Assembly: GCA_050953885.1 (NCBI GenBank)
Contig: JBMNNJ010000001.1
Location: 143,437 to 207,436, forward strand
Direction of reading: 5' to 3'
DNA length: 64,000 bases
Source of the DNA: Patescibacteria group bacterium
Lineage (GTDB): Bacteria; Patescibacteriota; Microgenomatia; 0-14-0-10-38-17
Part shown: positions 1-64,000 of the stretch, piece by piece
How positions within the stretch are numbered: position 1 is the stretch's first letter
Layout: each line of letters opens with the position of its first letter
Notes under the pieces: model-generated
Databases searched by the model: none
What the model was told of the DNA's origin: nothing
Seen by the model: the letters and a program-made list of their open reading frames with translations, nothing else
Program-made: the position numbers and the translations under genes

Positions 1-300
1 TGAAAGGAGTCAGGATGACAGAAAAGCGTCAGAATGATGGTTGGGGGAGGCATCAGGATGACGATAGTCGTGCCGTCATTCCGGACTTGATCCGGAATCT
101 GTGTTATTGTCAGAAAACGCAGATCCTGACTTTCGTCAGGATGACGGTGAGAGAAATTAGGATGACGGTTATGGGAAGCATTAGGATGACGATAGCCGTG
201 CCGTCATTCCGGACTTGATCCGGAATCTGTGTTATTGCCAGAAAACGCAGATCCTGACTTTCGTCAGGATGACAGAAAAACGTCAGAATGACGGCGGGAG
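1..300. repeat. Two tandem copies of composite hairpin repeat family A (unit ~140 bp: gtcattccggacttgatccggaatctgtgttattgccagaaaacgcagatcctgactttcgtcaggatgac)
   Basis: Direct tandem duplication visible in the sequence. The same modules recur at more than 14 other loci. ORFs 15..218 and 215..520 are translations of these repeats. Confidence 0.85.
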
Positions 301-303
301 GAA

Positions 304-1539
304 TCAGGAATCTGCTTTTGCCAAAATAGAAACAACAAATTTTTGGTTTAAGAAAAAGCGCAAAATTTCTCCCAAAAGAAGGCTGGCGGCTCCTCCCAAG
401 ATACCAAACTTTTGCGACAAGATAATTGCCAAGAGAAAAACAAAAATAAAATGGCCCACGGCCCAAGGCAAAAACTGCTTGACGCGGGATGAATTTTCAA
501 TAATGTTGGCGGCAAGATAATTAAAAAACAAAAGAGGAAAGATAAGACCCAAAATTTTTAAGGAAGGCACCGCCGGCAGATAACGCTCTCCATAAACTAA
601 ATTAATAAAGAAATTACCGCCAAAAAGGAAAAAAACCAAAGGGATAAGGCCTAAGGCAATCACCAAGGCTCCCGCCCGAAGATAAATTTTGCCCAGTTTT
701 TTCTTATCGGTAAGCAGGAGACGGGAAAAAGCGGGGGCAAGAGCTAAAGAAATGGCTTGGGGGATTAAAACCCCGGCTTCTAAAAATTTGGAGATAGAGC
801 CATAAATGCCGGCCCAGTAATCGCCCATAGTTTGGCCAATGGTAATTAAAGGAATGCGCAGATAAAAATTGCCCATAATTACCAGAAGAGCAAAGAAGCG
901 GCATTCTTTCCAAACCAAAAGAGCCGTTTTTTTCTCAAATTTAGGCTTGAGGGGCAAATTTAATTTTTTTGCCCGAACAAGGAGACCCAAAACCGTTAAA
1001 AGCAAGGCCGCCAGATAGCTAACAAAAAGCCAAGGAACCCCTAAGCCACGTCGCACCGCCGCTATACCCAAGACGGCTCCTGATAATGAAAAGAAAATAT
1101 TTGCCCAGACACCGCTAAGCACCTCTTCGCGGGCGTTTTGGAAAGAAATAATGAGGTGGAAAATGTTTTGAGGGAAAAAAAGAAGCGAGAAGATAATTAA
1201 AGAGATTAGTTTTTCTCCCGAAAGGCCCATTAAGAAACCAAGAATAATAACTAAAAACAAAGTTAAAAATGCCAATATTGTCTTTAAACCCAAAAGATGG
1301 CGGAAATAATCTTCGGCTTTATCCAAATGGCGGGGTAGGTTTTTCAAAATGTAGCGTTCGATACCAAAGTCGGCCACGGGCAAAAAATTATAAACAAAAC
1401 CCAGCACCCAAGCGTAAATACCAAAATTTTCAACGCTAAGAGTGCGCGCTAAAAAAATAAAGTAAAAAAAGCCAATAAGCCGGCTTATCACTTGTCCCAA
1501 AAGCAGGTAAAAACCGTTTTTAGCAATTTTCTTCTCCAT
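304..1539 (-). CDS. Polysaccharide biosynthesis / oligosaccharide flippase (Wzx, MOP superfamily) membrane protein
   Basis: 411 aa with more than 10 predicted TM helices. Typical Wzx N-terminus (LLGQVISRLIGFFYFIFLAR). Sits in a glycan locus. Confidence 0.65.
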   Translation of the reverse strand: MEKKIAKNGFYLLLGQVISRLIGFFYFIFLARTLSVENFGIYAWVLGFVYNFLPVADFGIERYILKNLPRHLDKAEDYFRHLLGLKTILAFLTLFLVIILGFLMGLSGEKLISLIIFSLLFFPQNIFHLIISFQNAREEVLSGVWANIFFSLSGAVLGIAAVRRGLGVPWLFVSYLAALLLTVLGLLVRAKKLNLPLKPKFEKKTALLVWKECRFFALLVIMGNFYLRIPLITIGQTMGDYWAGIYGSISKFLEAGVLIPQAISLALAPAFSRLLLTDKKKLGKIYLRAGALVIALGLIPLVFFLFGGNFFINLVYGERYLPAVPSLKILGLIFPLLFFNYLAANIIENSSRVKQFLPWAVGHFIFVFLLAIILSQKFGILGGAASLLLGEILRFFLNQKFVVSILAKADS

Positions 1540-1886
1540 TAGATTTAATAATAGCAGAAAAAAATGAGGCGGTTAAATTTTACTCAGGCGTTAACCCTGG
1601 CATGGAAATTCTTGTTTGGCAAAATTGTTCTTGGAAAAATCAGCTGCCGTTTTAAGCAAAGAAGAGCTGGGTGATTTGGCCAAGCTTTTGGAGGGTTTTG
1701 AACAAAAGCTTACTTTAGAAAGTCGGGGAAAATATTGGGCCAAAGTGGCCCTTGACCAATATAAAAAGCTGATGCGATCAAGCCAGGGGAAAAAAAGTAA
1801 TGGATAACGCGTAACCAGTAACTCGTAACAATTAATAAGGAAATCACTTCGCAGGGGTAATATTTTTTCGTGCTACTATAAAATAA

Positions 1887-3524
1887 ATGGACAAAAAAAA
1901 GCTCCCTTTTTTAGTTCTGGTTATCTTTTTCGGCCTTTTCCTCTTTCAGACAATTGCCAATATCACCAGCATTCCCTTTGCCGATTATGACGAAGCCCAT
2001 CGTGCCGAAGGGGCGCGCAATATGCGGCAGGAAGGCTTCTATCTTTTTCCCCTTGTCGGCAGTCCTTATTATCAACAATCTTCTTTTTCTCTTTCTTATT
2101 CTCTTGACCAAACCAAAACTCTTTACGGCCAAACAAGCCGCCCCCCTTTGGTTTTTAATTTAATGGCCATTTCTTCCGGATTTTTTGGTGATGTTGAATG
2201 GGCCTATCGTTTGCCAAGCTTAATTTTTGGCATCGCTTCTTTTGGCGCCATTATCATTGCCGCTTACTTTTTGGCCAAGAAAAAACCTAATTTTTTTGCT
2301 CTGGCGGTAGCTCTTTTGGCGGCCTTTACCTCTTACGATTGGTGGCTTTCCTCGCAAATGGCTCATTTGGACACGGCCATTTCTCTTTTCACCGCCTTGG
2401 CTGTTTTTTTGCTTATCATTTTTGCCCAAGAAAAAAATAAAATCTTTTTATTTTTAAGCGGCTTTTTTTTAGCCTTGGCGATTCTTTCTAAAGGCCAGCC
2501 GGTGGTGATTTTTCTTTTTCCGTTAGTTTATCTTTTTTTCACCCGAAAGATAAACTTTAAAGAAGCGCTTCTTCTTGGCTTAACTGCCTTTTTGGTTCTT
2601 TTTCCCTGGATAGCCGCTTTTGACGCCACCCTTGGCTTTGGTTCCTGGTTTAAAACCTATTTTGAGGGTTATTTAAGCGCCCCTTCCGCCACCAAAATTG
2701 GCGGCGGCGACCCCACCCAGGCGGCACCAATTTTTTGGTATTTAAGATGGTGGTTTGACACATTGCGGCCGGGAGTTTTTTTGTTTGGAGCTTTTTTCTT
2801 GCTTGACTTAATCCAGAAAAGGCTTTCTTGGCAAAAAACTGCCCTGCTTTTTTATATTTTCGGCGGTTTTGGCTTTTTTTCTTATGCTAAAAGCAAGGTC
2901 TGGTGGTATGTTTTGCCGGTTTTGCCGGCGCTTGCCGTTTATCTTTATCTGGCGATCGCCGATTACCTAAAAGAGAGGAAGAACGGTTTAGTTAATCTTT
3001 CTTTAGCCCTTATTGTTGCCTCCTTGCCTCTTTTTCTTTGGCAAACCAACACCATTTCTTTAGCCTATGGCCTGATCACCACTTTAATTGTTTTCTTAAT
3101 CTTAAAACTGCCCCTTGCCAATTACTTGTCGCGTATTACCGATTACCGGTTTCCTGTTGCCAGTTACGTATTACGTATCACTCATTACTTTCTCTTCCCC
3201 CTTTCTTTCTTGCTGGGTCTTACTTTTTTCTTTTTCCGCTTTCCTGCTCCTCAGCCAATCCACTCTGAAACCAAAGATGTTGGCCAATTTTTCCAAAGCC
3301 TTTCCTATCCTAAGTGCTTATGGACAGAAGAGGATTTCCCCTATGAGGCGATTCTTTATTATTCCCGGGTGGGGGAATTAGACTATTTTGGCGAGGATAA
3401 ATCCCTAAAGTCGGATTGTCAAAACTATCTTGTCGCCAGCAAACCCCTCGAGGGCCAAAAAATTATTTATCAAAATGGCCCGGTAAGGTTGTATAAAATG
3501 GATAACGCCTCTTATTTGGACTAG
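1887..3524 (+). CDS. GT-C family membrane glycosyltransferase (ArnT/PMT_2-like, GT39/GT83-type)
   Basis: 545 aa polytopic protein. N-terminal loop DYDEAHRAEGARNM resembles the DE..Y/R..A..M motif of ArnT/PMT enzymes. Confidence 0.55.
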   Translation: MDKKKLPFLVLVIFFGLFLFQTIANITSIPFADYDEAHRAEGARNMRQEGFYLFPLVGSPYYQQSSFSLSYSLDQTKTLYGQTSRPPLVFNLMAISSGFFGDVEWAYRLPSLIFGIASFGAIIIAAYFLAKKKPNFFALAVALLAAFTSYDWWLSSQMAHLDTAISLFTALAVFLLIIFAQEKNKIFLFLSGFFLALAILSKGQPVVIFLFPLVYLFFTRKINFKEALLLGLTAFLVLFPWIAAFDATLGFGSWFKTYFEGYLSAPSATKIGGGDPTQAAPIFWYLRWWFDTLRPGVFLFGAFFLLDLIQKRLSWQKTALLFYIFGGFGFFSYAKSKVWWYVLPVLPALAVYLYLAIADYLKERKNGLVNLSLALIVASLPLFLWQTNTISLAYGLITTLIVFLILKLPLANYLSRITDYRFPVASYVLRITHYFLFPLSFLLGLTFFFFRFPAPQPIHSETKDVGQFFQSLSYPKCLWTEEDFPYEAILYYSRVGELDYFGEDKSLKSDCQNYLVASKPLEGQKIIYQNGPVRLYKMDNASYLD

Positions 3525-3959
3525 TGCAATTTAACCGCGCGCCAAGCTTTATTTGAAATAAATATTGGAGTAGCGGAGTTTCCACCAGAGGCGGACAAGT
3601 ACTCCACGCCAATTTCTGGCGCAAACTAAAGTTTGCTACTCCAAAAAACACTGGATTAGCGGACTTAGCGTCCGCGCTCATCCCCCAAACTGTTGGCAAT
3701 AAACTCTAAGCACTGTTCCAACAGTTCTTTGGTATTATAGAAGACAATGATAACGGAATAGAATCATCGTTTTTTTAAGGCTTCTCCGCAAACAGCGCAA
3801 TAATAGTTTTCCTCTGTTATTTTGGGAAGAGCAGTTTCGGAGCCTGCGCCTACACCCCTAGAACCTTTAAGATAAGTAAATGCGGTAATAAATCTTCTCT
3901 TAAATTTTTTCTGTCTTTACTATTTTCTCTGGTAATGGATTTTAGGTTGTTAATTAGCA

Positions 3960-4575
3960 TTTTTTATATTGTTAATAACAACTTTTGAAATTGCCTCTTT
4001 TTTTCATATCCACAAAACAAATCTTCTTTTATATTTTTATAAACAAAACTCCCAAACCGTTTTTGTATTTCCGTGTTGATTTTCTCGTAATACTGGTCAG
4101 GGAGTGAATCATTTTGGGAATTAGTTATATTTTGCCAGCATATATTCAAGCGATAAAATGGGAGGGCTGGCGCAGATGGTTGGCTAAATATTCTTTATAA
4201 TTAGTGGGGTTTTTCCGGATTATTAATGTAGGGTTGAAAAACATACCAGCCCATTTTCAAATTAACTAAACAACCAGCATTAAGCAGTTTTTGAATCTTT
4301 TTATTGAGGTTATCACCCGTTTTACCAATAAGAATTTGGGCGGTTTTTTTTGTTAAACAACGCCAATTTTTCTAGGTTCTCTTGAGATTTTATTCCAGAT
4401 ATGCCATACATTATATCCCAATAATGAAATAAAAATGGTAAAAAGTCAAATTTTTGCAGATTTTTTCTGGCGCCATCAGTTGAATTACTATCAACAATAA
4501 TTATTTCATAGAAAAACGGTTTAGTGTTATTTGGGGTAGCGGACTTTAGCCCATGCCTTTTTTCTCTCGTCATCC
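3960..4575 (-). pseudogene. Decayed GT2-like glycosyltransferase remnant (fragments 4322..4573 and 3964..4149)
   Basis: The 83-aa ORF contains FYEIIIVDSNSTDGA, a GT2 N-terminal DxD-region signature, then runs into stops and frame changes. No intact gene in 1.1 kb. Confidence 0.35.
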
Positions 4576-4680
4576 TGACGAAAGTCAGAATCTGGCCACA
4601 ATTACAAATGACTAATTACCAATTACCAATTACTTATTACTTATTACCTATTACTTATTATCAATTATGCTAAAATCTAA
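4557..4680. repeat. Single family-A hairpin (catcctgacgaaagtcagaatc) followed by a degenerate TTACYWA heptamer array
   Basis: Sequence identity to the H1 module. The heptamer array is the reverse complement of the GTAACT minisatellite seen at 24055. Confidence 0.6.
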
Positions 4681-4685
4681 AAGCA

Positions 4686-5612
4686 ATGACTACCAAGCCC
4701 TATTTTTCCTTTATCGTGCCGGTTTATAACGAGCAAGACAATATTGTTCCGCTTCATAAAGAAATTGTTGCTGTTGCCAAAACCTTAAAAAAACCTTTTG
4801 AGATTATTTTTGTTGACGACGGCTCAAGCGATAAAACCTTAGAAAACTTAAAAAAGCTAACGCCAATTAAAATTTTGGTTTTGCGTAAAAACTCCGGCCA
4901 ATCGGCGGCTTTGGATGCCGGCATTAAGGCTTCGCAGGGAGAAATTCTAATAACAATGGACGGCGACGGTCAAAACGATCCGGCTGATGTGCCCAAGATG
5001 CTTGCCAAGCTTAATGGCTTTGACGCTGTTTGCGGCTGGCGCTATAAGCGCCAAGACCCTTTTTCCAAGCGCTTTATTTCCCGAGGCGCCCGTTTCCTAC
5101 GTTCTTTTTTGGTGGCCGATAAGGTTCATGATTCCGGCTGTACTTTGCGGGTTTGCAAAAGAGAGTGTTTTGAGGATTTGGATTTATACGGGGAGATGCA
5201 CCGAATGATTCCCGCCCTTTTGGTTTGGAACGGTTTTCGCTTAACCGAGGTAAAAGTAAATCATCGCCCCCGCACCAAAGGCAAAACTAAATATTCTTGG
5301 AAAAGAACCTTTAAGGGTTTTTTGGATATGCTTGATGTTTGGTTTTGGCGAAAATACCAATCGCGCCCCTTGCATCTTTTTGGCGGCGTCGGTTTAATTT
5401 TAATCTTTTTCTCTTTCCTCTTCGGCTTGTCTTTGATAATAAGAAGGGCTTTTTTTGGCTATTCCTTGGCCGACAAAATTTGGCCGCTGGTGGCGGTGAC
5501 CGGTTTTATCACCGGTATTCAGCTTTTAATCTTCGGCCTTCTGGCTAACCTGATTATTAAAACAGAAAAAAAGCATCATTTTTATCGTATTAAAGAGATT
5601 ATTAAAAAATGA
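4686..5612 (+). CDS. GT2 polyprenyl-phosphate glycosyltransferase (ArnC/GtrB/DPM1-like) with C-terminal TM anchor
   Basis: [27 protein letters not shown] and MDGDGQNDP motifs. Two C-terminal TM helices. Confidence 0.8.
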
Positions 5613-6299
5613 AGTTTTTAGTTACCGGAAATGCCGGCTTTATCGGCTTTCATCTTACCAAGCGTCTTCTCGAGGAAGGCCAAGAAGTAGTGGGGGTGGA
5701 TAATTTAAATTCCTACTACGACCCGCAATTAAAAAAATCCCCTTCAGCGAGATGATGAAGATTAACAAGCCGATTTCCTTATACGCCGCCACCAAAACCG
5801 CCAACGAGCTTTATGCTCATATTTACCATCATCTTTATGGTTTTAATGCCATTGGCTTAAGGTTTTTTCCCGTTTATGACCCTTGGGCCGACCGGATATG
5901 ACCCTTTTTTTATTTACCAAAGCAATTTTAGAAGATAAGCCAATCAAAGTTTTTAACCAGGGCCAAATGAAGCGCGATTTTACCTATATCGACGATATTG
6001 TTGATGGGATAATGGCCTCTTTGAATAAAGTATCCGAACTTGGTTATGAAGTTTTTAACTTGGGTTGCGCCGACTCGGTTAATCTATTAGACTTTATTAA
6101 AACCATTGAGAAAAGCTTGGGCAAAAGAGCCAAAAAAGAATTTTTACCCCTTCAGCCCGGCGATGTGCCGGCCACCTTTGCCGATGTTTCCAAAGCCAAA
6201 AAACTCTTAGGCTATCAGCCTAAAGTTAAAGTTGAAGAAGGGGTAAGGAAGTTTGTTAACTGGTATCGACAGTATTACCAGGGGGCAGAGGGGAAATAA
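5609..6299 (+). pseudogene. NAD-dependent sugar epimerase (UDP-glucuronate 4-epimerase/CapI-like) pseudogene
   Basis: N-terminus [43 protein letters not shown] (Rossmann GxxGxxG). It jumps directly to [23 protein letters not shown] (YxxxK), so about 100 codons are missing. A later 1-nt loss (tgggg to tggg) shifts the frame before GRPDMTLFLFTKAILE. Three frame fragments in total. Confidence 0.8.
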
Positions 6300-6325
6300 T
6301 TCGTAACAGGTAACGGGTATCGCAG

Positions 6326-6357
6326 CCCCCGGAGTGGCGAAATTGCCCCTCCGGGGG
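6326..6357 (+). terminator. Perfect 9-bp stem hairpin (cccccggag ... ctccggggg) downstream of the epimerase pseudogene
   Basis: Inverted repeat seen directly. The downstream T-tract is weak (ttgttgc). Confidence 0.35.
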
Positions 6358-6405
6358 TTGTTGCTATATATGTCTTAGAAGTAAGGGAAGATTTTTAATT
6401 AACCC

Positions 6406-7110
6406 ATGAAAAAACTTTGGCAGGTTATTCTTGGCCTTTTGCTAGCGGCCTCTTTAGGGTTTAATTTTTATTTTCTTCGGGAAAAAGAAGCGCCTTTTCA
6501 GGATAAAGAAACCTTTAAGGTAGAAGAAGTGCTTGACGGCGACTCTTTTATTATCCCCCTTGACCAAACAATCCGTTTGGCAAACATCGACGCCCCGCCC
6601 CTGGAATTCTGTTTTGGCCGGGAGGCCAAGGAAGCTTTAGAAAAAATGATTTTAGGGAAAAATGTTAGAATTGAAAAAGTGGGCAAAGATAATTACAACC
6701 GCCTCCTTGCCTTGGTTTATTTAGATGATCAGTTTATTAATGAAATTTTACTAACAAACGGTTGGGCGAAATATGTTTCCGGAGGGAGCAATAATGAGAA
6801 GATAACAGATTTGCTTAAAGAAAAAGATCGGGAAGCAAAGGAGAATAAAAGAGGGGTTTGGAGCGAGGAATGTTACCAAAAAGAAAATCCGGTGGACCCC
6901 GCCTGCAACATTAAGGGCAATTTAGGCAAACACGAACACGGCGAGAAAAAAACTTATCATTATCCGGGTTGTTCGGAATATGAACGGACGGTGGTGGAGG
7001 CAGATTTAGGCGAGCGCTGGTTTTGCTCGGAAGAAGAAGCGATAAAGGCCGGTTTCACCAAATCGGAGCATTGCTTTAAAGAATACGAAAAGCCCGGTGG
7101 GAAGCAATAG
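6406..7110 (+). CDS. Secreted thermonuclease (SNase/staphylococcal nuclease-like) with Cys-containing C-terminal domain
   Basis: Signal/TM N-terminus. VLDGDSFII...IRLANIDAPP matches the SNase DGDT...R..GIDAPE core. The C-terminal CNIKGN...YHYPGC...WFCSEEEA module is common on secreted nucleases. Confidence 0.7.
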   Translation: MKKLWQVILGLLLAASLGFNFYFLREKEAPFQDKETFKVEEVLDGDSFIIPLDQTIRLANIDAPPLEFCFGREAKEALEKMILGKNVRIEKVGKDNYNRLLALVYLDDQFINEILLTNGWAKYVSGGSNNEKITDLLKEKDREAKENKRGVWSEECYQKENPVDPACNIKGNLGKHEHGEKKTYHYPGCSEYERTVVEADLGERWFCSEEEAIKAGFTKSEHCFKEYEKPGGKQ

Positions 7111-7230
7111 CGTTTTCCTTTTACCAGAGTTGCGGGTTAGCCGTTACGGGCCGCAAAATCGTGTTAAAATAAATTTATGAGCGCTCCCCAAAAACTGCCA
7201 AACCAGCTCAAACCTCTATTTTGATTCACC

Positions 7231-7675
7231 GACCCCGAAAGGCTGGATTTAAACAAAAATAAAGTTGATATTATTCACCAAGTTTTGGCCCTGGGATCGC
7301 TGGAAGATATCAAGCTTCTTTTTTCTCTTTATCCCCGCGAAGAAATTCGTCGGGTTTTCTTAAAAACCCCCCGCAATATTTATACCCCAAAAGGTTTTGA
7401 TTTTATTAAAAACTTTATTCTTAAGGAAAAAAAGCCTCTTTCTTTTAACCGTTATGCCAAAAATATACTTGGACCAGTCGCTCGACCTTGAAAGAAAAAA
7501 AACGCTTAAAATTCTCTCGCCACTTAAAAAGGAAGCTGTTTTGGGTGGGGGCACGGCTTTGGCTTTACAATTAGGCCACCGAAAATCTTTTGATTTTAAT
7601 CTTTTTTTAGACCGACCGATTAATAGCCCCTTTAAAAACAATGTTTTTAATCTCTTTGGAAATAACATTAATTAG
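7231..7675 (+). pseudogene. Truncated, frame-disrupted AbiEii-like nucleotidyltransferase remnant (N-terminal ~74 aa from ATG 7454) plus an upstream frame-shifted fragment
   Basis: MPKIYLDQSLDLERKKTLKILSPLKKEAVLGGGTALALQLGHRKSFDFNLF carries the GGTAL...R.S.D.D nucleotidyltransferase signature but stops after about 74 aa. The preceding ORF is in another frame. Confidence 0.45.
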
Positions 7676-7750
7676 AGGAGGGGCTGAAGAAAACAATAAA
7701 ATACTATCGCGAGACGCTTGAAGCGCTTGAGGCGTGATACATGTCTCAAA

Positions 7751-8473
7751 TTAACTAAATTTTTCAATTTCCTTAAGAAGCGGTTTGGGAAACTCTTTAA
7801 CTAAACCCCTCATACTGTAGGGCAAAAGGTGGGCAAGCTCTTTTTGAAAGTTTATTTGTTTTTTTTCTAAAAGCTCGGGAATGGGTAATAGTTTTTCCCT
7901 TAGCCCTGCCGGAATATAACCGCCTCTAAGTAAATAATAGATGTCAAAAAAATCCCGAGGCTTTGCCCTAGTCAACGCCGCTGATATTTTTTCTTCAATC
8001 AGAACCGTTTCTTCTAATAAATACACGGTGTAATTGGGAATAAAATCATTAACAATTAATACCACCTCTTTTTTAATATTTTTCTCTTTTCTTTGTGAGC
8101 CTTGGAAGGAGAGATTAACTCTTTCCTGGTGAATGCTTACCGCCAATTCGGCTAAATACCCTCCGGAAGTTTTCTTAGATTCAATAATTTGGGGTTGAAA
8201 ATTTTCTTTTTCCAGATCACCTAAGACTGAAAGAACCGTTTTTTCTATTTGGGGGAAAGTGATATCTTCTAAAGTAAAGTCCAAATCTTCGGAAAAACGA
8301 GGGCTTTGGTAGACAATTTTTAAGGCAGTGCCGCCTTTGAATAACATTTTTCGGCCATCTTTTTTCTGGTACAAGAAGCTTAAAAAAACATTTTGCGCAT
8401 ATTCGCGAAAAATGTTGTCGGGGGTGGTTTGATTTTTTCCCGCCAGCTTGAGCAAGTAATCTTTATTGAGCAT
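7751..8473 (-). CDS. AbiEii/AbiGii-family nucleotidyltransferase toxin (type IV TA)
   Basis: LFKGGTALKIVYQSPRFSEDLDF motif. 240 aa. Overlaps the upstream antitoxin gene by 11 nt. Confidence 0.65.
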   Translation of the reverse strand: MLNKDYLLKLAGKNQTTPDNIFREYAQNVFLSFLYQKKDGRKMLFKGGTALKIVYQSPRFSEDLDFTLEDITFPQIEKTVLSVLGDLEKENFQPQIIESKKTSGGYLAELAVSIHQERVNLSFQGSQRKEKNIKKEVVLIVNDFIPNYTVYLLEETVLIEEKISAALTRAKPRDFFDIYYLLRGGYIPAGLREKLLPIPELLEKKQINFQKELAHLLPYSMRGLVKEFPKPLLKEIEKFS

Positions 8474-9038
8474 ATTTTTTTACTAAATTTAATAATTTTT
8501 GGTTATTAAACATTTTGGCGTAGTCAACTAATTTTTCTTTTTTTATTTTCTTTAAATTAAGACGAGAGTTAATTTCTTTTTGTCCCAGGGCAACAAAATA
8601 TAAATAATCAGCCACGGCTTTTTCTACTTCGGCAATTAAGTAGTTTTCTTTTTTAAAATATCCCCCGAACGCTGTTTGTTTTATTTTTTGGTAACGATAT
8701 TCTTTTCCCTGGCAGATAAAACTTCTTGTGGGCTTTGGAGTAACAGAAATTATGGAATAAATTATTTCCGGGATAATACCATTTTGGGACAAAACAGTCT
8801 CCATACTGATATACGAGGGGTAATAGAGTTTGCCGGCCAGCTCGTAGCTATCGGGAGAATAATCTTTAAAGAAGTAATATCCCTTTTTGGGGTTAATAAC
8901 AAGATTTTTCTTTTTATATCTTTTAAGAATTGCCCGCGCGGCGTCGTAATTTAGGCCGCTAATTTCCTGAAAATCCTGCAAAGAAAAATAGTTAATCTTT
9001 TTGTTTTGGAATTTTTCTAAAATCTCTATGTACTTCAT
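8463..9038 (-). CDS. AbiEi-like antitoxin / transcriptional regulator (type IV TA partner)
   Basis: 191 aa, translationally coupled upstream of the AbiEii gene. The N-terminal region resembles wHTH AbiEi proteins. Confidence 0.55.
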   Translation of the reverse strand: MKYIEILEKFQNKKINYFSLQDFQEISGLNYDAARAILKRYKKKNLVINPKKGYYFFKDYSPDSYELAGKLYYPSYISMETVLSQNGIIPEIIYSIISVTPKPTRSFICQGKEYRYQKIKQTAFGGYFKKENYLIAEVEKAVADYLYFVALGQKEINSRLNLKKIKKEKLVDYAKMFNNQKLLNLVKKYAQ

Positions 9039-9180
9039 TTCAGTAAAGATACTCTTTTATATCTTTACTGAAATAGTACTTAAACTATTCCCTTTTGTCA
9101 AGCGGCTTATTTACTGCCTATCCGGCAGGCAGGTCAGCAAGGACGGATAAACAGTCCCGCGCCAGTATTCTTGTTATCGG

Positions 9181-9236
9181 CATGATTTCATGATTTAATG
9201 ATCTTGTGTTCTTGTGATTTAATGATTTAATGATCC
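9181..9236 (+). promoter_or_regulatory. Three direct copies of TGATTTAATGAT just upstream of the GT4 gene
   Basis: catgatttcatgatttaatgat...tgatttaatgatttaatgat seen directly. Position fits an operator or promoter element. Confidence 0.3.
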
Positions 9237-10381
9237 CTATGAAAATCTTAATGCTCAACTACGAATTCCCCCCCTTGGGCGGCGGGGCAGCTAACGCTAA
9301 CTATTATCTCTTGAAAGAATTTTCTAAAGATAAAGACTTAGAAATAGATGTTATCACCTCTTCTGTTGGCAGATTTGAAAAAAGCAAATTTTCTGAAAAC
9401 ATTAATCTTTATCGTTTAGATATAGGAAAAAATAAGGATAATCTTCATTATCAAACTAATAAAGATTTATTACTTTTTTCTCTAAAAGCTTTTAAAGAAT
9501 CTATAAAGTTAAATAAAAAGAATAATTACGATTTAATTCATGCCTGGTTTGGAATTCCCTGTGGTTTTATCGCAATGTTTCTTCACAAGCCGTTTTTGGT
9601 GGCCCTGAGGGGCTCTGATGTGCCATTTTATAACCCTAGATTTAGAGTAGTAGACAAATATTTTTTTAAATATTTAAGTAGAGTTATTTGGAAAAAATCG
9701 AGCTCCGTGGTAGCCAATTCAGAGGGCTTAAAAACATTGGCCAAAGAGACTTCTCCCAAGCAAAAAATAGCAGTCATTTACAATGGAGTTGATACTAATG
9801 AATTTTTGCCGGTAAACCGTAAAAAAGCAGGAAAAACTCTAAGGATAATTTTAGTGTCCAGATTAATAAAAAGAAAGGGAATAAATTATTTGCTTGACGC
9901 TTTAACCCAAATAAAGCAAGAAAATTTTCATTTGATGGTTATTGGCGATGGAAATCAAAGAGAGTATTTGGAAAAAATGGCCAAAGAAGCAGGCTTAGTT
10001 AATAAGGTTTCTTTCTTAGGATTGGTATCTCATAAAAGCATATCCCAATATTATTCTCAAAGCGACCTATTTATTTTGCCATCTTTAAATGAGGGTATGA
10101 GTAATACTGTTCTAGAAGCAATGGCTAGTGGTTTACCAATTATCACTACGAACGTTGGCGGATCAAAAGAACTAATTAAGGGCAACGGCTTTGTTGTTAA
10201 TCCCCGTTCCTCAGAAGAGATATTAGACGCAATTAGAAAATATCTTGCCGACCCAAGTCTTTTAACAAAACATGGCAAGGAATCAAGAAGAATAGCTGAA
10301 AGAATGAGTTGGGAAAACGTAGCCAAAGATTATAAAAATCTCTATAATTCGCTTTTAAAAAACATAAATGAAAGTAGATAA
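9230..10381 (+). CDS. GT4 glycosyltransferase
   Basis: EX7E-type C-terminal motif NEGMSNTVLEAMASGLPIITTNVGG. 383 aa. Confidence 0.85.
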   Translation: MIPMKILMLNYEFPPLGGGAANANYYLLKEFSKDKDLEIDVITSSVGRFEKSKFSENINLYRLDIGKNKDNLHYQTNKDLLLFSLKAFKESIKLNKKNNYDLIHAWFGIPCGFIAMFLHKPFLVALRGSDVPFYNPRFRVVDKYFFKYLSRVIWKKSSSVVANSEGLKTLAKETSPKQKIAVIYNGVDTNEFLPVNRKKAGKTLRIILVSRLIKRKGINYLLDALTQIKQENFHLMVIGDGNQREYLEKMAKEAGLVNKVSFLGLVSHKSISQYYSQSDLFILPSLNEGMSNTVLEAMASGLPIITTNVGGSKELIKGNGFVVNPRSSEEILDAIRKYLADPSLLTKHGKESRRIAERMSWENVAKDYKNLYNSLLKNINESR

Positions 10382-11222
10382 TTTTCTTTTAAGTTCTTTA
10401 TACAATAAGTTAGATTTTCCTATTCGGTTTGTTTATTCTCATTCTCCTTTTTTAAACAAATTGTTGTTTTGGAAACTTTATTCATCAGATTTTGAGAAAT
10501 TAGATTCTCAATTCGAAAATATGAAGCTGATAGTTAAAGATAATGGTTTTGACTTTAATAATAAAATTTGCCTAGAACTTGGGCCCGGCAATTCTTATAT
10601 CAACGCATATAATCTTTTAATGAATGGAGCAAAAAAGGTCTTTTTAATTGATAAATTTTCTCGGAGAATAAAAACAAAAAAACAAAAAGATTTTTTTAAA
10701 AAAGAGGTAGAATTTATAAAAAAGAAATATAAAGAGGAAAAACTTTTTTTTATTAAAGAAAATTCCATTAATTCTCAGTATATAGAGTTTATTGAGGGAG
10801 ATATCAGAGACTTAAATTTAAATAGTAAGGTTGATTTTGTTTTGACTAAAAGCGTTTTAGAACACATCAAAAACATAAAGCAAACGATTACTAAATTATC
10901 CAAAATAACCAAAAATAACGGTTTTAATTATCACTATATAGATTTGAGAGATCATTATAATTTCAGCTCTCCCTTCCTGTTTTATAAATATTCTCCGGAA
11001 ACTTGGAATAAAGCCTTAACTAGAGAAGGAAGAACTTATACTAACAGACTAAGATATGATCAGTATTTAGATATTTTTAAAGAAAATAATTTTAACGTTG
11101 TTTACCAACAGTTAGAAAGGTTTACGGTTTTAAACAATCAAAAAATCTTTAAAGAATTTAACAAACATAAAGAATTCTTAGACATAGGTATTGCTAAGGT
11201 TTTACTTAAAAAAAATGATTAA
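10368..11222 (+). CDS. Class I SAM-dependent methyltransferase
   Basis: LELGPGNS glycine-rich motif I. Acidic motif II region (FLIDKF). Confidence 0.55.
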   Translation: MKVDNFLLSSLYNKLDFPIRFVYSHSPFLNKLLFWKLYSSDFEKLDSQFENMKLIVKDNGFDFNNKICLELGPGNSYINAYNLLMNGAKKVFLIDKFSRRIKTKKQKDFFKKEVEFIKKKYKEEKLFFIKENSINSQYIEFIEGDIRDLNLNSKVDFVLTKSVLEHIKNIKQTITKLSKITKNNGFNYHYIDLRDHYNFSSPFLFYKYSPETWNKALTREGRTYTNRLRYDQYLDIFKENNFNVVYQQLERFTVLNNQKIFKEFNKHKEFLDIGIAKVLLKKND

Positions 11223-12567
11223 TTATCGTAAACCTATTATTTATTCTGCTCTCTATTTATCTGGGAGTAAGATTCCTCAATATTTTAAAGAGATAAAAAG
11301 AATAGAGAGATTCTCCGATAAAGAAATTAAATTTTATCAGGAGGAAAAACTAAAGCTGGTCTTGCTTTATGCTTGGAAAAATGTGCCCTATTACCATAAT
11401 GTTTTGTCTAGTACAGAAGTGGTTAATAACGACAAGGTAAATTTAAGTAATTTTTCTAAAATTCCCGTTTTAACTAAAAAAATCATTAGAAAAGAGGGCA
11501 AGAATTTATATTCTGTCAAACGAAGAAATGGTTCATATGAAAACACTTCTGGAGGCTCGACTGGAGAGCCAGTCAGGTTTTTACAAGATAAAGAATATGA
11601 CGATTGGAATATTGCTACAAAAATTAGTTATAAGAAATATGGTGGCCAAGATATTGGCGAAAGAGAACTTCGTTTGTGGGGATCAGAAAGAGATCTTCTA
11701 GAGGGCAAAGAAAAACTATCAATTAGATTAAGAAATTGGTTATATAACCGGAAAGAACTCAATTCTTTTAAGATGTCGGAAAACAACATGAGAAATTTTG
11801 TTCAGGAATGGAACAAATTTAAACCGACTTGGGTAGAGGCCTATGTCCAATCTATTTACGAATTTGCCCGATTTATAAAAAAGAACAATCTTCCAATATA
11901 TTCACCCAAGGGAGTATTAACCTCAGCAGGAACCTTGTATCCGGAAATGAAGGATTTGATTGGTGATGTTTTTAATTGCTCAGTTTTTAATCGTTATGGC
12001 TCAAGAGAGGTTGGCGCAGTAGCTTGTTCTTGTACAGAAAATAAAGGGCTGCATTTAAGTGTTTTCAATAATTACTTAGAAATATTAGATAAGAAACATA
12101 AACCATGCTTGCCAGACGAAATAGGCAAGGTTTTTATAACTACATTGAATAATTTTTCTATGCCCCTTATTAGATATGACATTGGAGATATTGGTAGCTT
12201 TTCTAAAGAAAAATGCTCTTGTGGCGTAAATTTACCGCTATTAGAAAAAATTGAGGGTAGAGAGATAACTGTTTTTAAAACTAAAAATGGAAAGATAATC
12301 CCTGGAGAGTTTTTTATTCATTTTATTGGTGTAGTTTTTAATAAGGATGCAATTTCTAAGTTTCAGGTTATCCAAAAAGATTATGATTTAATTGAAATTA
12401 AAGTTGTTTTGGCAAATAGAAGTAAGTTTGAAAAAGATAAACCAGAAATAGAACAATCAATAAGAAAAACAATGGGCAGTGAATGTCGGATAAAATGGCT
12501 AGTGGTTAATAGTATACCGTCTCTTAAAAATGGAAAATATCTTTATACAATTAGCTTAGTTGAATAG
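11215..12567 (+). CDS. CapK-like / coenzyme F390 synthetase-family adenylate-forming enzyme (phenylacetate-CoA-ligase superfamily)
   Basis: TSGGSTGEP AMP-binding P-loop-like motif. The overall pattern matches capsule CapK proteins. ATG at 11215 overlaps the previous stop. Confidence 0.6.
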   Translation: MINYRKPIIYSALYLSGSKIPQYFKEIKRIERFSDKEIKFYQEEKLKLVLLYAWKNVPYYHNVLSSTEVVNNDKVNLSNFSKIPVLTKKIIRKEGKNLYSVKRRNGSYENTSGGSTGEPVRFLQDKEYDDWNIATKISYKKYGGQDIGERELRLWGSERDLLEGKEKLSIRLRNWLYNRKELNSFKMSENNMRNFVQEWNKFKPTWVEAYVQSIYEFARFIKKNNLPIYSPKGVLTSAGTLYPEMKDLIGDVFNCSVFNRYGSREVGAVACSCTENKGLHLSVFNNYLEILDKKHKPCLPDEIGKVFITTLNNFSMPLIRYDIGDIGSFSKEKCSCGVNLPLLEKIEGREITVFKTKNGKIIPGEFFIHFIGVVFNKDAISKFQVIQKDYDLIEIKVVLANRSKFEKDKPEIEQSIRKTMGSECRIKWLVVNSIPSLKNGKYLYTISLVE

Positions 12568-12572
12568 AGATT

Positions 12573-13595
12573 ATGAGAAATAAAGTGGTGATTAAAAAAT
12601 TTGACGAGAAGAATTATTTGAATCAGGTTAGTGAAGTTTTGGAAAAAGACTTTTCCTTTCAAAAGAAGCTGAAAAATGTAAAAACAGTTTTTATTAAACC
12701 GAATTTGGTTAGCGATGTAGATTCTTATATTAAAAACGGCTCTAATACTGACATAAGAATAATAGAATCCATTCTTTACTACTTGAATAAGTTTCCTAAT
12801 CTAAAAGTTTATCTTGGTGAAAGTGAAACGGGAACAAAAACAAAGGGAAGGAAATTAATCTATGCTCTTGAAAATATGGGAGTAATAGATTTACAAAAGA
12901 GGTATGATTTTGAGATAGTAAATCTCACCGAAGACATTCAGATAGAAACACCCATTCCTAACGGCAAATTTCTTAAAAAAATAAAGCTTGGCAAAACATT
13001 CTTAGAATCCGATTTAATAATTAATTTGCCTAAAATAAAGACCCATAAATATGCTACTATCACCTGTTCTCTTAAAAATATGTTTGGAGTTATCCCCGAT
13101 CCGCTTAGGATTGTTTATCATCAAAATATCCATCAGGTAGTAGCGGATTTAAATAAACCTTTTTATCAAAAGATTTTCACCATTACTGATGGCGTTGTTT
13201 GTATGGAAGGGCAAGGCCCTCTATACGGTGTTCCCAGAAAATTGGGGATTATTATGTTTTCTAGCAACCCTCTAGCCAATGACTATGTTGCCTGTAGGGT
13301 GATGAAGATAGACCCTAGTGAAGTCAAACATTTGCAACTAGCCAACGAATGGGCAAAACTAGATTTCTCTGAGACAGAAATATTGTCCTACAAACCGATA
13401 AATAAAATTTCAAATAAACCGTTTGCCATGGCCAATAAGAACGCATTCGTGAAGCTGGAAGGTTTTTTGATGCAGAACCCTTTTATTGTCAGATTATTAT
13501 TTAACGATTGGTTTAGGAAAAATATAACTAAAAAAATAAGCTTTATTACTGATAGAATGAGAGGCGGTAGCTACAAATGGTATGAACAAAAATAA
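12573..13595 (+). CDS. DUF362-like domain protein
   Basis: VFIKPNLV motif typical of DUF362. 340 aa. Confidence 0.45.
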   Translation: MRNKVVIKKFDEKNYLNQVSEVLEKDFSFQKKLKNVKTVFIKPNLVSDVDSYIKNGSNTDIRIIESILYYLNKFPNLKVYLGESETGTKTKGRKLIYALENMGVIDLQKRYDFEIVNLTEDIQIETPIPNGKFLKKIKLGKTFLESDLIINLPKIKTHKYATITCSLKNMFGVIPDPLRIVYHQNIHQVVADLNKPFYQKIFTITDGVVCMEGQGPLYGVPRKLGIIMFSSNPLANDYVACRVMKIDPSEVKHLQLANEWAKLDFSETEILSYKPINKISNKPFAMANKNAFVKLEGFLMQNPFIVRLLFNDWFRKNITKKISFITDRMRGGSYKWYEQK

Positions 13596-14568
13596 TAAAT
13601 CTGCAATAACAGTATTAAATTGGAACGGTAAAAAATTCCTTAAAGATTGTTTGTCTGCTGTTTACGAACAAACAGAAAAGAACTTTGAGGTTTATTTCGT
13701 TGATAATGGTTCAACTGATGGATCTATAGAATTTGTTAAAAATAACTTTCCTAAAACAAAAATCGTCAGCTTGGACAAAAATTATGGTTTTGCTAAAGGG
13801 ACTAACGAAGGGATAAAGGAAGCATTCAAAGATAAAAAAGTAAAATATATTATTTGTTTAAATAATGACACGATTGTTAGTAAAAATTGGCTAAAAGAAT
13901 TGGTAAATACAGCACAAAAAGACAATAAGATCGGCGCTGTTTGTAGTAAATCTTATTTTAAAGACGGCAAAACTATTCAAAACGCCGGGCTTATTTATAC
14001 CCCCGCAATCGGAATAAATAAGGTGGGTGGAATTTCTTTGGGATACGGTTTTGCTGATAAGGAAGCGCCAGAATTATCTAAAGAAATTGAAATTTTTGCT
14101 CCTGGAGGTATAGCTCCATTGTATAGGCGCGACGTTTTAGAAAAAATATACCAAAGAGACGGTGAAATTTTTGATGAGGACTTCTTTGCCTATGCCGAAG
14201 ATCTAGATCTTGGTTTTAGAATTAGAAAACTGGGATATAAAAGTGTTTTATCGCCCAAGGCAACCCTTATCCATTTACATTCACAAACTGGCGGTGTGGC
14301 CTCGCCCTTTAAGGCATTTTACTCGGAAAGGAACTCTATTTTGACAGCAATTAAGAATTTATCATTGAAAGATTTGCTGCTTTTCCCTTTACGAAACATT
14401 GCGTTAAAAATATCTTATTTTTTCAAAAAACATGAATCGGTGGAAAGTTTAAAAAAGGAGGTTGGTTTTATTAAAATGTTTTTGATTGTTATAAAAGCTC
14501 ATTTATCAGCAATCGTATTAACCCCTAAAATGTTTGTAAAAAGAGCAAAGATAAAATACAAAAAATGA
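13582..14568 (+). CDS. GT2 glycosyltransferase
   Basis: ITVLNWNGKKFL...VYFVDNGSTDGS and a DLDLGFR region. Confidence 0.8.
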   Translation: MNKNNKSAITVLNWNGKKFLKDCLSAVYEQTEKNFEVYFVDNGSTDGSIEFVKNNFPKTKIVSLDKNYGFAKGTNEGIKEAFKDKKVKYIICLNNDTIVSKNWLKELVNTAQKDNKIGAVCSKSYFKDGKTIQNAGLIYTPAIGINKVGGISLGYGFADKEAPELSKEIEIFAPGGIAPLYRRDVLEKIYQRDGEIFDEDFFAYAEDLDLGFRIRKLGYKSVLSPKATLIHLHSQTGGVASPFKAFYSERNSILTAIKNLSLKDLLLFPLRNIALKISYFFKKHESVESLKKEVGFIKMFLIVIKAHLSAIVLTPKMFVKRAKIKYKK

Positions 14569-15233
14569 AGCAAAAAATCCCTCTAATTAGTATTGTTGTT
14601 TTGAACTGGAACGGTTTGCTTTTTTTGAAGGAGACTATCCCACCACTTTTAGATATTGACTATCCCAATTATGAAGTTATTGTTGTGGATAATGGCTCAA
14701 CCGATAAAAGCGTAAAATTTTTAAAAAAATTCAAAAAAATAAAAATTATTAAAAATAAAGAAAATTTGGGTTATTCAAAGGGGAAAAATATTGGCATAGG
14801 TCTGGCGAAAGGAGAATATATTCTTTCTTTGGATAATGACATTTTAATAAAAGACAAATATCTTCTAGGAAAATTATTAAAAATGTATAAAAGCAGAAAG
14901 GGGGTGGGTTTCCTTCAAATTCCTCTATTAGATAAAAACAAAACAAAAACACACTACTATGGCGTCTATTACTCCGTATATGGATTAAACATGCACAGAA
15001 AAGAAGTCGATATTAAGAAAATTACAGAGAATAAAGATAGTTTAGTAAAAATTGTTGGGCCAACCGGTGGTTTTTTCTTTATTAAGAAAGACGCTTGGGA
15101 AGATATTGGTGGCTTTGATGAATCGCAAGGGTTTCATATAGATGATGTTGACATTGGTCCTAGATCGATGATTTTTGATTATGAAAACTTTCTATATACA
15201 AAAAGTTATGCCATTCATTTAGAGATAAATTAA
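14565..15233 (+). CDS. GT2 glycosyltransferase (short)
   Basis: ISIVVLNWNGLLFL...VIVVDNGSTDKS. 222 aa, so possibly C-terminally truncated. Confidence 0.7.
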   Translation: MKQKIPLISIVVLNWNGLLFLKETIPPLLDIDYPNYEVIVVDNGSTDKSVKFLKKFKKIKIIKNKENLGYSKGKNIGIGLAKGEYILSLDNDILIKDKYLLGKLLKMYKSRKGVGFLQIPLLDKNKTKTHYYGVYYSVYGLNMHRKEVDIKKITENKDSLVKIVGPTGGFFFIKKDAWEDIGGFDESQGFHIDDVDIGPRSMIFDYENFLYTKSYAIHLEIN

Positions 15234-15268
15234 ACCGCCAAAATTTGAATAGTTTAAGTTTTAGAAAG

Positions 15269-16555
15269 ATGATTAACAAAGTTAGGCTTGAAGCAAGAAA
15301 AATAATCCAAAAAAATAAAACCCTTTTTGAGAATTTTATTTCCTTATCGCTTTTACAGGGGTTGGATTATATTTTCCCCCTTATTACTCTTCCCTATTTA
15401 GTCCGGGTTTTGGGACCAGAAAAATATGGCCTAACTGCCTTTGCCGCCGCTTTAGTCGGCTATTTTATGATTATTACCAACTATGGTTTTAATTATTCAG
15501 CCGTAAGAGATATTGCCATCACCAGAGAAGACGAGAAAAAAACATCAACGGTTTTTATGTCGGTAATGATTATAAAGATTCTTTTGTTCTTGTTAAGCCT
15601 GATTATTTTTTTAGGAATAGTTCTTTCTTTCCAAAAGTTCAGGACAGAGCTTCCCCTTTTTTTATTTTCCTTTTTGGCGATTATTGGCAACATTGCTTTT
15701 CCGGTTTGGTTTTTCCAAGGAATGGAAAAAATGAAATACATTACCATCTTTAATATTGTCGCCAAAGCTTTTTTCACCCTTTTGGTTTTTTTGGTTATTA
15801 AATCGGCTAGTGATTATATTTATGTTCCCCTTTTAAACTCTTTGGGCATAATTGTTTCGGGTTTATGCTCTTTATTTTTTATTTTTAAAAATTTTAAGAT
15901 AAGGTTTTTGCTTCCCTCACGGGAGGAAATAAAAAAACAATTTTTAGGCGGCTGGCACTTTTTCGTTTCCAGCTTTTTTATTAATCTTTATACCAACAAT
16001 ACCAACACGTTTCTTTTAGGGCTTCTTACCAACAATGAAATGGTGGGTTATTTCTCCGGCGCGGAGAAAATTATTAGAGCCTTCACGGGCCTTATCGCTC
16101 CCGTTTCTCAAGCAGTTTATCCCCACCTTAGCAGGTTATTTATTCAAGCCAAAGAGGCAAGCTTAAAGTTTATTAGAAAATTAGAGTTTCTTTTGGGAGG
16201 GATTTTCCTTGCTGTTTCTTTATCTTTATTTCTTTTTGCTTCTCCAATTGTTAAAATTATTCTCGGAGAAGAGTATTTGCCCTCAATTTTAATAATAAGA
16301 ATTATGGCGATTTTACCGTTTTTAATTACCATGAGCAACGTTTTTGGAGTACAAGGTCTTTTTGCTTTTGGTATTTCCCAAAAAGCTTCTAAAATTTTTA
16401 TTACCGCTTCATTTCTTCACATTCCTATGTTCATATTATTAACAAAACTCTTTTCAATTAACGGTAGCGCTCTTGCGGTAGTTTTAACAGAAAGTTTAGT
16501 TACAATCCTTTGTTTTCTTTATTTTAAAAATTTTTTGAGAAAAGAGCAGACTTAG
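15269..16555 (+). CDS. Wzx-like oligosaccharide flippase (MOP family)
   Basis: More than 10 TM helices. LVRVLGPEKYGLTAF region typical of polysaccharide-biosynthesis (PST) proteins. Confidence 0.65.
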   Translation: MINKVRLEARKIIQKNKTLFENFISLSLLQGLDYIFPLITLPYLVRVLGPEKYGLTAFAAALVGYFMIITNYGFNYSAVRDIAITREDEKKTSTVFMSVMIIKILLFLLSLIIFLGIVLSFQKFRTELPLFLFSFLAIIGNIAFPVWFFQGMEKMKYITIFNIVAKAFFTLLVFLVIKSASDYIYVPLLNSLGIIVSGLCSLFFIFKNFKIRFLLPSREEIKKQFLGGWHFFVSSFFINLYTNNTNTFLLGLLTNNEMVGYFSGAEKIIRAFTGLIAPVSQAVYPHLSRLFIQAKEASLKFIRKLEFLLGGIFLAVSLSLFLFASPIVKIILGEEYLPSILIIRIMAILPFLITMSNVFGVQGLFAFGISQKASKIFITASFLHIPMFILLTKLFSINGSALAVVLTESLVTILCFLYFKNFLRKEQT

Positions 16556-16577
16556 GCAGTTTTTAAATAAAAAATTC

Positions 16578-17663
16578 ATGAAATACGATTATTTAATCGT
16601 TGGAGCCGGTTTTTCGGGGGCAGTTTTAGCCGAAAGATTGTCTAGTGTTGGTAAAAAAGTTTTGGTGGTTGAAAAAAGAAACCATATTGGTGGAAACTGT
16701 TATGATTTTTTTGATAAAAATGGCGTTTTGGTTCATAAATATGGGCCTCATTACTTTAGAACCAATTCTGACCAAGTGGTTGAATATCTTTCCCAATTTA
16801 CCGATTGGTTGCCTCAAGAATTTAAAGTAAGGGCTTTTGTTAAAAAAGAATTATACCCTTTGCCTATAAATAGAGACACTCTTAACGCTTTTTTTAGGGT
16901 TAATTTAAAAACAGAAGAAGAAGCAGAAAAGTTTTTGGAAGAAAAAAAAGAGAAAATTAAAAACCCCCAAAACGCCGAAGAGCAAGTTTTATCCTTAGCC
17001 GGAAGAGAAATTTATGAGGCTTTTTTTAAAAACTATACTATTAAGCAATGGGGTATCCACCCCAAAAATCTTGACGCTTCGGTTACCGCCAGAATTCCCA
17101 TTAGAACCAACGCCAACGATTGTTATTTTAACGATAAATTTCAGGCAATGCCAAAAGAAGGCTACACTAAGATTTTTGAAAAAATGTTCGAGAAGTGCAA
17201 GGTTCTTTTAGAAACCGACTATCGAGAAATAAAAAATAAAATTTCTTATCAAAACATTATTTACACGGGGCCAATAGACGCTTTTTTTAATTATAAATAT
17301 GGTAAATTACCTTATAGAAGTCTGAAAATTAAATTTGAAAACTATAAAAAAGAATTTTATCAAGATTGGGCGCAAATTAACTACCCCAACGATTATAAAT
17401 TTACGAGGATTGTCGAGATTAAGCATGTTACAAAACAAAAAATACCTTGTACAACCATAAGCAAAGAATACCCAACTTGGGAAGGCGAACCATATTATCC
17501 TGTTCCCAACCCAAATAATGAAAAAATATATCAAAAATACGAAAGGGAAGCCCAAAAAATAAGAAATGTTTATTTTATCGGAAGACTGGCTCAATATAGG
17601 TATTTGAATATGGATCAGGTGATAAAAAACGCTTTAGAATTTTTTGAAGAAATGAAAAAATAA
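16578..17663 (+). CDS. glf: UDP-galactopyranose mutase
   Basis: MKYDYLIVGAGFSGAVLAERL FAD-binding fold. HIGGNCYD and GPHYFRTN motifs. 361 aa. Confidence 0.9.
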   Translation: MKYDYLIVGAGFSGAVLAERLSSVGKKVLVVEKRNHIGGNCYDFFDKNGVLVHKYGPHYFRTNSDQVVEYLSQFTDWLPQEFKVRAFVKKELYPLPINRDTLNAFFRVNLKTEEEAEKFLEEKKEKIKNPQNAEEQVLSLAGREIYEAFFKNYTIKQWGIHPKNLDASVTARIPIRTNANDCYFNDKFQAMPKEGYTKIFEKMFEKCKVLLETDYREIKNKISYQNIIYTGPIDAFFNYKYGKLPYRSLKIKFENYKKEFYQDWAQINYPNDYKFTRIVEIKHVTKQKIPCTTISKEYPTWEGEPYYPVPNPNNEKIYQKYEREAQKIRNVYFIGRLAQYRYLNMDQVIKNALEFFEEMKK

Positions 17664-17667
17664 ACGA

Positions 17668-18498
17668 ATGAGCATAATAGAAAAATTTTTATCATTGCTT
17701 TTTACATTGTTGACCAACCCCAAGATCTTAGTAGTAAAAACAATGAGGCCTTTATTTTTTTTGCCCTTTACCCTAAGGCTTAAGTTTGATGCCGTTAGCC
17801 GCCCACACTACGCTTACTGTCTTTTTCAAGCAGCAAAAGAGGCAAAGGCCTTAGGAATAAATAGAATAAGTGCTATAGAATTTGGTGTGGCTGGTGGGCA
17901 GGGAATAATGGCGATGGAAAAATTATCCAGCGAAATAGAAAAAATTACGAAGGTAAAAATTGATATTTACGGTTTTGATCTAGAAAGAGGCTTACCTAAA
18001 CCTAAAGATTTTCGTGATTTACCCTATGTTTGGAAATCGGGATTTTATAAAATGAATTACAAAAAATTATCTGAATGTTTAACTAAGGCCAAGCTTATCT
18101 TAGGAGACGTGAAAGAAACGACTCCTAAGTTTATCAAAAAGAACATTGCCCCAATAGGATTTATTGCCTTTGATTTAGATTATTATTCTTCAACAAGAGA
18201 GGCTTTTAAGATTTTTGATGCGAACAGGGAGAAATTACTGCCAAGGGTTTTTTGCTATTTTGACGACACTATTGGCCCAGATGAAGAGCTTCATTCAAGT
18301 TATACAGGAGAGCTTCTGGCTATTAAAGAATTTAACAGAAAAAATAAGAGTAAAAAGATTTGTAAAATTAACGGGCTTATTTATAAAAGGAAAGTTCCAA
18401 AAGGGTGGAATGAACAGGTCTATATATTACACTTATTTAATCACCCTTTGTATACTGAATACATTTATCCAGGTAATGATAGGCAATTAATAATTTGA
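17668..18498 (+). CDS. Hypothetical protein, possible TylF/MycF-like class I SAM methyltransferase
   Basis: IEFGVAGGQGIMAME (G-rich motif). FDLDYYSST acidic motif. Weak. Confidence 0.35.
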   Translation: MSIIEKFLSLLFTLLTNPKILVVKTMRPLFFLPFTLRLKFDAVSRPHYAYCLFQAAKEAKALGINRISAIEFGVAGGQGIMAMEKLSSEIEKITKVKIDIYGFDLERGLPKPKDFRDLPYVWKSGFYKMNYKKLSECLTKAKLILGDVKETTPKFIKKNIAPIGFIAFDLDYYSSTREAFKIFDANREKLLPRVFCYFDDTIGPDEELHSSYTGELLAIKEFNRKNKSKKICKINGLIYKRKVPKGWNEQVYILHLFNHPLYTEYIYPGNDRQLII

Positions 18499-18508
18499 AA
18501 AAATAAAA

Positions 18509-19399
18509 ATGCCTAAAAAAGAAAAAATCGCCGCCAATGTGGTTACTTACAACAGAAAAGATCTTTTAAGAGAATGCCTTAATTCTCTTTTAGCGCAGAC
18601 AAGAAAACCGAATTCAATCATCATCGTTGATAATAATTCTACTGATGGAACAAAAGAAATGGTAGAAAAAGAGTTTTTAGATAATCCGATTTTTGATTAT
18701 GTGAGACTAAACGAGAACACCGGTAGCGCGGGAGGCCAATATACCGGCATCAAAAGAGCCTACGAAAAAGGTTTTGACTGGGTTTGGTGTATGGATGATG
18801 ATGCGACACCAAAAAAACAATGTTTAAAGAATTTGCTTGTTTCTAAAGAAAGCTGTAAAAAGGCAAAAGTATTAGTTCCAGTTAAGATTAGCATAAACGG
18901 TAATGAACAAGGGTCTCATGTGGGCGTTTTTTCTAGCCCCTTCTTGCGTATTAAGCCAGCAAATAGGTCTTCCAAATTAATTGAATTTAGTTCGTTTGTT
19001 GGTCCATTATTCAGTAAAGATGTTATACGAGAAATTGGTTTACCAAACAAAGACCTATTTATTTGGCATGATGATTATGAGTATTTTTTAAGAATAAAAA
19101 CAGCCGGATTTAAAACTTATCTTGTTGATAGTGCGGTTGTCATTCATAACGACGACTATGGGAGACAAAAGAAGAAGCAATTGGGTTGGAAGAATTATTA
19201 TGGTTGGAGAAATAAATTCTATATTAAAAAGAAATATTGTAAGCCTTTTTGGTTTTATTTGTATTTAGTGGTTTTTTTATTATGGCAAACTTCTGAAATA
19301 ATTTTTGTTTATCATCAACCAAAATATATAGAAACCTTGAGTAAAGCTCTTCTTAATGGCCTAAATGGTAAGCTGGGCTTTATTGGTTTTGATATTTAA
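18509..19399 (+). CDS. GT2 glycosyltransferase (candidate galactofuranosyltransferase, next to glf)
   Basis: ANVVTYNRKDLL...IIIVDNNSTDGT...WCMDDDA (DxD). Confidence 0.7.
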   Translation: MPKKEKIAANVVTYNRKDLLRECLNSLLAQTRKPNSIIIVDNNSTDGTKEMVEKEFLDNPIFDYVRLNENTGSAGGQYTGIKRAYEKGFDWVWCMDDDATPKKQCLKNLLVSKESCKKAKVLVPVKISINGNEQGSHVGVFSSPFLRIKPANRSSKLIEFSSFVGPLFSKDVIREIGLPNKDLFIWHDDYEYFLRIKTAGFKTYLVDSAVVIHNDDYGRQKKKQLGWKNYYGWRNKFYIKKKYCKPFWFYLYLVVFLLWQTSEIIFVYHQPKYIETLSKALLNGLNGKLGFIGFDI

Positions 19400-22388
19400 C
19401 TTCATAAAGGGTGAATTTATTGATAGTGGCAAAATTTCTGTAATTTTCTTTTATGGTTTGATTTATTTCGCTATTGTTCTGATCAAAGCTTTCTTCTAAA
19501 AAAGTCCATGAAGTTATTCTGCCAGATCCTACAACATACCTAGGTCTTTGTTCCTGAATGTTTACTGCTATTTCTTTTTTCGAAAAACAAAATTTGGCAT
19601 TATCACCCTCTTGGCAGAAGAAAGGAACCCCCGTATCCCTATAAACCCAGGGAGAAGTTATCTTTAATATATTAGTAGGTCTTACTTCCGCCGCCAGCGC
19701 CGTATCGGCAGTGAAAATTAAATCTGTTTCCGATGTTTTTTTGTTTACGAACTCAACAACCTCCTGTAAGTCTTGGTAGCTATAGACAACGGCATTATCT
19801 ACTTTTTTTGTTTGAGAAATAATATTGCTAAAAAGTAGACTTGCAAAAAGCAGATAAGCAAAAGGTTTCGCTGTTTTAGCTTTTGTCAGGAATGGTGACA
19901 AAAAAGATATTACAAGGGGAAATAAAAACGACATCATGGCGGGGCTATGATTAATATCATTTGGTGAGCTACCACCGCTTAACAACCGAACATAGTAGGC
20001 AAAATAAGAAAAATTAAGAATAATAGATAGAAAAATTATATTTTCGTCTTTGATTGCTTCATTCTTTTTTTTCAAGATTTCCCCCTTCAACAGGAGAAAA
20101 AGCGCTAATAAAAATGTTAACAGGGCAATAATATGACAATAAAAGTTATAGTAAACAAATTTTTCTGTACCGACAGATATTAGTGAAAGATAAAATAAAT
20201 AAATAAATAATAAAATTAATGACGATTTTTCTAATAATCTCTTTCTAGAAATTAAAAATATTAAAAAGAAAATTAATATAGAAAAATAGCCGTTTTCTAA
20301 TACTGTGTTTGGCCAAAAAGAGGATATGAAACTATTTTTAAATAATTGAGATGTCACTGCTATATAGAGAAAAAGGCCAACGGATGAAAACATCCAGCTT
20401 AGATAAACTATGCTTTTAATTTTAAATTTTTTTGAGATCGTTTTGACAACGGGGATTGTTACAAGTAAAACAAGAGAAATTTTTTGATATAGGATTACAT
20501 CGTTCCAAACATAGGTAATTAAGTTGTTAATAGGGGATCCTAACAGATTAAATAAAAGAATTATTAAACCTGAAGACAGAAAGTAAAAAATAAAATAAAG
20601 TAATATTTTCGAAAATCGTTCTTCGTCCTTAAGATATCTAACTGCTTCTATATAAAAAAGAGAAAGAAAAATTAACAATCCGCCCTTATAAGTAAATGTA
20701 CTTATTGCAACGATAATGGACGATATAAAAAATGCCGACGGAATATTTTTTTTAAGGTATAAGAAGAATAGTGAAACAGAAGTAATTGAAAATATTTGAA
20801 AAAATACTTTATCTAATCCAAGGTTAATGGGGTTAATTATTTTGGAAAAGATTGAAGATATCGCAAGAAATAAAAAAGCACTTTTTTTATCAGTTGCTTT
20901 TTTTATTATTAGATAATTTAGGGCTAAAAAAAGAATTTGGTAAAAGACGACTAGTGTTCTTTGATTCTTTATGGTTGTTTTTAAGAAAGAAAAAAATGGT
21001 CTTATCATAAGCAAAGAACCGGGTTCTCTAAACCAAAAGTCATCATATAAATTAAGTTCTTCTTTCATCATTCTAATTGCGTATAAGGAGTGTCCCTCGT
21101 CGGAACCAATATCGGCAGTGGTTATTTGAGAAGTTTGATTAGAAATAAAAGTGAGAAAAAGCAAGGCAATAATTATCCAATTGGGCTGTTTCGCCCCCTT
21201 TTTTAGAAAAAATGAAGAAATAAAGAATAAAATTATTAAAAATCCCTCTATGATTATTTTTCGATTTAAGATAGTTAAGTTCAGACACGGTATTATGATA
21301 AGTGCTGCTAATGAAAGATAAGGCATTATTTTTATAATTCTTGTTTTTGTTTTTGTATTCTTAGAAACATAAAAGTAGACAACAGTTTCTAGCGTTAAGA
21401 AAAGAGTAGCAAGACTAGAGAAAGAGAGGCCGTTGTTTATAGACTTACTTACTTTTTTTAGAATATTTTCCCAAATCGATCCGATATTATTTTTCAGCTC
21501 CCCCTTATTGTAAACATACCTTGAATAAAGATAAGGTTGGTTGTTTTTATCAACCGAGGCAAAAACATAAAGGGCGGGGGTTTCTTCGTCGGGTTGCTTT
21601 TTGCCGGCTAATTCTACCAGATAGGTTTTGCTTTCGGATTCTTCAATTATAGGAAAACCAAAGGGGTAAAGATGGCTAGGAGCGGCTTGGTCAAAATAAT
21701 AGGTGTTTTCATAAAACCAGTTCTCGGCACCTTTTTCCTTAATGCGGAAAATGATTTCGGCCGGTTCATAATAGGCGATTTCTTCAAGGGGTTCTTCTTC
21801 GGCCAGATCGTCTTGGCCGATAGGTTGCTCTTTTTGGGTTTCCTGGTCGATTATTTCTTCCTCTATTTCCTCTTCCGGCTTTATCTCTATAATCTCCCCT
21901 TCTTCATTAAAGCCCAAAGCCTTTTCTTGAACCGAGAGTTTAACTCCCATCGTGCCCAAATTATTGGAATCGGCCGTAAATTCTTGGGAAATGAGCGTGT
22001 TTTCCACCAAAGGAACTTCTTTGGCGGCTTTAAAGCTTTTCGGGTGGCTTTCGTAAACCAGTGGCGAGCCGTACTGGAAAATAGCGTAGCCCACCAAAAA
22101 AGTTAGGATTAAGAGGAGATTGACGCCGGTGAGAAGGAGAAATTTCTTGGCGCTTTTAGAATGGGGGAAAAGATAAACTAAAAAAGCGACAATCTGACGC
22201 CAATTAATTAAAGCAACAAAAATAACCAGCCAAAAAGCAGCGCGGTTAAGTTGCGGTTGGCTAATACCTAAAGAAAACGAAAAAAAAGAGGCCAGGCGGG
22301 TAAAAAGCGTTAAAAGAAGTAAAGAGAAGGCAAGAGCATTAAAAAAGCGGCGCAGTTTTGGGAAAAAAGAAGGCTTTTTTAAGTCCAT
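19380..22388 (-). CDS. Very large (about 1000 aa) polytopic membrane protein with ArnT/PMT-like GT-C core and N-terminal acidic extension
   Basis: More than 15 TM segments. DEGHSLYAIRMM loop motif like the other GT-C proteins here. Glu-rich spacer EEEIEEEIIDQETQKEQ in the N-terminal 300 aa. Confidence 0.45.
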   Translation of the reverse strand: MDLKKPSFFPKLRRFFNALAFSLLLLTLFTRLASFFSFSLGISQPQLNRAAFWLVIFVALINWRQIVAFLVYLFPHSKSAKKFLLLTGVNLLLILTFLVGYAIFQYGSPLVYESHPKSFKAAKEVPLVENTLISQEFTADSNNLGTMGVKLSVQEKALGFNEEGEIIEIKPEEEIEEEIIDQETQKEQPIGQDDLAEEEPLEEIAYYEPAEIIFRIKEKGAENWFYENTYYFDQAAPSHLYPFGFPIIEESESKTYLVELAGKKQPDEETPALYVFASVDKNNQPYLYSRYVYNKGELKNNIGSIWENILKKVSKSINNGLSFSSLATLFLTLETVVYFYVSKNTKTKTRIIKIMPYLSLAALIIIPCLNLTILNRKIIIEGFLIILFFISSFFLKKGAKQPNWIIIALLFLTFISNQTSQITTADIGSDEGHSLYAIRMMKEELNLYDDFWFREPGSLLMIRPFFSFLKTTIKNQRTLVVFYQILFLALNYLIIKKATDKKSAFLFLAISSIFSKIINPINLGLDKVFFQIFSITSVSLFFLYLKKNIPSAFFISSIIVAISTFTYKGGLLIFLSLFYIEAVRYLKDEERFSKILLYFIFYFLSSGLIILLFNLLGSPINNLITYVWNDVILYQKISLVLLVTIPVVKTISKKFKIKSIVYLSWMFSSVGLFLYIAVTSQLFKNSFISSFWPNTVLENGYFSILIFFLIFLISRKRLLEKSSLILLFIYLFYLSLISVGTEKFVYYNFYCHIIALLTFLLALFLLLKGEILKKKNEAIKDENIIFLSIILNFSYFAYYVRLLSGGSSPNDINHSPAMMSFLFPLVISFLSPFLTKAKTAKPFAYLLFASLLFSNIISQTKKVDNAVVYSYQDLQEVVEFVNKKTSETDLIFTADTALAAEVRPTNILKITSPWVYRDTGVPFFCQEGDNAKFCFSKKEIAVNIQEQRPRYVVGSGRITSWTFLEESFDQNNSEINQTIKENYRNFATINKFTLYEVKYQNQ

Positions 22389-22454
22389 CGCTAGTTGTAA
22401 AAAGATTTGGTTTTTATTATAGCGTATTTATTAACAAGTAATACGTAACTCGTA

Positions 22455-22545
22455 ACTGGTAACTAACGCAGATTCTGACTTTCGTCAGAATGACAGAAAA
22501 GTGCCAGAATGACAATTACGATTATCGTCAAAATGACGGAGCAAG
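22455..22545. repeat. Family-A hairpin repeat block abutting the 3' end of the paralog gene
   Basis: aacgcagattctgactttcgtcagaatgac... The gene stop lies at the repeat boundary. Confidence 0.8.
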
Positions 22546-23151
22546 CTCTCCCGGATCACGGATGGTGAAGGGAAGGCGGTCACTTTCCCGGCCATCATAT
22601 TTTTTAACATACAAGTCGCCTTTAAAAAAACGAGGCGGGTGGGGCTGAACGGCAACAATTTTTTCTTCCCCCCATTCTTTGATTTGAAATTCAAGGTCGT
22701 CAACAAAAACTTTTCCCGGTTGCCAAGCGGGCCCAAAATTTTTGCCTTCAATAATAATTTCCATCCCCACCATTGACCAATTGATCTCTTTTGGCTCACC
22801 CACCGTGGCCCATGAAGAAAGAATTCGGTAAATTTTTGGCTCTTCCTGTAGACGCTGGTAAAAATCAGTATAGACACGGTTAACCACCAAACCCACCAAC
22901 AAGGCGGTGAAAAAAACCGGCCAAAATTTAGCACCAACTTCCCTTGCCCGACGGGAAAAATAGTTAACCGAAAAGACTGCCAAAAAAACCGCCAGAAGCA
23001 AAAAGGTTTTTTGAGACGAGGAAATATGCTTTAAAACCAAAAATTTTTCCGTTAAAAGATATTCGGCGGGAATAATTAAAAGAAAGTAGAAAATAATGGT
23101 TTGGGCAACCACAAGCAGGTTAGGGAGAAGAAATTTTTTAAAAAAAGCCAT
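22528..23151 (-). CDS. Small membrane protein (3 N-terminal TM helices plus C-terminal domain), tandem paralog 1
   Basis: 207 aa, about 90% identical to the 23409..24032 product. Confidence 0.55.
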   Translation of the reverse strand: MAFFKKFLLPNLLVVAQTIIFYFLLIIPAEYLLTEKFLVLKHISSSQKTFLLLAVFLAVFSVNYFSRRAREVGAKFWPVFFTALLVGLVVNRVYTDFYQRLQEEPKIYRILSSWATVGEPKEINWSMVGMEIIIEGKNFGPAWQPGKVFVDDLEFQIKEWGEEKIVAVQPHPPRFFKGDLYVKKYDGRESDRLPFTIRDPGELAPSF

Positions 23152-23225
23152 TGATAAGAAAAGTATAACACTAATCGGGGAACGCGTAACTGGTAACTGG
23201 TAATACGTAATACGTAACTCGTAAC

Positions 23226-23440
23226 TGGTAACTAACGCAGATTCTGACTTTCGTCAGAATGACGGTTAGAGGAAGCACCAGGATGACGACGGTCGCGCCG
23301 TCATTCCGGACTTGATCCGGAATCTGTGCTATTGCCAGAAAACGCAGATTCTGACTTTCGTCAGAATGACGGCTAGGGGAAGCGTCAGAATGACGGTTAC
23401 GATTAGCGTCAGAATGACGGAGCAAGCTCTCCCGGATCAC
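23226..23440. repeat. Family-A composite repeat block between the tandem paralogs
   Basis: Contains the H1, H2 and gtcagaatgacg modules. Confidence 0.85.
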
Positions 23441-24032
23441 GGATGGTGAAAGGGAGGCGGCTACTTTCCCGACCATTATATTTTTGAACATACAAGCCGC
23501 CTTTAAAAAAATGGGGCGGGTGGGGCTGAATAACAATAATTTTCTCTTCTCCCCATTCTTTGATTTGAAATTCAAGGCCGTCAACAAAAACTTTTCCCGG
23601 TTGCCAAGCGGGCCCAAAATTTTTACCGTCAATAATAATTTCCATTCCCACCATTGACCAATCAATCTCTTTTGGCTCACCCACCGTGGCCCATGAAGAA
23701 AGAATTCGGTAAATTTTTGGCTCTTCCTGTAGACGCTGGTAAAAATCAGTATAGACACGGTTAACCACCAAACCCACCAACAAGGCGGTGAAAAAAACCG
23801 GCCAAAATTTGGCGCCAATTTTCCTTACCCGGCGGGAAAAATAGTTAACCAAAAAGACCGTTAAAAAAACCGCCAAAAGCAAAAAAGTTTTTTGAGACGA
23901 GGGAATATGCTTTAAAACCAAAAATTTTTCCGTTAAAAGATATTCGGCAGGAATAATTAAAAGAAAGTAGAAAATAATGGTTTGGGCAACCACAAGCAGG
24001 TTGGGGAGAAGAAATTTTTTAAAAGAAAACAT
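23409..24032 (-). CDS. Small membrane protein, tandem paralog 2
   Basis: 207 aa. Same architecture and same repeat-abutted 3' end as paralog 1. Confidence 0.55.
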   Translation of the reverse strand: MFSFKKFLLPNLLVVAQTIIFYFLLIIPAEYLLTEKFLVLKHIPSSQKTFLLLAVFLTVFLVNYFSRRVRKIGAKFWPVFFTALLVGLVVNRVYTDFYQRLQEEPKIYRILSSWATVGEPKEIDWSMVGMEIIIDGKNFGPAWQPGKVFVDGLEFQIKEWGEEKIIVIQPHPPHFFKGGLYVQKYNGRESSRLPFTIRDPGELAPSF

Positions 24033-24054
24033 GACAAGAAAAGTATAACACTAA

Positions 24055-24215
24055 TCGGGGAATACGTAACTAGTAACTGGTAATACATAACTAGTAACTG
24101 GTAATACGTAACTAGTAACTCGTAATACGTAACTAGTAACTGGTAATTCGTAACTCGTAACTGGTAATTCGTAACTAGTAACTGGTAATACGTAACTCGT
24201 AACTGGTAACTAACG
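24055..24215. repeat. GTAACT-type minisatellite (7-bp units NGTAAYW with 21-bp higher-order period, about 8 periods)
   Basis: gtaactagtaactggtaatac repeated. Shorter arrays at 22430-22455, 23170-23225, 4617-4672 and 50590-50690. Confidence 0.85.
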
Positions 24216-24535
24216 CAGATTCTGACTTTCGTCAGAATGACGGCTAGGGGAAGCGTCAGAATGACAATTACGATTAGCGTCATTCTGAACTTGATTCAGA
24301 ATCTGTTTTAAAAAAAACTAAAACGCAGATTCTGACTTTCGTCAGAATGACAGAAAAGCGGCAGGATGACAACAGTCGTGCCGTCATTCCGGACTTGATC
24401 CGGAATCTGTATTATTGCCAGAAAACGCAGATTCTGGCTTTCGCCAGAATGACAAAAAAACGTCAGAATGACAAAGAAGCATCAGAATGACGGTTAGGGG
24501 AAGCATCAGGATAACGTCCTTATTATCAAGAAGCC
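24215..24535. repeat. Family-A composite repeat array
   Basis: H1, H5 (cattctgaacttgattcagaatc) and H2 modules. Confidence 0.85.
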
Positions 24536-24539
24536 AATT

Positions 24540-25235
24540 TTAGAAACTTTCGTTAACCGCTTCTAAGGCAAAAGGAAGGCCGGAAAAGGGCTTGTGGGGG
24601 CTATCCTTTTTGGCAAAAACTAAAGCCGTTTCCCGATCTCCCATAAAATGCCAAATTAGTTTTAAATCTTTTAAAAGAGAGAGGTTTTCTTGAACAGAAC
24701 GAGAATAAACTTGAGTATGGTTGCGGCGAGATTCGCGGGCAGACCGAAAAGAAGGCAAAAAAGAAACTAAAGGTTCAGAAAAAATGCTTACCACCACTCC
24801 TTCTTTAGTTAAGGTTCGTCCGGCTTCTTTGCCAAAACAAGATAATTTTTCGTTATCCATAAAACTGGTGGTGCCGTCAAGCCAAATAAGATCAAGGCTC
24901 TCGTTGGCAAAGGGCATCTTGGCCAAATCGGCTTGAACACGAAAAAGCTTTTTTTCCTTCGAAGGCAAGGGAAGGCTAGCTTTTTCAAACGGCTGACGAT
25001 TAAAATCAAGAAGATAAATTTCATCTTTTTTTTGGGGCCGAAAATAACCGCAGTCGTTAATAAAAGCGGCCGCGGTGGAGCTGTGGGGAGAAAACCCGCC
25101 CAAAACCAACCTTAAACTTTCTTTTTTAGCTAAAGGAGAGCAAGAGGATTCCTTTAAAACCCTCTTAAGTAAGCCACGGCCAAGGCGGCAGTAGTAAGAC
25201 TCCGGGCAGATTTGGTAATACTCTTTCCACCCCAT
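24540..25235 (-). CDS. Hypothetical protein, possible class I SAM-dependent methyltransferase
   Basis: LVLGGFSP (G-rich) and DLIWLDG motifs. Weak. Confidence 0.35.
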   Translation of the reverse strand: MGWKEYYQICPESYYCRLGRGLLKRVLKESSCSPLAKKESLRLVLGGFSPHSSTAAAFINDCGYFRPQKKDEIYLLDFNRQPFEKASLPLPSKEKKLFRVQADLAKMPFANESLDLIWLDGTTSFMDNEKLSCFGKEAGRTLTKEGVVVSIFSEPLVSFLPSFRSARESRRNHTQVYSRSVQENLSLLKDLKLIWHFMGDRETALVFAKKDSPHKPFSGLPFALEAVNESF

Positions 25236-25378
25236 CGTTTATATCCAGCTTGTTTGGCTGGGAATAAATATAACCTATATTATAACCTAAGGAGACTAAA
25301 AAAGAAATCAAACCGTTCCCCGGAAGTTGTTGGGGCGGCTACCGCGATAATTCTGGTTTATCAAGACTAAAAAGAAGA

Positions 25379-25846
25379 CTACTCTAATCTCTTAACCAGA
25401 TAAACAGCAGGGATAAAAAGATGACCCTCCTTGGGAGGATTATCCCAAAAATTAGTTCCCCACATCGGGGAATATCTTTTTTCGTCGCAAAGATCGAGTA
25501 TTTCATCGCTCGCGACGCTAAGGGGATGAACCTCAAAAACTTGATAGAAAGCGTTATTAACACTAAACTTATCTCCTTTATTTGTAAAATCGCCTCCCGC
25601 CTTATTTAAAGCCTCGATTAATTTTTCCGGTGTGCCAAGCTGGGAATAATCCTCTGCGGGAATCTTATTTAAAAAACGCCAAAAATTTTGCGCATTTTCG
25701 GCAATATTTTCCCTTGTTTTTTGATCCCCCATTTCTTCTCCCTGCGCTTCTTTCTCGAGCGCCTTAGCTCTTACTTCTTCTATTAGAGTTATTTTTTGGG
25801 GCGTTTGCTCTGGGCTATTATCAACCGTAATTTCTCCTTCGGCCAT
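25379..25846 (-). CDS. Acidic hypothetical protein
   Basis: 155-aa ORF with coding-like composition. No recognisable motif. Confidence 0.45.
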   Translation of the reverse strand: MAEGEITVDNSPEQTPQKITLIEEVRAKALEKEAQGEEMGDQKTRENIAENAQNFWRFLNKIPAEDYSQLGTPEKLIEALNKAGGDFTNKGDKFSVNNAFYQVFEVHPLSVASDEILDLCDEKRYSPMWGTNFWDNPPKEGHLFIPAVYLVKRLE

Positions 25847-25919
25847 AATATTTTATTGACTTATATTGACTATACTGACATTATTATAATTATTATAAAG
25901 GAAAAAACAACCTTTTACC

Positions 25920-26429
25920 ATGAAGAAAAAATATCTTCTTATTATTCCCTTGATTTTAATAACCATCGCGGCGATTGCCGCGGTAGCTTTTCCAAGAGGA
26001 AATCAGCCTGCTTTTCCGCCTAAAGAAGAAACTAACTTTTTTAAAGACGGTGAAAAAATTAAGCTTTTGGTTGAAAACGTTGAATTTGAGTCAGAGGTAG
26101 TTAAAAACCCGGCGGCGCGAGCCAAAGGCTTGGGGGGAAGAAGCGATCTTTGCCCTCAATGCGGAATGCTTTTTATTTTTGAAGCCGATGGCAACCATGC
26201 TTTTTGGATGAAAGACACGCTTATCCCCTTGGATATTATTTGGCTTGATAAAAATTGGCAGGTGGTGGATTTTGTTGCCTTTGCCCAGCCGCAGGCAGGC
26301 CGCCCTGATGAGGAATTGCCTGTTTACCGCCCAAAAACCCCTGCCCGCTATGTTTTGGAACTGCCGGGAGGGACGGTGGAAAAAATCAGGGGGTTTAAAA
26401 TTGGCAGTCGGGTGGAATTAGAAAAGTAA
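25920..26429 (+). CDS. DUF192-domain secreted/membrane-anchored protein
   Basis: N-terminal TM segment. GMLFIFEADGNHAFWMKDTLIPLDIIWLD matches the DUF192 core. Confidence 0.7.
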   Translation: MKKKYLLIIPLILITIAAIAAVAFPRGNQPAFPPKEETNFFKDGEKIKLLVENVEFESEVVKNPAARAKGLGGRSDLCPQCGMLFIFEADGNHAFWMKDTLIPLDIIWLDKNWQVVDFVAFAQPQAGRPDEELPVYRPKTPARYVLELPGGTVEKIRGFKIGSRVELEK

Positions 26430-26465
26430 GCTCCCGAGGTTTGAAGCTATTTAACTCCGGGGGTT

Positions 26466-26650
26466 AGCAAAGTTAGATCCTGACTTTCGTCAGGATGACA
26501 CTAACCGCCATTCTGAACTTGATTCAGAATCAGTCTTAAAAAAACTAAAACGCAGATTCTGACTTTCGTCAGAATGACAGTTAGGGGAAGCGTCAGAATG
26601 ACAGAAAAACGTCAGAATGACAATTACGATTAGCGTCATCCTGATAAGAA
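26466..26650. repeat. Family-A composite repeat block
   Basis: H1/H5 modules. Nearly identical to 24280-24360 and 29385-29460. Confidence 0.85.
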
Positions 26651-26680
26651 GCGATAAGATAATGGTGCTATAATAGCCTT

Positions 26681-27076
26681 ATGAGTGAAAAAGAAATTTG
26701 GGAGCAAAAAAGCTTTGCTGATTTTGGCGGCGATGCCAAAGAAAGCAAAGAAGCCTCAAATTACTACTTAATCCCCAAAGGAACGATTGTTTGGCCCCAA
26801 AAGGAAGGGGGGATTATTAACTACTATCGCGGCGCGCTTATCGAAAGCGCCTTAGCCACGCCGGTTTTTGAAGAAACTGAAGATAAAAAACAAAAAAGAG
26901 AAAAAGGTTTATTATTTTGGGAATTATTGGGAACAAGTCGCGAATTGCCTGACGGCTCAATAGTGGTAAAAAATAACGCCACTTTATATTTCGACGGTCG
27001 TTATTGGCAAATTAAATCAGGAGACGTTATTGCCACCGACTCAAAAAAAGAAAATAAGATTAGCAAAATCAAATGA
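26681..27076 (+). CDS. Hypothetical protein
   Basis: 131 aa. Translationally coupled (ATGA overlap) to the downstream GT4. Confidence 0.45.
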   Translation: MSEKEIWEQKSFADFGGDAKESKEASNYYLIPKGTIVWPQKEGGIINYYRGALIESALATPVFEETEDKKQKREKGLLFWELLGTSRELPDGSIVVKNNATLYFDGRYWQIKSGDVIATDSKKENKISKIK

Positions 27077-28206
27077 TTATCGGTGTTGATGGCAATGAAG
27101 CCAATACAGAAAAAAGAGTCGGGGTGGGTCAGTATTCTTTAGCGCTTCTTGGCTTTTGGCAAAAGTGGGCCAATAGGGAAAATCAATTTTGGGTTTATCT
27201 TCACGGCCCGGCTAACCAAAAAGTTCTTCCCCCTCCTTGTCCTTATTTTTCCTACCTTTCCTTTGGCCCCCAAAAGTTTTGGACCCAATTTGCTCTGCCG
27301 GCCAAACTTTATTCCCAAAAAGAAAAGCCCCATGCCTTTTTTTCTCCCGCTCATTATTCTCCCCGTTTTTCACCAATACCCACCGTTTTAACTATCCACG
27401 ACCTTGCCTTTTTTTACTACCCCAAAGAGTTTAAAACCCGCGATCTTTGGCAATTAAAACGCTGGACAGCTTATTCGGTTAAAAAAGCCCAAAAAATTAT
27501 TGCCGTTTCGCAAAACTCCAAAAATGATTTAATTCGTTTCTATGGCTTGCCGGAGGAAAAAATTAGCGTTGTTTACAACGGCTATGACCGGGAAAGATTT
27601 TCCCCCAAAAAAAATAAAAGAGAAATCGGCAGAGTGCGGAAAAAATACCAAACCGGCGCCGATTATCTTCTTTACGTGGGCACTCTTCAGCCCCGAAAAA
27701 ACATTATCAGCTTAATTAAAGCCTTCCCTTTTATCTTAAATCAAGATCAGCGCCGCCGCAAAACCTTGAAGCTGGTGATCGCCGGCAAAAAGGGCTGGCT
27801 TTATGAAAATCTTTTTAACACGGTACGAGAATTAAAGCTAACCGAAAAGGTTATTTTTACCGATTTTGTTGCCGACGAGGATTTGCCCTATCTTTTAAGC
27901 GGCGCCAGGCTCTTTGTTCTTCCCTCCTTGTATGAAGGCTTTGGCCTCACCGCTCTTGAGGCGATGGCCTGCGGCGCGCCGGTTTTGGTTTCCAAAAACT
28001 CTTCTTTACCGGAGGTGGTGGGAGAAGCCGGCCTTTATCTTGAAAACCCCGAGGATTTACAAGAAATTAGCCAAAAAGTGGGGCAAATTCTTGATAGCCG
28101 CGATTTGGCGGCAAGCCTTGCCAAAAAAGGCTTGGAGCAAGCCCAAAAGTTTTCTTGGGAAAAATGCGCAAAAGAAACGCTGGAAATTATTAAAAAGACA
28201 ACGTAA
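27073..28206 (+). CDS. GT4 glycosyltransferase
   Basis: [28 protein letters not shown]. Confidence 0.85.
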
Positions 28207-28439
28207 CTATTGTTCTCGCCTTAAATTTGGAGTCAGAGTTGATTATTTAAAGTTAAAAGTCAAAATTCAAAAGTCAAAAGTGCAAGTCAAAATTAAAAAG
28301 TAACGTCACCCCTGAATTAGATTCAGGATCAGGCTCTGAGCTTGATTCAGAATTTTGCGTGAAATGCCTGAAATGTATGAGACGTTTGAAACGTAAAAAC
28401 ATTAAACGATTCAGGCGATTCAAACCTCAAGCGTTTCAA

Positions 28440-28880
28440 GCATCAAGCTTTAAGGCCGATCCTGACTTTCGTCAGAATGACGGTTAGGGGAAGCGTCAGG
28501 ATGACGACAGCCGTGCCGTCATTCCGGACTTGTCCCGCCATAGCGGGATCCGCCTCAGGCAGAATCCGGAATTTATGTTATTGTAAGAAAACGCAGATCC
28601 TGACTTTCGTCAGGATGACGGTTAGGGGAAGCGTCAGGATGACGATAACCGTGCCGTCATTCCGGACTTGATCCGGAATCTGTGCTATTACCAGAAAACG
28701 CAGATTCTGACTTTCGTCAGAATGACAAAAAAAACGTCAGAATGACGATAACCGTGCCGTCATTCCGGACTTGATCCGGAATCTGTGTTATTACCAGAAA
28801 ACGCAGATCCTGACTTTCGTCAGGATGACAAAAAAAACGTTAGGATGACGATTAGTGAAAGCGTCAGGATGACGGTTACG
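28440..28880. repeat. About 4 tandem units (about 110 bp each) of the family-A composite hairpin repeat
   Basis: Each unit is gatcctgactttcgtcaggatgac-ggttaggggaagc-gtcaggatgacg-...-gtcattccggacttgatccggaatctgtgttattaccagaaaacgca. Unit 1 carries a nested ccgccatagcgggatccgcctcaggc insertion. Confidence 0.9.
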
Positions 28881-29178
28881 GAAATAATTCTGGCCACAAG
28901 TCCTTAAACTCAGGGTTACTTTTTCTAATTAATTCCAACTTCCATTCTCTTCGCCAACTTTTTAGCTGTTTTTCTCTCTTTATCGCTTCTTCTATGTTGT
29001 CAAAAACTTCAAAATAAAGAAGCTTGTTAAGATGATACTTTTTAGTAAAGCCTTCAACTAACTCCTCTTTATGTTGGCTAATCCGATGATAAAAATCGGC
29101 AGTTACTCCAATATAAAGGGTGGGGCGATCGTTACCCATAATATAAACAACAGCTTGCTTTTCCATTTTTAATTTCAA
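28876..29178 (-). CDS. GIY-YIG nuclease family protein (UPF0213/YhbQ-like)
   Basis: VYIMGNDRPTLYIGVTADFYHRISQHK (GIY...YIG). About 95 aa. Confidence 0.8.
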   Translation of the reverse strand: MKLKMEKQAVVYIMGNDRPTLYIGVTADFYHRISQHKEELVEGFTKKYHLNKLLYFEVFDNIEEAIKREKQLKSWRREWKLELIRKSNPEFKDLWPELFP

Positions 29179-29179
29179 A

Positions 29180-29500
29180 AACTAAAACGCAGATCCTGAC
29201 TTTCGTCAGGATGACGGCTACGGGAAGCGTCAGAATGACAATAACCGTGCCGTCATTCCGGACTTGATCCGCCATAGCGGGATCCGCCTCAGGCGGAATC
29301 CGGAATCTGTGTTATTATCAGAAAACGCAGATTATGACTTTCGTCAGAATGACAAAAAAGCGTCAGGATGATACTGACCGTCATCCTGAACTTGATTCAG
29401 GATCTGTTTTAAAAAAACTAAAACGCAGATCCTGACTTTCGTCAGGATGACGGTTAGGGGAAGCGCCAGAATGACAGAAAAGCGTCAGGGTAACGCCTCC
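29180..29500. repeat. Family-A composite repeat array
   Basis: H1, H2 with nested H4, and H5 modules. Confidence 0.9.
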
Positions 29501-30603
29501 AAACTTTCCAAAACCTCTCGGGCGGTTTTTTGCCAAGAAAATTTTTGCGCCTGTTGAAGACCTTTTTTTATCATTTCCCCTCTTAATTTAGGATTATTGG
29601 CTATTTTTTCCATCGCCTTCCTAATCTCCTCGGATTTCTCGGGATTAACCAAAATTCCCGCCTCTCCGGCCGCCTCGGGAAGACTGGAGACATTGCTGGT
29701 AATAACCGGCGCACCAGAGGCCATTGCTTCCAAAATCGGCAAGCCAAAGCCTTCGTAAAGCGAAGGATAAACAAAACAAAGAGCGCCGGCGTAAAGAGAA
29801 GGCAAATCCTCATCCGGCACATAACCTAAAAGTTTTAAATTTTTAGTTGCCGACTTTAAACTCTGATCGCCCCAACCTGTTTTGCCGACAATTGCTAATT
29901 GCCACCCTCTTTTATTTTCCAAACCGTCAAAAGCCTCAATTAAACGTGGCAAATTTTTGCGTGGTTCCCGCGTTCCTACCGCCAAAAAATAATCACCAAG
30001 CCCATATTTTTTCTTCACCGCTTTTATTTTCCCCTCGCCTTGGGGGCAAAAATGGCGATGATCCACTCCGGGATAAACCACTTTAATTTTCTCTTTGTTA
30101 AGATCAATTATTTTTTCCAAATCGCGCCTCGTGCTTTGAGAACTAGCAAAAACCAAATCGGCTTCTTTTTTTACCCATTTCATCCGGTTTTTATGAGCGT
30201 TAATTATCTTTTCAGGCAGAGTTTGCGGGTATTGCCAAGGAACTAAATCATGGACAACGGTAACCAACTTGGCTTTTTCTGCCGGCGGCTGGGTCCAGTC
30301 GGAAGCAAAAAAAATATCCACTTTTCCCACCAGCGTTTCCACCGGCAAAAGATGGGTTCGGTTCCAAAACCAGTCTAAGAGAGTAGGGGGGTAGGGAACA
30401 ATTTTGGCTTTTACCCGACCGGGATATTTCTTTTGTAGTTTCCTCGCAAAATTGATAAGGATTTGTTTTTGCCGCAGGGAGCCGCCAAAAAGAAGATAGC
30501 GGTTTTTTTTATCGACAACCAAAAGGTTTTCCACCAAATTTTTGGCGTAAACGCTTACCCCCGTACCGTAAACAATTTGGGAAATATCAACGGCAATGGT
30601 CAC
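29485..30603 (-). CDS. GT4 glycosyltransferase
   Basis: [36 protein letters not shown] start likely. Confidence 0.85.
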
Positions 30604-30816
30604 GGAAAAAAAATTATTAAACTATTAAATAGCTTAATTACTAAAAATTCAAAATGCAAAAGTCAAAAGTCAAAATTTAAAGTCAAAAGTCAAAAGTTTT
30701 TGTTTCACTTTTTAATTTTAACTTTTGAATTCCCTATGGGGGAAGAAATATGCACCTAAAAAATAAACGAGAAAGCAGAGAAAATCACCAATCGATTTTT
30801 TCTATTTTACCATTTT

Positions 30817-31536
30817 ATGCTAAAATTATCCCAAATGGTTAAGAAGCTCCCCTCGCTTTCAATTTTTTTCCCCTTCTACAACGAGGAGGCCAATATTGCC
30901 GCCCAAACCAAAGAGGCCTTAAAAGTTGCTCCCCAATTTTCCCAAAAGTGGGAAATTATTTTGGTTAACGACGGCTCAGCGGATAAAACAGGTAAAATTG
31001 CCCAAGAATTAGCCAAAAAATATCCCGGCGTGCACGCCGTCAGCCATTCCCAAAACCGCGGCTATGGCGCCGCCATTAAAACCGGTTTAAAAGCAAGCCG
31101 ATACGAGTGGATCTTTTTTTCCGACGGCGACCGTCAATTTGACTTAAAAGAATTAAGCAAGCTGGTGGAGAAAAGCGAGGAGGCCGATTTAATTATCGGC
31201 TACCGGCAAAAGCGAGCCGATCCTTTTATCCGCCTTGCCAACGCCAAGCTTTTTAATTTTTTAATTCGCCTGCTTTTTGGCTTAAAAGTGAAAGACGTTG
31301 ACTGCGCTTTCAAGCTAATTAAGAAAGAGGTGGTTGACAACATTGGGCCGCTTAAATCCGACGGCGCCTTGGTTTCAAGTGAACTTTTAATTAAGGCCCA
31401 GAAAAAAGGCTATAAAATTTTGGAGGTGCCGGTGAGCCATTACCCCCGCAAAGCAGGCAAACAAACCGGCGCTAACCCCCGCGTTATTTTTAAAGCTTTT
31501 TACGATATTGCCGCTCTCTGGCAAGACTTAAAATGA
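30817..31536 (+). CDS. GT2 glycosyltransferase (DPM1/dolichyl-P-glucosyltransferase-like, soluble)
   Basis: FFPFYNEEANI...ILVNDGSADKT...FSDGDRQFD. Confidence 0.8.
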   Translation: MLKLSQMVKKLPSLSIFFPFYNEEANIAAQTKEALKVAPQFSQKWEIILVNDGSADKTGKIAQELAKKYPGVHAVSHSQNRGYGAAIKTGLKASRYEWIFFSDGDRQFDLKELSKLVEKSEEADLIIGYRQKRADPFIRLANAKLFNFLIRLLFGLKVKDVDCAFKLIKKEVVDNIGPLKSDGALVSSELLIKAQKKGYKILEVPVSHYPRKAGKQTGANPRVIFKAFYDIAALWQDLK

Positions 31537-32132
31537 TTAACTTAACCGATAAAACCGGCCAAAAGCTAACTTTTGCCCAAGCCCTTCAAAAAGGGTGGAA
31601 AAGAGTGGGGGCTATTTTTTTAGATGCTAAATTAATGCTTTTGCGCTGGACGGGGTATATTCCTTCGCACGCTTTGCGAAAAACTATCTATCGGCTGGCG
31701 GGAGTAAAAATAGGGAAGGGTTCTACTCTTCATATGTGGGCTAATTTTTTCCAAACTCATAATATTGTTATCGGCCAAGACACGATTATTGGCGACCATT
31801 GCTTTTTAGACGGCCGCGCTCCTTTAAAGATCGGCAGCCATACCGCCATTGCCTCTCAAGTTTTAATTTACAACTCCGAGCATAATGTCCACGACCCGCA
31901 TTTTGCCGCCATTGAAGAGCCGGTGGAAATTGGCGACTATGTTTTTATTGGCGCCCGGGCAATTATTCTGCCGGGGGTAAAAATTGGCAATGGCGCGGTG
32001 GTGGCCGCCGGCGCAGTGGTAACCAAAGACGTGCCGGAAAAAACTATTGTGGGCGGCGTGCCGGCCCGGGAAATCGGCAAGAGAGAAATCCCCCTAAATT
32101 ACCGACTGGGAAGAGCAAGATTGTTTCAGTAA
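31533..32132 (+). CDS. Hexapeptide-repeat (LbH) sugar O-acetyltransferase (WbbJ/WcaF-like)
   Basis: IGDHCFLDGRAP...IGDYVFIGARAIILPGVKIGNGAVVAAGAVV hexapeptide repeats. Confidence 0.8.
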   Translation: MINLTDKTGQKLTFAQALQKGWKRVGAIFLDAKLMLLRWTGYIPSHALRKTIYRLAGVKIGKGSTLHMWANFFQTHNIVIGQDTIIGDHCFLDGRAPLKIGSHTAIASQVLIYNSEHNVHDPHFAAIEEPVEIGDYVFIGARAIILPGVKIGNGAVVAAGAVVTKDVPEKTIVGGVPAREIGKREIPLNYRLGRARLFQ

Positions 32133-32189
32133 AAAGAGAAATTAGAAATTCGCCTTGCTTTGGCGGGACGGAAATTAAGAAATTAGGAG

Positions 32190-32813
32190 ATGAAAAAATT
32201 TTTTTTCTTAAATTGGCCACGAAAGGCTAAAATTCTTTATGGCCTGCTTTTTTTGGTCAGTCTTTTTTATCTTTTCCTGCCCGGCCCGCCTGTTCCCCAA
32301 TTAGGAGAGAATTTCCCTTTTGAAATAGGCTTTATCAGCCAAATGATGGGCGAGCCGGTGGCCACTTTCTACACCAACCAAGGGCAAGAAGAGGTGTTAT
32401 TGTTTTTCCAAAAAAAATATTCTCACAGCCCCCTTTTAAACCTTCCTCTTTTGGTTCAAAAAACCGATTATTTCCCCCAAGAGGCCTATGAACTTATAAA
32501 CGATATGCACAGCGCCAAAAATACCAATTTCTTAGTGGAATTTCGCCAACCCGGCCGAGAATCCTTGGTTATCAAAGGATATGGGGAAACTAACCCCGAA
32601 GAAATAAGTCAAAAAGACACTAAGAAAATAATTAGTTTTAAACCTGAAGACGGCAAAGAATATCATCTTCAAATAACTGTTTATCAGATTAAAACCCCAC
32701 CGGCGATAAGGGTTTTAATGCTTTGTCTTATTTTCTTAATCACGCCGGTGGTTTTTTTGGGGATAATAAAAACAGTAGGGGAGACCTGGAGGAAGCTAAG
32801 CACACGGGATTAA
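32190..32813 (+). CDS. Hypothetical membrane-anchored protein
   Basis: N-terminal and C-terminal TM segments. The 3' end runs into repeat module D. Confidence 0.4.
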   Translation: MKKFFFLNWPRKAKILYGLLFLVSLFYLFLPGPPVPQLGENFPFEIGFISQMMGEPVATFYTNQGQEEVLLFFQKKYSHSPLLNLPLLVQKTDYFPQEAYELINDMHSAKNTNFLVEFRQPGRESLVIKGYGETNPEEISQKDTKKIISFKPEDGKEYHLQITVYQIKTPPAIRVLMLCLIFLITPVVFLGIIKTVGETWRKLSTRD

Positions 32814-32867
32814 ACAGGATTTTTACAGGATAAAACAGGATAAATCTTGATGAGGTGATGAGTATAG

Positions 32868-33010
32868 ACAAATTCAAATCTCAAATCTCAAAACTCAAAA
32901 CTACAACTCAAAACTTAAATCTAAAAAAAACAACTTTAAGCTTTAAAAAGTTTTAACATTTACCATGTAGTTTTGAGTTTTAACATTTGAGTTTTAACAT
33001 TTTAGCTTGC
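32868..33010. repeat. Family-B MITE-like element (acaactcaaaac...ttttaacatttaccatgtagttttgagtttt)
   Basis: Four copies in the window: 32868-33010, 40590-40760, 50856-51015 and 54660-54745. Imperfect terminal inverted repeats caaaactcaaaac/gttttgagtttt. Confidence 0.75.
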
Positions 33011-33071
33011 ATTTTAAGTTTATTTTCTTGTCCATTCGTTTCTCATTCGTGTTAATTCGTGTCTTTTAGCA

Positions 33072-34247
33072 ATGAAGCAATCTAAACCCATTTTATCAAT
33101 CATCATCGTCTCTTATAACACCAAGGAACTGTTGAAAGAATGCCTTGATTCCGTGGCTAAATCATTAGCCAGCGCTAATTTTAAAAGCAACCAAGAAAAG
33201 ATCCTGAATCAAGTTCAGAATGACGCTAATCGTAACCGTCATCCTAACTCCTCTCGCCGTCATCCTGACGATCCGCCAGCTGGCGGACAGGATCTGCCCT
33301 TGTCATTAACACAGATTCCGGATCAAGTCTGGAATGACAGTTTCCAAGTTCGTTACCCTGACTCTTCTCACCGTCATCCTGATGATCCGCCAGTTGGCGG
33401 ACAGGATCTACCCTTGGCCGAAATCATCGTTGTTGACAATAATTCCCGCGACGATTCGGTAGAAATGCTTGAAAATTTAAAATTGAAACTTGAAAATTCA
33501 ATGAAAATTGAAAATTTAAAATTGAAAATTATTATTAATAACGATAATCTTGGCTTTGCCAAGGCTAATAATCAGGGGATAAAAATAGCCGAAGGAAAAT
33601 ATGTCCTGCTTTTAAACTCCGATACTAAAATTGTTGAAGATAATTTTTTCCCAAAAATTATTAGTTTTTTGGAGAAAAATTCTGCGGTGGGAATTTTAGG
33701 ACCAAAACTAATTTGGGAAGACGGTAAAATTCAACCCTCGGGTGGTTATTTTCCTACTTTAGGTCGCCTCTTTGCCTGGGCTTTTTTCTTGGACGATTTA
33801 CCGGGCCTTTCAAAAATAATTAAAGCCTACCATCCCCACCCTAAGGACTGTCAAAAACCTCAAAGGCAAGACTGGGTTACCGGCGCCTGTTTCTGGGTGA
33901 AAAAGGAAGTTTTTGATAAAATAGGAATGCTTGACGAGGATTTTTTTATGTATGTGGAAGAACTGGAATTTTGTTTTCGCGCTAAAAAAGCGGGGTTTGA
34001 GGTGATTTATTATCCTCAGGCGAAACTTATTCATTACGGCGGGAAAAGCGGCACCGCTTTTAATACTGTTATAGGTGAATTTAAAGGCTTAAAACTTTTT
34101 TACCAGAAACACCAGCCGGCCTGGCAAAAACCGTTCCTAAATTTCCTCCTTAAGGCGGCCGCTTTTAACCGTTTTTTTTTCTTAGGAATTTTGGGGGGAA
34201 ATAAAGAAAAAAAAGAAATTTATCGAAAAGTTTTGGAAAGCAAGTAG
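33072..34247 (+). CDS. GT2 glycosyltransferase carrying an in-frame insertion of about 75 aa derived from family-A hairpin repeats
   Basis: N-terminus ILSIIIVSYNTKELL and EIIVVDNNSRDDS are split by NRNRHPNSSRRHPDDPPAGGQDLPLSLTQIPDQVWNDSFQVRYPDSSHRHPDDPPVGGQDLP. The DNA at 33196-33418 consists of the H5, H1+H3 and H2 repeat modules. Confidence 0.8.
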   Translation: MKQSKPILSIIIVSYNTKELLKECLDSVAKSLASANFKSNQEKILNQVQNDANRNRHPNSSRRHPDDPPAGGQDLPLSLTQIPDQVWNDSFQVRYPDSSHRHPDDPPVGGQDLPLAEIIVVDNNSRDDSVEMLENLKLKLENSMKIENLKLKIIINNDNLGFAKANNQGIKIAEGKYVLLLNSDTKIVEDNFFPKIISFLEKNSAVGILGPKLIWEDGKIQPSGGYFPTLGRLFAWAFFLDDLPGLSKIIKAYHPHPKDCQKPQRQDWVTGACFWVKKEVFDKIGMLDEDFFMYVEELEFCFRAKKAGFEVIYYPQAKLIHYGGKSGTAFNTVIGEFKGLKLFYQKHQPAWQKPFLNFLLKAAAFNRFFFLGILGGNKEKKEIYRKVLESK

Positions 34248-34297
34248 GCACTTGTAACACGTAATGCGTAATACGCAACTTGTAATAATTAATTATT

Positions 34298-35800
34298 ATG
34301 TCTCTTTTAAAAAATAAATTTTTTGCTTTGCTAAATTCCTTTCTTGATCACGCTTTGCCAATAGCAGCGCTGGTTTTGCTGGTTTTTATCCCTCTTTACC
34401 CTAAATTTCCCGCCCTTGATGTCCCCGGCACCTATGTTAAAATTCGCGTTGACGATTTTTTAGTGGCCGCCGCCCTCTTCCTTACTTTGCTTAAATTCCT
34501 CATTAACCGGCAAAAAGCCATGAAGGTGGGCATAAATCGAGCGATTATCCTCTACTGGGTTGTTGGCGGCGTTTCGCTTCTGGGGGCAATTTTTTCCCTC
34601 CAGCTGGTTTTTCCCCATCTGGCCATTCTCCATTTCCTGAGGCGAATCGAATATATGGGGCTTTTTTTCTTGGGTTTTTTTGCCTTAAGAAAGAAAAAAG
34701 AATTCGATGTTTTTTTAAACGGCCTTTTTTTAGCCACTTTTTTGGTTTTTATCTATGGCTTAGGGCAAAAATTCTTTGGCTGGCCGGTGGTTTCCACCAT
34801 GAATGAAGAATTTTCCAAGGGGATGCTCTTGCGGCTTGATGTTTGGGTACGTGTCAGCAGCACTTTTGCCGGCCATTATGATTTGGCCGCTTTTCTTTCT
34901 CTGGTTCTGCCTTTAATTTTGGCCTCTTTAATTAAAAGCCATTATCGAACAAAGCAAATCCTTCTGGGTTTTCTTTATTTTTTTGCTTATTACCTGCTTT
35001 TAAACACCGCCTCGCGAGTTTCTTTTGTGGCCTATTTAATCGCTATTTTTTGCCTGCTTATTTTCTTAAACAAAAAATGGCTGATTATTCCTGTGGTTGG
35101 CCTAAGCCTTTTGGGGATGCTTTTTTCCGAAGATATCACCCAGCGTTTTGCCGCCACCATTAAGATTGAAGCGCCCCGTCTGGCCGCCCGCCTGGAAAAA
35201 ACCCTTGACTTTCTTTCTCCCCAAGGATCGTCAAGAACTTCTTTTTTCCCAACACCCATCCCCTCACCCACCCCTGCCTTAACCCCTTCGCCAACACCTC
35301 TTACCGTCGTTACTAAAGTTACCCCCGGGGGGAGTAGGCCAACACCAACGCCAACGCCAACACCAACCCCCCTGTCAAGCGAAGAAGAGTTTTGGGAAGC
35401 GCAAAAAAGCGTTGAGCTGGGAGTAGAACGCTCGGGAGGAATTCGTTTTGATTACGAATGGCCCCGAGCCTTAAACCATTTTAAGAAAAGCCCGCTTTTG
35501 GGAACCGGTTTTTCTTCTTTAGGTTTGGCCACCGACAATGATTATTTACGCGCTTTAGGAGAAACTGGCCTCTTGGGGCTTTTATCATTCTTGCTTATTT
35601 TCCTTGAAGGGTTAAAATTAATTTTAGAAAAAGGCAAAAAAAGCTGGCAGGCCCAAGCAATGAGCGCTTCTGCGCTGGCGATGCTAGCTAATGCCTGTTT
35701 TATTGATGTCTTTGAAGCCTCAAAGGTGGCTTATATTTTTTGGTTATTACTAGGCCTAACCGTTGGCTACCTTAACGATGAACATCCCAAAAATTCTTAA
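34298..35800 (+). CDS. O-antigen ligase / Wzy-like polymerase family membrane protein with Pro/Thr-rich linker
   Basis: More than 10 TM helices. Large loop near the C-terminus. PTPTPTPTPTP low-complexity tract (35220-35390). Confidence 0.55.
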   Translation: MSLLKNKFFALLNSFLDHALPIAALVLLVFIPLYPKFPALDVPGTYVKIRVDDFLVAAALFLTLLKFLINRQKAMKVGINRAIILYWVVGGVSLLGAIFSLQLVFPHLAILHFLRRIEYMGLFFLGFFALRKKKEFDVFLNGLFLATFLVFIYGLGQKFFGWPVVSTMNEEFSKGMLLRLDVWVRVSSTFAGHYDLAAFLSLVLPLILASLIKSHYRTKQILLGFLYFFAYYLLLNTASRVSFVAYLIAIFCLLIFLNKKWLIIPVVGLSLLGMLFSEDITQRFAATIKIEAPRLAARLEKTLDFLSPQGSSRTSFFPTPIPSPTPALTPSPTPLTVVTKVTPGGSRPTPTPTPTPTPLSSEEEFWEAQKSVELGVERSGGIRFDYEWPRALNHFKKSPLLGTGFSSLGLATDNDYLRALGETGLLGLLSFLLIFLEGLKLILEKGKKSWQAQAMSASALAMLANACFIDVFEASKVAYIFWLLLGLTVGYLNDEHPKNS

Positions 35801-37253
35801 AAACGAAAAGCTCTGGCTGGCGCTTATTTTTTCCTTAGCGCTCCTTTTGCGGCTTTACAAAATTGATAATCCCATCGCCGACTGGCATTCCTGGCGCCAA
35901 GCCGACACCGCCGCCGTCAGTCGCAATTTTCTTAAATACGGTTTTAATCCTCTTTATCCCCGTTTTGACGATCTTTCCTCCATTCCCTCGGGGAAAGAAA
36001 ACCCCCAAGGCTGGCGTTTTGTGGAATTTCCCATTTTCAACCTTATCCACGCTGGTCTTTTTAAAGTATTTAATTATTTTAGCCTCGAAATTTGGGGGAG
36101 ACTAACGGCGGTGATTTCCTCGCTTTTTTCTCTTCTTTTTCTTTATCTTCTTTCTAAAAAATTTTTTGGCAAAAAAACCGCTTTCTTAACCGCTTTTTTC
36201 TTTGCCACCCTTCCTTTTAATGTTTACTACTCACGAGTGATTTTGCCCGAACCGCTAATGGTGGCTTTTTCTTTGGGAGCGCTTTATTTTTTTGTTGAAT
36301 TTATCGAAAATAAAAAAACTGCCCACTGGTTGGCGTCTTGCTTTTTGGGAATTTTGGCCCTGCTTAGCAAACCCTATGCCGTTTTTATTATGGGTCTGCC
36401 AATGGCCTATCTTGTTTTAGAAAAGCTTTTAAAAGAAAGAAAAGACAAAAAATCCCTTAGGAAAGATCTTTTTTTGACCATTTTGTACGTCATTTTTCTT
36501 TTTCTCCCCTTTTTTCTCTGGCGAACTTGGATGAAAAATTTTCCCGAGGGAATACCGGCCAATGAATGGCTTTTCAACGCCGGCGGTATGCGCCTTAAGC
36601 CGGTTTGGTGGCGCTGGCTCTTTTACGAAAGAATCGCCAAATTAATTTTGGGAGGGTGGGGCGCCACCTTTTTGGTTCTGGGATTAACCGCCAAAAAAAA
36701 TCATCGCGCTGATGGTTTTTTTTACTCCCTTATTGCCGGCGCTCTTTTGTTTTTGGTTGTTTTTGCCCGCGGCAATATTCAGCACGATTATTATCAGGCA
36801 TTAATTATCCCCGCTCTTTGTCTTTCCTTAGGCCGAGGCGCCAACCTTTTGCTGGAAAACTTTGAAAAAAAGTCTTCCCCATTTCTTCGTTATTGCCTAA
36901 CCGCTGTTTGCCTCCTTTTTACCCTTCTTTTCTCTTTTTTTGAGGTGCGAGGATATTATCAGGTTAATAATCCCGCCATTATGGAGGCGGGGCAACGGGC
37001 AGACATTATTTTGCCAAAAGACGCTAAAATAGTCGCTCCTTACGATGGCGATACCGCTTTTTTGTACCAAACCAATCGCCCGGGCTGGCCGGCAATGACC
37101 GGCTCAATTGATGATATGATTAAACTTGGCGCCACCCATTATGTTTCCGTTAATTTTGACGAAGATACCAAGGAAATAATGAAAAAGTATAAAATACTGG
37201 AGGAAACCAATAGATATGTAATTATAGAATTAATCTTAAAACCAAAAACTTAA
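35778..37253 (+). CDS. GT-C family membrane glycosyltransferase (ArnT/PMT_2-like)
   Basis: WHSWRQADTAAVSRNF loop motif. 13 or more TM helices. Confidence 0.6.
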   Translation: MNIPKILKNEKLWLALIFSLALLLRLYKIDNPIADWHSWRQADTAAVSRNFLKYGFNPLYPRFDDLSSIPSGKENPQGWRFVEFPIFNLIHAGLFKVFNYFSLEIWGRLTAVISSLFSLLFLYLLSKKFFGKKTAFLTAFFFATLPFNVYYSRVILPEPLMVAFSLGALYFFVEFIENKKTAHWLASCFLGILALLSKPYAVFIMGLPMAYLVLEKLLKERKDKKSLRKDLFLTILYVIFLFLPFFLWRTWMKNFPEGIPANEWLFNAGGMRLKPVWWRWLFYERIAKLILGGWGATFLVLGLTAKKNHRADGFFYSLIAGALLFLVVFARGNIQHDYYQALIIPALCLSLGRGANLLLENFEKKSSPFLRYCLTAVCLLFTLLFSFFEVRGYYQVNNPAIMEAGQRADIILPKDAKIVAPYDGDTAFLYQTNRPGWPAMTGSIDDMIKLGATHYVSVNFDEDTKEIMKKYKILEETNRYVIIELILKPKT

Positions 37254-37288
37254 AATCAAAATCTTATCCTAAATTTTAAATCTAAATT

Positions 37289-37657
37289 ATGGTCGAAAAC
37301 AAAAAAAATATTAAATATCGAGCATATGGTTTCGCTTTAGAGGTAATAAAATTGATTGATACTCTTCCAAACAAAAAAGCCTATTGGTCGCTTGGGGATC
37401 AGATATTAAGATCTGCTACCAGCATTGGTGCTAATATTGTTGAGGCAACTGGATCTTTAAGTAAAAAAGAGTTTATTAGGTTTTATTCTATCGCTCTCAA
37501 AAGCGCCAACGAAACAAAATTTTGGCTCTGTTTAATTAGAGACTCCCAGAAAGGTAACATTAAAATGGCGAGCAAGCTTCTCCAAGAAGCTAATGAATTA
37601 TCAAAAATGATTGGCGCCAGCATCTTAACGATGAAAGGCAAAAGAACAAAAGATTAA
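37289..37657 (+). CDS. Four-helix-bundle protein (TIGR02436 / 23S rRNA intervening-sequence protein family; Avd-like fold)
   Basis: YRAYGFALEVIKLIDTLP...QILRSATSIGANIVEA...SANETKFWL is the characteristic signature. Confidence 0.8.
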   Translation: MVENKKNIKYRAYGFALEVIKLIDTLPNKKAYWSLGDQILRSATSIGANIVEATGSLSKKEFIRFYSIALKSANETKFWLCLIRDSQKGNIKMASKLLQEANELSKMIGASILTMKGKRTKD

Positions 37658-37707
37658 AGATTTAAAATAAGATTTTGAATTTTGGATTTAAGATTTAAGA
37701 TAAAAAC

Positions 37708-38910
37708 ATGAAAATTTTAATGATCACCCCCTATCTTCCTTATCCGCCTTTGTCGGGGGGGCAAACACGCTCCTACAACTTAATTAAGCACCTTGCCAAA
37801 AATCATCAAATTACCCTTTTTGCTTTTATCCGCCAAAAAGAAGAAAATCAACAAGTTAAGGTTTTAAGAAAATATTGCCAAAAAATTAAAACTTTTGATC
37901 GCGGTCCGGCTTGGGCGCTCAAAAAAATCCTTTTTGCCGGCCTCACTCCTTATCCTTTTTTAATTGCTAATTATTATTCCCGCCGGTTGCAAAAAGCTAT
38001 CAAGGAAGAGCTTAAAAAAAATCATTATGATTTAATTCATGTGGAATGCTTTTATTTGATGCCCAACCTTAAGGGACAAAAGAAAATTCCGGTTGTTTTG
38101 GTTGACCAGACCATTGAATACGAGGTTTATCGCCATGTAGCCCAAACCCTTCCTCCTCATCTTTTTTTCTTAAAACCGTTTTATTATTTTGATGTTGCCA
38201 AGATTTATTTTTGGGAAAAGCGCTTTTGGAAAAAAGCCAGCCAAACGGCGGCTGTTTCCGAGGATGACAAAAAAATAATTAAAAAACATTTTCCCAAGCT
38301 AAAAGTGGCCGTGGTGGAAAATGGCGTTGATCCGGATAAATTTGTTAAAAAGACATACCGACGCGCCAGCCAGCCAACGATTCTTTTTGGGGTGGCTAAC
38401 TTTAAATGGGTGCAAAACCGCGAGGCGGCGGAGATTTTACTTAAAGAAATTTGGCCTCAAATTAAAAAAAGAGTCAAGAACGCCCAAGCGTGGATTATCG
38501 GTCGTTACGCCCCGCTTTATTTTGGTAATTTTGATGACCGAAAAAAAGGAATAACCGTTAAAGAAGCCGAGGATGTTAATTATTTCTATCAAAAAGCTTG
38601 GATTTTGGTGGCGCCCATCAGAAGCGGCGGCGGCAGTCGGACGAAGTTTTTTGAGGCAATGGCCGCCGGTTTGCCGGTGGTTACCACCCCCGAAGGAGCA
38701 GAGGGGCTGAAAGCCAAAAACAATCAGGAAATTATTATTGCCAAAAGCAACCGGGCCTTAATTAAAAAAAGCCTTCTTTTAATCCGCGATAAAAAATTGG
38801 CCCAGAAAATCGGCAAAAAAGGGCAAAAATTGGTTTTGGAAAAATATACTTGGGAAAAAAGCGCCCAAGCACTTGAGGAGGTTTATCGGAAAACAGTGAA
38901 GAAAAAATAA
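37708..38910 (+). CDS. GT4 glycosyltransferase
   Basis: GGGSRTKFFEAMAAGLPVVTT C-terminal motif. Confidence 0.8.
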   Translation: MKILMITPYLPYPPLSGGQTRSYNLIKHLAKNHQITLFAFIRQKEENQQVKVLRKYCQKIKTFDRGPAWALKKILFAGLTPYPFLIANYYSRRLQKAIKEELKKNHYDLIHVECFYLMPNLKGQKKIPVVLVDQTIEYEVYRHVAQTLPPHLFFLKPFYYFDVAKIYFWEKRFWKKASQTAAVSEDDKKIIKKHFPKLKVAVVENGVDPDKFVKKTYRRASQPTILFGVANFKWVQNREAAEILLKEIWPQIKKRVKNAQAWIIGRYAPLYFGNFDDRKKGITVKEAEDVNYFYQKAWILVAPIRSGGGSRTKFFEAMAAGLPVVTTPEGAEGLKAKNNQEIIIAKSNRALIKKSLLLIRDKKLAQKIGKKGQKLVLEKYTWEKSAQALEEVYRKTVKKK

Positions 38911-39317
38911 GGAAATAAGTGCGTAGAAAGAAAAACATTAGCAAAGCACACAGGATTAAACAGGATTTTTACAGGATAAAACAGAATAAATCTTGATGAG
39001 GTGATGAGTATATTAGCCTTATCGGTATAAATATATTTTACTGCTATATCAGTAAAAATTTAGAAGAAAAATAATTAACCAAAAACTTAATAAAGCTAAA
39101 AAGGAATTAAAACAGGGGCGATCGCCCCTTAAATAATTCCTTACCTGATAAAGATAAAGTTAGGCCTGTAATTTTTTCTATAGCAATTTAGTAGTTAACA
39201 ATTTATTCCGCCTGTGGCGAAACAATTTAACCATACTTATTTTATTGCGGCGCGGATTAAAAGTGCGCGCCAACCATTCGCTCATTCGTGTTAATTCGTG
39301 TCTTTTAACCATTAACA

Positions 39318-40514
39318 ATGAAACAATCGCCTGTTTTACTTTCCATCATCATCGTCTCTTATAATACCCGGGAGCTTTTGGAAAAATGCCTTGATTCCGT
39401 GATCAAATCATTAGCCGGCTCTAATCTTAAAAGCAACCAAGAAAAGATCCTGAATCAAGTTCAGGATGAGGCTAATCGCAACCGTCATTCTGACTCCTCT
39501 GGTCGTCATCCTGACCCCGCCAAGGGTGGGGCTAACCGTCATCCTGACGAAAGTCAGGATCTCTCCTTGTCATTAACACAGATTCCGGATCAAGTCCGGA
39601 ATGACAGTTTCCAAGTTCGTTACCCTGACTCTTCTCACCGTCATCCTGACGATCCGCCAGCTGGCGGACAGGATCTGCCCGCCGAAATCATCGTTGTTGA
39701 TAATAATTCCCGCGACGATTCGGTAGAAATGCTTGAAAATTTAAAATTGAAACTTAAAAATTCAATGAAAATTGAAAATTTAAAATTGAAAATTATTGTT
39801 AATAACGATAACACTGGCTTTGCCAAGGCTAATAATCAGGGGATAAAAATAGCCGAAGGAAAATATGTCCTCTTTTTGAATCCGGATACGATTGTTTTAC
39901 CCGAAACACTTCCTTTTATGCTTGAATTTATGAAAAAAAACCCCGCGGTAGGCGTGGCCACCTGTCGGGTAGAGCTTGTTGATGGAAAGCTGGACGAGGC
40001 TTGCCATCGGGGTTTTCCCACTCCCTGGAATGCCTTTTGCCATTTTTCGGGTTTGGAAAAACTTTTCCCCCATTCCCGACTTTTTGCCGGTTATTATTTA
40101 GGATATTTGGATCTTAACACCACCCACGAAATCGATAGTTGCGTCGGCGCGTTTATGTTAGTCCCTCGCCTGGTGGGCGAAAAAATCGGCTGGTGGGATG
40201 AAGATTATTTTTGGTATGGCGAGGACATTGATTTTTGTTATCGAGTGAAAAAGGCGGGTTTTAAGGTGATGTTTGTACCAAAAGTAAAAATCATCCATTA
40301 TAAAGGCGCCTCATCGGGAATTAAAAAAACCAAAAGCAAAGCCGACTTTAAAACACAAGAGAAGGCCATGCTTGCTTCAACCCAGGCGATGCGGATTTTT
40401 TACCAAAAACATTACCGGGGAAAATATCCTAAGCCCGTTGAGAAACTCGTTTTTTGGGGAATTAGTTTGCTTGAAAAAGCAAGGGTGAGAAAAATAAAAA
40501 AACAAAATGGCTAA
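39318..40514 (+). CDS. GT2 glycosyltransferase, paralog of 33072..34247, with in-frame repeat-derived insertion (about 80 aa)
   Basis: LSIIIVSYNTRELL ... NRNRHSDSSGRHPDPAKGGANRHPDESQDLSLSLTQIPDQVRNDSFQVRYPDSSHRHPDDPPAGGQDLP ... EIIVVDNNSRDDS. The DNA at 39436-39678 is hairpin repeat modules. Confidence 0.8.
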   Translation: MKQSPVLLSIIIVSYNTRELLEKCLDSVIKSLAGSNLKSNQEKILNQVQDEANRNRHSDSSGRHPDPAKGGANRHPDESQDLSLSLTQIPDQVRNDSFQVRYPDSSHRHPDDPPAGGQDLPAEIIVVDNNSRDDSVEMLENLKLKLKNSMKIENLKLKIIVNNDNTGFAKANNQGIKIAEGKYVLFLNPDTIVLPETLPFMLEFMKKNPAVGVATCRVELVDGKLDEACHRGFPTPWNAFCHFSGLEKLFPHSRLFAGYYLGYLDLNTTHEIDSCVGAFMLVPRLVGEKIGWWDEDYFWYGEDIDFCYRVKKAGFKVMFVPKVKIIHYKGASSGIKKTKSKADFKTQEKAMLASTQAMRIFYQKHYRGKYPKPVEKLVFWGISLLEKARVRKIKKQNG

Positions 40515-40759
40515 ATTGCGCAAAAATCTCAAAACGCAAATATCAAAAATAAAAACCTAATTCAAAATTCAAAAATAATAAATAAACTCAAATGTTAAAT
40601 CGCAAAACTCAAAACTACAACTCAAAACTAAAATCTAAAAAACAACTTTAAGCTTTAAAAAGTTTTAACATTTGCCATGTAGACCTGCCTTGCCGGCAGG
40701 CAGGTTTGCCATTTGCGTTTTGAGTTTTAAGCTATGGTTTTGGTCTTTGAGCTTGGTTT

Positions 40760-40960
40760 TGCTCCGCCAGCTGGCGGATTCATCAGAATGACGGCCACGA
40801 TTAGCATCATTCTGAACTTGATTCAGAATCGTTATTAATCTCTGAAGAACGCAGATCCTGACTTTCGTCAGAGCCTGTCCTGAATTTAATTCAGGAATGA
40901 CAGCTACGGGGATGATCCTGTCCGCCAGCTGGCGGATTAAATTTTAACTTTTGACTTTTT
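40760..40960. repeat. Family-A repeat block (H3 tccgccagctggcgga, H5, H1, H6 cctgaatttaattcagg)
   Basis: Seen directly. Confidence 0.85.
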
Positions 40961-40964
40961 CTGC

Positions 40965-42179
40965 ATGACACACAATACAATACATAATACCGACTCTTTA
41001 CTCCGTCTTGGCCTCGACACCCGGATGTGGGGGCCAAAGCATACTGGCATTGGCCGTTATGTGGAAAATTTGGCTGACCAGCTTATTGATCTTAAAAGCC
41101 AAAATAAATTTAAAGCAGAAATTATCCTTTTTGTGCGAAAAGAGGATTTGGCAACAATAAGAAAAAAATATGGCTCCAAAGTTAACTATAAAATTGCCGA
41201 TTTTCCCCATTACAGCCTTAAAGAACAACTTTTCTTACCTAAAATTCTTAAAGAAGCCCATTGCGATTTAGTCCATTTTCCCCATTTTAATGTCTCTCTT
41301 TTTTATCAGGCGCCCTTTGCCGTTACCATTCATGATTTAACGAAGCATTCTTTTGGCGGCCAAAAAGCCACCACCCGCTTTTTGCCGTTTTATTATCTAA
41401 AATATTTAGCTTACAAGGTGATTATTCGACAGGCAGTTAAAAAAGCCGCTATTATTTTTACCCCCAGCAATTTTGTTAAAAACCAGCTTGCTAAACAGTA
41501 CAAAGTTGACCCTTCAAAAATTATCGTTACCTATGAAGGGGTAGGGGAGAAATTTGCTCATTCGGAGAAAACTGATGAAACAACGCGAAGACAAATTCTT
41601 AGCCTATACCGCTTAAACAAGCCCTATTTACTTTATGTGGGTAATCTTTATCCTCATAAAAATATCCCCCTCCTTATAGAAGCGGTTAAAAGAGCCCGCC
41701 AAAAAATTCCCGCCCTTAATTTGGTGATTGTTTGCGGCCGTAATGTTTTTTGGGAACGGCTCAAGCAAGAAATTAAAAACTCCCAAAGCGAGTCCTTTGT
41801 CCGCCTTACCGGCTTTGTTCCTGATGAAGACTTGAAAGTTTTATATCAGGAAGCAACCGCTTTTGTTTTTCCTTCTCTCTCGGAGGGCTTTGGCCTGCCG
41901 GGACTTGAAGCGGCCAGTTTGGGTTGTCCGGTGGTCTCTTCCAACGCCACCTCTTTACCGGAAATTTACGGCTCGGCCGCTCTATATTTTAATCCCCACA
42001 ATCCCCAAGATATGGCAGAAAAAATTATTAAAATTTGCGAGGACGAAAAACTAAGGGAAAATTTAATTAAAAAAGGCTATCAACAGGTGAAGAAATATTC
42101 TTGGGAAAAAATGGCCGAAGAAACAATCGCCGGATACGAAAAGGCGGCATTAAAACACACAGGAGACAACAGGATTTAA
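40965..42179 (+). CDS. GT4 glycosyltransferase
   Basis: EGFGLPGLEAASLGCPVVSSNATSLPEIYG. Confidence 0.85.
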   Translation: MTHNTIHNTDSLLRLGLDTRMWGPKHTGIGRYVENLADQLIDLKSQNKFKAEIILFVRKEDLATIRKKYGSKVNYKIADFPHYSLKEQLFLPKILKEAHCDLVHFPHFNVSLFYQAPFAVTIHDLTKHSFGGQKATTRFLPFYYLKYLAYKVIIRQAVKKAAIIFTPSNFVKNQLAKQYKVDPSKIIVTYEGVGEKFAHSEKTDETTRRQILSLYRLNKPYLLYVGNLYPHKNIPLLIEAVKRARQKIPALNLVIVCGRNVFWERLKQEIKNSQSESFVRLTGFVPDEDLKVLYQEATAFVFPSLSEGFGLPGLEAASLGCPVVSSNATSLPEIYGSAALYFNPHNPQDMAEKIIKICEDEKLRENLIKKGYQQVKKYSWEKMAEETIAGYEKAALKHTGDNRI

Positions 42180-42242
42180 AACAGGATTGAAAAGGATAAG
42201 TCTTTAATTAGAACTATTAAGCCAAACAACTCGGGGGAGAAA

Positions 42243-42290
42243 TTTTAGCTATGACAAATTTTTAAGCGATCGCTTAAAAATTTGTCATAG
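42243..42290. repeat. Perfect 42-bp palindrome ctatgacaaatttttaagcgatcgcttaaaaatttgtcatag
   Basis: Identical second copy at 51706-51750. GCGATCGC core. Confidence 0.9.
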
Positions 42291-42299
42291 CGTATTATA

Positions 42300-42425
42300 A
42301 ATAATAATCTTGATTATAAATCTTGATTATAAAATTTGATCATAAAACCTAGCTATAAAACTTGATTAGGAAATTTGGTTATAAAACCTAACTACGAAAC
42401 CTAATTATAAATCTTGATTATAATT
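42300..42425 (+). repeat. About 9 degenerate tandem copies of a 13-nt unit (AYYTGATTATAAA)
   Basis: aatcttgattataaatcttgattataaaatttgatcataaaacctagctataaaacttgattaggaaatttggttataaa... lies upstream of the GT4 gene at 42546. Confidence 0.7.
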
Positions 42426-42545
42426 AGAATCCGTAGGGGCTGGATTTCCCGAGCCGTTTGATTGCGGGCGGGAAAACCCCGTCCCTACCATTCGCGTCCA
42501 TTCGTTTTTTATTCGCGTTAATTCGCGTATTTTAGCAATTTAACA

Positions 42546-43637
42546 ATGAAAACCGCTCTTGTTTACGACTGGCTTGACTCGTGGGGTGGGGCAGAGCGCC
42601 TTCTTTTCTCCCTTAAAAAAATTTTCCCCGAGGCGCCTCTTTATACCTCAATTTATAACCCCGAAAAAGCACCCTGGGCAAAAAATTTCCGCGTCTTTTC
42701 TTCTTTTTTACAAAAAATGCCCGGGGCGGCAAAAAAAAGAAAGGCTTACCTGCCTCTTTTGCCCCTTGCCTTTGAAACCTTTAATTTCGACCAATACGAC
42801 TTGGTTATTTCCGTCTCCAGTTTTGCCGCCAAAGGAATTATTACCAAGCCCCATACCTGTCATCTTGGCTATCTTCTTACTCCCACCCGCTTTTTGCACC
42901 ACCAGTATCCCCTTTATTTCTCCTCCCCTTTTAAGAGAACCCTTGCCAAACCTCTGGTTGGCTACTTAAAGCGCTGGGATAAAATCGCCGCTTTTCGGCC
43001 GGATAAGATCATCGCTATTTCCCAAACAGTGGCCAAAAGAACAGAAAAATACTACCAACAAGAGGCGGAAAAAATCATTTATCCGCCGGTGGACACCCAA
43101 AAATTTTTCCCGACCAAAAAAAGGGATAAAGGAGAAAAATATTTCCTTCTTGTTTCCCGACTCGAGCCTTATAAAAAAGTCGACTTGGCCATCAGCGCCT
43201 TTAATTCTTTGGGCTGGAAGCTTAAGATTGTGGGGAAAGGAAGTGAGGAAAAAAAGTTAAAAAAAATAAGTCGGAAAAATATTGAATTTTTAGGTAAAGT
43301 TTCTGATCAAAAACTTGTTTCTCTTTATCAAAATTGCCAAGCCGTTATTTTTCCTCAAGAAGAAGATTTTGGCCTTGTTCCCCTTGAGGCTCAAGCTTGC
43401 GGCCGGCCGGTAGTGGCTTTCCGTGGCGGAGGCGCTCGAGAAACAATTATTGATGGGAAAACCGGCCTTTTTTTCTTTCCCCAAACAGCCACAGCCTTGA
43501 AAAAAGCCCTTTTAAATTTTGACTCTCTTGGTTATAATGAAAGCACCTGTTACCAAAATGCGTTAAAATATAGTGAAGAACAATTCATTAAGGAATGGAA
43601 AAAGATAATCGGGCAAGCTATCGATAAGAAAGAATAA
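42546..43637 (+). CDS. GT4 glycosyltransferase
   Basis: EDFGLVPLEAQACGRPVVAFRGGGARETIIDGKTGLFF. Confidence 0.85.
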   Translation: MKTALVYDWLDSWGGAERLLFSLKKIFPEAPLYTSIYNPEKAPWAKNFRVFSSFLQKMPGAAKKRKAYLPLLPLAFETFNFDQYDLVISVSSFAAKGIITKPHTCHLGYLLTPTRFLHHQYPLYFSSPFKRTLAKPLVGYLKRWDKIAAFRPDKIIAISQTVAKRTEKYYQQEAEKIIYPPVDTQKFFPTKKRDKGEKYFLLVSRLEPYKKVDLAISAFNSLGWKLKIVGKGSEEKKLKKISRKNIEFLGKVSDQKLVSLYQNCQAVIFPQEEDFGLVPLEAQACGRPVVAFRGGGARETIIDGKTGLFFFPQTATALKKALLNFDSLGYNESTCYQNALKYSEEQFIKEWKKIIGQAIDKKE

Positions 43638-43729
43638 AAACTCTAAAAGATTAAAGCGCAAAGAGCAAAGCGCAAAACCAAGCTCAAAGACCAAAACCAG
43701 AACTTGAAAATATTTTTGAACTTTGCTCT

Positions 43730-43930
43730 GGTTTTGTCCGCCAGCTGGCGGATCGTCAGAATGACGGCTACAATTATTGTCATTCTGAACTTGTCCCGCC
43801 ATAACGGGATCCGCATCGGGCGGGATCCAGAATCAAAAACAGATTCTGACTTTCGTCAGAATGACAATGACTGTCATTTATCCGTCGGTGGGCAAATTCG
43901 TCAGAATGACAGTTACGTTCAGCCCGCAGC
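43730..43930. repeat. Family-A repeat block (H3, H5 with nested H4, H1)
   Basis: ORF 43704..43943 is a translation of this repeat. Confidence 0.85.
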
Positions 43931-43965
43931 AATGAAACAATGAAACAATGAAACAATGAAACAAT
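43931..43965 (+). repeat. 4.5 tandem copies of the 8-bp unit CAATGAAA abutting the manC start codon
   Basis: caatgaaacaatgaaacaatgaaacaatgaaacaatgctc. Each unit encodes an ATG-AAA-CAA-TGA mini-ORF. The last copy (tga to tgc) opens the ManC frame. Confidence 0.85.
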
Positions 43966-45038
43966 GCTCTTACATCTTAATCATCTGCGGCGGGGGAGGG
44001 ACAAGGCTTTGGCCATTGTCACGCCCAAAAAGCCCGAAGCAATTCTTGCCTCTTTTTGGAGAAAAAAATCTTCTTGCCCAAACGGTCGAGCGCGCTCAAA
44101 AAGTTGTCCCCTCCCAAAGAATTTTCTTTGTCGCCGGCCGGGAATATGCCGGCGATATTCTTAAAAGCGCTCCCCAGGTGCCTCCCCAAAACCTGATTAT
44201 CGAGCCTGATAAAAAACACACCGCCGCCGCCATCATCTTAGGCAACGCTAAAATTGCCCAAAAAGATCCCGAAGCCATTATTACCAATCTCTGGTCAGAC
44301 CAATTAGTAAAAAATAACCAAAATTTTCAAAAAGATGTTAAGAAAGCAATGGAAGCTTCCCAACAAAAAAAGGCGCTCGTGGCCATTGGCATTAAGCCAA
44401 CTTTTCCCCACACCGGCTTTGGCTATATTGAAACCGGTCGGGAAATTGCCCCCCAAATTTTTGAAGTAAAACAATTTCGAGAAAAGCCCGACGAGAAAAC
44501 CGCCGCCCGCTTTTTGGCGGCCGGCAATTTTTATTGGAATTTAGGCACCTATACCTGGCCAGCAGGGGTGTTTTTTGCCGAGCTTAAAAAAACCCACCCG
44601 CCGCTTTTTGCCTCCTTGAAAAAAATCCAAAAGGCCATAGGAGGAGAAAACGAGTGGGAAGAAATTAAAAAAATTTATCAGGAAATTACCCCTATTTCGA
44701 TTGATGAAGCGGTGGCGGAAAAAACCAAAAACATGCTTATGCTTTCGGCTACTTTTGATTGGTATGATGTGGGTGACTGGCAGGCGGTTTGGGAAAAAAG
44801 CCCCAAGGATAAAAACGGCAATGTGATTTTACCAACCAACAACGGGAAAACTGTTCTTTGGCAGGCTAAAAACAGCCTCTTTTTGTCAACCAAAAAACTA
44901 ATCGCCGCCTGCGGCGTCGAAAACTTAATTGTGGTGGAAACTAAAGACGCCATTTTAATTTGCCCTAAGAATAAAAGTCAGGAAGTTAAAGATCTTTTGG
45001 AAGAAGTTAAAAAACAAGATCCTCGTTATGCCGAATAA
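43956..45038 (+). CDS. manC: Mannose-1-phosphate guanylyltransferase-like sugar nucleotidyltransferase
   Basis: ILIICGGGGTRLWPLSRPKSPKQFLPL nucleotidyltransferase signature. 360 aa. Confidence 0.8.
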   Translation: MKQCSYILIICGGGGTRLWPLSRPKSPKQFLPLFGEKNLLAQTVERAQKVVPSQRIFFVAGREYAGDILKSAPQVPPQNLIIEPDKKHTAAAIILGNAKIAQKDPEAIITNLWSDQLVKNNQNFQKDVKKAMEASQQKKALVAIGIKPTFPHTGFGYIETGREIAPQIFEVKQFREKPDEKTAARFLAAGNFYWNLGTYTWPAGVFFAELKKTHPPLFASLKKIQKAIGGENEWEEIKKIYQEITPISIDEAVAEKTKNMLMLSATFDWYDVGDWQAVWEKSPKDKNGNVILPTNNGKTVLWQAKNSLFLSTKKLIAACGVENLIVVETKDAILICPKNKSQEVKDLLEEVKKQDPRYAE

Positions 45039-45699
45039 AAGCCAAAAAATCCAAGATCGCCTTTATTTCTTCGTCAAAAGAGCGCTTGACCTTTTCTTAG
45101 CTATTATCCTCTTAATCCTTACTCTGCCAGTGTGGATTTTAACCGCCATCGCCATTAAAATTGAATCGCCCGAAGGTCCGGTTTTTGCCGATGTGCCTCC
45201 CCGCGTCGGAAAAAATGGCCGACTTTTCAAGATTTATAAGTTTCGCTCCATGATTCCCAACGCCCACCAGCTGTTGCGCACCGACCCCCGCTTTAAAAAG
45301 CTATACGAGGAATACAAAAATAACAGCTATAAGCTAAATCATGACCCGCGGGTAACGCGGGTAGGCAACTTTATCCGCAAGTATTCCATTGATGAATTGC
45401 CGCAATTAATTAATGTTTTAAAGGGGGAAATGAGCATTGTTGGGCCGCGCCCCTATTATGCTGACGAGTTGGCCGAACAAACTAAAAAATATCCCCACAC
45501 CAAAAATTTAATTAAAAAAACTTTAGAGGTGAAGCCCGGCATCACCGGCCTTTGGCAAGTCTCCGGCCGTTCGGAGGTAGATTTTGAGGAAAGAATTGCC
45601 TTAGACGCCCGTTATGCCCAACGCCGCAATCTTTTAGACGATGTGGTAATATTATTAAAGTCGCCATGGGCGGTCTTGAGCGGCAAGGGAGCAAAATGA
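45028..45699 (+). CDS. Polyprenyl-phosphate sugar phosphotransferase (bacterial sugar transferase, WbaP/WcaJ C-terminal-domain type)
   Basis: [21 protein letters not shown] motif. Single N-terminal TM segment. Confidence 0.85.
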
Positions 45700-47630
45700 A
45701 AGAAAAAATAACCGAAATCCCCAACTTGGAAGAAACGGTCCCCGAGAAAAAAATAACTTTTTTTCAGAAAAGAAAGAAGGTTATTTTCGGGGCGGCAATT
45801 TTTCTCCTCGTCTTTTTAGGGCTTATTTACTTCTTTGCCGTTGGCCCGGTTTTGGCTTTAAAAAAAGATCTTGCCGCCGGTCAGGCTCTTGCCGGCCAGA
45901 TAAAACAAGGATTAGAAGAGAAAAATCTTGCTTTCATCCGCGAAAAAATTCCCGAAACCCAAAATTTGGTTTACCAAGTACAGCAGAAAACAAAACGGTT
46001 GGGTTGGGTAAAAATCTTACCCCGCTACGGCGATTATTATCAAAACGCTCAATTTGCTCTTGCCGCCGCCTCACCTTTACTTGAAGCGGCTAATTTAACC
46101 ATCGAAGCCGTTTACCCTTATGCCGATATTCTTGGTTTTGAAACCGCCCAGGAGGCAAGCTCGGCGGGAGAAACTACCCAAGACCGAATTGCTTTCCTGC
46201 TTCAAAGCAGTCACGATTTGGCCGGAAAAATTGAAGGTATCAACACCCAATTAAAGTTGGCCAATGAGCAAATTCAAAAGATTAACCCCGGGGCTTTGCC
46301 GGAAGAATTTCAAGGCTTGAAAATTCAGGAAGAAGCAATAAAAATCAAAAAAACTTTTGAAGAAATCCTGCCGATAACCGGCGGGTTAAAACCGGTGCTT
46401 GAAAATCTTCCCTATTTTTTAGGCAAGACGGAAAAGATGACCTATTTGGTTCTTTTTCAAAATGATGCCGAATTGCGTCCCAGCGGCGGCTTTTTAACCG
46501 CTTATGCCATTCTGGAGGTAGAGGACGGTAAATTCACCCCTGTTTCCTCCCATGATATTTACGACTTGGACGCCCGCTTCAACAAAAGAATTGAGGCACC
46601 TCGTCCCATCAGGGATTATCTCCCCAATGTTTATTACTGGAACCTGCGCGATATGAATCTTTCTCCTGATTTTAAAGTTTCCATGGAAACTTTTTACTCA
46701 TACTACCAACAAGTTCCCGGCCAACCAAAAGTGGAGGGCATCTTTGCCGTTGACACCCAATTTTTAACTTCTCTTCTTAAAGTTATTGGCGAGGTTAGCG
46801 TTCCCGGTTGGGGAGAATTTTCCGCCGTTGCCGACCAGCGTTGTCATGGCTGCCCCCAAGTGGTTTACGAACTTGAAAGAATGGCTGATAAACCGCTGGG
46901 GACAATTCGGACAGAAAGAAAAGCGGTTTTAGGGCCTTTAATGCACACCATTCTTCTTCATGTGATGGGCGCTTCTACCGACAAGATTCCCGGCCTTTTT
47001 GAGGCGCTTATTACCGGCATTGAGGGCAAGCATCTTTTGTTTTATTTCCCGAAGGTAGAAAAACAGGCGGCCATTGAAGCCCTTAATTTGGGGGGAAGGG
47101 TGCAGGAAACAGATGGTGATTATTTTTTGTTGGTAGACACCAATTTTGCCGGCGCCAAATCAAATATGTTTATTGAGCAAACAGTGGAAGATAAAATCAA
47201 CATTAGCGATAATGGCCGGATTAAACACGAGGTGGTAATTAAATACCAAAATCCCTTCCCGGCTTCCGACTGCAACTTGGAAAGCGGTGGTCTCTGCCTT
47301 AACGGCCTTTACCGCAACTGGTTCCGGCTTTATGTGCCCAAGGGAAGCGCGCTTTTGGAAATGAAAGGTTCGGAGAAAGAACCTTTAGTTTACGAAGAAT
47401 TGGGGAAAACGGTTTTTGAGGGGTTTTTTGGGGAAAAATTCCCTCTTTACCCCAACGGCGGCACTAATCTGGTGAGCATTACCTACGAAACGCCGTTGAC
47501 AGCCGAGAACCAGCCATATCAATTGCTCATCCAAAAACAAGCCGGCACCAAGGACAATGCCTATAAAATTTCTTTTCAGGAAGAAAGAGAAGAATTTTTG
47601 CTTAAAAGCGATAAAACATTGCGTTGGTAA
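45696..47630 (+). CDS. Large membrane-anchored protein of unknown function (possibly DUF4012-like)
   Basis: N-terminal TM segment, 640 aa extracytoplasmic body. Coupled (ATGA) to the sugar transferase. The domain identity is from memory and unverified. Confidence 0.5.
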   Translation: MKEKITEIPNLEETVPEKKITFFQKRKKVIFGAAIFLLVFLGLIYFFAVGPVLALKKDLAAGQALAGQIKQGLEEKNLAFIREKIPETQNLVYQVQQKTKRLGWVKILPRYGDYYQNAQFALAAASPLLEAANLTIEAVYPYADILGFETAQEASSAGETTQDRIAFLLQSSHDLAGKIEGINTQLKLANEQIQKINPGALPEEFQGLKIQEEAIKIKKTFEEILPITGGLKPVLENLPYFLGKTEKMTYLVLFQNDAELRPSGGFLTAYAILEVEDGKFTPVSSHDIYDLDARFNKRIEAPRPIRDYLPNVYYWNLRDMNLSPDFKVSMETFYSYYQQVPGQPKVEGIFAVDTQFLTSLLKVIGEVSVPGWGEFSAVADQRCHGCPQVVYELERMADKPLGTIRTERKAVLGPLMHTILLHVMGASTDKIPGLFEALITGIEGKHLLFYFPKVEKQAAIEALNLGGRVQETDGDYFLLVDTNFAGAKSNMFIEQTVEDKINISDNGRIKHEVVIKYQNPFPASDCNLESGGLCLNGLYRNWFRLYVPKGSALLEMKGSEKEPLVYEELGKTVFEGFFGEKFPLYPNGGTNLVSITYETPLTAENQPYQLLIQKQAGTKDNAYKISFQEEREEFLLKSDKTLRW

Positions 47631-47638
47631 AATAAAAA

Positions 47639-48181
47639 ATGAGCGGCCGGTTTTATTCCCTTGAAGGCATGGTGATTAACCGCCGTAATTTTGGCGAAGC
47701 CGATCGGCTCATCACTATTTTCCCCAAAAAGCAAGGCAAAACGATTCTTTTGGCGCCGGGGGTGAGGAAAATTACCTCCCGCCGAGGGCCTAAAATAGAA
47801 TTTTTTAATCTTGTCAGCGTCGAGGCAACTCGAGGAAAAACTTGGGATATTTTAACCGAAGCAGAAAGCAAAAAAACTTTTCCTCATCTTAAAAAGGATT
47901 TAAAACGAATTAATGTTGCCTACCAGCTTTGCGAGTTAACCGATCGCTTTATTCCCGAAGGAGAAGAAAATGAAGCCGTTTTCGACCTCCTTTTGGAAAG
48001 CCTGACCCGCCTTGACGAGCCAATTGCCTTTCTTAATTTCGATAATTTACTTTTCCAATTTAAAGCGCGTCTTTTAATCGCCACCGGCTTTTGGCCAAAA
48101 GATGCTAAAATAGCACCAGAAGAAATTGACCGTTATATTGAAAAAATTATTCAGGGAAAGATAAGAAGCGCAAAAATTTAG
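47639..48181 (+). CDS. recO: DNA repair protein RecO (short form)
   Basis: LEGMVINRRNFGEADRLITIFPKKQGKTILLAPGVRK matches the RecO N-terminal OB fold. 180 aa, so it lacks the usual C-terminal region. Confidence 0.6.
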   Translation: MSGRFYSLEGMVINRRNFGEADRLITIFPKKQGKTILLAPGVRKITSRRGPKIEFFNLVSVEATRGKTWDILTEAESKKTFPHLKKDLKRINVAYQLCELTDRFIPEGEENEAVFDLLLESLTRLDEPIAFLNFDNLLFQFKARLLIATGFWPKDAKIAPEEIDRYIEKIIQGKIRSAKI

Positions 48182-48239
48182 TAAGCACACAAGGTTAAAC
48201 AGGATAAAAAAATCGTTATAAAATGTTATATTGTCTCGT

Positions 48240-48355
48240 CGAAAACCGTCATTCTGAACTTGATTCAGAATCAGGATAGATCCTGACTTTCGTCAGGATG
48301 ACGGTTACGGAAATGATTCTGTCCGCCGGCTGGCGGATCGTCAGAATGACGAATT
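48240..48355. repeat. Family-A repeat block (H5, H1, H3)
   Basis: Seen directly. Confidence 0.8.
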
Positions 48356-48509
48356 GCCATACCCATTACAAATTACGAGTTATTCATTACATATTACGAA
48401 TGATTTTTAGCGCGAACTAACCGCCGCACCATTCAGTGCGGGGCACGAGTTCGCTATTCCATTTGTGTCTTATACCTCACCCTCTATACTAAATACTAAA
48501 TACAACCCT

Positions 48510-49823
48510 ATGGCTACTTTAGACCAAATCGTTTCCCTTTGCAAAAGGCGGGGATTTGTTTTTCCCGGCTCCTCCCTTTACGGAGGATTAGCCAATTCTT
48601 GGGATTATGGCCCTTATGGGGCTGCCTTGAAAAAAAATATTAAGGATCTTTGGTGGCAAACATTTGTAGAAAGACGTTCTGATATTTATGGCTTGGATGG
48701 CTCAATTATTCTTTCCCCAAAAGTTTGGGAGGCGTCAGGCCATGTGGCTCGTTTTACCGATCCAGTTCGTGAATGCAGCGGTTGCCACAAGCGTTTTCGA
48801 ACTGACAAAATCGGGGAAGAAACCAAAAAATGCCCCGAATGCGGTCAGGCTTTAGGCCCAAAAACTTTCTTTAACCCGATGTTTAAAACTTATCTTGGCG
48901 TCAAGGAAGATAAAGCTTCTCTGGCTTACCTCCGACCGGAAACCGCCCAGGCGATTTTTATTAATTTTAAAAACGTTATTGACGCTTGCCACCCTCGGCT
49001 TCCCTTTGGTATTGCCCAGATGGGAAAATCTTTCCGCAATGAAATTACCGCCGGCAATTTCATTTTCCGCACCCTCGAATTTGAGCAAATGGAAATTGAA
49101 TACTTTATCCACGAAAAAGATTGGGAAGAAACTTTTAACTATTGGCTTGAACAAATGCTTGCCTTTGCCCAAAAAGTCGGCATTAAAAAAGACCACCTTA
49201 AAACTCGCGAACATCCCAAAGAAGAACTTTCTCATTATTCAAAAAAAACGGTTGACATTGAGTATCTTTTTCCGTTTGGCCAAAGTGAGCTTTATGGTTT
49301 GGCCTACCGCACCGACTACGATCTTAAAAATCACAGCGAAAAAAGCGGCGTTGATCTTTCCTATCAAGACCCAAAAAGCGGCGAGAAATTTTTCCCTCAT
49401 GTAGTCGAGCCCTCTTTTGGGCTGGAACGTACTATTTTAGCTCTCCTTTTAGACGCCTATCACGAAGAAGAGGTTAGGGGAGAAAAAAGAACCGTTTTGC
49501 GGCTGGCGCCACCAATTGCTCCCGTTAAGGTGGCTGTTTTCCCTCTTTTGGCCAATAAAGAGGATTTAGTAAAAGAGGCCAAAAGAGTTTTTAAGGAATT
49601 AGCCGCTTCTTTTATTAGCGAATTTGACGACATTGGCAACATTGGCAAGCGCTACCGGCGGCAAGACGAAATTGGCACCCCTTGGTGCGTTACTATTGAC
49701 TTTGACACCTTAAAAGATAATACTGTTACCGTGCGCGATCGCGACACCATGAAGCAGGAGCGGGTAAAAATTAATTCTTTGAATGATTATTTTGAGCAGA
49801 AATTAAAAAATGAAAACACTTAA
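48510..49823 (+). CDS. glyQS: Glycine--tRNA ligase (dimeric class II type)
   Basis: MATLDQIVSLCKRRGFVFPGSSLYGGLANSWDYGPYG is the canonical GlyRS N-terminus. ATG at 48510. Confidence 0.9.
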   Translation: MATLDQIVSLCKRRGFVFPGSSLYGGLANSWDYGPYGAALKKNIKDLWWQTFVERRSDIYGLDGSIILSPKVWEASGHVARFTDPVRECSGCHKRFRTDKIGEETKKCPECGQALGPKTFFNPMFKTYLGVKEDKASLAYLRPETAQAIFINFKNVIDACHPRLPFGIAQMGKSFRNEITAGNFIFRTLEFEQMEIEYFIHEKDWEETFNYWLEQMLAFAQKVGIKKDHLKTREHPKEELSHYSKKTVDIEYLFPFGQSELYGLAYRTDYDLKNHSEKSGVDLSYQDPKSGEKFFPHVVEPSFGLERTILALLLDAYHEEEVRGEKRTVLRLAPPIAPVKVAVFPLLANKEDLVKEAKRVFKELAASFISEFDDIGNIGKRYRRQDEIGTPWCVTIDFDTLKDNTVTVRDRDTMKQERVKINSLNDYFEQKLKNENT

Positions 49824-50553
49824 AAGATTTTCCAAAAAACAAAAAATTATTATCGGCGTTGTTTTTTTAATTCTCTTAGGCGGCCTTATTTTTTTTCTTC
49901 AAAAAAGAGGAGAGAGGGAGGGTTCCCCGACAATTTCTCCCACCCCGCAGGTTAACCGCATTATCCCCCTTAGCCTTGAAGAGATGCCTTATGTTGTCCT
50001 TTCTCCCAAAGAAAATAATCACTACTTAGTTCTTAAGCTTAAGAAAGTTAAAAACGCCGATGGGGTGGAGTTTGAATTAATTTATGAGTTGGAGGACGAA
50101 ATTAGCCGGGGGATTTCCGGCAAAATTGACTTAGAAGGGGAAGAGGCAGAAAAAGAGCTGATGTTAGGCACCTGTTCTAGCGGCACCTGCCGTTTCGACG
50201 AAGGGGTAACTGGCGGCCAGATAATCTTAAATCTTCTTCAAGGAAGCCAAATCCGTTCTTTGCACACCAATTTTGTCATTTTTGAAAAAGAAAGCGCTTC
50301 CCCAGATGGGAAAATTAGCGTTGAGGCGGCCAAAAAAGGGAATTTTCTTCTTTTGGAAGGTGGCGGTTTGCCGGAAAGCCTCGGGGAAGGAAAAGAATTG
50401 TTAGGCGGCCCTTACACCTTAGCCAGCGAGAACCAAAAAAGCTTCTTTACTATTACGGCAGAAAAGGGGAGTTTACTTTATTGGGATGAAAATGAATGGG
50501 TAGAAGCAGAGAAAGAAGAAGCGCCGCTGGGAACCTACGTGCTGGTAAAGTAG
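49810..50553 (+). CDS. Hypothetical membrane-anchored protein
   Basis: N-terminal TM segment. 247 aa. No motif recognised. Confidence 0.45.
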   Translation: MKTLKRFSKKQKIIIGVVFLILLGGLIFFLQKRGEREGSPTISPTPQVNRIIPLSLEEMPYVVLSPKENNHYLVLKLKKVKNADGVEFELIYELEDEISRGISGKIDLEGEEAEKELMLGTCSSGTCRFDEGVTGGQIILNLLQGSQIRSLHTNFVIFEKESASPDGKISVEAAKKGNFLLLEGGGLPESLGEGKELLGGPYTLASENQKSFFTITAEKGSLLYWDENEWVEAEKEEAPLGTYVLVK

Positions 50554-50694
50554 AGCCACACAGCTAAGAAGAACTTCTTAAAAAAAGTTAGTAATTCGTA
50601 ACTGGTAATCAGTAACTCGTAATTAAAAAAAATAATTCCGTCTTTGATAATTACGAGTTACGCATTACGGATTACTGATTTTTAATTTTACTCC

Positions 50695-50850
50695 CTCAGC
50701 TAGCGGATTCGTCAGAACCTGTCCTGAATTTAATTCAGGAATGACGACCACGATTAGCGTCATTCTGAACTTGATTCAGAATCAGTTAGATCCTGACTTT
50801 CGTCAGGATGACGGCTACAGGGATGATCCTATCCGCCAGCTGGCGAATTA
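50695..50850. repeat. Family-A repeat block, preceded by a GTAAC-type inverted-repeat hairpin (50590-50690)
   Basis: gtaattcgtaactggtaatcagtaactcgtaatt ... aattacgagttacgcattacggattactga. Confidence 0.8.
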
Positions 50851-51096
50851 AAACGACAACTCAAAACTCAAATCTAAAAAAAACAAATTTAAGTTTTAAA
50901 AAGTTTTAACATTTGCCATGTAGGCCTGCCTTGCCGGCAGGCAGGTTTGCCATTTGCGTTTTGAGATTTGAGTTTATGGTTTTGGTCTTTAAGTTTGACT
51001 TTGCCCTTTGGTCTTTTACTTTTGAGTTATCGCAAAACAACCCCTTTTTGACTAAGTCAGCCCCATCTCTTTTGGTGAAATAAACTTAATAAAAAT

Positions 51097-51172
51097 TGGT
51101 GCTCGCGCTTGGATTTGAACCAAGGACCTCATCGATGTGAACGATGCGCTCTGCCAGCTGAGCCACGCGAGC
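51097..51172 (-). tRNA. tRNA-Val (anticodon CAC)
   Basis: Reverse complement GCTCGCGTGGCTCAGCTGGCAGAGCGCATCGTTCACATCGATGAGGTCCTTGGTTCAAATCCAAGCGCGAGCACCA folds as a canonical cloverleaf: 7-bp acceptor, D stem GCTC/GAGC, anticodon stem CATCG/CGATG with loop TTCACAT, T stem CTTGG/CCAAG, encoded CCA. Confidence 0.9.
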
Positions 51173-51314
51173 ATGGCAAACTTAAAAACTAATAACATTA
51201 TACCATCGGTGAAAATAAAAGAGAAACCAGGAAACAACTTTCGCAACCACGGGAGTTGATTATTCTTGACAAAAGTGTCATCTTGACTAAAGCCATGATC
51301 TATTTTTGATTCTA

Positions 51315-51500
51315 AATCCCGCCTGAGGCGGATCCCGTTATGGCGGGACGAGTTCAGGATGACGGTCAACGTTATCCTAACCCCGCCAAAGGCGTGGCTG
51401 ACGAAAGTCAAAATCTTTTTTGATCCTGAATCAAGCTTAGAATGACGGTCAGCGTTATCCTGACCCCGCCAAAGGCGTGGCTGACGAAAGTCAGAATCTG
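51315..51500. repeat. Family-A repeat block (H4 cccgcctgaggcggatcccgttatggcggg, H1 variants)
   Basis: ORF 51052..51411 is spurious. It spans the tRNA and the repeats. Confidence 0.8.
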
Positions 51501-51935
51501 TTTTTTATTTTAAAATACCTAAAATAACCTCCGCAGGCTGGTTAAAATACACGAATTGACATTAAGCAAAAAACGAATAGACACGAATTTATAGGGGCGT
51601 ACACGTACCGCCCGCATATTGGTATGAATTATTTCCAACGGGGAAATTCTTCCCAACTGGCAATTCGTAAATCACTCCTACTGTAAGTTTATTATTTATA
51701 ATATGCTATGACAAATTTTTAAGCGATCGCTTAAAAATTTGTCATAAATAAACAGGTTTACCTAATCGACTAACATTCTTCTTTTAACCATAAGTCATTC
51801 TTCTTTTAATCACAAATTCTTCTCTTGAGCACAAAAGGTGAGGGTAATTTCTTTCTTCAGGAGGATATGTTTTGGATAATTTAGAAATTTCTATTGATTC
51901 TATTTTCTTTTCTTGTTCATTTATTTTCTAAAATT

Positions 51936-52330
51936 TAAAACCAAGTTTTTCAAGTAATTTTAAATATCCACTTGGTTTGGTGCCAAAACTTTTTAATCCC
52001 AAAAGGCTAAATTCTGTAATAATTTTCGCTTTTCTATTCCTCTTTAAAAGATTTATCATTCCCCGAATGGCTTTTTTTCCGCCCCTTCAATATCCATTTT
52101 AATAAAGTCAATTCTTAGGTTATTTCCCCTAAAATAATTATCTAGTGAAATCGCTTCAACTTCTAAAAACCGATCGCTTTGGGGTGAATCATACCGCCGA
52201 TGGCCTCCCAGATTATCTTTAATTAAACAAAACATGCCTCTCTGTTTTGCCAGCCACCGCCTTAGGCACTAAAATCATATCTTTATAACCGTTAAATGCC
52301 TATATTTTTTAAGCAGGAAAAGTTGGCCGG
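51936..52330 (-). pseudogene. FkbM-family methyltransferase pseudogene (fragmented)
   Basis: The minus-strand frames give IDFIKMDIEGAE (FkbM DxEGAE motif) and INLLKRNRKAKIITEFS...GYLKLLEKLGFKF, broken by stops and frame changes. No ORF of 60 aa or more lies in 51500-52620. Confidence 0.55.
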
Positions 52331-52627
52331 ATCTGGCTCAAAAGCAAAAACTCTTCCTTTTTTGCCAACACCATCGGTAAAAATAAAAGAAAAAGCAAGA
52401 AATAATTTTCGCAACTCTCAGGGTTAGTAAGCTTTTTAATCTTCTTAACAGAATTAATCTTAAACCAACAAACCCGTCTTTTTTTACTAGGAGACTATAT
52501 CAGGAACACAAGTTAATTTTTATTTTTTACACTTAATACATAATACTTCGTCCTTAATACTTTTTTACAAATTGCTTATTATTTTTCCCCTTGTTTTAAA
52601 AATAAAAAGAGGATTATAATAGAGGTC

Positions 52628-53212
52628 ATGAACACTCTTAAAAAAGTCTGGCGGGTTTTTTTGGAAGTTGTTCAAAATATCACCCTTGCCCTCTCCATTT
52701 TTGTTATTATCTACCTTTTCTTTTTCCGCCCTCATCAGGTTAACGGGATGTCAATGTATCCTAATTTTCATAACCGCGACTACATTCTCTCGGAAAAAAT
52801 TTCCTATCGCTTTCGGGAACCAAAGCGGGGCGAGGTGGTGATTTTTAAAGCTCCCCCTTCAGAAAGTTGCGCCGCCATTGAGTGCGAGTATATTAAAAGA
52901 ATTGTGGCCTTGCCGGACGAAAGGGTAGAAATTCGCGAGGGAGCTGTTTATATTGACGGCCAAAAACTGGAAGAGCCGTACCTTGCTGCCGCGACCAAAA
53001 CCCGCAGTGGGACATTTTTAAAGGAAAATGAACCTTATCAAATTCCGGAGGATTATTATCTTCTTTTAGGAGACAATCGTGACGGCTCACGCGACAGCCG
53101 TGACTTTGGACCGATTAAAAAAGAAGCGATTGTGGGCCGGGCTTGGTTGCGTTACTGGCCTCCCGAACAAATTGGCTTTACCCCCGAACCAGTTTACAAT
53201 TTTGCGCCCTAA
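52628..53212 (+). CDS. lepB: Signal peptidase I
   Basis: VNGMSMYPNF (Ser box). LLGDNRDGSRDSRDFGPI. GRAWLRYWP. Confidence 0.9.
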   Translation: MNTLKKVWRVFLEVVQNITLALSIFVIIYLFFFRPHQVNGMSMYPNFHNRDYILSEKISYRFREPKRGEVVIFKAPPSESCAAIECEYIKRIVALPDERVEIREGAVYIDGQKLEEPYLAAATKTRSGTFLKENEPYQIPEDYYLLLGDNRDGSRDSRDFGPIKKEAIVGRAWLRYWPPEQIGFTPEPVYNFAP

Positions 53213-54024
53213 CTTTTAATCCTTTTCAAAAAATCTTTTAAGTCTTCTTCTGTTTCGGTTAGCCCCCCACGAAAAACAAGGGTAATCTTAGTCTGCGTTC
53301 GCGAACGGCTTAAGGAGACTCGCGTTGTGGGCGGAAAACTTTCCTTAATCTCTCTTTCTATTTCTTGATACTGGTCTAAATTTTCTCTTGCTTCCTTCTC
53401 CTTTTCTTTTATAAACACCTCGCCTTGGTCTTTTAGGAGCCGGGCAATTTCCTCGGCCCGCCGCACTGATGCTTTTTCCTTCAAAATTTGCTTATAGGCA
53501 GTGACAATTTTCTCCGGAGGCTTTAAACCGGCAATTGCCCGCGCATGACCCTCACTTATTAATCCCGAAAGAAGGCCATCCTTAACCGCATCCGGCAGAG
53601 AAAGCAGGCGGATGGAATTGGAAATATAGGCTTCACTTTTCCCAATTTTCTCGGCAATTTCTGCCAAGCTCAAACCGAATTCCACCTCCAGGCGCTCAAA
53701 GGCTTTTGCCCGATCAAGGGGCCCTAAATCCTCTCTTTGGACATTTTCTATGAGAGCCCATTCCAGCATTTGCCGCGGATTAGTTTCTTTAACAATCGCC
53801 GGTACTTCTTTAAGGCCTAAAATTTTTGCCGACCGCCAGCGCCTCTCCCCGGCAATAATCTGATAGCCGGCAGGCGTTTTGGCAACCACCAGCGGCTCAA
53901 GAATGCCGTGCTGACGAATAGACTCAATTAAATCAGTTAAAGACTCGGGAGTGATCACTCCCCGCGGCTGAAGAGGATTGGGCTGGAGTTCATCAACAGG
54001 GATCTCAATAACTTGCTGGCTCAT
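53209..54024 (-). CDS. parB: ParB/Spo0J chromosome partitioning protein
   Basis: [19 protein letters not shown] ParB box. HTH region [18 protein letters not shown]. Confidence 0.9.
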
Positions 54025-54272
54025 AAGGGAATAACCTCAATAATTTTTTTCCCTTCTTTTTTAGCAAAAACAACTTTGCCCTTAGTTTTGGCAAAGATCG
54101 TAAAATCCCGCCCCATGGCCGTTCCTTTGCCGGGATGAAATTTTGTCCCTCGCTGGCGAATAATAATATTGCCCGATTGCGCCATTTGCTCTCCAAAAAT
54201 CTTCACCCCTAATCTTTTCCCGGGTCGAGGCGGTTTTTGATTTGCCTTTCCGGCCGCTTTTGTTTTAGACAT
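54021..54272 (-). CDS. rpmA: 50S ribosomal protein L27
   Basis: LGVKIFGEQ...[26 protein letters not shown]. Confidence 0.9.
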
Positions 54273-54282
54273 TTTCTAAAAA

Positions 54283-54621
54283 TTAAACATTAATACTTAA
54301 AATTTTAACCCGCGTAAGATCGGGGCGAAACCCCTTCACCCGGCGATAACGCGATTTGGCCCGATAGGTGGCCACCCGCACTTTTTCTCCCCGAAATTGA
54401 TTTAAAACCTCTGCCTCCACACTTGCCTTTGCTAATAACGGTTGGCCAATCTTTACTTCTTTATTTTTCGCCAAAAGAACTTTATCAAAGTTCACTTTTT
54501 CGCCTTCCTTTTTATCGCCTAGCCCCAAAACATCAATTTCCTCACCCGCCGCCACCCGATACTGCTGGCCACCCCACGAAATAATCGCGTATTGTGGATT
54601 ATCTTTTTGTTGACCGGTCAT
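54283..54621 (-). CDS. rplU: 50S ribosomal protein L21
   Basis: YAIISWGGQQYRV...RGEKVRVATYRAKSRYRRVKGFRPDLTRVKI. Confidence 0.85.
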   Translation of the reverse strand: MTGQQKDNPQYAIISWGGQQYRVAAGEEIDVLGLGDKKEGEKVNFDKVLLAKNKEVKIGQPLLAKASVEAEVLNQFRGEKVRVATYRAKSRYRRVKGFRPDLTRVKILSINV

Positions 54622-54783
54622 AAATAAACTAAATTCAAAGTTTAAAGTTACAAGTCAAATGGCAAAACTACAACTTAAAACTCAAATCTGGAAAAACAAT
54701 ATTTTAAAAAGATTTAAGATTTAACATGTAGTTTTGAGTTTTGTCCGCCAGCTGGCGGATTGACTTTTGACTTTTTCATTATA

Positions 54784-55848
54784 TCATTCCCTCCCGCTAA
54801 TATAAAGAGCTTCTTTTGGGGCCTGAAATCCTGCTTCGCGCCATAAGGAATGACAAAGGCCCAAACCAGCCATCGTTGCTATATAAGAGGAGCCACCGTA
54901 GGAAAGAAGGGGAAGAGTAATGCCGGTAATCGGTAGAAGACCTAAATTCATGCCAATATTAATCGTTGTCTGAACCAAAAGCAAGGTAAAAACACCAAAA
55001 ACAACTCCCTTTTCAAAAAGAGAAGTTTGGGCAAAGGCAATATCCAAAAGATGCCAAAAAAGAACCCCGTAAGACAAAAGCACCAAGGCTCCCCCGGCAA
55101 AGCCAAAAGACTCAACAAATGAAGCAAAAATTAAATCGTTATGGTATTCAGGCAAAAATGCTAGCCGGCTTTGAACTTGCAATCCCAAACCCCGACCCAA
55201 AAACCTCCCCGAACCAATGGCAATTAAGGCCTGAAGCGATTGATAATTACTCCCTAAGGGATCGGCTTGAGGATTAAAAAAAGAAATTAAACGCTCTTTT
55301 TGGAAAGGAGCCAAAAATTGCCAAAAAAGAGGCAAGAGAAGCAACCCCACTAAAGAGATTGCCAAAAAAGGCTTCCACGCTTTAGGACGAACTAAAATTA
55401 CCCCCAAACATCCCGCCAAAACGGTTAAAGTACTGCCTAAGTCAGGCTGAATGAAAATGAGAACGGCAATCAAAGCACTTACCAAAAAAGGAAACCAAAA
55501 ACCGGGGAGAAAAGCAACCAAAAGAATTGCTAAAGGTTTAATTGCTTCTGACGGCTGGAAAGAAAAAGACCCCAAAGATAACCATCTTGCCACCCCCCTG
55601 ACCCTTTGGCCCAAAAGTAAAGGGAGAAGCAGTAAAATAAAAGCAATCACCCCAAAAAAAGGGGCCAATTTTTTTAGCAATTTCCCCGGCAAAAAGGAAA
55701 CAAGAAAGAAAATCATAAAGCCGAGCGCCACACTAATTAATTGATTTTTTAAAGACTCGCTTTTAATGTCGCCTAAGAGAATTAAGCTGGAGGCGGTTAA
55801 AAAAACTACCGGCCCCAAAAGCCAACCGTCAATTTTGTTCTTTCTCAT
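54784..55848 (-). CDS. SEDS-family peptidoglycan glycosyltransferase (FtsW/RodA)
   Basis: PITGITLPLLSYGGSSYIATMAGLGL C-terminal signature. 10 TM helices. Confidence 0.85.
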   Translation of the reverse strand: MRKNKIDGWLLGPVVFLTASSLILLGDIKSESLKNQLISVALGFMIFFLVSFLPGKLLKKLAPFFGVIAFILLLLPLLLGQRVRGVARWLSLGSFSFQPSEAIKPLAILLVAFLPGFWFPFLVSALIAVLIFIQPDLGSTLTVLAGCLGVILVRPKAWKPFLAISLVGLLLLPLFWQFLAPFQKERLISFFNPQADPLGSNYQSLQALIAIGSGRFLGRGLGLQVQSRLAFLPEYHNDLIFASFVESFGFAGGALVLLSYGVLFWHLLDIAFAQTSLFEKGVVFGVFTLLLVQTTINIGMNLGLLPITGITLPLLSYGGSSYIATMAGLGLCHSLWREAGFQAPKEALYISGRE

Positions 55849-55860
55849 TTTAGGGGTTTC

Positions 55861-58797
55861 TTAAAGAGGCTTAATAACAATTTCTTCTCCTTCTTTTAAC
55901 ACCCGGGCGCCGGTTTTTTTCTTAATTTCTTCCTCAAACTCTTTCGGCCAAGAAGGAAGGGTTGCTTCTATCGGCTGACCGGGAGAAAGAGAGGCTTTTT
56001 GGCGAGCAGTTTGCAAAAGTCTGATTAATTCCCTCGCTTCACCTTCTTTTTCCAAAAGAGGAGTCATTCTTGTGTCCAATCTTACCTTTAATTCTTCTCC
56101 GCCCTTTTCTAAAACCACTTTTTTAACATTAAGCTCTTCCTTAATTAAGCGCGAGAGGTTTTCCTCAAGCGACTCAACGCCACCACCCTGAAGATAAACC
56201 GCCGCTAACGGTTGTCTCACTTTTATCCCCGCTTCTTTGCGCAAACGGTGGCCTTGATTACAAACTTCCCGCGCTAAAGCCATTTTTTTCTCCAATTCTT
56301 GATCCAAAAAGCTTTTCTCTTTTTTCGGCCAATTTTCAAGATGCACAGAAAGACCCTCTCCTAAATTCTGATAAACCTCTTCGGCCAAAAATGGTAAAAA
56401 AGGAGCCAAAATTTTGCTCAAAGTCAGTAAAACTTCATAAAGCGTTTCCAAACAGGCTTGGCGGTCTTTTTTGTCTTCGTTAGCTGGCTCAAGGCGAGAG
56501 CGGGAGCGGCGGACATACCAAAGAGAGAGGTCATTTTTAATAAAATCCTGAATTAAGCCGCTGGCCTGATAAGGTTGATAGCAATCTAAGTTGGCGCTTA
56601 CCTTGCCAATAAGATGATGAAGACGAGAAAGAATCCAGCGATCAAGCTCATGCTCGCTTCTTTTACCTTGAGGAGAAAAATCAGCCAAGGTGGCATAGGT
56701 AATAAAAAACCGATAAATATTCCAGAAAAAAAGATGGAATTGACGGCGGGTTTTTTGCGCCAGATGATAGCCAAAATTAAGATTCCTTTGGGGCGGTTGC
56801 TGCAAGTACATCCAACGCATCACGTCTACCCCTATTTTTTCCGCCGCCTCATCAAACCAAATAGCGTTTCCCTTGCTTTTGTGCATTTCCTCACCCTTCT
56901 CATCGCGCACCAGCCCATGGCCCAAAATTGTTTTTGTCGGCGGCGAATCTTCAAGCTCGGTGCTCATCGCAATCAACGAGTAAAACCAATTACGATATTG
57001 CCCGGGAAAACACTCTAAAATTAAGTCCGCCGGATACCATTGCCGCCAGTAGATTTTATCCCCTAAGTAACTTATCTGCCCAGTTTTAGGATCAATTAGT
57101 GTTGAGAAAGAAATAATGCCCGCGTCAAGCCAAGGATTGCCTACATCCGCAATTCTTCCGGCTTTCCCGCCGCAAACAGGGCAAGGGATTTTAACCTTAT
57201 CAATCCAGGGCCGATGGGGAGTATGGCCAGCAAATTCTTCAAAACCTTCGATTGCCTTTTTCTCCAACTCCTCTCGACTACCAATCACTTCAAAATGACC
57301 GCATTTGGGACATTCCCAAATAGGCAAAGCAAGCCCCCAATATCTCTTCTTAGAAATAAGCCAATCGTGCATATTGTTAAGCCAGTCCAATTCGCGCTCC
57401 AAACCAAAGCTGGGAATCCAGGTTATTTTTTTGGCCACCGCCATCATCCGCTGGCGCAAGGTTTTGCCGTCGGCTGGCCGGGGTTTATCCATGGCAATAT
57501 ACCACTCGTTAACCAAACGCCAAACTAATTCCGTTTCGCACCGCCAACAAACCGGATATTGGTGGCGATAGTTTTCGGTGGCAAAAAAATAAAGACCGCC
57601 GTCAATTTCCTTAAGCTTCTCAATAATTATTTGGGGATTTTCTTTAGCGTTTTTGCCGCTTAATTCTCCATATCCTTCAAGATAGCAAGCTTCTTCGTTA
57701 ATCACCGGGAAAATTACTTCACCGTATTGAAGCACTCTCTTTACTAAATGATAGTCTTCGGTGCCCGCGCCGGGAACAAGATGAACCACCCCCGTGCCTT
57801 CCTCTTCAGTAACCAAATCGGGGGCAAAAACAACTTCATGAAAGTGGGGGCTTTTCCCAACTTTTTCCAAAATTGGCAAAAAATCAAAAGGCGCCTGATA
57901 ATGAGTAACTTTTTCTTTCTTGATTAAATCTTTTCCTTTTACCTCCTTCAAAATTTTATATTTTCCTGACGGAAAAATCTTCCCCGCCATTTTTTTCCCT
58001 AACCAATATTTCTTTCCCTCAAAAGACAGCAAAACATAATCAAAATCAGGGTTAATCGCCAAAAGAGTATTGGCAGGAATTGTCCAAGGAGTTGTTGTCC
58101 AAGCAAGAAAAAATTCATCTTTAACCAGCCGGCCTTTCTTAACCACCGGCAGGCGAAAATAAACTGCTTCATGGGTTACTTCTTTATAGCCTTCGGTAAC
58201 GATTTCGTGTTGGGAAATGGCCGTACCGCAACGCGGGCACCAGGGAACCGCATCCTCGCCCTTATAAATAAGGCTGTCTTCATGGCATTTTTTCAAAAAG
58301 TGCCAGATCGTGTAGTTATTTTCCTCGCTCATCGTGTAGTAGGAGTGGTCCCAATCCATAAAATAGCCCAAACGCTTAGATTGCTCGGTTTGGATTTGGG
58401 CAAAATGAAGAGTGTGGTTTTTACAAGCCTCAATAAACTTATCAATGCCGTAGGCCTCAATCTCTTTCTTGGTTTTAAAGCCTAATTTTTTCTCCACCTC
58501 CACTTCTACCCAAAGGCCTTGGTTGTCAAAACCATTTTGAAACCTTTGGGCAAATCCTTGCATATTTTTGTAGCGTTGAAAAAGATCCTTATAAGTTCTT
58601 CCCCAAGCATGATGAATGCCCATGGGGTTATTGGCGGTAATCGGGCCGTCAAAGAAAGAAAAACGCCGCGAAGAGTGCTGGTTTTTCCTTAAATATTTTT
58701 CCAAAACCTTCTTTTCTTCCCAATAGGAAAGCCAATGATGCTCTTGGGCAACAAAATCGGGGTTTGCCTCCACCGGCGAAAATTTTTTCTTCCGCAT
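55861..58797 (-). CDS. ileS: Class I aminoacyl-tRNA synthetase, most likely isoleucine--tRNA ligase (type 2-like)
   Basis: HIGH-type motif PMGIHHAWGRTYKD, KMSKS-type MHKSKGN, and Zn-ribbon cysteines CPRCG/CPKCG. About 979 aa. IleRS versus ValRS was not resolved by eye. Confidence 0.6.
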   Translation of the reverse strand: MRKKKFSPVEANPDFVAQEHHWLSYWEEKKVLEKYLRKNQHSSRRFSFFDGPITANNPMGIHHAWGRTYKDLFQRYKNMQGFAQRFQNGFDNQGLWVEVEVEKKLGFKTKKEIEAYGIDKFIEACKNHTLHFAQIQTEQSKRLGYFMDWDHSYYTMSEENNYTIWHFLKKCHEDSLIYKGEDAVPWCPRCGTAISQHEIVTEGYKEVTHEAVYFRLPVVKKGRLVKDEFFLAWTTTPWTIPANTLLAINPDFDYVLLSFEGKKYWLGKKMAGKIFPSGKYKILKEVKGKDLIKKEKVTHYQAPFDFLPILEKVGKSPHFHEVVFAPDLVTEEEGTGVVHLVPGAGTEDYHLVKRVLQYGEVIFPVINEEACYLEGYGELSGKNAKENPQIIIEKLKEIDGGLYFFATENYRHQYPVCWRCETELVWRLVNEWYIAMDKPRPADGKTLRQRMMAVAKKITWIPSFGLERELDWLNNMHDWLISKKRYWGLALPIWECPKCGHFEVIGSREELEKKAIEGFEEFAGHTPHRPWIDKVKIPCPVCGGKAGRIADVGNPWLDAGIISFSTLIDPKTGQISYLGDKIYWRQWYPADLILECFPGQYRNWFYSLIAMSTELEDSPPTKTILGHGLVRDEKGEEMHKSKGNAIWFDEAAEKIGVDVMRWMYLQQPPQRNLNFGYHLAQKTRRQFHLFFWNIYRFFITYATLADFSPQGKRSEHELDRWILSRLHHLIGKVSANLDCYQPYQASGLIQDFIKNDLSLWYVRRSRSRLEPANEDKKDRQACLETLYEVLLTLSKILAPFLPFLAEEVYQNLGEGLSVHLENWPKKEKSFLDQELEKKMALAREVCNQGHRLRKEAGIKVRQPLAAVYLQGGGVESLEENLSRLIKEELNVKKVVLEKGGEELKVRLDTRMTPLLEKEGEARELIRLLQTARQKASLSPGQPIEATLPSWPKEFEEEIKKKTGARVLKEGEEIVIKPL

Positions 58798-58843
58798 GCT
58801 CTTTATTATAATACAAAAATTTACCAACAAAAAAACTAACTTT

Positions 58844-59706
58844 CCCGAGGTTCCTGCCTAATCAACCCCCGGAGTTGATTAGCTTGCAACCTCGGGGAAA
58901 AACTAATTACTAAATTACCAAGTGTTTTATTATTTCTAACTCTCTCTGATAGCCAGCTTGATCAAAAAGAAATTCTTGGTATGTTTGAAAATCTTTAAAA
59001 TAAGACATCACTGTATCTGTCTGGCAAAACCCCTTTTGCCTGTCTAAATATTGGCCCAATGATGACCAGGGGTAAAAAACCAATTCGTCAAGATCTTTGA
59101 CTATCGCCGCCGAATAAGGATTTAGATGAATATAGCGTGAAAGATGAAGAAGCTGCTCTTCCGTTTCCACTAATACTGCCTTAAAACGCCCCTGGAAAAG
59201 AGGCCCAACGCGCTCGTTTTTTTTATTGAAATACCGCGTGTGACTATTTTCTAAATTAGTCAAAAAATTAAGAATTCCATTGTCTTCTCTTTGCTTTAAA
59301 AGAAAATGAAAATGGTTAGGCATTAAGCAAAAGCAAATAATTTCTACTTGGGTTTTATCTTCTTTTTCCAAAGACATAAGAATCTCTTCTTTCTCTTCTC
59401 TGGGCATTTCAACAAACTTTGAATAACTCCCTGGATAATTATTAAAACGATAATAATTCATTAGCTTAATAAATCTTTCATAGTCTTTTTTACCAGAATT
59501 TAAAAAAATTGGCCTCGAATCAACGCCACGGTTAAAAATATGGTAATAGTGATCATTTACTAAGGGAATCTCTCTTCTGGGCATATATGATTATTTTTTA
59601 TCATTATCACCACTTTATTTCAAGCCATAACGAGTTGTAAAAACGGGATATATCCCGAGGTTCCTGCCTAATCAACCCCCGGAGTTGATTAGCTTGCAAC
59701 CTCGGG
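58844..59706 (-). mobile_element. IS200/IS605-like unit: Y1 HUH transposase gene flanked by two direct copies of a 54-nt imperfect hairpin
   Basis: Identical cccgaggttcctgcctaatcaacccccggagttgattagcttgcaacctcggg at 58844-58897 and 59654-59706 on the same strand. A partial third copy lies at 26431. Confidence 0.7.
58910..59584 (-). CDS. tnpA: IS200/IS605-family TnpA-like / REP-associated tyrosine transposase (RAYT)-like HUH enzyme
   Basis: YHIFNRGVDSRPIF N-terminal motif. MPNHFHFLL (HuH). Catalytic-Tyr motif RYIHLNPYSAAIV (Y..NP). 224 aa. Confidence 0.75.
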   Translation of the reverse strand: MPRREIPLVNDHYYHIFNRGVDSRPIFLNSGKKDYERFIKLMNYYRFNNYPGSYSKFVEMPREEKEEILMSLEKEDKTQVEIICFCLMPNHFHFLLKQREDNGILNFLTNLENSHTRYFNKKNERVGPLFQGRFKAVLVETEEQLLHLSRYIHLNPYSAAIVKDLDELVFYPWSSLGQYLDRQKGFCQTDTVMSYFKDFQTYQEFLFDQAGYQRELEIIKHLVI

Positions 59707-59800
59707 AAAAAGTAAATCCCTCTTTCCCTATTTACCTCTTGACAAGGAGGGTCTTTTTGGTGGAAAATGGATGAAAGTGGTGAAAAGTGGAAAAAGATCT

Positions 59801-60205
59801 ATGTTTTTAGGCACTTACCCGATATCATTTTCAAAAGAAAAAAATCGTCTGGCGCTGCCCGCCAAAATAAGAAATGAATTAAGCGGTCAGGCAGCCGTTT
59901 TAACGCGAGGTTTTGAAGGGTGTATCTTAGGCTACGACAAAAGAGAATGGGAAAAATCAGTCAACCGGGAATTAGAAACGCCAATTACCGAAGAAAGGGG
60001 ACGAGATATCCGCCGTTATCTTTTCTCGGCCGCGGCCATTGTTAAATTTGATCGTCAGGGAAGAATTGTTATCCCCACGATGTTAGCCGACTATGCCCAA
60101 TTAGCAGAAAAATTAGTCGTGGTTGGCGCCGGTGATCACTTTGAAATTTGGGAAGAAAGCCTATGGAAAAAACATCTAAACAAAATAAATCAGGCTTGGA
60201 AATAA
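59801..60205 (+). CDS. mraZ: Transcriptional regulator MraZ
   Basis: MFLGTYPISFSKEKNRLALPAKIR ... RQGRIVIP. Two MraZ half-domains. Confidence 0.85.
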   Translation: MFLGTYPISFSKEKNRLALPAKIRNELSGQAAVLTRGFEGCILGYDKREWEKSVNRELETPITEERGRDIRRYLFSAAAIVKFDRQGRIVIPTMLADYAQLAEKLVVVGAGDHFEIWEESLWKKHLNKINQAWK

Positions 60206-61173
60206 GCAGTTCTGCTGATAGTTTTTTTCATCAACCGGTTTTATTAAAAGAGGTTGAGGAACTTTTAAATATTAAAAAAGGGGAGTGGTATTTGGACGCA
60301 ACCGTAGGCGGTGGCGGCCATGCCAAGACAATTATCGCCAAAGGCGGGCATGTTTTAGGGCTTGACTGGGATAAGGAGGCGATTAAATTTGCGGCCAAAA
60401 CACTGGCTTCTTTTTCCCCTAACGGGGAAGTCTGCCCAACCCCGCCGTTTCTTGGAAACAGCGGGGGAAAGAACCAGAGTAGGCCCGATAAAGACTGGCT
60501 TCTTGTCCAAGAAAGCTTTGTTAACCTTGCGGCCGTGGTTGGCAAGTTTGGCTTAAAAGGAAAACTTGCCGGCATTCTTTTTGATTTAGGGGCAAGTTTT
60601 TATCAGTTAACCGCTCCCCAAAGAGGCTTTTCTTTTAAGAGCCAAAAGCTTGACATGAGGATGAGTCCGAAACAAGGGGTAACCGCGGCTGATTTATTAA
60701 AAGTGCTTTCCGAAAAAGAATTAGCCCAAATTTTTGAAAAATTTTCCCAAGAAGAGCTGGCCCGCCCTATTGCTAAAGCCATTGTTCAGGCGCGGCAAAA
60801 AAAACCTTTAGAAAGCGGCGAAGAATTGGCTGGGCTTATAGAAAGTGTTTATCGCCAAAAAGGCAGGAAACGAGGGAAAATTCATCCCGCCACCAAGGTT
60901 TTTCAGGCCTTGAGGATTGTTGTTAACGACGAGATTAATAATCTTAAAAAAACTCTTCCCCAAGCTTTAGAAGTTCTTAAAGAGGGCGGCCGATTGGTGG
61001 TGATTAGCTTTCACGAAGGGGAAGACCATGAGGTAAAAAATTTTTTCCGCGCTTGGGAAAAAGAAGGAAAAGTAAAAATTTTAACACCAAAACCGGTTTT
61101 ACCAGAAGAAACGGAAAAAAAACTTAATCCCGCTTCCCGAAGCGCTAAACTGCGCGCCATTTTAAAAATTTAA
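60163..61173 (+). CDS. rsmH: 16S rRNA (cytosine1402-N4)-methyltransferase RsmH (MraW)
   Basis: HQPVLLKEV...YLDATVGGGGHA...ISFHEGEDHEVK. Confidence 0.85.
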   Translation: MEKTSKQNKSGLEISSSADSFFHQPVLLKEVEELLNIKKGEWYLDATVGGGGHAKTIIAKGGHVLGLDWDKEAIKFAAKTLASFSPNGEVCPTPPFLGNSGGKNQSRPDKDWLLVQESFVNLAAVVGKFGLKGKLAGILFDLGASFYQLTAPQRGFSFKSQKLDMRMSPKQGVTAADLLKVLSEKELAQIFEKFSQEELARPIAKAIVQARQKKPLESGEELAGLIESVYRQKGRKRGKIHPATKVFQALRIVVNDEINNLKKTLPQALEVLKEGGRLVVISFHEGEDHEVKNFFRAWEKEGKVKILTPKPVLPEETEKKLNPASRSAKLRAILKI

Positions 61174-61178
61174 TTTCC

Positions 61179-61481
61179 ATGAAAGAAACTAAAAATTACA
61201 ACAACCAGCTTTTAATCGCTTTATCAATTGCCGCCGGTCTTTTGGTTTTGGGCCAAGTGGCAATTTTGCTTCTTTTTGGCGGCGGGGGGGTAGAAGCGGC
61301 GATTGTGGCGGATAAAAAAGCCGCCCTCTTAGAAGAAAATGAAAAATTAAAGAAAGAAATTACCCAAAAAACTTCCCTTAAAACACTTCAGGAAAGAGCC
61401 TTCCAACAAGGGTTTTCGACCACCAAACAAGTTGGTTTTTTAGAAACTAACAATACCGTCAATAATAGCAAAGATGAATGA
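61179..61481 (+). CDS. ftsL: FtsL-like small cell-division membrane protein
   Basis: Single TM segment plus coiled coil (LLEENEKLKKEITQK). Position between rsmH and ftsI. Confidence 0.55.
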   Translation: MKETKNYNNQLLIALSIAAGLLVLGQVAILLLFGGGGVEAAIVADKKAALLEENEKLKKEITQKTSLKTLQERAFQQGFSTTKQVGFLETNNTVNNSKDE

Positions 61482-63174
61482 AGCGAGGCGACTAAAATTT
61501 ACTTTTTTGGTTTTTTTTGGAGGTTTTCTCGCCGTCATTCTCCGCCTCGGTTGGTGGCAAATTTACCAAAAAGAGCCTCTCTTGGCCCAAGCGGAGAACC
61601 AGCGTTGGGAAGAAAAAAATGTTCCCGCTAAAAGAGGAGAAATTTTTTTCGCCGACCAGCACCCTCTTGCCTTAAGCTTGCCTTTTTACAACCTCTTCGC
61701 TTTTAAACCCGAATTAAAAGTTGATTTTCACACCCTAGGAGAGAAAATAAGCGCCCTTCTTGAAACCGACGCCCAAAAAAGAGAAAAACTGGAAAACTTA
61801 ATGGTGGAAAAGCTTAACCGAGCACCTCTTTGGATACCCCTTTACGAAAAAATCGAGCCTGATCAAAAAAAAGCCATTGACCAACTTGGGATTAACGGCC
61901 TCCACTTTGAGGAAAAATTCAGCCGTTTTTATCCCGAAGCTTCCCAGGCGGCTCATCTTCTCGGTTTTGTGGGTAAAAATGAAGAAGGAAAAGATCAAGG
62001 TTATTTTGGCTTAGAGGGTTTTTATGAGGAAAAATTAAAAGGCAAGGAAGGAAAAGTTATTCAGGAAAATGACGCCCTAGGCCGGCCAATTATTTTAGGC
62101 AATAATTACGAAATTCCTCCAAAAAATGGCGCTGACCTGATTCTTTTTTTAGATCGCCAACTACAGTGGATAGCCGAACAAAAACTCGAAGAAGGGGTTT
62201 TAAAATATGGCGCCAAAGAGGGACTGGTAATCATTACCAACCCCAAAGAAGGGAGTGTGCTGGCAATGGCGGCTTTCCCCGATTTTGATCCTAATGAATA
62301 CAGCCAAACCGACCCGCTGCTTTTTTTGAATCCGGCGATCTCGGCTACTTTTGAACCCGGCTCAATTTTTAAACCTTTAATCATGGCAATTGCCTTAGAA
62401 AACCAAGTAGTAACGCCGGAAACAATTTGTCCCTGCGAAGGGCCGCTTGAAATTGGCGAGTATCGCATTAGTACTTGGAACAATCAATATTATCCCCAGT
62501 CAACGATGACCGAAATTATCCAGCATTCCGATAATGTCGGCATGGCTTTTGTTGCCCAAAAAGTAGGTTTGGAAAAAACCCTAAGCGGCTTGGAAAAATT
62601 CGGCTTTGGAAAAATAACCGGCATTGACCTGCAAGGAGAAGTGAGCCCTGCTTTGAGAGAAGCAAAATATTGGTCGCCAATTGATTTAGCCACCTTAGGC
62701 TTCGGGCAAGGGATTGCCATTACCCCCATCCAGATGGTGCAGGCCATGGGCGCTATTGCCAATAACGGCAAAATGGTTTCTCCCCGCGTGGTTGCTTCAA
62801 TCGTTGACGGAAAAGAGAAACAAGAAGCAATTCCCAAAAAAGAACAATCGGTAATCAGTTCTCACACTTCCCAAGAAATAACCAAGATGATGGTTAACGC
62901 CGTTGATAACGGCGAGGCAAAATGGGCTAAAATCGAAGGAGCCAAAATCGCGGGGAAAACCGGCACCGCCCAAATCCCTATCAGCGGCCATTATGATCCC
63001 CAAAAAACCGTCGCTTCTTTTATTGGTTTTGCCCCCGCCGATAACCCTGAATTTTTAATGCTGGTCACTCTTAATGAGCCAACCACTTCTCCCTGGGCGG
63101 CAGAAACCGCCGCCCCGCTTTGGTTTGAGATTGCCCGCGAAATTTTTACCGTTAAGGGGATTAATCCGAAATAA
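61474..63174 (+). CDS. ftsI: Penicillin-binding protein (class B transpeptidase, FtsI/PBP2-like)
   Basis: SIFKP (SxxK), HSDNVG (SxN) and GKTGTAQ (KTG) motifs. Confidence 0.9.
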   Translation: MNEARRLKFTFLVFFGGFLAVILRLGWWQIYQKEPLLAQAENQRWEEKNVPAKRGEIFFADQHPLALSLPFYNLFAFKPELKVDFHTLGEKISALLETDAQKREKLENLMVEKLNRAPLWIPLYEKIEPDQKKAIDQLGINGLHFEEKFSRFYPEASQAAHLLGFVGKNEEGKDQGYFGLEGFYEEKLKGKEGKVIQENDALGRPIILGNNYEIPPKNGADLILFLDRQLQWIAEQKLEEGVLKYGAKEGLVIITNPKEGSVLAMAAFPDFDPNEYSQTDPLLFLNPAISATFEPGSIFKPLIMAIALENQVVTPETICPCEGPLEIGEYRISTWNNQYYPQSTMTEIIQHSDNVGMAFVAQKVGLEKTLSGLEKFGFGKITGIDLQGEVSPALREAKYWSPIDLATLGFGQGIAITPIQMVQAMGAIANNGKMVSPRVVASIVDGKEKQEAIPKKEQSVISSHTSQEITKMMVNAVDNGEAKWAKIEGAKIAGKTGTAQIPISGHYDPQKTVASFIGFAPADNPEFLMLVTLNEPTTSPWAAETAAPLWFEIAREIFTVKGINPK

Positions 63175-63491
63175 AGATAAAAATTTTATTGCTTCATTGT
63201 TATATTGTTTCATTGTTAAAGAAGCACACAGAATTAAACAGAATAAATCCCGTTAAATCCTGCGCCAATCATTCGTTTATTCGTGTTTATTCGTTTCCTA
63301 CTCGTGTTTCCGGGCGGACTAAAGTCCGCTATTCCAAAATAAAATGGAGTAGCGCAATTTATTGCGCGCCAATTATTCGCTCATTCGCGTCTATTCGTTT
63401 TAATTCGTGTTAATTTGCGTATTTTTAACAATGTAACAATGAAGCAATGAAACAATATCTTTCTTACCCCCTTGTGCTACAATAAATACTA

Positions 63492-64000
63492 ATGTCTTAT
63501 AAGCCGAAAGCGTTCTTAAGAAAAATTTTCCCCCAAAGGTTGGTTAACCTTTTCTTCCATCTTCCCCAGGCGATTTTTTGGACCTCTTTTTACCGTTTTC
63601 CCGCCAAAAAAATGACCGTCATCGGCGTTACCGGCACCGACGGGAAAACCACCACCGCCACTCTCCTCTGGCATATTCTTAGCAAAGCGGGTAAAAAAGC
63701 GGGCTTGGTTACCACCGTGGAGGCCAAAATCGGCAAAAAAAGCTTCGATACAGGGCTCCACGTTACCACCCCTCAACCAAGGCTTTTGCAAAAATTCTAC
63801 CGCGAGGCGCAAAAGGAGGGTAGCCAATATATGGTTGTTGAGGCCACTTCTCACGGTCTTGACCAATATCGTCTCTGGGGGAGCTATTTTTATGGGGGTA
63901 TCCTTACCAATATTACCGCGGAGCATCTTGATTACCATCAAACTTACGAAAGACTGGTTCAGGCAAAAGCCAAACTTTTTAAAAATGTCCGTTTTGCGGT
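63492..64000 (+). CDS. murE: UDP-N-acetylmuramoyl-tripeptide synthetase MurE (5' partial, continues beyond the window)
   Basis: VIGVTGTDGKTTT P-loop. EATSHGLDQ. The opposite-strand ORF 63516..63941 is spurious. Confidence 0.8.
   Translation, partial: MSYKPKAFLRKIFPQRLVNLFFHLPQAIFWTSFYRFPAKKMTVIGVTGTDGKTTTATLLWHILSKAGKKAGLVTTVEAKIGKKSFDTGLHVTTPQPRLLQKFYREAQKEGSQYMVVEATSHGLDQYRLWGSYFYGGILTNITAEHLDYHQTYERLVQAKAKLFKNVRFA

Follow-up and report, generated by a model that had tools for sequence, protein, structure and literature searches.

Two kinds of heptanucleotide long simple sequence repeats (LSSR) are the closest known counterparts of the repeats described here: the STRR heptamer repeats of heterocystous cyanobacteria, which Mazel and colleagues are said to have described in 1990, and the TAACTGA repeats. 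In the summary given in PMC4679880, heptanucleotide LSSR belong to a class with units of 5–11 nt (Mrazek et al. 2007). TAACTGA direct repeats occur in marine Beggiatoaceae and in some Cyanobacteria and Bacteroidetes (MacGregor 2015, PMC4679880); those of Microcystis and some Bacteroidetes occur together with other heptamers and can form long arrays (PMC4679880). Both phenomena that meet at the present locus, tandem duplication via flanking repeats and heptanucleotide intergenic arrays, are already of known kinds; what is new is to find heptamer arrays and a repeat-flanked duplication in an uncultivated CPR lineage, and the searchable literature gave no report of such repeats for Shapirobacteria.

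A further system with which the locus invites comparison is the SSR contingency tract, such as TAAA upstream of nadA. Other examples are (ATCTTTC)n at hmw1A/hmw2A in H. influenzae (PMC12721329) and, as cited in PMC4679880, the AGAT and poly-G tracts of Moraxella uspA2 and uspA1, respectively, which lie at the promoter/5′-UTR. Literature searches for SSRs or phase variation in Patescibacteria returned nothing relevant.

The stretch of DNA analysed, 64 kb in full and referred to here as the window, comes from a genome of Candidatus Shapirobacteria (CPR/Patescibacteria), and the names on homologue records are Shapirobacteria or Microgenomates. Two copies of a gene for a 207-aa membrane protein stand in tandem on its minus strand, among arrays of TTACNNR heptamers and palindromic repeats of family A, with the following features.

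19380..22388, minus strand: gene for a multi-pass membrane protein of 1002 aa, downstream
22435..22462, minus strand: array 0, four units, upstream of the TATAAT (22416-22421) of the 1002-aa protein gene; first placed at 22430-22455
22463..22538, minus strand: family-A palindromic segment 3′ of copy 1 (families D3 and D6), holding the stop and last codons of copy 1 and ending CGTTAG beside array 0
22528..23151, minus strand: copy 1 of the 207-aa gene, its product having about three TM helices and, at the C-terminus, an IPT/TIG Ig-like domain (ORF list, AF2, Foldseek)
23152..23182, minus strand: putative promoter and leader of copy 1, TTCCCCGATTAGTGTTATACTTTTCTTATCA, with the extended −10 TGTTATACT at 23162-23170, 10 nt before the ATG (read from the sequence)
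23183..23231, minus strand: array 1, seven TTACNNR units (49 bp) on the coding strand, GTAA.. on the plus strand (TRF, register reading); first placed at 23170-23225 (about 55 bp)
23232..23419, minus strand: family-A block between the copies (repeat families including D5), holding the stop of copy 2, the duplication boundary and a terminator-like hairpin (23367..23348)
23409..24032, minus strand: copy 2 of the 207-aa gene (ORF list, identity to copy 1)
24033..24062, minus strand: putative promoter and leader of copy 2, TTCCCCGATTAGTGTTATACTTTTCTTGTC, with the extended −10 at 24042-24050, 9 nt before the ATG
24063..24209, minus strand: array 2, 21 TTACNNR units (147 bp), equal to seven copies of a 21-bp unit (TTACCAG TTACTAG TTACGTA) (TRF); first placed at 24055-24215 (about 165 bp)
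24210..24539, minus strand: family-A block upstream of array 2 (repeat families, scan), with terminator-like hairpins at 24450..24431 and 24348..24329

Arrays of differing length 5′ of both copies and of the 1002-aa protein gene had been noted in the sequence-only reading; their presence, and the 21-bp periodicity of array 2, held up on analysis, and the exact limits and lengths needed the small corrections entered above. For array 2, TRF reported a period of 21 with 7.1 copies, 92% matches and a score of 256, and the two-unit pattern GTAACTNGTAACT (≤1 mismatch) gave 22 matches, against 0.11 expected from shuffles. Read on the plus strand, the array units are TAACTGG, TAACTAG, TAACTCG, TAATACG and TAATTCG. 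The units are imperfect: never more than two identical neighbours stand together, TRF matches are 74–82% for the 7-bp period and 92% for the 21-bp one, and the longest perfect run at lag 7 is 8 nt in array 2 and 11 nt in array 1 (longest run at lag 21, 20 nt).

These TTACNNR arrays are one case of a genome-wide and lineage-wide class of unstable intergenic heptamer repeats, as surveyed in the 64 kb window and related loci. Period 7, 14 or 21 was found in 17/40 TRF arrays of the window, and period 7 in 4/9 arrays of the related locus L002; identity at lag 7 was 0.309 in intergenic vs 0.263 in coding DNA, and 12/14 period-7 stretches from a lag-7 scan were intergenic. TTAC-type arrays adjoin GT2, PMT_2, Wzy-like and class II tRNA-synthetase genes, some heptamer arrays lie within coding sequence, and other heptamers in the window are AAAGTCA, AAAACTC and AAGATTT. 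Like LSSR/STRR, the arrays are tandem 7-nt units in few to tens of copies, present beyond chance, numerous, mainly intergenic and built from several unit sequences per genome (64 kb and related loci), and close relatives differ by 7-nt copy-number steps. They differ from LSSR/STRR in belonging to a CPR (Shapirobacteria) genome, in having units degenerate at positions 5 and 6 beside a fixed TTAC core, in the 21-bp higher-order structure of array 2, and in being interleaved with palindromic family-A elements.

With the TAACTGA repeats the arrays share their nature as heptamer direct repeats near the starts of genes without a Shine-Dalgarno motif, their mixture with other heptamers and long arrays (as in Microcystis and some Bacteroidetes), and strain indels in 7-nt increments; the plus-strand unit here, TAACTNG, is one base from TAACTGA. 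However, the orientation relative to the gene is reversed (TAACT lies on the opposite strand), and the array ends some 30 nt before the ATG, with no overlap with the ribosome-binding region. TAACTGA itself occurs just three times in the window, each time on the minus strand and at a site beyond the arrays, and nowhere as a direct repeat. Membership of the TAACTGA repeats was accordingly rejected, the unit being neither TAACTGA in sequence nor placed in forward orientation directly before the start, as in the BOGUAY pattern.

Length variation is abundant between relatives. At the orthologous promoter of related loci L002 has one unit, L025 two to three, L001 three and L009 five, as against seven and 21 in the window, so that a single promoter yields a clean and new natural series of 1, 2–3, 3, 5, 7 and 21 units. 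Over evolutionary time, then, the length of the tract varies, the same promoter having between 1 and 21 units across paralogues and relatives. A further strain, represented by Logan contig L021, is 2% divergent, its contig stopping short of the array. The array of the next gene (the array 0 site) has four units in the window vs two in L001, and an unrelated AAAGTCA array 3′ of a GT4 gene has 7–8 units vs about two in L001, bringing to three the orthologous sites at which copy number changed by whole units between relatives. Within the strain, array 2 was base-for-base identical in three assemblies from three samples, and arrays 1 and 0 in two, all of these being consensus sequences of the same strain from JGI metagenome samples (3300062814, 3300060679 and 3300061563) that have neighbouring identifiers, are probably from one project and contain an essentially clonal population. 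Judged from consensus sequences, there would seem so far to be no sign of a rapid on/off switch for the 207-aa gene.

The same observations bear on the proposal, made in the sequence-only reading, that these are classic contingency loci. One part of it stands, in that a length-variable array does lie 5′ of a membrane protein gene, but the stronger claim, of a true contingency or expression-rheostat locus at which slippage within the population alters expression of an exposed envelope protein, is distinctly unlikely. Five different lengths at one orthologous promoter, a threefold difference between paralogues, and a membrane protein product with an Ig-like domain predicted outside the cell would all suit it; phase variation through heptamer SSRs in front of an adhesin gene is established (PMC12721329), and slippage could still proceed on the 21-bp higher-order unit, whose copies match at 92%. 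The tract, however, lacks a stretch of identical short units of the length that frequent slippage would need, with at most two identical heptamers adjacent; it lies outside the ORF and outside the putative −35/−10 spacer, abutting the −35 position of the extended −10 promoter, where it may still act through upstream context; in every second or third metagenome assembly that reaches one of the three arrays, its sequence is unchanged; and arrays of the same general intergenic class adjoin cytoplasmic and housekeeping genes and occur within coding sequence. Folded as RNA, the array gave no structure (z = +1.2), and an hmw-type RNA hairpin mechanism was rejected on that ground. What is shared with SSR contingency loci is thus a heptamer tract 5′ of an envelope protein gene, with lineage-dependent copy number, whereas the known tracts are perfect and transcribed, the hmw hairpin being processed by RNase III, and the units here are imperfect, probably untranscribed, without RNA structure and identical in same-strain assemblies. 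For annotation, the lesson is that a repeat tract near a surface-protein gene in this lineage is not by itself evidence of phase variation.

The leader shared by the two copies, in which TTCCCCGATTAGTGTTATACTTTTCTT(A/G)TC(A) precedes the ATG, was found as first described. Most likely each copy would be transcribed from the conserved extended −10 TGTTATACT, 9–10 nt before the ATG, a placement that we infer from its conservation: in L001, L009 and L025, and in modified form in L002, it is kept at that distance against varying upstream DNA, and more distant orthologues have TATAAT or TATAGT 6–10 nt upstream of the ATG. Five other genes of the window have a −10-like hexamer 6–9 nt before the start codon; among operon-first genes of the window such a hexamer lies 6–10 nt before the start codon in 6/31 (five with TGN), and a Shine-Dalgarno-like motif was found in just 2/31. 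The weak −35 match kept the proposed promoter from being picked up by a sigma-70 consensus scan. With a −10 only 9–10 nt before the ATG, the mRNA would be leaderless or nearly so, and the array would probably not form part of the transcript: arrays 1 and 2 stop 30–31 nt short of the ATG, before the putative −10 is reached, a position in which unit number would leave the −10 and its downstream spacing unchanged. A role for the last TTAC unit as a correctly spaced −35 was not upheld, because its distance to the −10 differs from promoter to promoter.

At its 3′ end each copy runs into the same family-A repeat junction, as had been claimed: the family-A sub-repeat CCGTCATTYTGA contains the final codons (..APSF) and the stop of each copy, and orthologues without the sub-repeat end in ..GELQ and a stop. 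The family-A hairpins were flagged as weak terminator-like sites by a terminator consensus scan. Immediately after a family-A hairpin, arrays 0, 1 and 2 all begin with CGTTAG followed by TTACCAG TTACGAG TTACGTA, and the identity of this junction at all three (in full, GTCAGAATCTGCGTTAG followed by the same three units) could suggest that a mobile family-A element brought in the heptamer array as its variable tail, with no connection to the gene's promoter; family-A also abuts TTAC-type arrays at 4599 and in L025. Such an origin is very improbable, however, given that L001 and L009 have a TTAC array at the same promoter with no family-A adjoining, that the majority of the window's 19 family-A cores are free of heptamer arrays, and that the identical junctions are accounted for by duplication of the unit.

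That duplication is real. Both minus-strand ORFs, first reported as about 90% identical, are present and share 188/207 aa (91%) and 583/624 nt; they are each other's closest relatives (dS 0.16 between copies, 0.37–0.84 to orthologues), and all relatives examined, among them those with syntenic neighbours, have one gene copy. Judged from these sequences, the duplication is lineage-specific. The duplicated unit is flanked by family-A palindromic repeats of 97% identity (23341-23411 vs 24212-24282, family D5), so that adjacent direct copies, homologous bounding repeats and single-copy relatives, the marks of tandem duplication via flanking repeats, are all found together. An assembly artefact, which the sequence-only reading had named as a way in which it could fail, might account for the duplication or the long array: contigs of the second sample (3300060679) break within copy 1 and have paralogue-like mismatches at their ends, indicating that the repeat confuses assemblers. 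Yet that sample independently yielded the join between copy 2 and copy 1, and also the one between copy 1 and the next gene, the junction from copy 2 through array 1 to copy 1 is identical in two samples and array 2 in three, the copies differ in their 3′ flanks, and 41 nucleotide differences are distributed along both copies, with a dN/dS of 0.28 between them, leaving the artefact extremely improbable.

The reading preferred here, to which as a whole we give a probability of roughly 0.55, combines this duplication with the extended −10 promoter and a heptamer LSSR array serving as a variable spacer. Direct family-A repeats would have recombined unequally, duplicating a unit of about 880 bp that comprises, in order, family-A, heptamer array, promoter and the gene for the 207-aa protein, and both copies have since remained under purifying selection. 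Abutting the promoter at about the −35 position, the arrays would grow and shrink by 7-bp, and here also 21-bp, steps via replication slippage or unequal exchange. Because TGTTATACT and its distance to the ATG stay constant at any unit number, the array may be regarded as a variable spacer separating the promoter from the upstream family-A terminator-like hairpins. Its effect would be at most a quantitative tuning of expression, in which case the two paralogues may differ in expression level, and it would change on an evolutionary timescale rather than as a fast reversible switch.

The composition of the units suggests a further possibility. Across 13 arrays from different loci and genomes, partly chosen for containing TTAC (75 units, 29 of them distinct), the TTAC core carries 1.4–1.9 bits/position and positions 5 and 6 only about 0.1–0.5 bits, with a purine at position 7. 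A near-invariant core beside free positions 5 and 6 hints at some constraint, since neutral decay of a microsatellite alone would not produce it; among substitutions that followed the 21-bp amplification, the core was not significantly avoided (1/4 variable sites in the core, hand count). A protein that recognises a specific sequence, for example sigma region 4 of RNA polymerase, a nucleoid protein or a regulator, could bind the reiterated units, and the array would then serve as a cis-regulatory platform whose occupancy depends on the number of units. Besides the core, the arrays can point either way relative to the gene that follows, and inverted pairs occur (50591-50680; L002 6625-6700), which fits recognition of double-stranded DNA, and the 21-bp higher-order period corresponds to two turns of the helix. 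We nevertheless consider this unlikely: no candidate binding protein was identified, the distance from last unit to −10 is not constant across promoters, the comparison between arrays carries an ascertainment bias, and a spacing of 7 bp is unlike the direct repeats of known response regulators, which are spaced at 10–11 bp. Moreover, heptamers of unrelated sequence (AAAGTCA, AAAACTC and AAGATTT) behave alike, making one factor per motif unlikely. Clusters of GTNAC methylation sites were also considered and rejected, only G-preceded units, about half, qualifying.

Decidedly unlikely, too, is the broader proposal that the 7–8-bp arrays at promoters and gene ends of the Shapirobacteria clade form a functional cis-regulatory system, with putative DNA-binding factor sites and slippage-tuned copy number. 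Were it true, the dosage of repeats would let these regulator-poor bacteria adjust how strongly envelope and glycosylation genes are expressed. The unit series and the TTAC core make this a convenient locus at which to ask whether heptamer arrays affect promoter activity, and equally whether bacteria that have small genomes and few regulators tune expression through the number of repeats.

The sequence-only reading gave the 207-aa protein three TM helices and a conserved C-terminal domain, and suggested structure prediction, which bears this out. The AlphaFold model (mean pLDDT 89.3) begins with long N-terminal helices that make up about three TM segments; residues ~105–198 form a beta-sandwich, which Foldseek matched to Ig-like domains of CGTases (best E = 8e-07) as well as to the IPT/TIG domain of EBF1. 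The C-terminal ~95 residues thus have the fold of an IPT/TIG-type Ig-like beta-sandwich, with a conserved GKNFG motif, and the domain would probably lie outside the cell. Precomputed PF01833 matches exist for several homologues (P0022-24 and P0029), one homologue being named ‘IPT/TIG domain-containing protein’, whereas neither copy in the window gave a PF01833 match at E≤1 or anything above any Pfam threshold, including the gathering threshold; the combination of three TM helices with a single IPT domain was seen only in CPR-type relatives. The downstream 1002-aa protein, earlier labelled ‘GT-C’, gave nothing in Pfam at E≤1, and its N-terminal 345 aa are 71% identical to a 416-aa protein at the same position in L001.

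Rfam, over the whole window, gave only a tRNA. The 25-nt leader had no match in the genome collection. A metagenome scan with the 207-aa protein found two loci only, and a profile scan seven, of which those of ≤58% identity were without arrays. In exact-protein look-ups copy 1 had no record; copy 2, a methyltransferase and the 1002-aa protein were each on record, and the exact copy 2 protein was found also on contigs from two JGI samples.

Two 207-aa genes lie in tandem on the minus strand at 22528–23151 (copy 1) and 23409–24032 (copy 2), where a reading from sequence only had placed them. They share 188/207 residues (91%, as against the ~90% then estimated) and 583/624 nucleotides, and homology between the two units reaches past the gene ends. 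On the coding (minus) strand each unit comprises, in order, a hairpin of the palindromic family-A repeat (GTCATTCTGACGAAAGTCAGAATCTG), CGTTAG, a heptamer array, the leader TTCCCCGATTAGTGTTATACTTTTCTT(A/G)TC(A), the gene from its ATG, and family-A sub-repeats. In both copies the reading frame closes inside one sub-repeat, CCGTCATTYTGA, which supplies the final codons and the stop (..APSF*), and orthologues without it end in ..GELQ* or similar; the supposedly conserved C-terminal ...APSF is therefore present in both copies but repeat-derived.

All relatives with the same neighbours (a methyltransferase upstream; a large membrane protein or toxin–antitoxin genes downstream) possess a single copy. 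The dS between copies is 0.16, compared with 0.37–0.84 to orthologues, and the window copies are mutual closest relatives; with dN/dS between them at 0.28, both are still under purifying selection. Family-A segments bound the duplicated unit (23341–23411 and 24212–24282, 97% identity), which fits unequal recombination between direct family-A copies. JGI contig Ga0591955_0000299 is identical to the window. Two contigs from a second sample (3300060679) cover the locus: one leads from the methyltransferase across array 2, copy 2 and array 1 to reach copy 1, the other starts in copy 1 and extends into the 1002-aa gene. Apart from paralogue-like mismatches in their last 50–110 nt, both are identical to the window. 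Single-copy relatives, dS and dN values, family-A boundaries and these independently assembled junctions together make an assembly artefact very unlikely: the tandem segmental duplication is real, as proposed, and lineage-specific. A mid-gene stretch of ~140 nt (codons ~75–122) shows zero differences between copies, where flanking 60-nt bins show up to 9, and may reflect gene conversion or strong constraint.

Neither copy reached the threshold of any Pfam model. Structure prediction, which the sequence-only reading had proposed, gave a confident AlphaFold model (31 homologues, mean pLDDT 89.3, pTM 0.74) in which long helices at the N terminus, making about three TM segments, lead into a beta-sandwich spanning residues ~105–198. 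Foldseek matched the latter to cyclodextrin glycosyltransferase Ig-like domains (best E = 8e-07), and also to the EBF1 IPT/TIG domain and Bacteroides surface glycan-binding proteins; several homologues carry precomputed PF01833, one bearing the name ‘IPT/TIG domain-containing protein’. The TM2–TM3 loop, SRRAREVGAK, is positively charged, so that by the positive-inside rule the IPT domain would lie outside the cell. The neighbourhood is an envelope-glycan cluster of GT2, GT4, PMT_2, Wzy-like and NTP-transferase genes. Homologues derive from Candidatus Shapirobacteria, Microgenomates and other Patescibacteria assemblies, and those with an evident source come from digester-type metagenomes (one biogas fermenter; one isolate name suggesting a sludge digester). 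The 1002-aa protein (19380–22388, minus strand), previously termed ‘GT-C’, had no Pfam match at E≤1; its N-terminal 345 aa alone match (71%) a 416-aa protein at the same position in the related locus L001, and no similarity was seen to the adjacent PMT_2 protein of L001.

A minisatellite precedes each copy and the 1002-aa gene, with differing lengths, as first described; coordinates and unit counts are slightly corrected here.

Heptamer arrays, (TTACNNR)n on the coding (minus) strand
24063–24209, minus strand: array 2, before copy 2, 21 units, 147 bp, read in register
23183–23231, minus strand: array 1, before copy 1, 7 units, 49 bp, read in register
22435–22462, minus strand: array 0, before the TATAAT of the 1002-aa gene, 4 units

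All three begin CGTTAG|TTACCAG TTACGAG TTACGTA. TRF resolved array 2 as a 21-bp unit (7.1 copies, 92% matches, score 256), and for a two-unit pattern with ≤1 mismatch the window has 22 matches, where 0.11 are expected. Units are imperfect: identical neighbours never exceed two, the longest perfect lag-7 run is 8–11 nt and the lag-21 run 20 nt.

Both copies have a putative extended −10, TGTTATACT, 9–10 nt before the ATG. It is unchanged in the orthologous loci L001, L009 and L025 and nearly so in L002, while the sequence just upstream differs in each; more distant orthologues have TATAAT or TATAGT 6–10 nt before the ATG. Among the 31 window genes with ≥70 nt of non-coding DNA upstream, 6 have a strong −10-like hexamer 6–10 nt before the start codon (preceded by TGN in 5) and only 2 a Shine-Dalgarno-like motif, a pattern that points to leaderless or near-leaderless transcription. 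Given that putative promoter, the array would occupy the −35 position and the DNA upstream of it, and would not be part of the transcript. A generic sigma-70 scan did not call the putative 207-aa promoter because its −35 match is weak; the same scan rated family-A hairpins lying between the array and the gene upstream as weak terminator-like sites.

Units at the orthologous putative promoter, recognised across loci through the conserved leader
L002: 1 unit
L025: 2–3 units
L001: 3 units (degenerate)
L009: 5 units
Window copy 1: 7 units
Window copy 2: 21 units

The array is thus clearly length-variable over evolutionary time, and the variability first suspected holds between lineages and between the paralogues, from 1 to 21 units at one promoter. 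The next gene is preceded by 4 units in the window, where it encodes the 1002-aa protein, and by 2 in L001. That the array is simply the tail of a family-A element, which it adjoins in the window, is weakened by L001 and L009, whose arrays have no adjacent family-A copy. L001 (Ga0591955_0000271) and the window contig represent two related Shapirobacteria populations of the same sample, 3300062814, with 207-aa proteins 89% identical, the one having a single copy and 3 units, the other the duplication with 7 + 21. Within the strain, array 2 was base-for-base identical in three assemblies, each from its own sample, and arrays 1 and 0 did not vary across two, a comparison of consensus sequences whose power is limited by the neighbouring JGI identifiers of the three samples and their essentially clonal population. 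Another group (L004, L024, L026) has different short repeats, ATTCGYG and CAATNNNN, in place of this promoter region. They make up a second promoter-proximal repeat style, also seen before several glycosyltransferase paralogues, in which reiterated ATTCGYG gives way to CAATNNNN octamers that reach as far as the ATG:

Window 33040–33070, 39280–39310, 42480–42545 and 63270–63460
L004 5905–5995

We favour, with a probability of roughly 0.55, the reading that the arrays are heptanucleotide long simple sequence repeats (LSSRs) forming a labile spacer with at most a quantitative effect on expression. At the upstream edge of the promoter, a motif containing TTAC would have been amplified in 7-bp steps and, before copy 2, a three-unit 21-bp block amplified a second time. 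As changes in unit number would leave both the −10 and its distance from the ATG untouched, the array would act as an evolutionarily labile spacer between promoter and upstream family-A hairpins, and the paralogues may consequently differ in expression.

The classic contingency-locus reading stands only in part. With promoter or 5′-UTR contingency loci such as hmw1A, uspA2 and nadA the arrays have in common only the 5′ position at an envelope gene and inter-lineage length variation; the perfect repeats of those loci are absent. Phase variation by (ATCTTTC)n in H. influenzae requires the hmw 5′-UTR hairpin (PMC12721329), whereas the 207-aa array folded as RNA gave no structure (z = +1.2). For these reasons, and because unit number leaves −10, leader and reading frame unchanged and arrays are not special to this gene, we do not file it as such a locus. 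The closest kind is the heptanucleotide LSSRs, together with the STRR repeats of cyanobacteria: these are intergenic, have 7-nt units of several sequences within a genome and differ between strains by 7-nt indels. All three of the defining features tested were found here. The heptamer is the commonest unit in the 5–11-nt class, possibly through polymerase handling of slippage (Mrazek et al. 2007, as summarised in PMC4679880). The plus-strand unit TAACTNG bears a striking likeness to the TAACTGA repeats of Beggiatoaceae, Cyanobacteria and Bacteroidetes (PMC4679880), shared features being downstream genes without Shine-Dalgarno, other heptamers mixed in, and long arrays in some taxa; but TAACTGA is in no array (its 3 window occurrences are all minus-strand and outside arrays), and orientation and distance to the ATG differ, so the arrays do not belong to that family. 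Repeat-mediated tandem duplication and heptamer LSSR arrays are known kinds, here in a CPR lineage; for Patescibacteria or Shapirobacteria, a search of the searchable literature turned up neither such repeats nor phase variation by SSRs.

Period-7 arrays (with 14 and 21) make up 17/40 TRF arrays in the window and 4/9 in L002, and are almost absent from relatives with ≤58% protein identity; lag-7 identity is 0.309 in intergenic and 0.263 in coding DNA. TTAC-type arrays adjoin, in both orientations, GT2, PMT_2, Wzy-like and class II aminoacyl-tRNA-synthetase genes. In a neutrally decaying microsatellite all positions should erode equally. Across 13 TTAC-type arrays (75 units, 29 distinct), partly picked for having TTAC, positions 1–4 are almost invariant (1.4–1.9 bits), positions 5–6 essentially free and position 7 a purine, which keeps a functional reading alive. 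The core is, however, not significantly spared by substitutions that postdate the 21-bp amplification (1/4 variable sites falls in it, hand count). Reiterated protein-binding sites, a reading that seems unlikely, would suit the pattern of positions, the occurrence of arrays in either orientation and the higher-order period of 21 bp (two turns). The natural series of 1 to 21 units at one promoter, with the conserved TTAC core, is a usable test case for heptamer-array effects.

Inverted TTAC-type pairs occur 3′ of genes: at 50591–50680 a GTAAY heptamer array is followed by an inverted partner (ATTAC units), as at L002 6625–6700, 3′ of the 207-aa orthologue, the arms pairing at GTAA/TTAC cores only. 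Further array-forming heptamers are AAAGTCA, AAAACTC, AAGATTT and TTGAAAA. The AAAGTCA array downstream of a GT4 gene is 7–8 units long in the window, against about 2 in L001. Two paralogous GT2 genes contain TTGAAAA-type arrays within their coding regions (33468–33532, 39763–39796), in frame as 21-bp periods encoding ..LENLKLKLENSMKIENLKLK... A perfect octamer, CAATGAAA (x4.6, 43930–43966, 100% matches, 29-nt perfect lag-8 run), spans the start codon of the NTP-transferase gene 43956–45038, with an ATG in every unit; its perfect units and its place where translation begins make it a stronger candidate for slippage than the TTACNNR arrays.

The family-A core, CTGACTTTCGTCAG, has 19 copies in 64 kb, accompanied by GTCATTCYGRC sub-repeats and a second hairpin, ATTCCGGA-N5-TCCGGAAT; a 103-bp tandem array (2.8 copies, 28564–28852) and nested GC-rich insertions also occur.

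Family-A: 126–290, 22463–22538, 23232–23419, 24210–24539, 26480–26640, 28462–28884, 29196–29480 and others
Inverted-heptamer palindromic element: 32869–33002, 40524–40761, 50858–50996, 54660–54745

Inverted heptamer arrays (AAAACTC... / ...GAGTTTT) form the arms of the latter element, with a perfect stem of 16 nt at 32885/32970, and two of its copies contain a nested GC-rich palindrome, CCTGCCTTGCCGGCAGGCAGG. It could represent a MITE-like element or else serve as a bidirectional terminator.

Follow-up and report, generated by a model that had tools for sequence, protein, structure and literature searches.

The window, by which we mean the whole 64-kb stretch of DNA analysed here, holds on its minus strand an ssn-type gene (28876-29166) predicted to encode a 96-aa single-domain GIY-YIG nuclease. 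This gene, overlooked in the preliminary description of the region, is situated between the two densest arrays of short hairpin modules in the window. Array A (28440-28880) lies downstream of ssn and is convergent with the GT4 gene 27073-28206. It contains four H1 hairpins with the tag on the minus strand (28458, 28596, 28703, and 28806), H2 hairpins with the tag on the plus strand (28656 and 28759), an H2 with a 31-nt loop insert (28517-28573), half-sites, and the linker L1. Array B (29180-29490) follows the GT4 gene 29485-30603 (minus strand) and immediately precedes ssn; it carries H1 at 29192, 29330, and 29428, H5 at 29380, and again an H2 with a 31-nt loop insert (29251-29306). The gene is thus flanked within 500 bp on both sides: upstream, a tagged H1 running from 29216 to 29189 reads CGTCATCCTGACGAAAGTCAGGATC on the ssn sense strand and ends 23 nt before the ATG, while on the 3' side half-sites begin 3 nt past the stop codon and full hairpins follow within 50 nt.

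A dense family of modular hairpins had been reported at 15 loci of the window; we find modules at all 15, and further loci at 28311 and 54744. H1 (GATYCTGACTTTCGTCAGRATGAC) occurs in 22 copies at up to 2 mismatches, 20 of them on the plus strand, and H2/H5 (GTCATTCYGRACTTGATYCRGAATC) in 15 copies, the chance expectation from 100 shuffles being zero for each. The form in which H1 was originally written ('gaatctgac...') has no exact match, the actual sequence being GATTCTGAC.... Besides these copies the window holds four loop-expanded copies, at least 22 half-sites, six exact copies of H3, two of H6 (plus one variant), and near-copies only of H4, with 1 to 3 mismatches; the spacers GGTTAGGGGAAGC and TTAAAAAAACTAAAACGCA are present in four and two exact copies, respectively. 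On the tag strand H1, H2, H5, and H6 follow a common plan: (C/T)GTC, then AT plus 6 bp, the loop, the same 6 bp plus AT, and a C. The stem therefore measures 8 bp, and in our alignments A1 (H1) and A2 (H2/H5) its first two pairs are AU and UA throughout. The loop is GAAA in H1 (4 nt, CGTC-1 type), CTTGA in H2/H5, and TTAAA in H6 (both 5 nt, CGTC-2 type). Among 29 perfect family hairpins the tag is CGTC in 17 and TGTC in 12; exceptions are CGCC in one variant copy and CATC in another. The 3' tail of the window hairpins is C-TG(C/T), and the same H1 carries a CCAG tail in high-GC contigs. The G+C-rich palindromes H3 and H4, which are housed in the hairpin loops and carry no clear tag, may be a separate element.

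What is amplified is an inverted heterodimer whose tags are outermost, CGTC-H2/H5 - CTGTGYTATTRYCAGAAAACGCA - H1-GACG, in which the spacer (L1 or L2, ca. 23 nt) is conserved. About 15 such H2/H5-spacer-H1 dimers are present; the tags-inside joints from dimer to dimer are variable and made of tandem half-sites CGTCAGRATGACG (tag plus 5' arm) with a period of about 24 nt. That composite units are tandemly amplified, as first proposed, is borne out by array A, where TRF detects a period of 103 nt in 2.8 copies (28564-28852). Unit spacings of 128 and 138 nt also occur. Folded as single-stranded DNA, one array A unit reaches -25.7 kcal/mol (z -5.8).

The remaining loci are variations on this theme. 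The array at 1-300 has two H2-L1-H1 dimers and half-sites at the 3' end of a flippase-like gene (304-1539, minus strand). A single H1 with its tag on the plus strand and one mismatched pair (4569-4592) lies upstream of the GT2 gene 4686-5612, next to a heptamer array (4599-4667). The cluster at 22471-22540 consists of H1 and half-sites, the last of which encodes the terminal ...PSF-stop of ORF 22528-23151 (minus strand); likewise, the cluster at 23240-23420 (H1 - H2 - L1 - H1 plus a half-site array of 24-nt period) provides the stop codon of ORF 23409-24032 (minus strand). Three dimers at 24218-24520, at the 3' end of gene 24540-25235 (minus strand) and adjoining a 21-copy heptamer array, include the compensatory stem variant ATTCTGGC/GCCAGAAT at 24430-24453. 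H1 - H5 - L2 - H1 and half-sites (26476-26650) separate the DUF192 gene 25920-26429 from ORF 26681-27076. The cluster at 40751-40937 (H3, half-site, H5, H1-like, H6, H3) lies between the GT2 gene 39318-40514 and the GT4 gene 40965-42179. The cluster at 43737-43925, made up of H3, a half-site, an H5 whose loop carries a 31-nt insert, an H1, and further half-sites, is found upstream of the NTP-transferase gene 43956-45038. Between RecO and GlyRS we find an H5-H1 dimer, an H1-type stem in which H3 is nested, and a half-site (48248-48350), and between a 247-aa gene and tRNA-Val an H3-like element, H6, H5, H1, and another H3-like element (50695-50848). A degenerate H5 with a 31-nt loop insert and H1 remnants occupy 51315-51410 (minus strand), and a solitary H3 palindrome, TCCGCCAGCTGGCGGA, lies at 54744-54759 between RodA and L21. 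Heptamer arrays together with hairpins also suggested the SDR elements of heterocystous cyanobacteria, which, reportedly described by Elhai in 2008, form nested families of 21-27 nt associated with heptamer repeats; this candidate was rejected, as the housekeeping genes are those of Microgenomates/CPR.

The modules had been said to lie precisely at gene 3' ends. This holds for the intergenic clusters, each of which has at least one gene 3' end beside it in a unidirectional or convergent setting, with the qualification that several adjoin gene 5' ends as well; it fails for two of the 17 loci, both inside ORFs. These are minus-strand clusters lying in frame within GT2 glycosyltransferase genes: that at 33196-33420 (H5, H2, half-sites, and H3 nested in H1-type stems) in gene 33072-34247 (plus strand), and its paralogue at 39436-39690 in gene 39318-40514 (plus strand). 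In the former gene the Pfam GT2 profile resumes only at residue 111 (profile position 23), and from this gap we conclude that some 85 residues have been inserted; taken together, the composite clusters in the two paralogous genes amount to about 85-90 aa each. The 39436 cluster differs from the 33196 cluster by the swap of a 21-nt module and an indel of 3 nt, neither of which disturbs the reading frame.

The pairing of the stems was assessed on alignments of fixed length, by counting pairs, and in an anchor-only test. For H1 (alignment A1) 98.1% of the cells are paired and two pairs have changed on both sides, namely C-G/T-A at pair 3 and A-T to G-C in the copy at 24430; for H2/H5 (alignment A2) the figures are 98.8% and three pairs. 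Neither the observed pairing nor the covariation score was reached by any of 500 shuffles, and pairing falls to 14-52% when the partners are slid. In the anchor-only test, where only GTCAT...ATC is fixed and the inner stem is scored for full Watson-Crick pairing, the inner stem is fully paired at 19 of 24 sites with a 4-nt loop and at 11 of 15 with a 5-nt loop, as against none behind the same flanks with loops of 3, 6, or 7 nt. Over all loci, 63 distinct fully paired stems stand behind identical flanks. The stem covariation is therefore genuine, and the compensatory double changes noted at the outset do keep the pairing. Within the window they amount to few independent events, because stem variants are copied as whole hairpins. 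The further claim that structure is under selection stands as far as a pairing constraint is concerned; as proof of an RNA structure it does not, the constraint being best read as a requirement for a hairpin in single-stranded DNA and not necessarily as RNA structure.

Of immediate interest in this respect is the protein encoded between the arrays, the presumed partner of the hairpins. GIY-YIG is its sole Pfam domain (E 3.6e-14), and over 93 of its 96 residues it is 48% identical to the 94-aa N. gonorrhoeae orthologue of SsnA (BLASTP, E 4e-33). The residues corresponding to SsnA Y6, Y17, and E64, the catalytic and cofactor residues mutated in the SsnA study (PMC11893778), are conserved as Tyr, Tyr, and Glu in the contexts VYI..., TLYIG, and REKQ. 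With the N. gonorrhoeae orthologue as reference the protein falls within the published definition of SsnA homologues (<150 aa, blastp E < 1e-10, coverage >=75%), and it is this orthologue that underlies its predicted assignment to the Ssn family; comparison with PDB sequences returned no relative, and with NCBIfam no match. Our search yielded 1460 homologues, the closest named ones from Levybacteria and Gottesmanbacteria. An ssn gene flanked by hairpins with lineage-specific stems was found in three CPR relatives, Novosphingobium, Sinorhizobium, Aeromonas, and Planktothrix, and on metagenome contigs L104, L120, L139, and L176 no more than 60 nt separate a homologue from an exact H1. SsnA binds its motif only as single-stranded DNA and cuts a few nucleotides upstream of it in an orientation-dependent manner, on no strand but that of the tag (Chenal 2025, PMC11893778). 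Motifs are present on both sides of 42% of SsnA homologues, an IS-like architecture (PMC11893778), and changing the palindrome while keeping the hairpin abolished the activity of Nm SsnA (Chenal et al., PMC11893778). For the present locus we assume that one enzyme serves the four stem variants ATCCTGAC, ATTCTGAC, ATTCCGGA, and ATTCTGAA. The published SRM string HGTCWYN(0-2)YYVSBRHN(0-5)WNVSBRGN(0-2)RNCYNB, a heuristic for searching that was derived from 29 genomes in 4 phyla and not a definition, matches a single site in the window (24454, minus strand); H1, H2, and H5 fail it because their stems carry A/T where the string demands G/C.

The repeats themselves belong to a known class. CGTC-tagged REPs have the tag CGTC or TGTC (also CCTC), an AT-initiated stem of 8-9 bp, and a loop that is 4 nt long in family 1 and 5 nt long in families 2-4 (PMC3733652). 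They end in a short tail, mostly CCA, form HH dimers with conserved spacers as well as heterodimers and clusters, and include intragenic copies and copies that supply stop codons (PMC3733652); they are high in copy number and mostly located between unidirectional or convergent ORFs (PMC3733652). The window modules share with the CGTC-1 and CGTC-2 families the tag, the 8-bp AT-initiated stem, the 4/5-nt loop, the HH dimers, conserved spacers, and heterodimers, the unidirectional or convergent setting, and the intragenic clusters; moreover, homodimers of the exact H1 24-mer, with CCAG tails, are found in many high-GC contigs. A short tail is present as well, but reads C-TG(C/T) and not CCA. They also differ in that hybrid dimers of a family-1 type with a family-2 type are the rule, in a host phylum that is not among the five listed in 2013, and in their presumed associated enzyme, none being known to that paper. 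The superfamily includes Neisseria dRS3/NTS and Rickettsia RPE-4 and RPE-6 (Di Nocera 2013, PMC3733652), so the initial comparison to REP, BIME, and RPE elements was apt. It was the qualifiers 'far denser' and 'more modular' that proved untenable: the N. gonorrhoeae ssnA locus, with 16 NTS/dRS3 hairpins within 3.3 kb, is locally denser, and heterodimers with conserved spacers, clusters, and intragenic copies had already been described for the class.

A close parallel is offered by Neisseria NTS/dRS3 and SsnA, which have in common with the window the CGTCAT tag, the 8-bp AT-initiated stem, the 4-nt loop, the ATC after the stem, and dense clusters of alternating orientation on both sides of a GIY-YIG gene of about 95 aa. 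One Neisseria variant, GGATTCCCACTTTCGTGGGAATGACGG, differs from H1 only in the stem centre; degenerate half-sites beside full hairpins and the location of clusters around surface-structure genes are shared as well. In contrast to Neisseria, the stem centres of the window are richer in A/T (CTGAC, CGGA, and TGAA versus CCGCG) and thus outside the SRM string, the 5-nt-loop H2/H5 and the 4-nt-loop type combine into fixed heterodimers, genes harbour two of the 17 loci as against 2% of the NTS copies of N. meningitidis, and the host is a CPR bacterium. Di Nocera et al. equate RPE-4 with CGTC-4 and RPE-6 with CGTC-1 (PMC3733652). With these Rickettsia elements the window shares the palindrome superfamily and the in-frame insertion into genes, adding peptide segments while leaving the ORF intact, a likeness of organisation; its inserts differ in being composite clusters in two paralogous GT2 genes, and its host is not an obligate intracellular alphaproteobacterium. 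From all this the modules very probably are CGTC-tagged REPs, equivalent to the Ssn-related motifs (SRM; NTS-like), and belong with the ssn gene situated between the densest arrays. The repeat class being already known, what is new here is a set of expanded, fast-changing CGTC-tagged REPs in an uncultured Microgenomates (CPR) bacterium.

By analogy with the Neisseria and Wolbachia homologues, the tag strand would fold into a hairpin whenever the DNA becomes single-stranded during replication, recombination, or DNA uptake, and Ssn would bind this hairpin with specificity for sequence, structure, and orientation, nicking it a few nt 5' of the tag. In such a mechanism the compensatory stem changes would follow from the need for a DNA hairpin. 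Cleavage of incoming or exposed single-stranded DNA near the repeats may in turn modulate recombination around the surface-glycan genes that they flank; the nuclease and the IS-like SRM-ssn-SRM architecture are probably also what makes the repeats spread and turn over.

The hairpins might instead act mainly as RNA elements, i.e. as bidirectional intrinsic terminators or 3' stabilisers of mRNA, with the covariation arising from selection on RNA and the ssn gene being incidental. Roles as terminators and mRNA stabilisers have been proposed for classical REPs. The gene 3' end beside every intergenic cluster fits such a role, as do the GNRA-like loops of many tag strands and the terminator-like sequences following H1 (CTGCGTTTT(C/A)) and H2 (CTGTGTTATT) on the tag strand; terminator-like sites number 31 between 22 and 30 kb where 11.9 are expected, and most REPs are transcribed according to Di Nocera et al. 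(PMC3733652). However, the T-tracts are weak, the 4-7 hairpins per array far exceed the needs of termination, and some clusters are situated within ORFs or immediately before start codons. The conserved, unpaired, and oriented tag would be useless for termination, yet is what SsnA cleavage needs. Furthermore, strains of 97-99% identity manage without clusters, and an Rfam scan of the whole window at the gathering threshold returned tRNA-Val only and no RNA family for the repeats. We therefore consider a mainly RNA-level function doubtful. It is mutually compatible with the assignment to CGTC-tagged REPs and Ssn.

Less probable still is a purely mechanical origin of the compensatory changes, without selection: template switching within a strand, or gene conversion between arms or copies, would create them, and whole hairpins would then be copied. 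Only about five base pairs vary in the window, in few stem types that are each copied many times, and the rare GGC/GCC variant has one copy here but two in the orthologous array of a strain with 95% identity, from which it follows that variants spread as units; a caveat of the covariation test is, moreover, that related copies can beat shuffles without structural constraint. Against this stand the 63 fully paired stems behind the same flanks, with the 3-, 6-, and 7-nt spacings unpaired, and the mutants of Nm SsnA, which show that binding needs the palindrome (PMC11893778). A mechanism that merely complements one arm from the other would also leave the preserved tag, stem length, and loop classes unexplained.

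Both the hairpins of the window and those of REPIN/RAYT systems and E. coli REP/BIME are short and arranged as inverted dimers and mosaics. With these systems the window further shares the presence of one small gene, for a nuclease or transposase, that has its own repeats on its flanks and, for the window by analogy, recognition as a single-stranded DNA hairpin with an unpaired tag. The modules could accordingly be seen as REPIN- or BIME-type elements that owe their mobility to a REP-associated tyrosine (IS200-like, Y1) transposase, for which ORF 58910-59584 (minus strand) would be the candidate: it matches Pfam Y1_Tnp (E 1.7e-9) and NCBIfam REP_Tyr_transpos (50.8 bits), the inverted-dimer layout is REPIN-like, and in Levybacteria contigs a 225-aa Y1_Tnp is found about 8.5 kb from ssn. 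Yet the NCBIfam score is under the curated cut-off of 80, and the hairpin on either side of the gene is a different one, 53 nt long (CCCGAGGTT...AACCTCGGG), whose two copies occur only there. The tags are CGTC instead of GTAG, and the presumed partner belongs to the GIY-YIG nucleases and not to the HUH/Y1 transposases. In addition, the Y1 element is an 878-bp insertion absent from a sister contig of 92-94% identity, and no RAYT has been linked to CGTC REPs according to Di Nocera et al. (PMC3733652). This origin is very unlikely, and RAYT/IS200 was rejected as the mobilising enzyme since the only gene of that kind in the window goes with an unrelated flanking hairpin.

The preliminary description had proposed a comparison with sister genomes, and such sisters were found through protein look-ups. 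Strains whose flanking genes are 95-99% identical differ from one another by the gain, loss, or reshuffling of clusters. The spacer at 48172-48499 is swapped whole for unrelated repeat-free DNA in four assemblies of 96.6-99% identity, and the spacer of the 50695-50848 locus measures 546 bp here versus 98 bp in strains L227 and L228. Contig L226 (98.5% identical) has no SRM modules in the 156 bp it covers upstream of the NTP-transferase gene 43956-45038, and the H3 at 54744-54759 is lacking from the orthologous spacer of sister contig L223 (92% identical). At greater distance, a GTDB search with GlyRS gave a best identity of 59%, with the H1 core in none of 80 loci, and blastn of the window against 130 metagenome hit loci returned repeat-to-repeat matches and one ssn homologue, with no orthologous flanks. 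An assembly artefact, with repeats chimeric or collapsed in a metagenome contig, can practically be dismissed: although short-read contigs of relatives often end at arrays (L002, 1.7 kb; L225, 2.6 kb; L231, 1.25 kb), the GT4 gene 27073-28206 and its flanks are found on three contigs from independent projects, the orthologous ssn-array-GT4 locus was assembled with the same architecture from another sample, finished replicons of Neisseria, Sinorhizobium, and Novosphingobium share that architecture, and module-bearing ORFs stay in frame.

More tentatively, Ssn could itself be the engine that propagates CGTC hairpins in this Microgenomates lineage, filling the role of the 'missing transposase' noted in 2013, with elements that are currently active. 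Three features would then be footprints of a cut-and-copy process targeting exposed single strands, including hairpin loops: the presence, absence, or reshuffling of clusters between 95-99% identical strains; the insertion of palindromes (H3 and the 31-nt H4 pair) at one fixed position in hairpin loops; and the tandem half-sites of tag plus 5' arm, with their period of about 24 nt, beside complete hairpins. Half-site arrays next to full hairpins also occur in CPR, Neisseria, Planktothrix, and high-GC contigs. We regard this proposal as possible, though rather unlikely. Whether the repeats spread through Ssn is a question on which the strain comparisons have a bearing; if they do, CPR genomes would be a natural system for watching Ssn work.

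Evidently, the clusters are among the fastest-changing parts of the genome, and they are places where MAG contigs break. They also matter for annotation, since the modules create spurious ORFs, lengthen glycosyltransferases by about 85-90 aa, and provide stop codons. As the SRM string misses the A/T-richer members, the spread of the family, at least into Patescibacteria, has probably been under-counted. The repeat landscape of an uncultured CPR genome can now be traced to a system with a characterised enzyme, and the locus offers a partner protein together with a set of substrates, comprising four natural stem variants, loop-expanded forms, and half-sites. With Ssn enzymes under development as site-specific cutters of single-stranded DNA, a new pair of enzyme and site with distinct specificity would be of practical value.

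The hairpins of the window are CGTC-REPs, i.e. Ssn-related motifs (SRMs), together with their ssn gene; the REP/RPE analogy drawn in the preliminary description was correct and can thereby be made exact. Their anatomy fits the definition of Di Nocera et al. (2013; PMC3733652) on nearly every point. A search for perfect hairpins preceded by a short tag, read on the correct strand, reveals a common plan for the main modules: (C/T)GTC, an 8-bp stem with A-T and T-A as its first two pairs, a loop, the return stem, and C. H1 reads CGTC-ATCCTGAC-GAAA-GTCAGGAT-C on the minus strand and H2 reads CGTC-ATTCCGGA-CTTGA-TCCGGAAT-C on the plus strand; H5 is like H2 with the stem ATTCTGAA/TTCAGAAT, and H6 is a variant with the 5-nt loop TTAAA. 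These readings place the H1 tag on the strand opposite to that of H2/H5. H2/H5 and H1 are joined into a conserved unit, an inverted heterodimer with the tags outside (CGTC-H2/H5, CTGTGYTATTRYCAGAAAACGCA, H1-GACG), present about 15 times in the window with a fixed spacer of about 23 nt, in line with the fixed spacers reported earlier. Tags-inward joints between dimers are variable and made of half-sites (CGTCAGRATGACG, comprising the tag and the 5' arm of H1), which frequently form tandem runs of period ~24 nt. As single-stranded DNA, one unit adopts a multi-branched fold (-25.7 kcal/mol, z = -5.8). H3 and H4 are G+C-rich palindromes located within hairpin loops: H4, a 31-nt double hairpin, invariably stands between CTTG and A of the H2/H5 loop and yields a three-way junction (28533, 29266, 43797, 51317), while H3 forms the loop of H1-type stems (33266, 39647, 48316).

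Allowing up to two mismatches, the window holds 22 copies of H1 (GATYCTGACTTTCGTCAGRATGAC; 20 on the plus strand) and 15 of H2/H5 (GTCATTCYGRACTTGATYCRGAATC), with a chance expectation of 0 for both in dinucleotide shuffles. Modules were present at all loci of the preliminary description and at two further ones (28311 and 54744). Its spelling of H1 (gaatctgac...) has no exact copy in the window, the true sequence being GATTCTGAC..., and its H4 is the consensus of near-copies that do exist. The tandem amplification that it proposed for composite units is borne out at 28440-28880 (array A), a head-to-tail array with unit spacings of 103, 128, and 138 nt in a direct-repeat search; Tandem Repeats Finder reports 2.8 copies of period 103 at 28564-28852, with 87% matches.

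CGTC-tagged REPs have a short tail, form tags-outside (HH) dimers with conserved spacers, frequently as heterodimers, and are placed between unidirectional and convergent ORFs, with occasional intragenic clusters of up to 82 codons; CGTC-1 was equated with Neisseria dRS3, and CGTC-1/CGTC-4 with Rickettsia RPE-6/RPE-4 (PMC3733652). Their partner, identified since 2013, is SsnA (Chenal et al. 2025, PMC11893778), a 94-aa single-domain GIY-YIG nuclease. It binds NTS, the oriented form of dRS3 (CGTCATTCCCGCGMAVGCGGGAATCYRG), and related SRMs exclusively in single-stranded form and on the tag strand, and cuts a few nt upstream of the motif. The ssn genes are typically motif-flanked, 42% on both sides, in an IS-like arrangement, and the system restricts the transformation of N. 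meningitidis by DNA that carries NTS (PMC11893778). The preliminary description saw the hairpin arrays at 28440-28880 but overlooked the ssn-type ORF (28876-29166, minus strand, 96 aa) between the two densest ones, array A and array B (29180-29490). Its sole Pfam domain is GIY-YIG (E 3.6e-14). A tblastn search of an annotated collection provided the Neisseria reference locus in two N. gonorrhoeae chromosomes (filed as plasmids), where a 94-aa protein lies amid 16 tagged hairpins in 3.3 kb, 9 of them canonical NTS. The window protein is 48% identical to it over 93 of 96 residues (BLASTP, E 4e-33), retains the equivalents of Y6, Y17, and E64, and counts as its homologue by the definition of the 2025 paper (PMC11893778). 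One Neisseria hairpin variant (GGATTCCCACTTTCGTGGGAATGACGG) departs from H1 solely at the stem centre. On the ssn sense strand a complete tagged H1 stands 23 nt upstream of the start codon, and half-sites begin 3 nt past the stop. The published degenerate SRM string matches one site only in the window, because the stems carry A/T at positions that demand G/C; the stem repertoire falls outside the published motif, and the published census would have overlooked these repeats. Patescibacteria are not mentioned in the 2025 paper (PMC11893778).

The repeats had been placed precisely at gene 3' ends. Each intergenic cluster indeed adjoins at least one gene 3' end, in unidirectional or convergent surroundings, but several lie nearer the next start (40937 versus the ATG at 40965; 43925 versus 43956) and two are intragenic, translated within the paralogous GT2 genes 33072-34247 and 39318-40514. 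There the match to the Pfam GT2 profile is interrupted after about position 23-27 and picks up again at residue 111/121, which leaves some 85-90 additional residues in the loop following the first beta-alpha unit; a 21-nt module swap and a 3-nt indel distinguish the two clusters, and neither disturbs the reading frame. ORFs 22528-23151 and 23409-24032 derive their final codons and stop (...PSF-TGA) from half-sites. Intergenic placement, in-frame clusters, and half-site stops are all behaviour already described for the class (PMC3733652). The latter two ORFs, on the minus strand, are tandem duplicates within an 881-bp repeat unit, and their products are predicted membrane proteins of 207 aa without Pfam matches. 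The repeat-bearing segments of the GT2 paralogues (33150-33640 and 39400-39880) are about 95% identical, with coding identity of about 80% upstream and below 60% downstream, a pattern that suggests gene conversion across the module cluster. A low-GC island (9230-22388; G+C 0.30-0.34 versus 0.40-0.44 elsewhere in the window) encodes GT4, GT2, a methyltransferase, DUF362, a Polysacc_synt flippase, and a 1002-aa membrane protein. This polysaccharide island is probably a recent acquisition; it contains no CGTC hairpins and has them at both borders (4569; 22471), a distribution that fits a gradual colonisation of resident DNA. Just outside the island lie a gene for an AbiEii-type toxin, next to an unannotated ORF that may encode an antitoxin (7751-8473 and 8463-9038, both on the minus strand), and a staphylococcal-nuclease-like gene (6406-7110, plus strand).

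The earlier claim of compensatory changes and of a structure under selection stands as to the pairing, which double changes keep, and as to the constraint; the independent events, however, are few. In the alignments, 98.1% (H1) and 98.8% (H2/H5) of cells are paired, with double-sided changes at two and three pairs, respectively. None of 500 shuffles reached the observed pairing or covariation score, and pairing falls to 14-52% when partners are slid by 1-3 columns. Since stem variants are copied as whole hairpins, the double-change counts reflect few independent events; the GGC/GCC variant occurs once in the window and twice in the array of a sister strain. A broader, non-circular test fixed only GTCAT...ATC and left the six inner stem positions free: in the window the inner stem was fully Watson-Crick at 19 of 24 sites with a 4-nt loop, at 11 of 15 with a 5-nt loop, and at none with a loop of 3, 6, or 7 nt. 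Other repeat-bearing loci gave 161/203 and 57/105 for the 4-nt and 5-nt loops, and 63 different fully paired stems occur across all loci. The hairpin is thus under constraint, and a single-stranded-DNA hairpin is the most economical reading, because binding by N. meningitidis SsnA depends on the palindrome and does not extend to RNA (PMC11893778). A role as RNA terminators or stabilisers is partly compatible with the data, since the hairpins, taken together with their T-rich tails, are scored as weak terminators on either strand; this does not exclude the reading as single-stranded DNA. If the complementarity were of purely mutational origin, the retention of the tag, the stem length, and the loop classes would be left without explanation.

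Mobilisation of the hairpins by a RAYT is rejected. The window's Y1-transposase-like gene (58910-59584, minus strand; 224 aa, IS200/RAYT-like; Pfam Y1_Tnp E 1.7e-9; NCBIfam REP_Tyr_transpos 50.8 bits, below the cut-off) is flanked by two identical direct copies of an unrelated 53-nt hairpin (CCCGAGGTTCCTGCCTAATCAACCCCCGGAGTTGATTAGCTTGCAACCTCGGG; 58845-58897, 59655-59707). The gene is itself part of an 878-bp insertion (58823-59700): a sister contig, 92-94% identical, lacks this unit and has between MraZ and IleRS an empty site that reads TTTTCCCGAG followed by ATG.

Presence/absence polymorphism between sister genomes, which the preliminary description had suggested checking, was found. Over genes 43967-50549, four independent assemblies share 96.6-99% identity with the window, and their alignment stops exactly at the RecO-GlyRS spacer (48171/48500), where the window has an H5-H1 dimer, H3, and a half-site and they have 240 bp of unrelated A/T-rich DNA without modules; in a relative of 72% identity the spacer is missing altogether and RecO overlaps GlyRS. 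From a 247-aa gene to tRNA-Val, the spacer measures 98 bp in the two of the four assemblies that reach beyond this gene versus 546 bp in the window, and the window-only DNA includes cluster 50695-50848. The H3 palindrome of 54744 is absent from the contig 92-94% identical over IleRS-RodA-L21. A contig about 95% identical in ssn and the GT4 gene keeps the ssn-array-GT4 layout of the focal locus, with an array of five dimers unlike the window's in module composition and order. The clusters thus turn over, by gain, loss, and reshuffling, on the time-scale of strain divergence, and these comparisons, drawn from independent assemblies, refute an assembly artefact.

Tandem heptamer/octamer arrays (GTAACTA x21, AAAGTCA, AAACTCA, CAATTAC, TTGAAAA, CAATGAAA) are also common in intergenic DNA (24066-24212, 28249-28301, 30644-30697, 32870-32927, 4599-4667, 43930-43966), often directly adjoining hairpin clusters, and are translated in frame in both GT2 paralogues (33469-33530, 39733-39794); in close strains (L226 to L229) the same spacers carry different heptamer arrays. 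They resemble the STRR repeats of cyanobacteria, although the host here is a CPR bacterium. The palindrome GACCTGCCTTGCCGGCAGGCAGGT (40684-40707, 50925-50948) lies inside a 95-nt dispersed repeat (40637-40731 / 50878-50972; a third, diverged copy at 32925-33019) that accompanies two hairpin clusters.

Judging from the closest matches of IleRS, GlyRS, and Ssn, the host is a Microgenomates-group CPR bacterium. The window is chromosomal (IleRS, GlyRS, RodA, PBP2, RsmH, MraZ, L21/L27, ParB, RecO). The best IleRS matches are proteins of Shapirobacteria and Microgenomates (57-63% identity); GlyRS has no match above 59% in GTDB (one genome per species), the matches listed being mostly Patescibacteria plus MAGs labelled as other phyla; and among named Ssn homologues, those of Levybacteria and Gottesmanbacteria come closest. 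The H1 core was found at none of 80 GTDB loci sampled around GlyRS. Three CPR relatives have tagged hairpins on the 5' and 3' sides of ssn, with lineage-specific stems (ATCCTCGC, ATCCTGAA, and others) and few additional copies in the surrounding 20 kb; replicons of Novosphingobium, Sinorhizobium, Aeromonas, and Planktothrix likewise combine an ssn gene with hairpins. The exact 21-nt H1 core occurs in at least 120 JGI metagenome contigs and 10 IMG/VR contigs; among the matches listed, G+C ranges from 0.26 to 0.73, the high-GC contigs usually have tags-outside homodimers with CCAG tails, and in four contigs an Ssn homologue lies within 60 nt of the core. On a 938-kb contig of a relative (GCA_030704665.1, 16590-19204), ssn lies about 6.5 kb from ComEA/ComEC-type DNA-uptake genes, which may be coincidence, yet is relevant to the transformation restriction shown in Neisseria. 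On Planktothrix agardhii plasmid p1, an Ssn homologue (1498-1782) with TGTCATTCTGAGTGAAACGAAGAATC-type hairpins stands between an MmeI-type restriction-modification gene and the DISARM gene drmA, i.e. within a defence island.

Going by the characterised homologues, the tag strand would fold when single-stranded, and Ssn would bind it and nick 5' of the tag. Recombination of exposed or incoming single-stranded DNA near the flanked genes might thereby be modulated, and the nuclease probably contributes to repeat spread. In the window the flanked genes make up a glycosyltransferase and surface-polysaccharide region, a parallel to the clusters of NTS found around surface genes in Neisseria. Truncated-hairpin tandem arrays (tag plus 5' arm, period about 19-24 nt) lie beside a complete hairpin at 23359-23420, 24445-24491, and 28834-28884, and also on the comparison contigs L094, L173, L198, L207, L213 (~1400-1450), L215 (~9890-9990), and L220, the Planktothrix plasmid (~1800-1900). 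Such half-site arrays recur next to Ssn-type hairpins in CPR (Gottesmanbacteria), Neisseria, Planktothrix, and high-GC metagenome contigs, and text searches of PMC3733652 and PMC11893778 found no mention of them. They are possibly informative about mechanism and may have been left behind by repeated rounds of cutting and repair on the upstream side of the hairpin. The kind is already known from the 2013 and 2025 papers (PMC3733652, PMC11893778); this instance adds to it a new host group at the phylum level, a stem repertoire beyond the published motif, obligatory heterodimers of 4-nt-loop and 5-nt-loop hairpins, loop-nested palindromes, and clear strain-level turnover.

Follow-up and report, generated by a model that had tools for sequence, protein, structure and literature searches.

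Hairpin repeats with further hairpins in their loops: a probable variant of the Ssn/repeat system in a Microgenomates-like CPR bacterium

In the 64-kb stretch of DNA analysed here (the window), short hairpins repeatedly lie within the loops of other hairpins, and the locus raises the question of how they came to be there. An earlier note had proposed that an HUH (Y1) transposase, recognising hairpins as single-stranded DNA, inserted such modules exactly at loop positions. The nested sequences that it quoted are present, and window-wide string counts place them far above chance. The same modules recur in 15 independent contigs from metagenomes, which excludes an artefact of assembly. They come from a CPR bacterium of Microgenomates-like affinity. 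A Nostoc genome with the SDRs of Elhai (HIP1-like GCGATCGC, 41% GC) was considered and rejected: IleS points to Microgenomates/Shapirobacteria, GlyRS is of the dimeric type and plasmids gave no match.

The repeats and the neighbouring GIY-YIG gene

REPs of the CGTC type have been defined by a CGTC (or TGTC/CCTC) head, a stem of 8-9 bp with A-T at its first two positions, a loop whose length is 4 nt in family 1 and 5 nt in families 2-4, and a tail that is mostly CCA, and they occur mostly as head-to-head dimers (Di Nocera 2013, PMC3733652). Judged by their sequence, the H1 and H2 hairpins of the window are CGTC-tagged REPs of the same class as the Neisseria dRS3/NTS repeats and the Ssn-related motifs (SRMs). 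Their CGTC head is unpaired, their stem has 8 bp and begins with AT (ATCCTGAC, ATTCTGAC, ATTCCGGA, ATTCTGAA and ATCCTGAA), their loop is GAAA (4 nt) or CTTGA (5 nt) and their tail starts with C. The census of the window gave 22 REPs with the 4-nt loop (GAAA) and 14 with the 5-nt loop (CTTGA), together with four filled by the module that we call X and four filled by the module H3; these eight filled loops, of 16 and 36 nt, lie beyond the 4-5 nt range of CGTC REPs. Heads are CGTC in 36 cases and TGTC in 18, and the tail begins with C in nearly all true repeats. It is 3 nt long and reads CTG in 40 copies, as against CCA in alphaproteobacteria-like copies of the same unit. Forty H2-spacer-H1 dimers were counted, with their heads outward (head-to-head). 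The focal H2 reads, from head to tail, CGTC, ATTCCGGA, CTTG(ATCCGCCATAGCGGGATCCGCCTCAGGCGGA)A, TCCGGAAT, CTG, the bracketed sequence being the insert (Table 1).

Both repeats have counterparts elsewhere. The head, stem and loop of H1 are identical to those of CGTC-ATCCTGAC-GAAA-GTCAGGAT-CCAG in alphaproteobacteria-like contigs, and the H2 stem with its CTTGA loop is also found in 13 unrelated IMG/VR contigs. A full-text literature search for the repeat sequences returned unrelated primers only, and blastn with the alphaproteobacteria-like repeat had no match among plasmids.

Ssn is a small GIY-YIG single-strand DNA nuclease that recognises SRM/NTS repeats (Chenal et al. 2025, Nat Commun 16:2388, PMC11893778). 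It binds and cuts single-stranded DNA only, in a strand-specific manner and a few nt upstream of the repeat; both activities of SsnA depend on GTC upstream of the palindrome and on C after it, cutting survives a changed, deleted or extended loop (Fig. 6b text), and RNA is not a substrate (PMC11893778). Between two REP arrays of the window, 85 nt from the focal hairpin, lies a gene for such a protein, in an arrangement that matches the published NTS-ssnA-NTS layout. Its product is a full-length homologue of SsnA and shares 48% identity, over 93 aa, with the orthologue from N. gonorrhoeae (BLASTP 4e-33, tblastn 1e-22), the gene of which is itself bracketed by NTS repeats; the comparison was obtained by tblastn against mislabelled Neisseria chromosomes within a plasmid collection. 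Homology to Ssn was defined in the original study as tblastn E < 1e-10 against N. meningitidis SsnA (PMC11893778), and the present protein falls within that definition. Its residues Y8, Y18 and E65 align with the catalytic Y6, Y17 and E64 of SsnA. In three other strains the protein is 98-100% identical and again has repeats on both sides. NCBIfam and PDB searches with the GIY-YIG protein returned nothing informative. We conclude that the product of this gene is probably the protein partner of the hairpin repeats. The earlier note mentioned neither the CGTC REP/SRM identity of the repeats nor the adjoining Ssn-type gene.

Empty and X-filled copies alike retain the GTC that precedes the palindrome and the C that follows it. 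Against the assignment to Ssn, however, the published SRM search pattern, HGTCWYN(0-2)YYVSBRHN(0-5)WNVSBRGN(0-2)RNCYNB, fits just one of about 44 REPs (at 24454, minus strand; 0.06 matches in shuffles). Relaxing one letter raises the number of matches to eight, and the stems of this locus are richer in AT than those of the 29 genomes from which the pattern was built. Since a matching nuclease gene lies between the arrays, the nested hairpins are an unusual variant of the known Ssn/repeat system and do not count as evidence of the transposase that had been proposed.

Table 1. Positions of the repeats, loop modules and associated genes in the window
Feature	Position	Strand	Description
Focal H2	29251..29309	+	CGTC-2-type REP; head CGTC, stem ATTCCGGA/TCCGGAAT, tail CTG, filled CTTG^A loop
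REP/SRM array, 5' side of ssn	29190..29484	+	Three units; X in first H2 (the focal site)
REP/SRM array, 3' side of ssn	28458..28874	+	Four units of H1, half-site(s) and H2; X in first H2
ssn homologue	28876..29166	-	96-aa single-domain GIY-YIG nuclease (Pfam GIY-YIG 3.6e-14, sole Pfam domain)
X	29267..29297	+	31-nt loop module; two tandem mini-hairpins, ATCCGCCATAGCGGGA and TCCGCCTCAGGCGGA
X copy	28533..28563	+	H2 with TTCCGGA stems; within the 175-nt repeat shared with the 29250 copy
X copy	43794..43824	+	H2 with TTCTGAA stems; orthologous site filled in strains L026 and L030
X copy (fourth)	51318..51348	-	H2 with TCCTGAA stems; adjoins tRNA-Val; absent from the earlier note
H3 in H1 REP	33272..33287		TCCGCCAGCTGGCGGA; inside coding sequence of GT2 paralogue 1
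Empty paralogous H1 REP	39537..39564	+	CGTC-ATCCTGAC-GAAA-GTCAGGAT-CTC; GT2 paralogue 2
H3	33386..33401		Second H1 of GT2 paralogue 1
H3	39653..39668		Second H1 of GT2 paralogue 2
H3 variant	48322..48337		TCCGCCGGCTGGCGGA; intergenic H1
Two H3 around 142-nt REP-unit block	40763..40936	+	B-left, H3, block, H3, B-right; inside family-B element
H3	54744..54759		AT-rich family-B DNA (B-left, H3, B-right), no hairpin loop; absent from orthologous L017 spacer
35-nt family-B insert	40683..40717	+	Hairpin ACCTGCC..GGCAGGT right after GTAG, then TTTGCCATTTGCG; second copy 50924-50958
Y1 (HUH) unit	58823..59700	-	Gene 58910-59584 between two direct 55-nt compound hairpins; outside the repeat system

The loop modules X and H3

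The 19-mer core of X occurs four times in the window, against 0.00 expected. Because the copies near 28530 and 29250 lie in one 175-nt direct repeat (87% identical), they do not represent independent events; the string that had been quoted for the copies at 28530 and 43785 fits the latter, and the former carries different stems. In all 21 copies, X is a clean 31-nt addition at a single point (CTTG^A), with neither duplication nor loss, and the motif 5' of it is CTTG in 20 and CTCG in one. Filled and empty H2 hairpins thus share one insertion point, in keeping with the insertion hypothesis of the earlier note. Moreover, X splits a CTTGA loop that many unrelated genomes carry intact on this stem, so the filled forms are derived, not ancestral: the CTTGA loop existed first and received X at CTTG^A.

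The H2 stems covary, whereas X itself hardly varies; its second half is an H3-type hairpin. It is found with three stem variants and in five dimer spacer classes, four of which also have X-less members; amplification of a single composite subfamily as a whole, which we considered as the origin of the X copies, is weakened by this diversity. None of the 21 copies lies outside H2. Filling changes the predicted fold of H2 from -7.6 to -19 kcal/mol. Orthologous sites in related strains may be filled or empty for X, the unit orthologous to the focal one being empty in L018, and such differences are always accompanied by other changes within the same unit. Module maps around an ssn gene that is 98-100% identical differ across four strains. 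When the 19-mer was searched against the contigs of 185,579 species representatives, 14 matches were found (about 35 were expected by chance), in unrelated taxa and without H2 flanks; X is absent from all of these representatives. The same outer stem with self-complementary loops of 16-35 nt occurs in 25 other contigs, and in L047 and L051 the short loop is kept with 20-33 nt of mini-hairpins (GCGAAGC-type) added.

H3 is less regular. Its 16-mer occurs nine times in the window (0.00 expected), with 11 copies elsewhere. As claimed earlier, it sits inside an H1 of one GT2 gene, the hairpin being intact in the paralogue. The further claim that it inserts exactly at loop positions does not hold. 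H3 replaces ACT(T), that is, two stem bases and one or two loop bases; the H3-filled H1 copies all have one odd junction, with AC lost; and H3 is also found at half-hairpin junctions and in AT-rich DNA that forms no hairpin. A similar outcome applies to the CCTGCC..GGCAGG hairpin of the family-B elements. Two copies of the element have it and the copies at 32960 and 54720 lack it at the corresponding point, as had been reported, but it follows CATGTAG some 30 nt off the element centre, where there is no loop, and TTTGCCAT is duplicated.

How the filled forms may have spread

Our preferred explanation, which we hold to be probable though far from certain, is an Ssn/SRM system in which X and H3 are passengers of the loops and filled forms spread by transfer from copy to copy. 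By homology, H1 and H2 would be bound as single-stranded hairpins by the GIY-YIG nuclease, which would read the head, the stem and the C that follows it and ignore the loop; the loop would therefore be free to carry extra DNA. X, as two 16-nt GC-rich mini-hairpins, and H3, as one, would have no transposition of their own. Filled forms would be spread and reshuffled with the repeats, by template switching or recombination between hairpin copies, and Ssn nicks in single-stranded DNA might stimulate this transfer. The GC-rich passengers would make weak, AT-rich stems fold much more stably. The confinement of X to H2 with a constant junction, the constant junction of H3-filled H1, the joint changes within units and the differing module maps of the four strains all argue for such transfer. 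Against it, homologous transfer that preserved the stems would need end points within a 5-nt loop, given three stems and five spacer classes, and a near-invariant X on covarying stems fits recent, repeated entry. Homologous exchange alone is also insufficient to account for H3-type hairpins in three settings: the loops of H1, those of H2 (where they are the second half of X) and AT-rich DNA of no relation to either. Nor does Ssn explain the first insertion, because it cuts upstream of the repeat and not in the loop.

Alternatively, X and H3 could be tiny mobile elements that a single-stranded DNA transposase (HUH/Y1 or other) inserts 3' of a loop motif without duplication, each site being independent. 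We consider this unlikely, although several observations would suit it: the clean junctions of X 3' of CTTG (once CTCG), the YYTG (CCTG, TCTG, TTTG or CTTG) that on the plus strand precedes all X and about 17 of 20 H3, the range of stem variants and dimer classes with empty members in four of the classes, the near-invariance of X on variable stems, and the recurrence in unrelated contigs of loops filled by lineage-specific modules of about 30 nt. IS200/IS605 elements have hairpins at their left and right ends, which the two hairpins of X recall. Compared with miniature IS200/IS605 elements, X shows insertion 3' of a fixed motif without duplication, but not ends like those of a resident element or many unrelated targets; all 21 copies are in one target type, so that no source copy or other target is seen. 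The H3 junctions are unclean, with stem bases lost, and at 16-31 nt the modules are far below the size of any IS200/IS605 derivative known to us. The only Y1 gene in the 64 kb (Pfam Y1_Tnp 1.7e-9, with HFH and Y motifs; NCBIfam RAYT 50.8 bits, below the cutoff of 80) is single-copy. Its 55-nt flanking hairpins occur nowhere else in the window and do not resemble the ends of X, and the unit of about 865 nt is missing from L017, a 92%-identical relative, which makes it a strain-specific insertion. No Y1 gene was found by tblastn in 45 kb of repeat-rich relatives, and PDB and PHROGs searches with the Y1 protein gave nothing informative. The role of mobiliser that had been proposed for this gene is thus unsupported, because its flanks are unrelated to the hairpins and the unit is itself strain-specific. 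Tyrosine transposase genes are, moreover, reportedly never flanked by CGTC REPs (PMC3733652). A related reading, to which we likewise give a low probability, makes the 16-nt mini-hairpin (TCCGCC-loop-GGCGGA) a self-propagating parasite of the repeats, single as H3 and doubled as X. Without causing duplication, it would enter the exposed single-stranded loops of hairpins that Ssn recognises and, from time to time, YYTG sites elsewhere, and the GCGAAGC-type fillers of L047 and L051 would arise by the same process.

Two further readings seem to us very improbable. H3 might be a recombination site, at which exchange within the 16-bp palindrome (site-specific or through very short homology) joins REP arrays to H3-bearing DNA. 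The left flanks GATYCTG and GTTTTG occur in all four combinations with the right flanks TCGTCAG.. and TTGAC/TTAAA, and the block at 40763-40936, set beside the single H3 at 54744, is the product expected if a circle with one H3 had integrated at an H3 site. Repeat truncation could give the same pattern, however; the sample is small (nine copies and 11 elsewhere), no recombinase gene was recognised among the scanned ORFs, which were part of those in the window, and X would be left unexplained. The composite hairpins might instead be selected RNA elements (terminators, mRNA stabilisers or protein-sponge RNAs), with the loop hairpins as functional additions, a reading that we rate about as low. 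Terminator-like sites number 11 between 28000 and 29700, against 2.3 expected, the predicted folds of the units are far stronger than those of shuffled sequences (z -5.6 to -6.6), the H2 stems covary, and there is a weak CsrB-like Rfam match, which is due to hairpins with GGA loops. Yet all Rfam matches of the arrays, to microRNAs and CsrB look-alikes, are sub-threshold, a tRNA being the sole match at the gathering threshold. The arrays hold one orientation beside genes of both strands, the repeats sit in frame inside the coding sequence of two genes, array content varies freely between close strains, and SsnA does not act on RNA (PMC11893778).

For a long time CGTC REPs, among them dRS3, RPE-4/6 and many repeats of alphaproteobacteria, were said to lack a dedicated enzyme; the tie to Ssn dates only from 2025. 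The present locus extends the pairing of REPs with Ssn to a CPR bacterium whose repeats escape the published search pattern; the Ssn/SRM system is therefore probably more frequent than surveys with that pattern suggest. The loop tolerance of SsnA in vitro has a parallel in nature in the loop-filled copies, which provide ready-made test substrates. The arrays differ in every strain sampled around a near-invariant ssn, an indication of rapid local turnover. Should the loop modules be mobile, the question of the smallest mobile element raised by the Nostoc SDRs would become testable in a second, unrelated system. If the mini-hairpin is self-propagating, it would be among the smallest mobile DNA known, and it would give access to the way in which CGTC/SRM repeats, for which no transposase is known, vary and multiply.

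Comparison with known systems

REPIN/RAYT systems and the 'peel and paste' elements of the IS200/IS605 type have in common with this locus the recognition of hairpins as single-stranded DNA, which here is predicted, insertion beside a short motif free of duplication, and a Y1 gene, here present in the window. REPIN/RAYT repeats, however, carry a GTAG tag, and their transposase is flanked by its own repeats, whereas the tag here is CGTC and the Y1 gene lacks H1, H2, X and H3 flanks. The known IS200/IS605 derivatives are several-fold larger than the modules described here.

The small dispersed repeats SDR1-8 of Nostoc, reportedly described by Elhai and colleagues in 2008 (Genome Res 18:1484), have been put forward as the smallest mobile elements, and an RNA intermediate was reportedly proposed for them. 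These repeats, which are also portrayed in citing papers (PMC5861425, PMC4390886), reportedly resemble the present modules in being 21-27-nt hairpin units that occur in minitransposons and short tandem repeats, nest in one another and insert precisely (SDR5 between bases 3 and 4 of HIP1). The likeness concerns behaviour; the SDRs are cyanobacterial, reportedly restricted to Nostocaceae, and are not known to have an associated nuclease.

Short- and long-loop members also coexist within one family among the GTAG-3/GTAG-14 REPs (PMC3733652) and the loop-length variants of E. coli REPs. In GTAG-3/GTAG-14, the GC-rich, complementary ends of the long loops form an inner hairpin, of up to 27 bp in Bradyrhizobium. 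These repeats differ in their GTAG head and RAYT-associated superfamily, and they were described as loop variants rather than as insertions, with neither a double-hairpin module nor strain-level presence and absence being reported (PMC3733652).

The CGTC-1/CGTC-2 REPs, which include Neisseria dRS3 and Rickettsia RPE-4/RPE-6 (PMC3733652), are closer. They share the head, the stem length, the AT start, the loop length (4 or 5 nt) and a 3-nt tail, form head-to-head dimers that are mostly heterodimers, have intragenic copies and lack an adjacent tyrosine transposase, and H1 equals the alphaproteobacterial CGTC-1 unit letter for letter. Differences lie in the tail (CTG here, CCA there), in the large clusters that are usual here and were called rare there, in loops of 16 and 36 nt as against 4-5 nt, and in a phylum outside the five that were listed (PMC3733652).

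The Ssn/SRM system (PMC11893778) shares with this locus a GIY-YIG protein of 94-96 aa (48% identity, catalytic Y/Y/E), a gene bracketed by CGTC-head repeats, an AT-initial palindrome followed by C, and the clustering of repeats around surface-polysaccharide and membrane genes; the loop is dispensable for recognition there and would be so here. The present locus differs in belonging to a CPR/Microgenomates-like host, a group absent from that paper, and in its AT-rich stems, with one of about 44 repeats fitting the SRM pattern. It also combines two REP types, with 4- and 5-nt loops, as heterodimers in long tandem arrays, has repeats in frame in two genes, and carries GC-rich hairpins of 16-31 nt in the loops of about 18% of its repeats.

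Hairpin repeats and the ssn gene beside them

The host hairpins H1 and H2 follow one shared stem-loop design in about 44 copies of the window: an unpaired head (CGTC in 36 cases, TGTC in 18), an 8-bp stem with AT at its start, a loop of four nucleotides in H1 (GAAA, 22 copies, read on H1's own strand) or five in H2 (CTTGA, 14 copies), and a 3-nt tail, in most CTG. Head-outward H2-spacer-H1 dimers (n = 40, window and related contigs) are strung into tandem arrays. Di Nocera et al. 2013 (PMC3733652) defined families 1 and 2 of the CGTC-tagged REP superfamily, whose members include Neisseria dRS3 and Rickettsia RPE-4 and RPE-6, and H1 and H2 match that definition. The assignment rests on more than description, because the 20-mer CTGACTTTCGTCAGGATGAC recurs in ten IMG/VR contigs, most of them alphaproteobacteria-like and 66-73% GC, with an H1 unit that reads CGTC, ATCCTGAC, GAAA, GTCAGGAT, CCAG, and because the H2 stem and CTTGA loop recur in 13 more IMG/VR contigs of 33-63% GC. 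The window, which belongs to JGI metagenome contig Ga0591955_0000299, probably comes from a CPR bacterium and not from a Nostoc, judging from one marker, IleS, whose closest named relatives are Candidatus Shapirobacteria, Microgenomates and Patescibacteria (57-67% identity).

Di Nocera et al. (PMC3733652) stressed the lack of a dedicated transposase for CGTC REPs. The ORF lying exactly between two repeat arrays of the window encodes a homologue of Ssn, a 94-aa single-domain GIY-YIG nuclease whose sites are the Neisseria NTS (CGTCATTCCCGCGMAVGCGGGAATCYRG, dRS3 included) and related 'Ssn-related motifs' (SRMs; Chenal et al. 2025, PMC11893778). Ssn binds the hairpin on one strand only and solely in single-stranded form, cuts a few nucleotides upstream of it, and depends on the three bases preceding the palindrome for cutting and on the C directly following it for binding; 42% of ssn homologues are flanked by such repeats to the left and right (PMC11893778). 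The window protein shares 48% identity across its full length with the SsnA orthologue of the gonococcus, whose gene we found to be embedded in NTS repeats; catalytic Y6, Y17 and E64 align with Y8, Y18 and E65, and the focal H2 repeat lies 85 nt from the ssn start codon. The homology, the aligned catalytic residues and the arrays on both sides all point to an Ssn/SRM system. The published degenerate SRM pattern matched only one repeat in the window, and eight with one letter relaxed, so that one defining test failed; we attribute this to window stems that are more AT-rich than the genomes behind the pattern.

Left half-repeats (CGTCATYCTGAC), which lack the 3' arm, recur every 19-28 nt directly upstream of full H1, both in the window's CPR genome and in alphaproteobacteria-like contigs. 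Given that Ssn cleaves immediately 5' of its repeat, they may be scars of its activity. An Rfam CsrB/RsmB match at 28588-28929, below threshold (28.9 bits vs a gathering score of 71), arises because half-sites fold into CGTCA-GGA-TGACG hairpins whose loop contains GGA, like CsrA-binding sites; many copies have GAA instead, and the resemblance is probably coincidental.

The earlier note had proposed that hairpins enter hairpin loops through an HUH (Y1) transposase encoded at 58910. The single-strand hairpin biology survives, but the enzyme beside the repeats is an Ssn homologue and not Y1. The Y1 protein scores under the RAYT cutoff and has no sequence match in PDB; its gene lies between direct repeats of a compound 55-nt hairpin (TTTTTCCCGAGGTTGCAAGCTAATCAACTCCGGGGGTTGATTAGGCAGGAACCTCGGGA), one on each side, with no third copy in the window and no relation to H1, H2, H3 or X. 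The unit of about 865 nt appears to be a recent insertion or loss, because L017, a relative with 92% identity, lacks it in its IleS-MraZ spacer, and no Y1 gene was found in repeat-rich relatives. None of these results ties the Y1 gene to the nested hairpins.

Coordinates of the features in the window and in compared contigs
Feature	Position	Strand	Details
Focal H2 repeat	29251-29309		CGTC, ATTCCGGA, CTTG[31 nt]A, TCCGGAAT, CTG; X at 29267-29297
Other X copies	28533-28563; 43794-43824; 51318-51348	minus (51318-51348)	
ssn homologue ORF	28876-29166	minus	96 aa, Pfam GIY-YIG 3.6e-14
Repeat arrays on either side of ssn	28458-28874; 29190-29484		ORF exactly in between
Left half-repeats	e.g. 28491-28514, 28629-28652, 29225-29248; contigs L040 7425-7490, L042 439-500		
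Intragenic REP arrays	33196-33412; 39442-39680		in ORFs 33072-34247 and 39318-40514
Family-B elements	32860-33010; 40585-40760; 50850-51010; 54640-54790; 43650-43735		
Y1 transposase unit	58823-59700	minus	IS200-like; gene 58910-59584; Y1_Tnp, HFH and Y motifs
207-aa paralogues	22528-23151; 23409-24032; 32190-32813	minus; minus; plus	
GCGATCGC octamer	2952; 39118; 42266; 49735; 51723		
Long-loop H2 outer-stem contigs	L056-L079; L047 3665 and 7297; L051 2029		L056-L079 from IMG/VR

The loop module X and the mini-hairpin H3

The nested sequences quoted in the earlier note are present in the window, except that the string assigned to both 28530 and 43785 occurs at 43785 and not at 28530. The 19-mer core of X occurs four times in the window vs 0.00 in shuffled sequence; the minus-strand copy had been missed, and those at 28530 and 29250 lie within a single 175-nt duplication and are not independent. 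In 21 of 21 copies (four in the window and 17 across 15 independent metagenome contigs) X is a clean 31-nt gain between the G and the A of the loop, with no loss or duplication, which bears out the claim of a fixed insertion point, CTTG^A. The ancestral CTTGA loop is complete around X and is common to distant genomes, including the repeats beside a Novosphingobium ssn homologue. The X-filled H2 is therefore the derived state and not the ancestral one; this answers a refuting condition that the earlier note had set itself.

X is a tandem pair of 16-nt mini-hairpins, TCCCGCCATAGCGGGA and TCCGCCTCAGGCGGGA, and the stem of the second is that of H3. It is near-invariant, and is found with three H2 stem variants and in five dimer spacer classes, of which four include members without X; the H2 stems themselves carry compensatory changes at three pairs. 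X was not found in 185,579 GTDB species representatives, where 14 matches were due to chance, or in IMG/VR.

H3 (TCCGCCAGCTGGCGGA, a 16-mer with nine occurrences in the window vs 0.00 in shuffled sequence) behaves differently from the loop rule of the earlier note, which was overstated. It takes the place of ACT(T), that is, two stem bases and loop bases, so that AC of the 5' arm is missing and the outer stem is a bulged 6 bp. One odd junction (CTG, H3, T(T)CGTCAG) is common to all H3-filled H1 copies, and the symmetric variant is a single case (1717-1750 of the related contig L026). H3 also occurs at sites with only one half of H1 and, at 54744, within AT-rich family-B DNA with no surrounding hairpin. 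Likewise, the 35-nt family-B insert follows CATGTAG, with TTTGCCAT duplicated, outside any hairpin loop.

Each family-B element is an imperfect inverted repeat, AT-rich and about 150 nt long, with a CAAAAC-rich left arm and a GTTTTG-rich right arm, directly upstream of genes. Two of them carry the insert, whose GC-rich hairpin comes immediately after GTAG, the sequence that tags the other REP superfamily; a similar hairpin, CTGCCTATCCGGCAGGCAG, lies at 9114-9132.

Strain differences and the spread of filled loops

Parts of the window have orthologous counterparts, 91-97% identical, in several of the compared contigs. The focal unit is H2 with X in the window, the same H2 empty in L018, has H3 in its H1 in L019, and has other stem variants in L020; at 26.5 kb, L021 has H1 with H3 and H2 with X, vs both empty in the window. 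The X at 43794 is kept in L026 and L030. Such differences never come alone, but with changes in half-site copy number, spacer or other features of the same unit. Around ssn (28458-29484) the module maps of the window, L018, L019 and L020 are all unlike in unit number and type, with Ssn proteins 98-100% identical, and repeat turnover there looks local and very fast. At 40440-41050, an entire intergenic region (509 nt) comprising a family-B element, two H3 and REP units is replaced by an unrelated 198-nt GC-rich sequence in L026 (3080-3380), a strain 91-93% identical.

The comparisons establish which class the repeats belong to, the presence of an Ssn homologue next to them, the polarity and exact insertion point of X and the strain polymorphism. 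Ssn recognises single-stranded DNA by its head, stem and tail and does not depend on the loop; SsnA cutting persisted with the loop replaced, extended or deleted (PMC11893778). The loop would then be the sole free position of the repeat, at which passengers may persist. GC-rich passengers may also stabilise the folding of weak AT-rich stems (-7.6 kcal/mol empty vs -19 with a passenger). Filled forms probably owe their spread chiefly to that of the repeats, through template switching or recombination among copies. This fits the data in that junctions are constant, no X lies outside H2, the H3-filled copies share one derived junction and strain differences are patchwork. The weakness of the account lies in the three stem variants that recipients keep around X, a pattern that favours repeated entry at CTTG^A. 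For that reason we leave some room for mini-hairpins that are truly mobile and targeted to loops, unlikely as we consider this, and less for H3 as a recombination site, which we regard as very improbable; H3 flanks are found in all four combinations, and a 142-nt block of REP units lies between two H3 copies inside a family-B element (40763-40936).

Genomic setting and comparison with known systems

In two paralogous GT2 glycosyltransferase genes, REP arrays (H2, half-sites, H1, H1 with H3) lie in frame and encode a low-complexity insert of about 80 aa (..NRHPDDPPAGGQDLP..) between the first strand/helix and the remaining GT2 domain, the Pfam match beginning no earlier than profile position 23-27. 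These resemble the Rickettsia RPE insertions within coding sequence. Three 207-aa paralogues without a Pfam family (two 91% identical, the third 23%) resemble membrane proteins; dense REP arrays lie interspersed with them at 22.4-24.5 kb, much as Neisseria NTS cluster around surface-protein genes. The block at 8000-22000, with glycosyltransferase and polysaccharide genes and almost no REPs, has 30-34% GC vs 39-45% in the remaining window and may be horizontally acquired. The octamer GCGATCGC (cyanobacterial HIP1) occurs five times vs 0.37 expected, once as an extended palindrome, AGGGGCGATCGCCCCT, at 39114-39129; GATC is part of most repeat modules (CAGATCC, GGGATCC, GGCGGATCG).

A gapped search for the H2 outer stem, allowing loops of 15-45 nt, gave 25 unrelated IMG/VR contigs, most with an 18-nt inner hairpin (e.g. 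GCGACGCGAAGCGTCGAG) whose stems covary and whose triloops are GAA, GTA or GCA. This motif is that of d(GCGAAGC), a DNA mini-hairpin of very high stability, and it hints at selection on how stable the single-stranded DNA is. In L051 a 31-nt module with two mini-hairpins splits the CTTGA loop, and in L047 a 9-nt loop is intact, with a further 20, 30 or 33 nt, made up of GCGWAGCC units, at its 3' end. Taken together, these contigs show that lineage-specific filling of loops by one to three GC-rich mini-hairpins recurs in this repeat class. We regard the nested-hairpin locus as the Ssn/SRM repeats of a CPR genome in a variant with loop hairpins, a new form of a known system. Di Nocera et al. (PMC3733652) gave CGTC loops as 4-5 nt and described loops that are complex and self-complementary for GTAG-3 and GTAG-14 alone, whereas some CGTC REPs of the window and related contigs have loops filled with GC-rich mini-hairpins.
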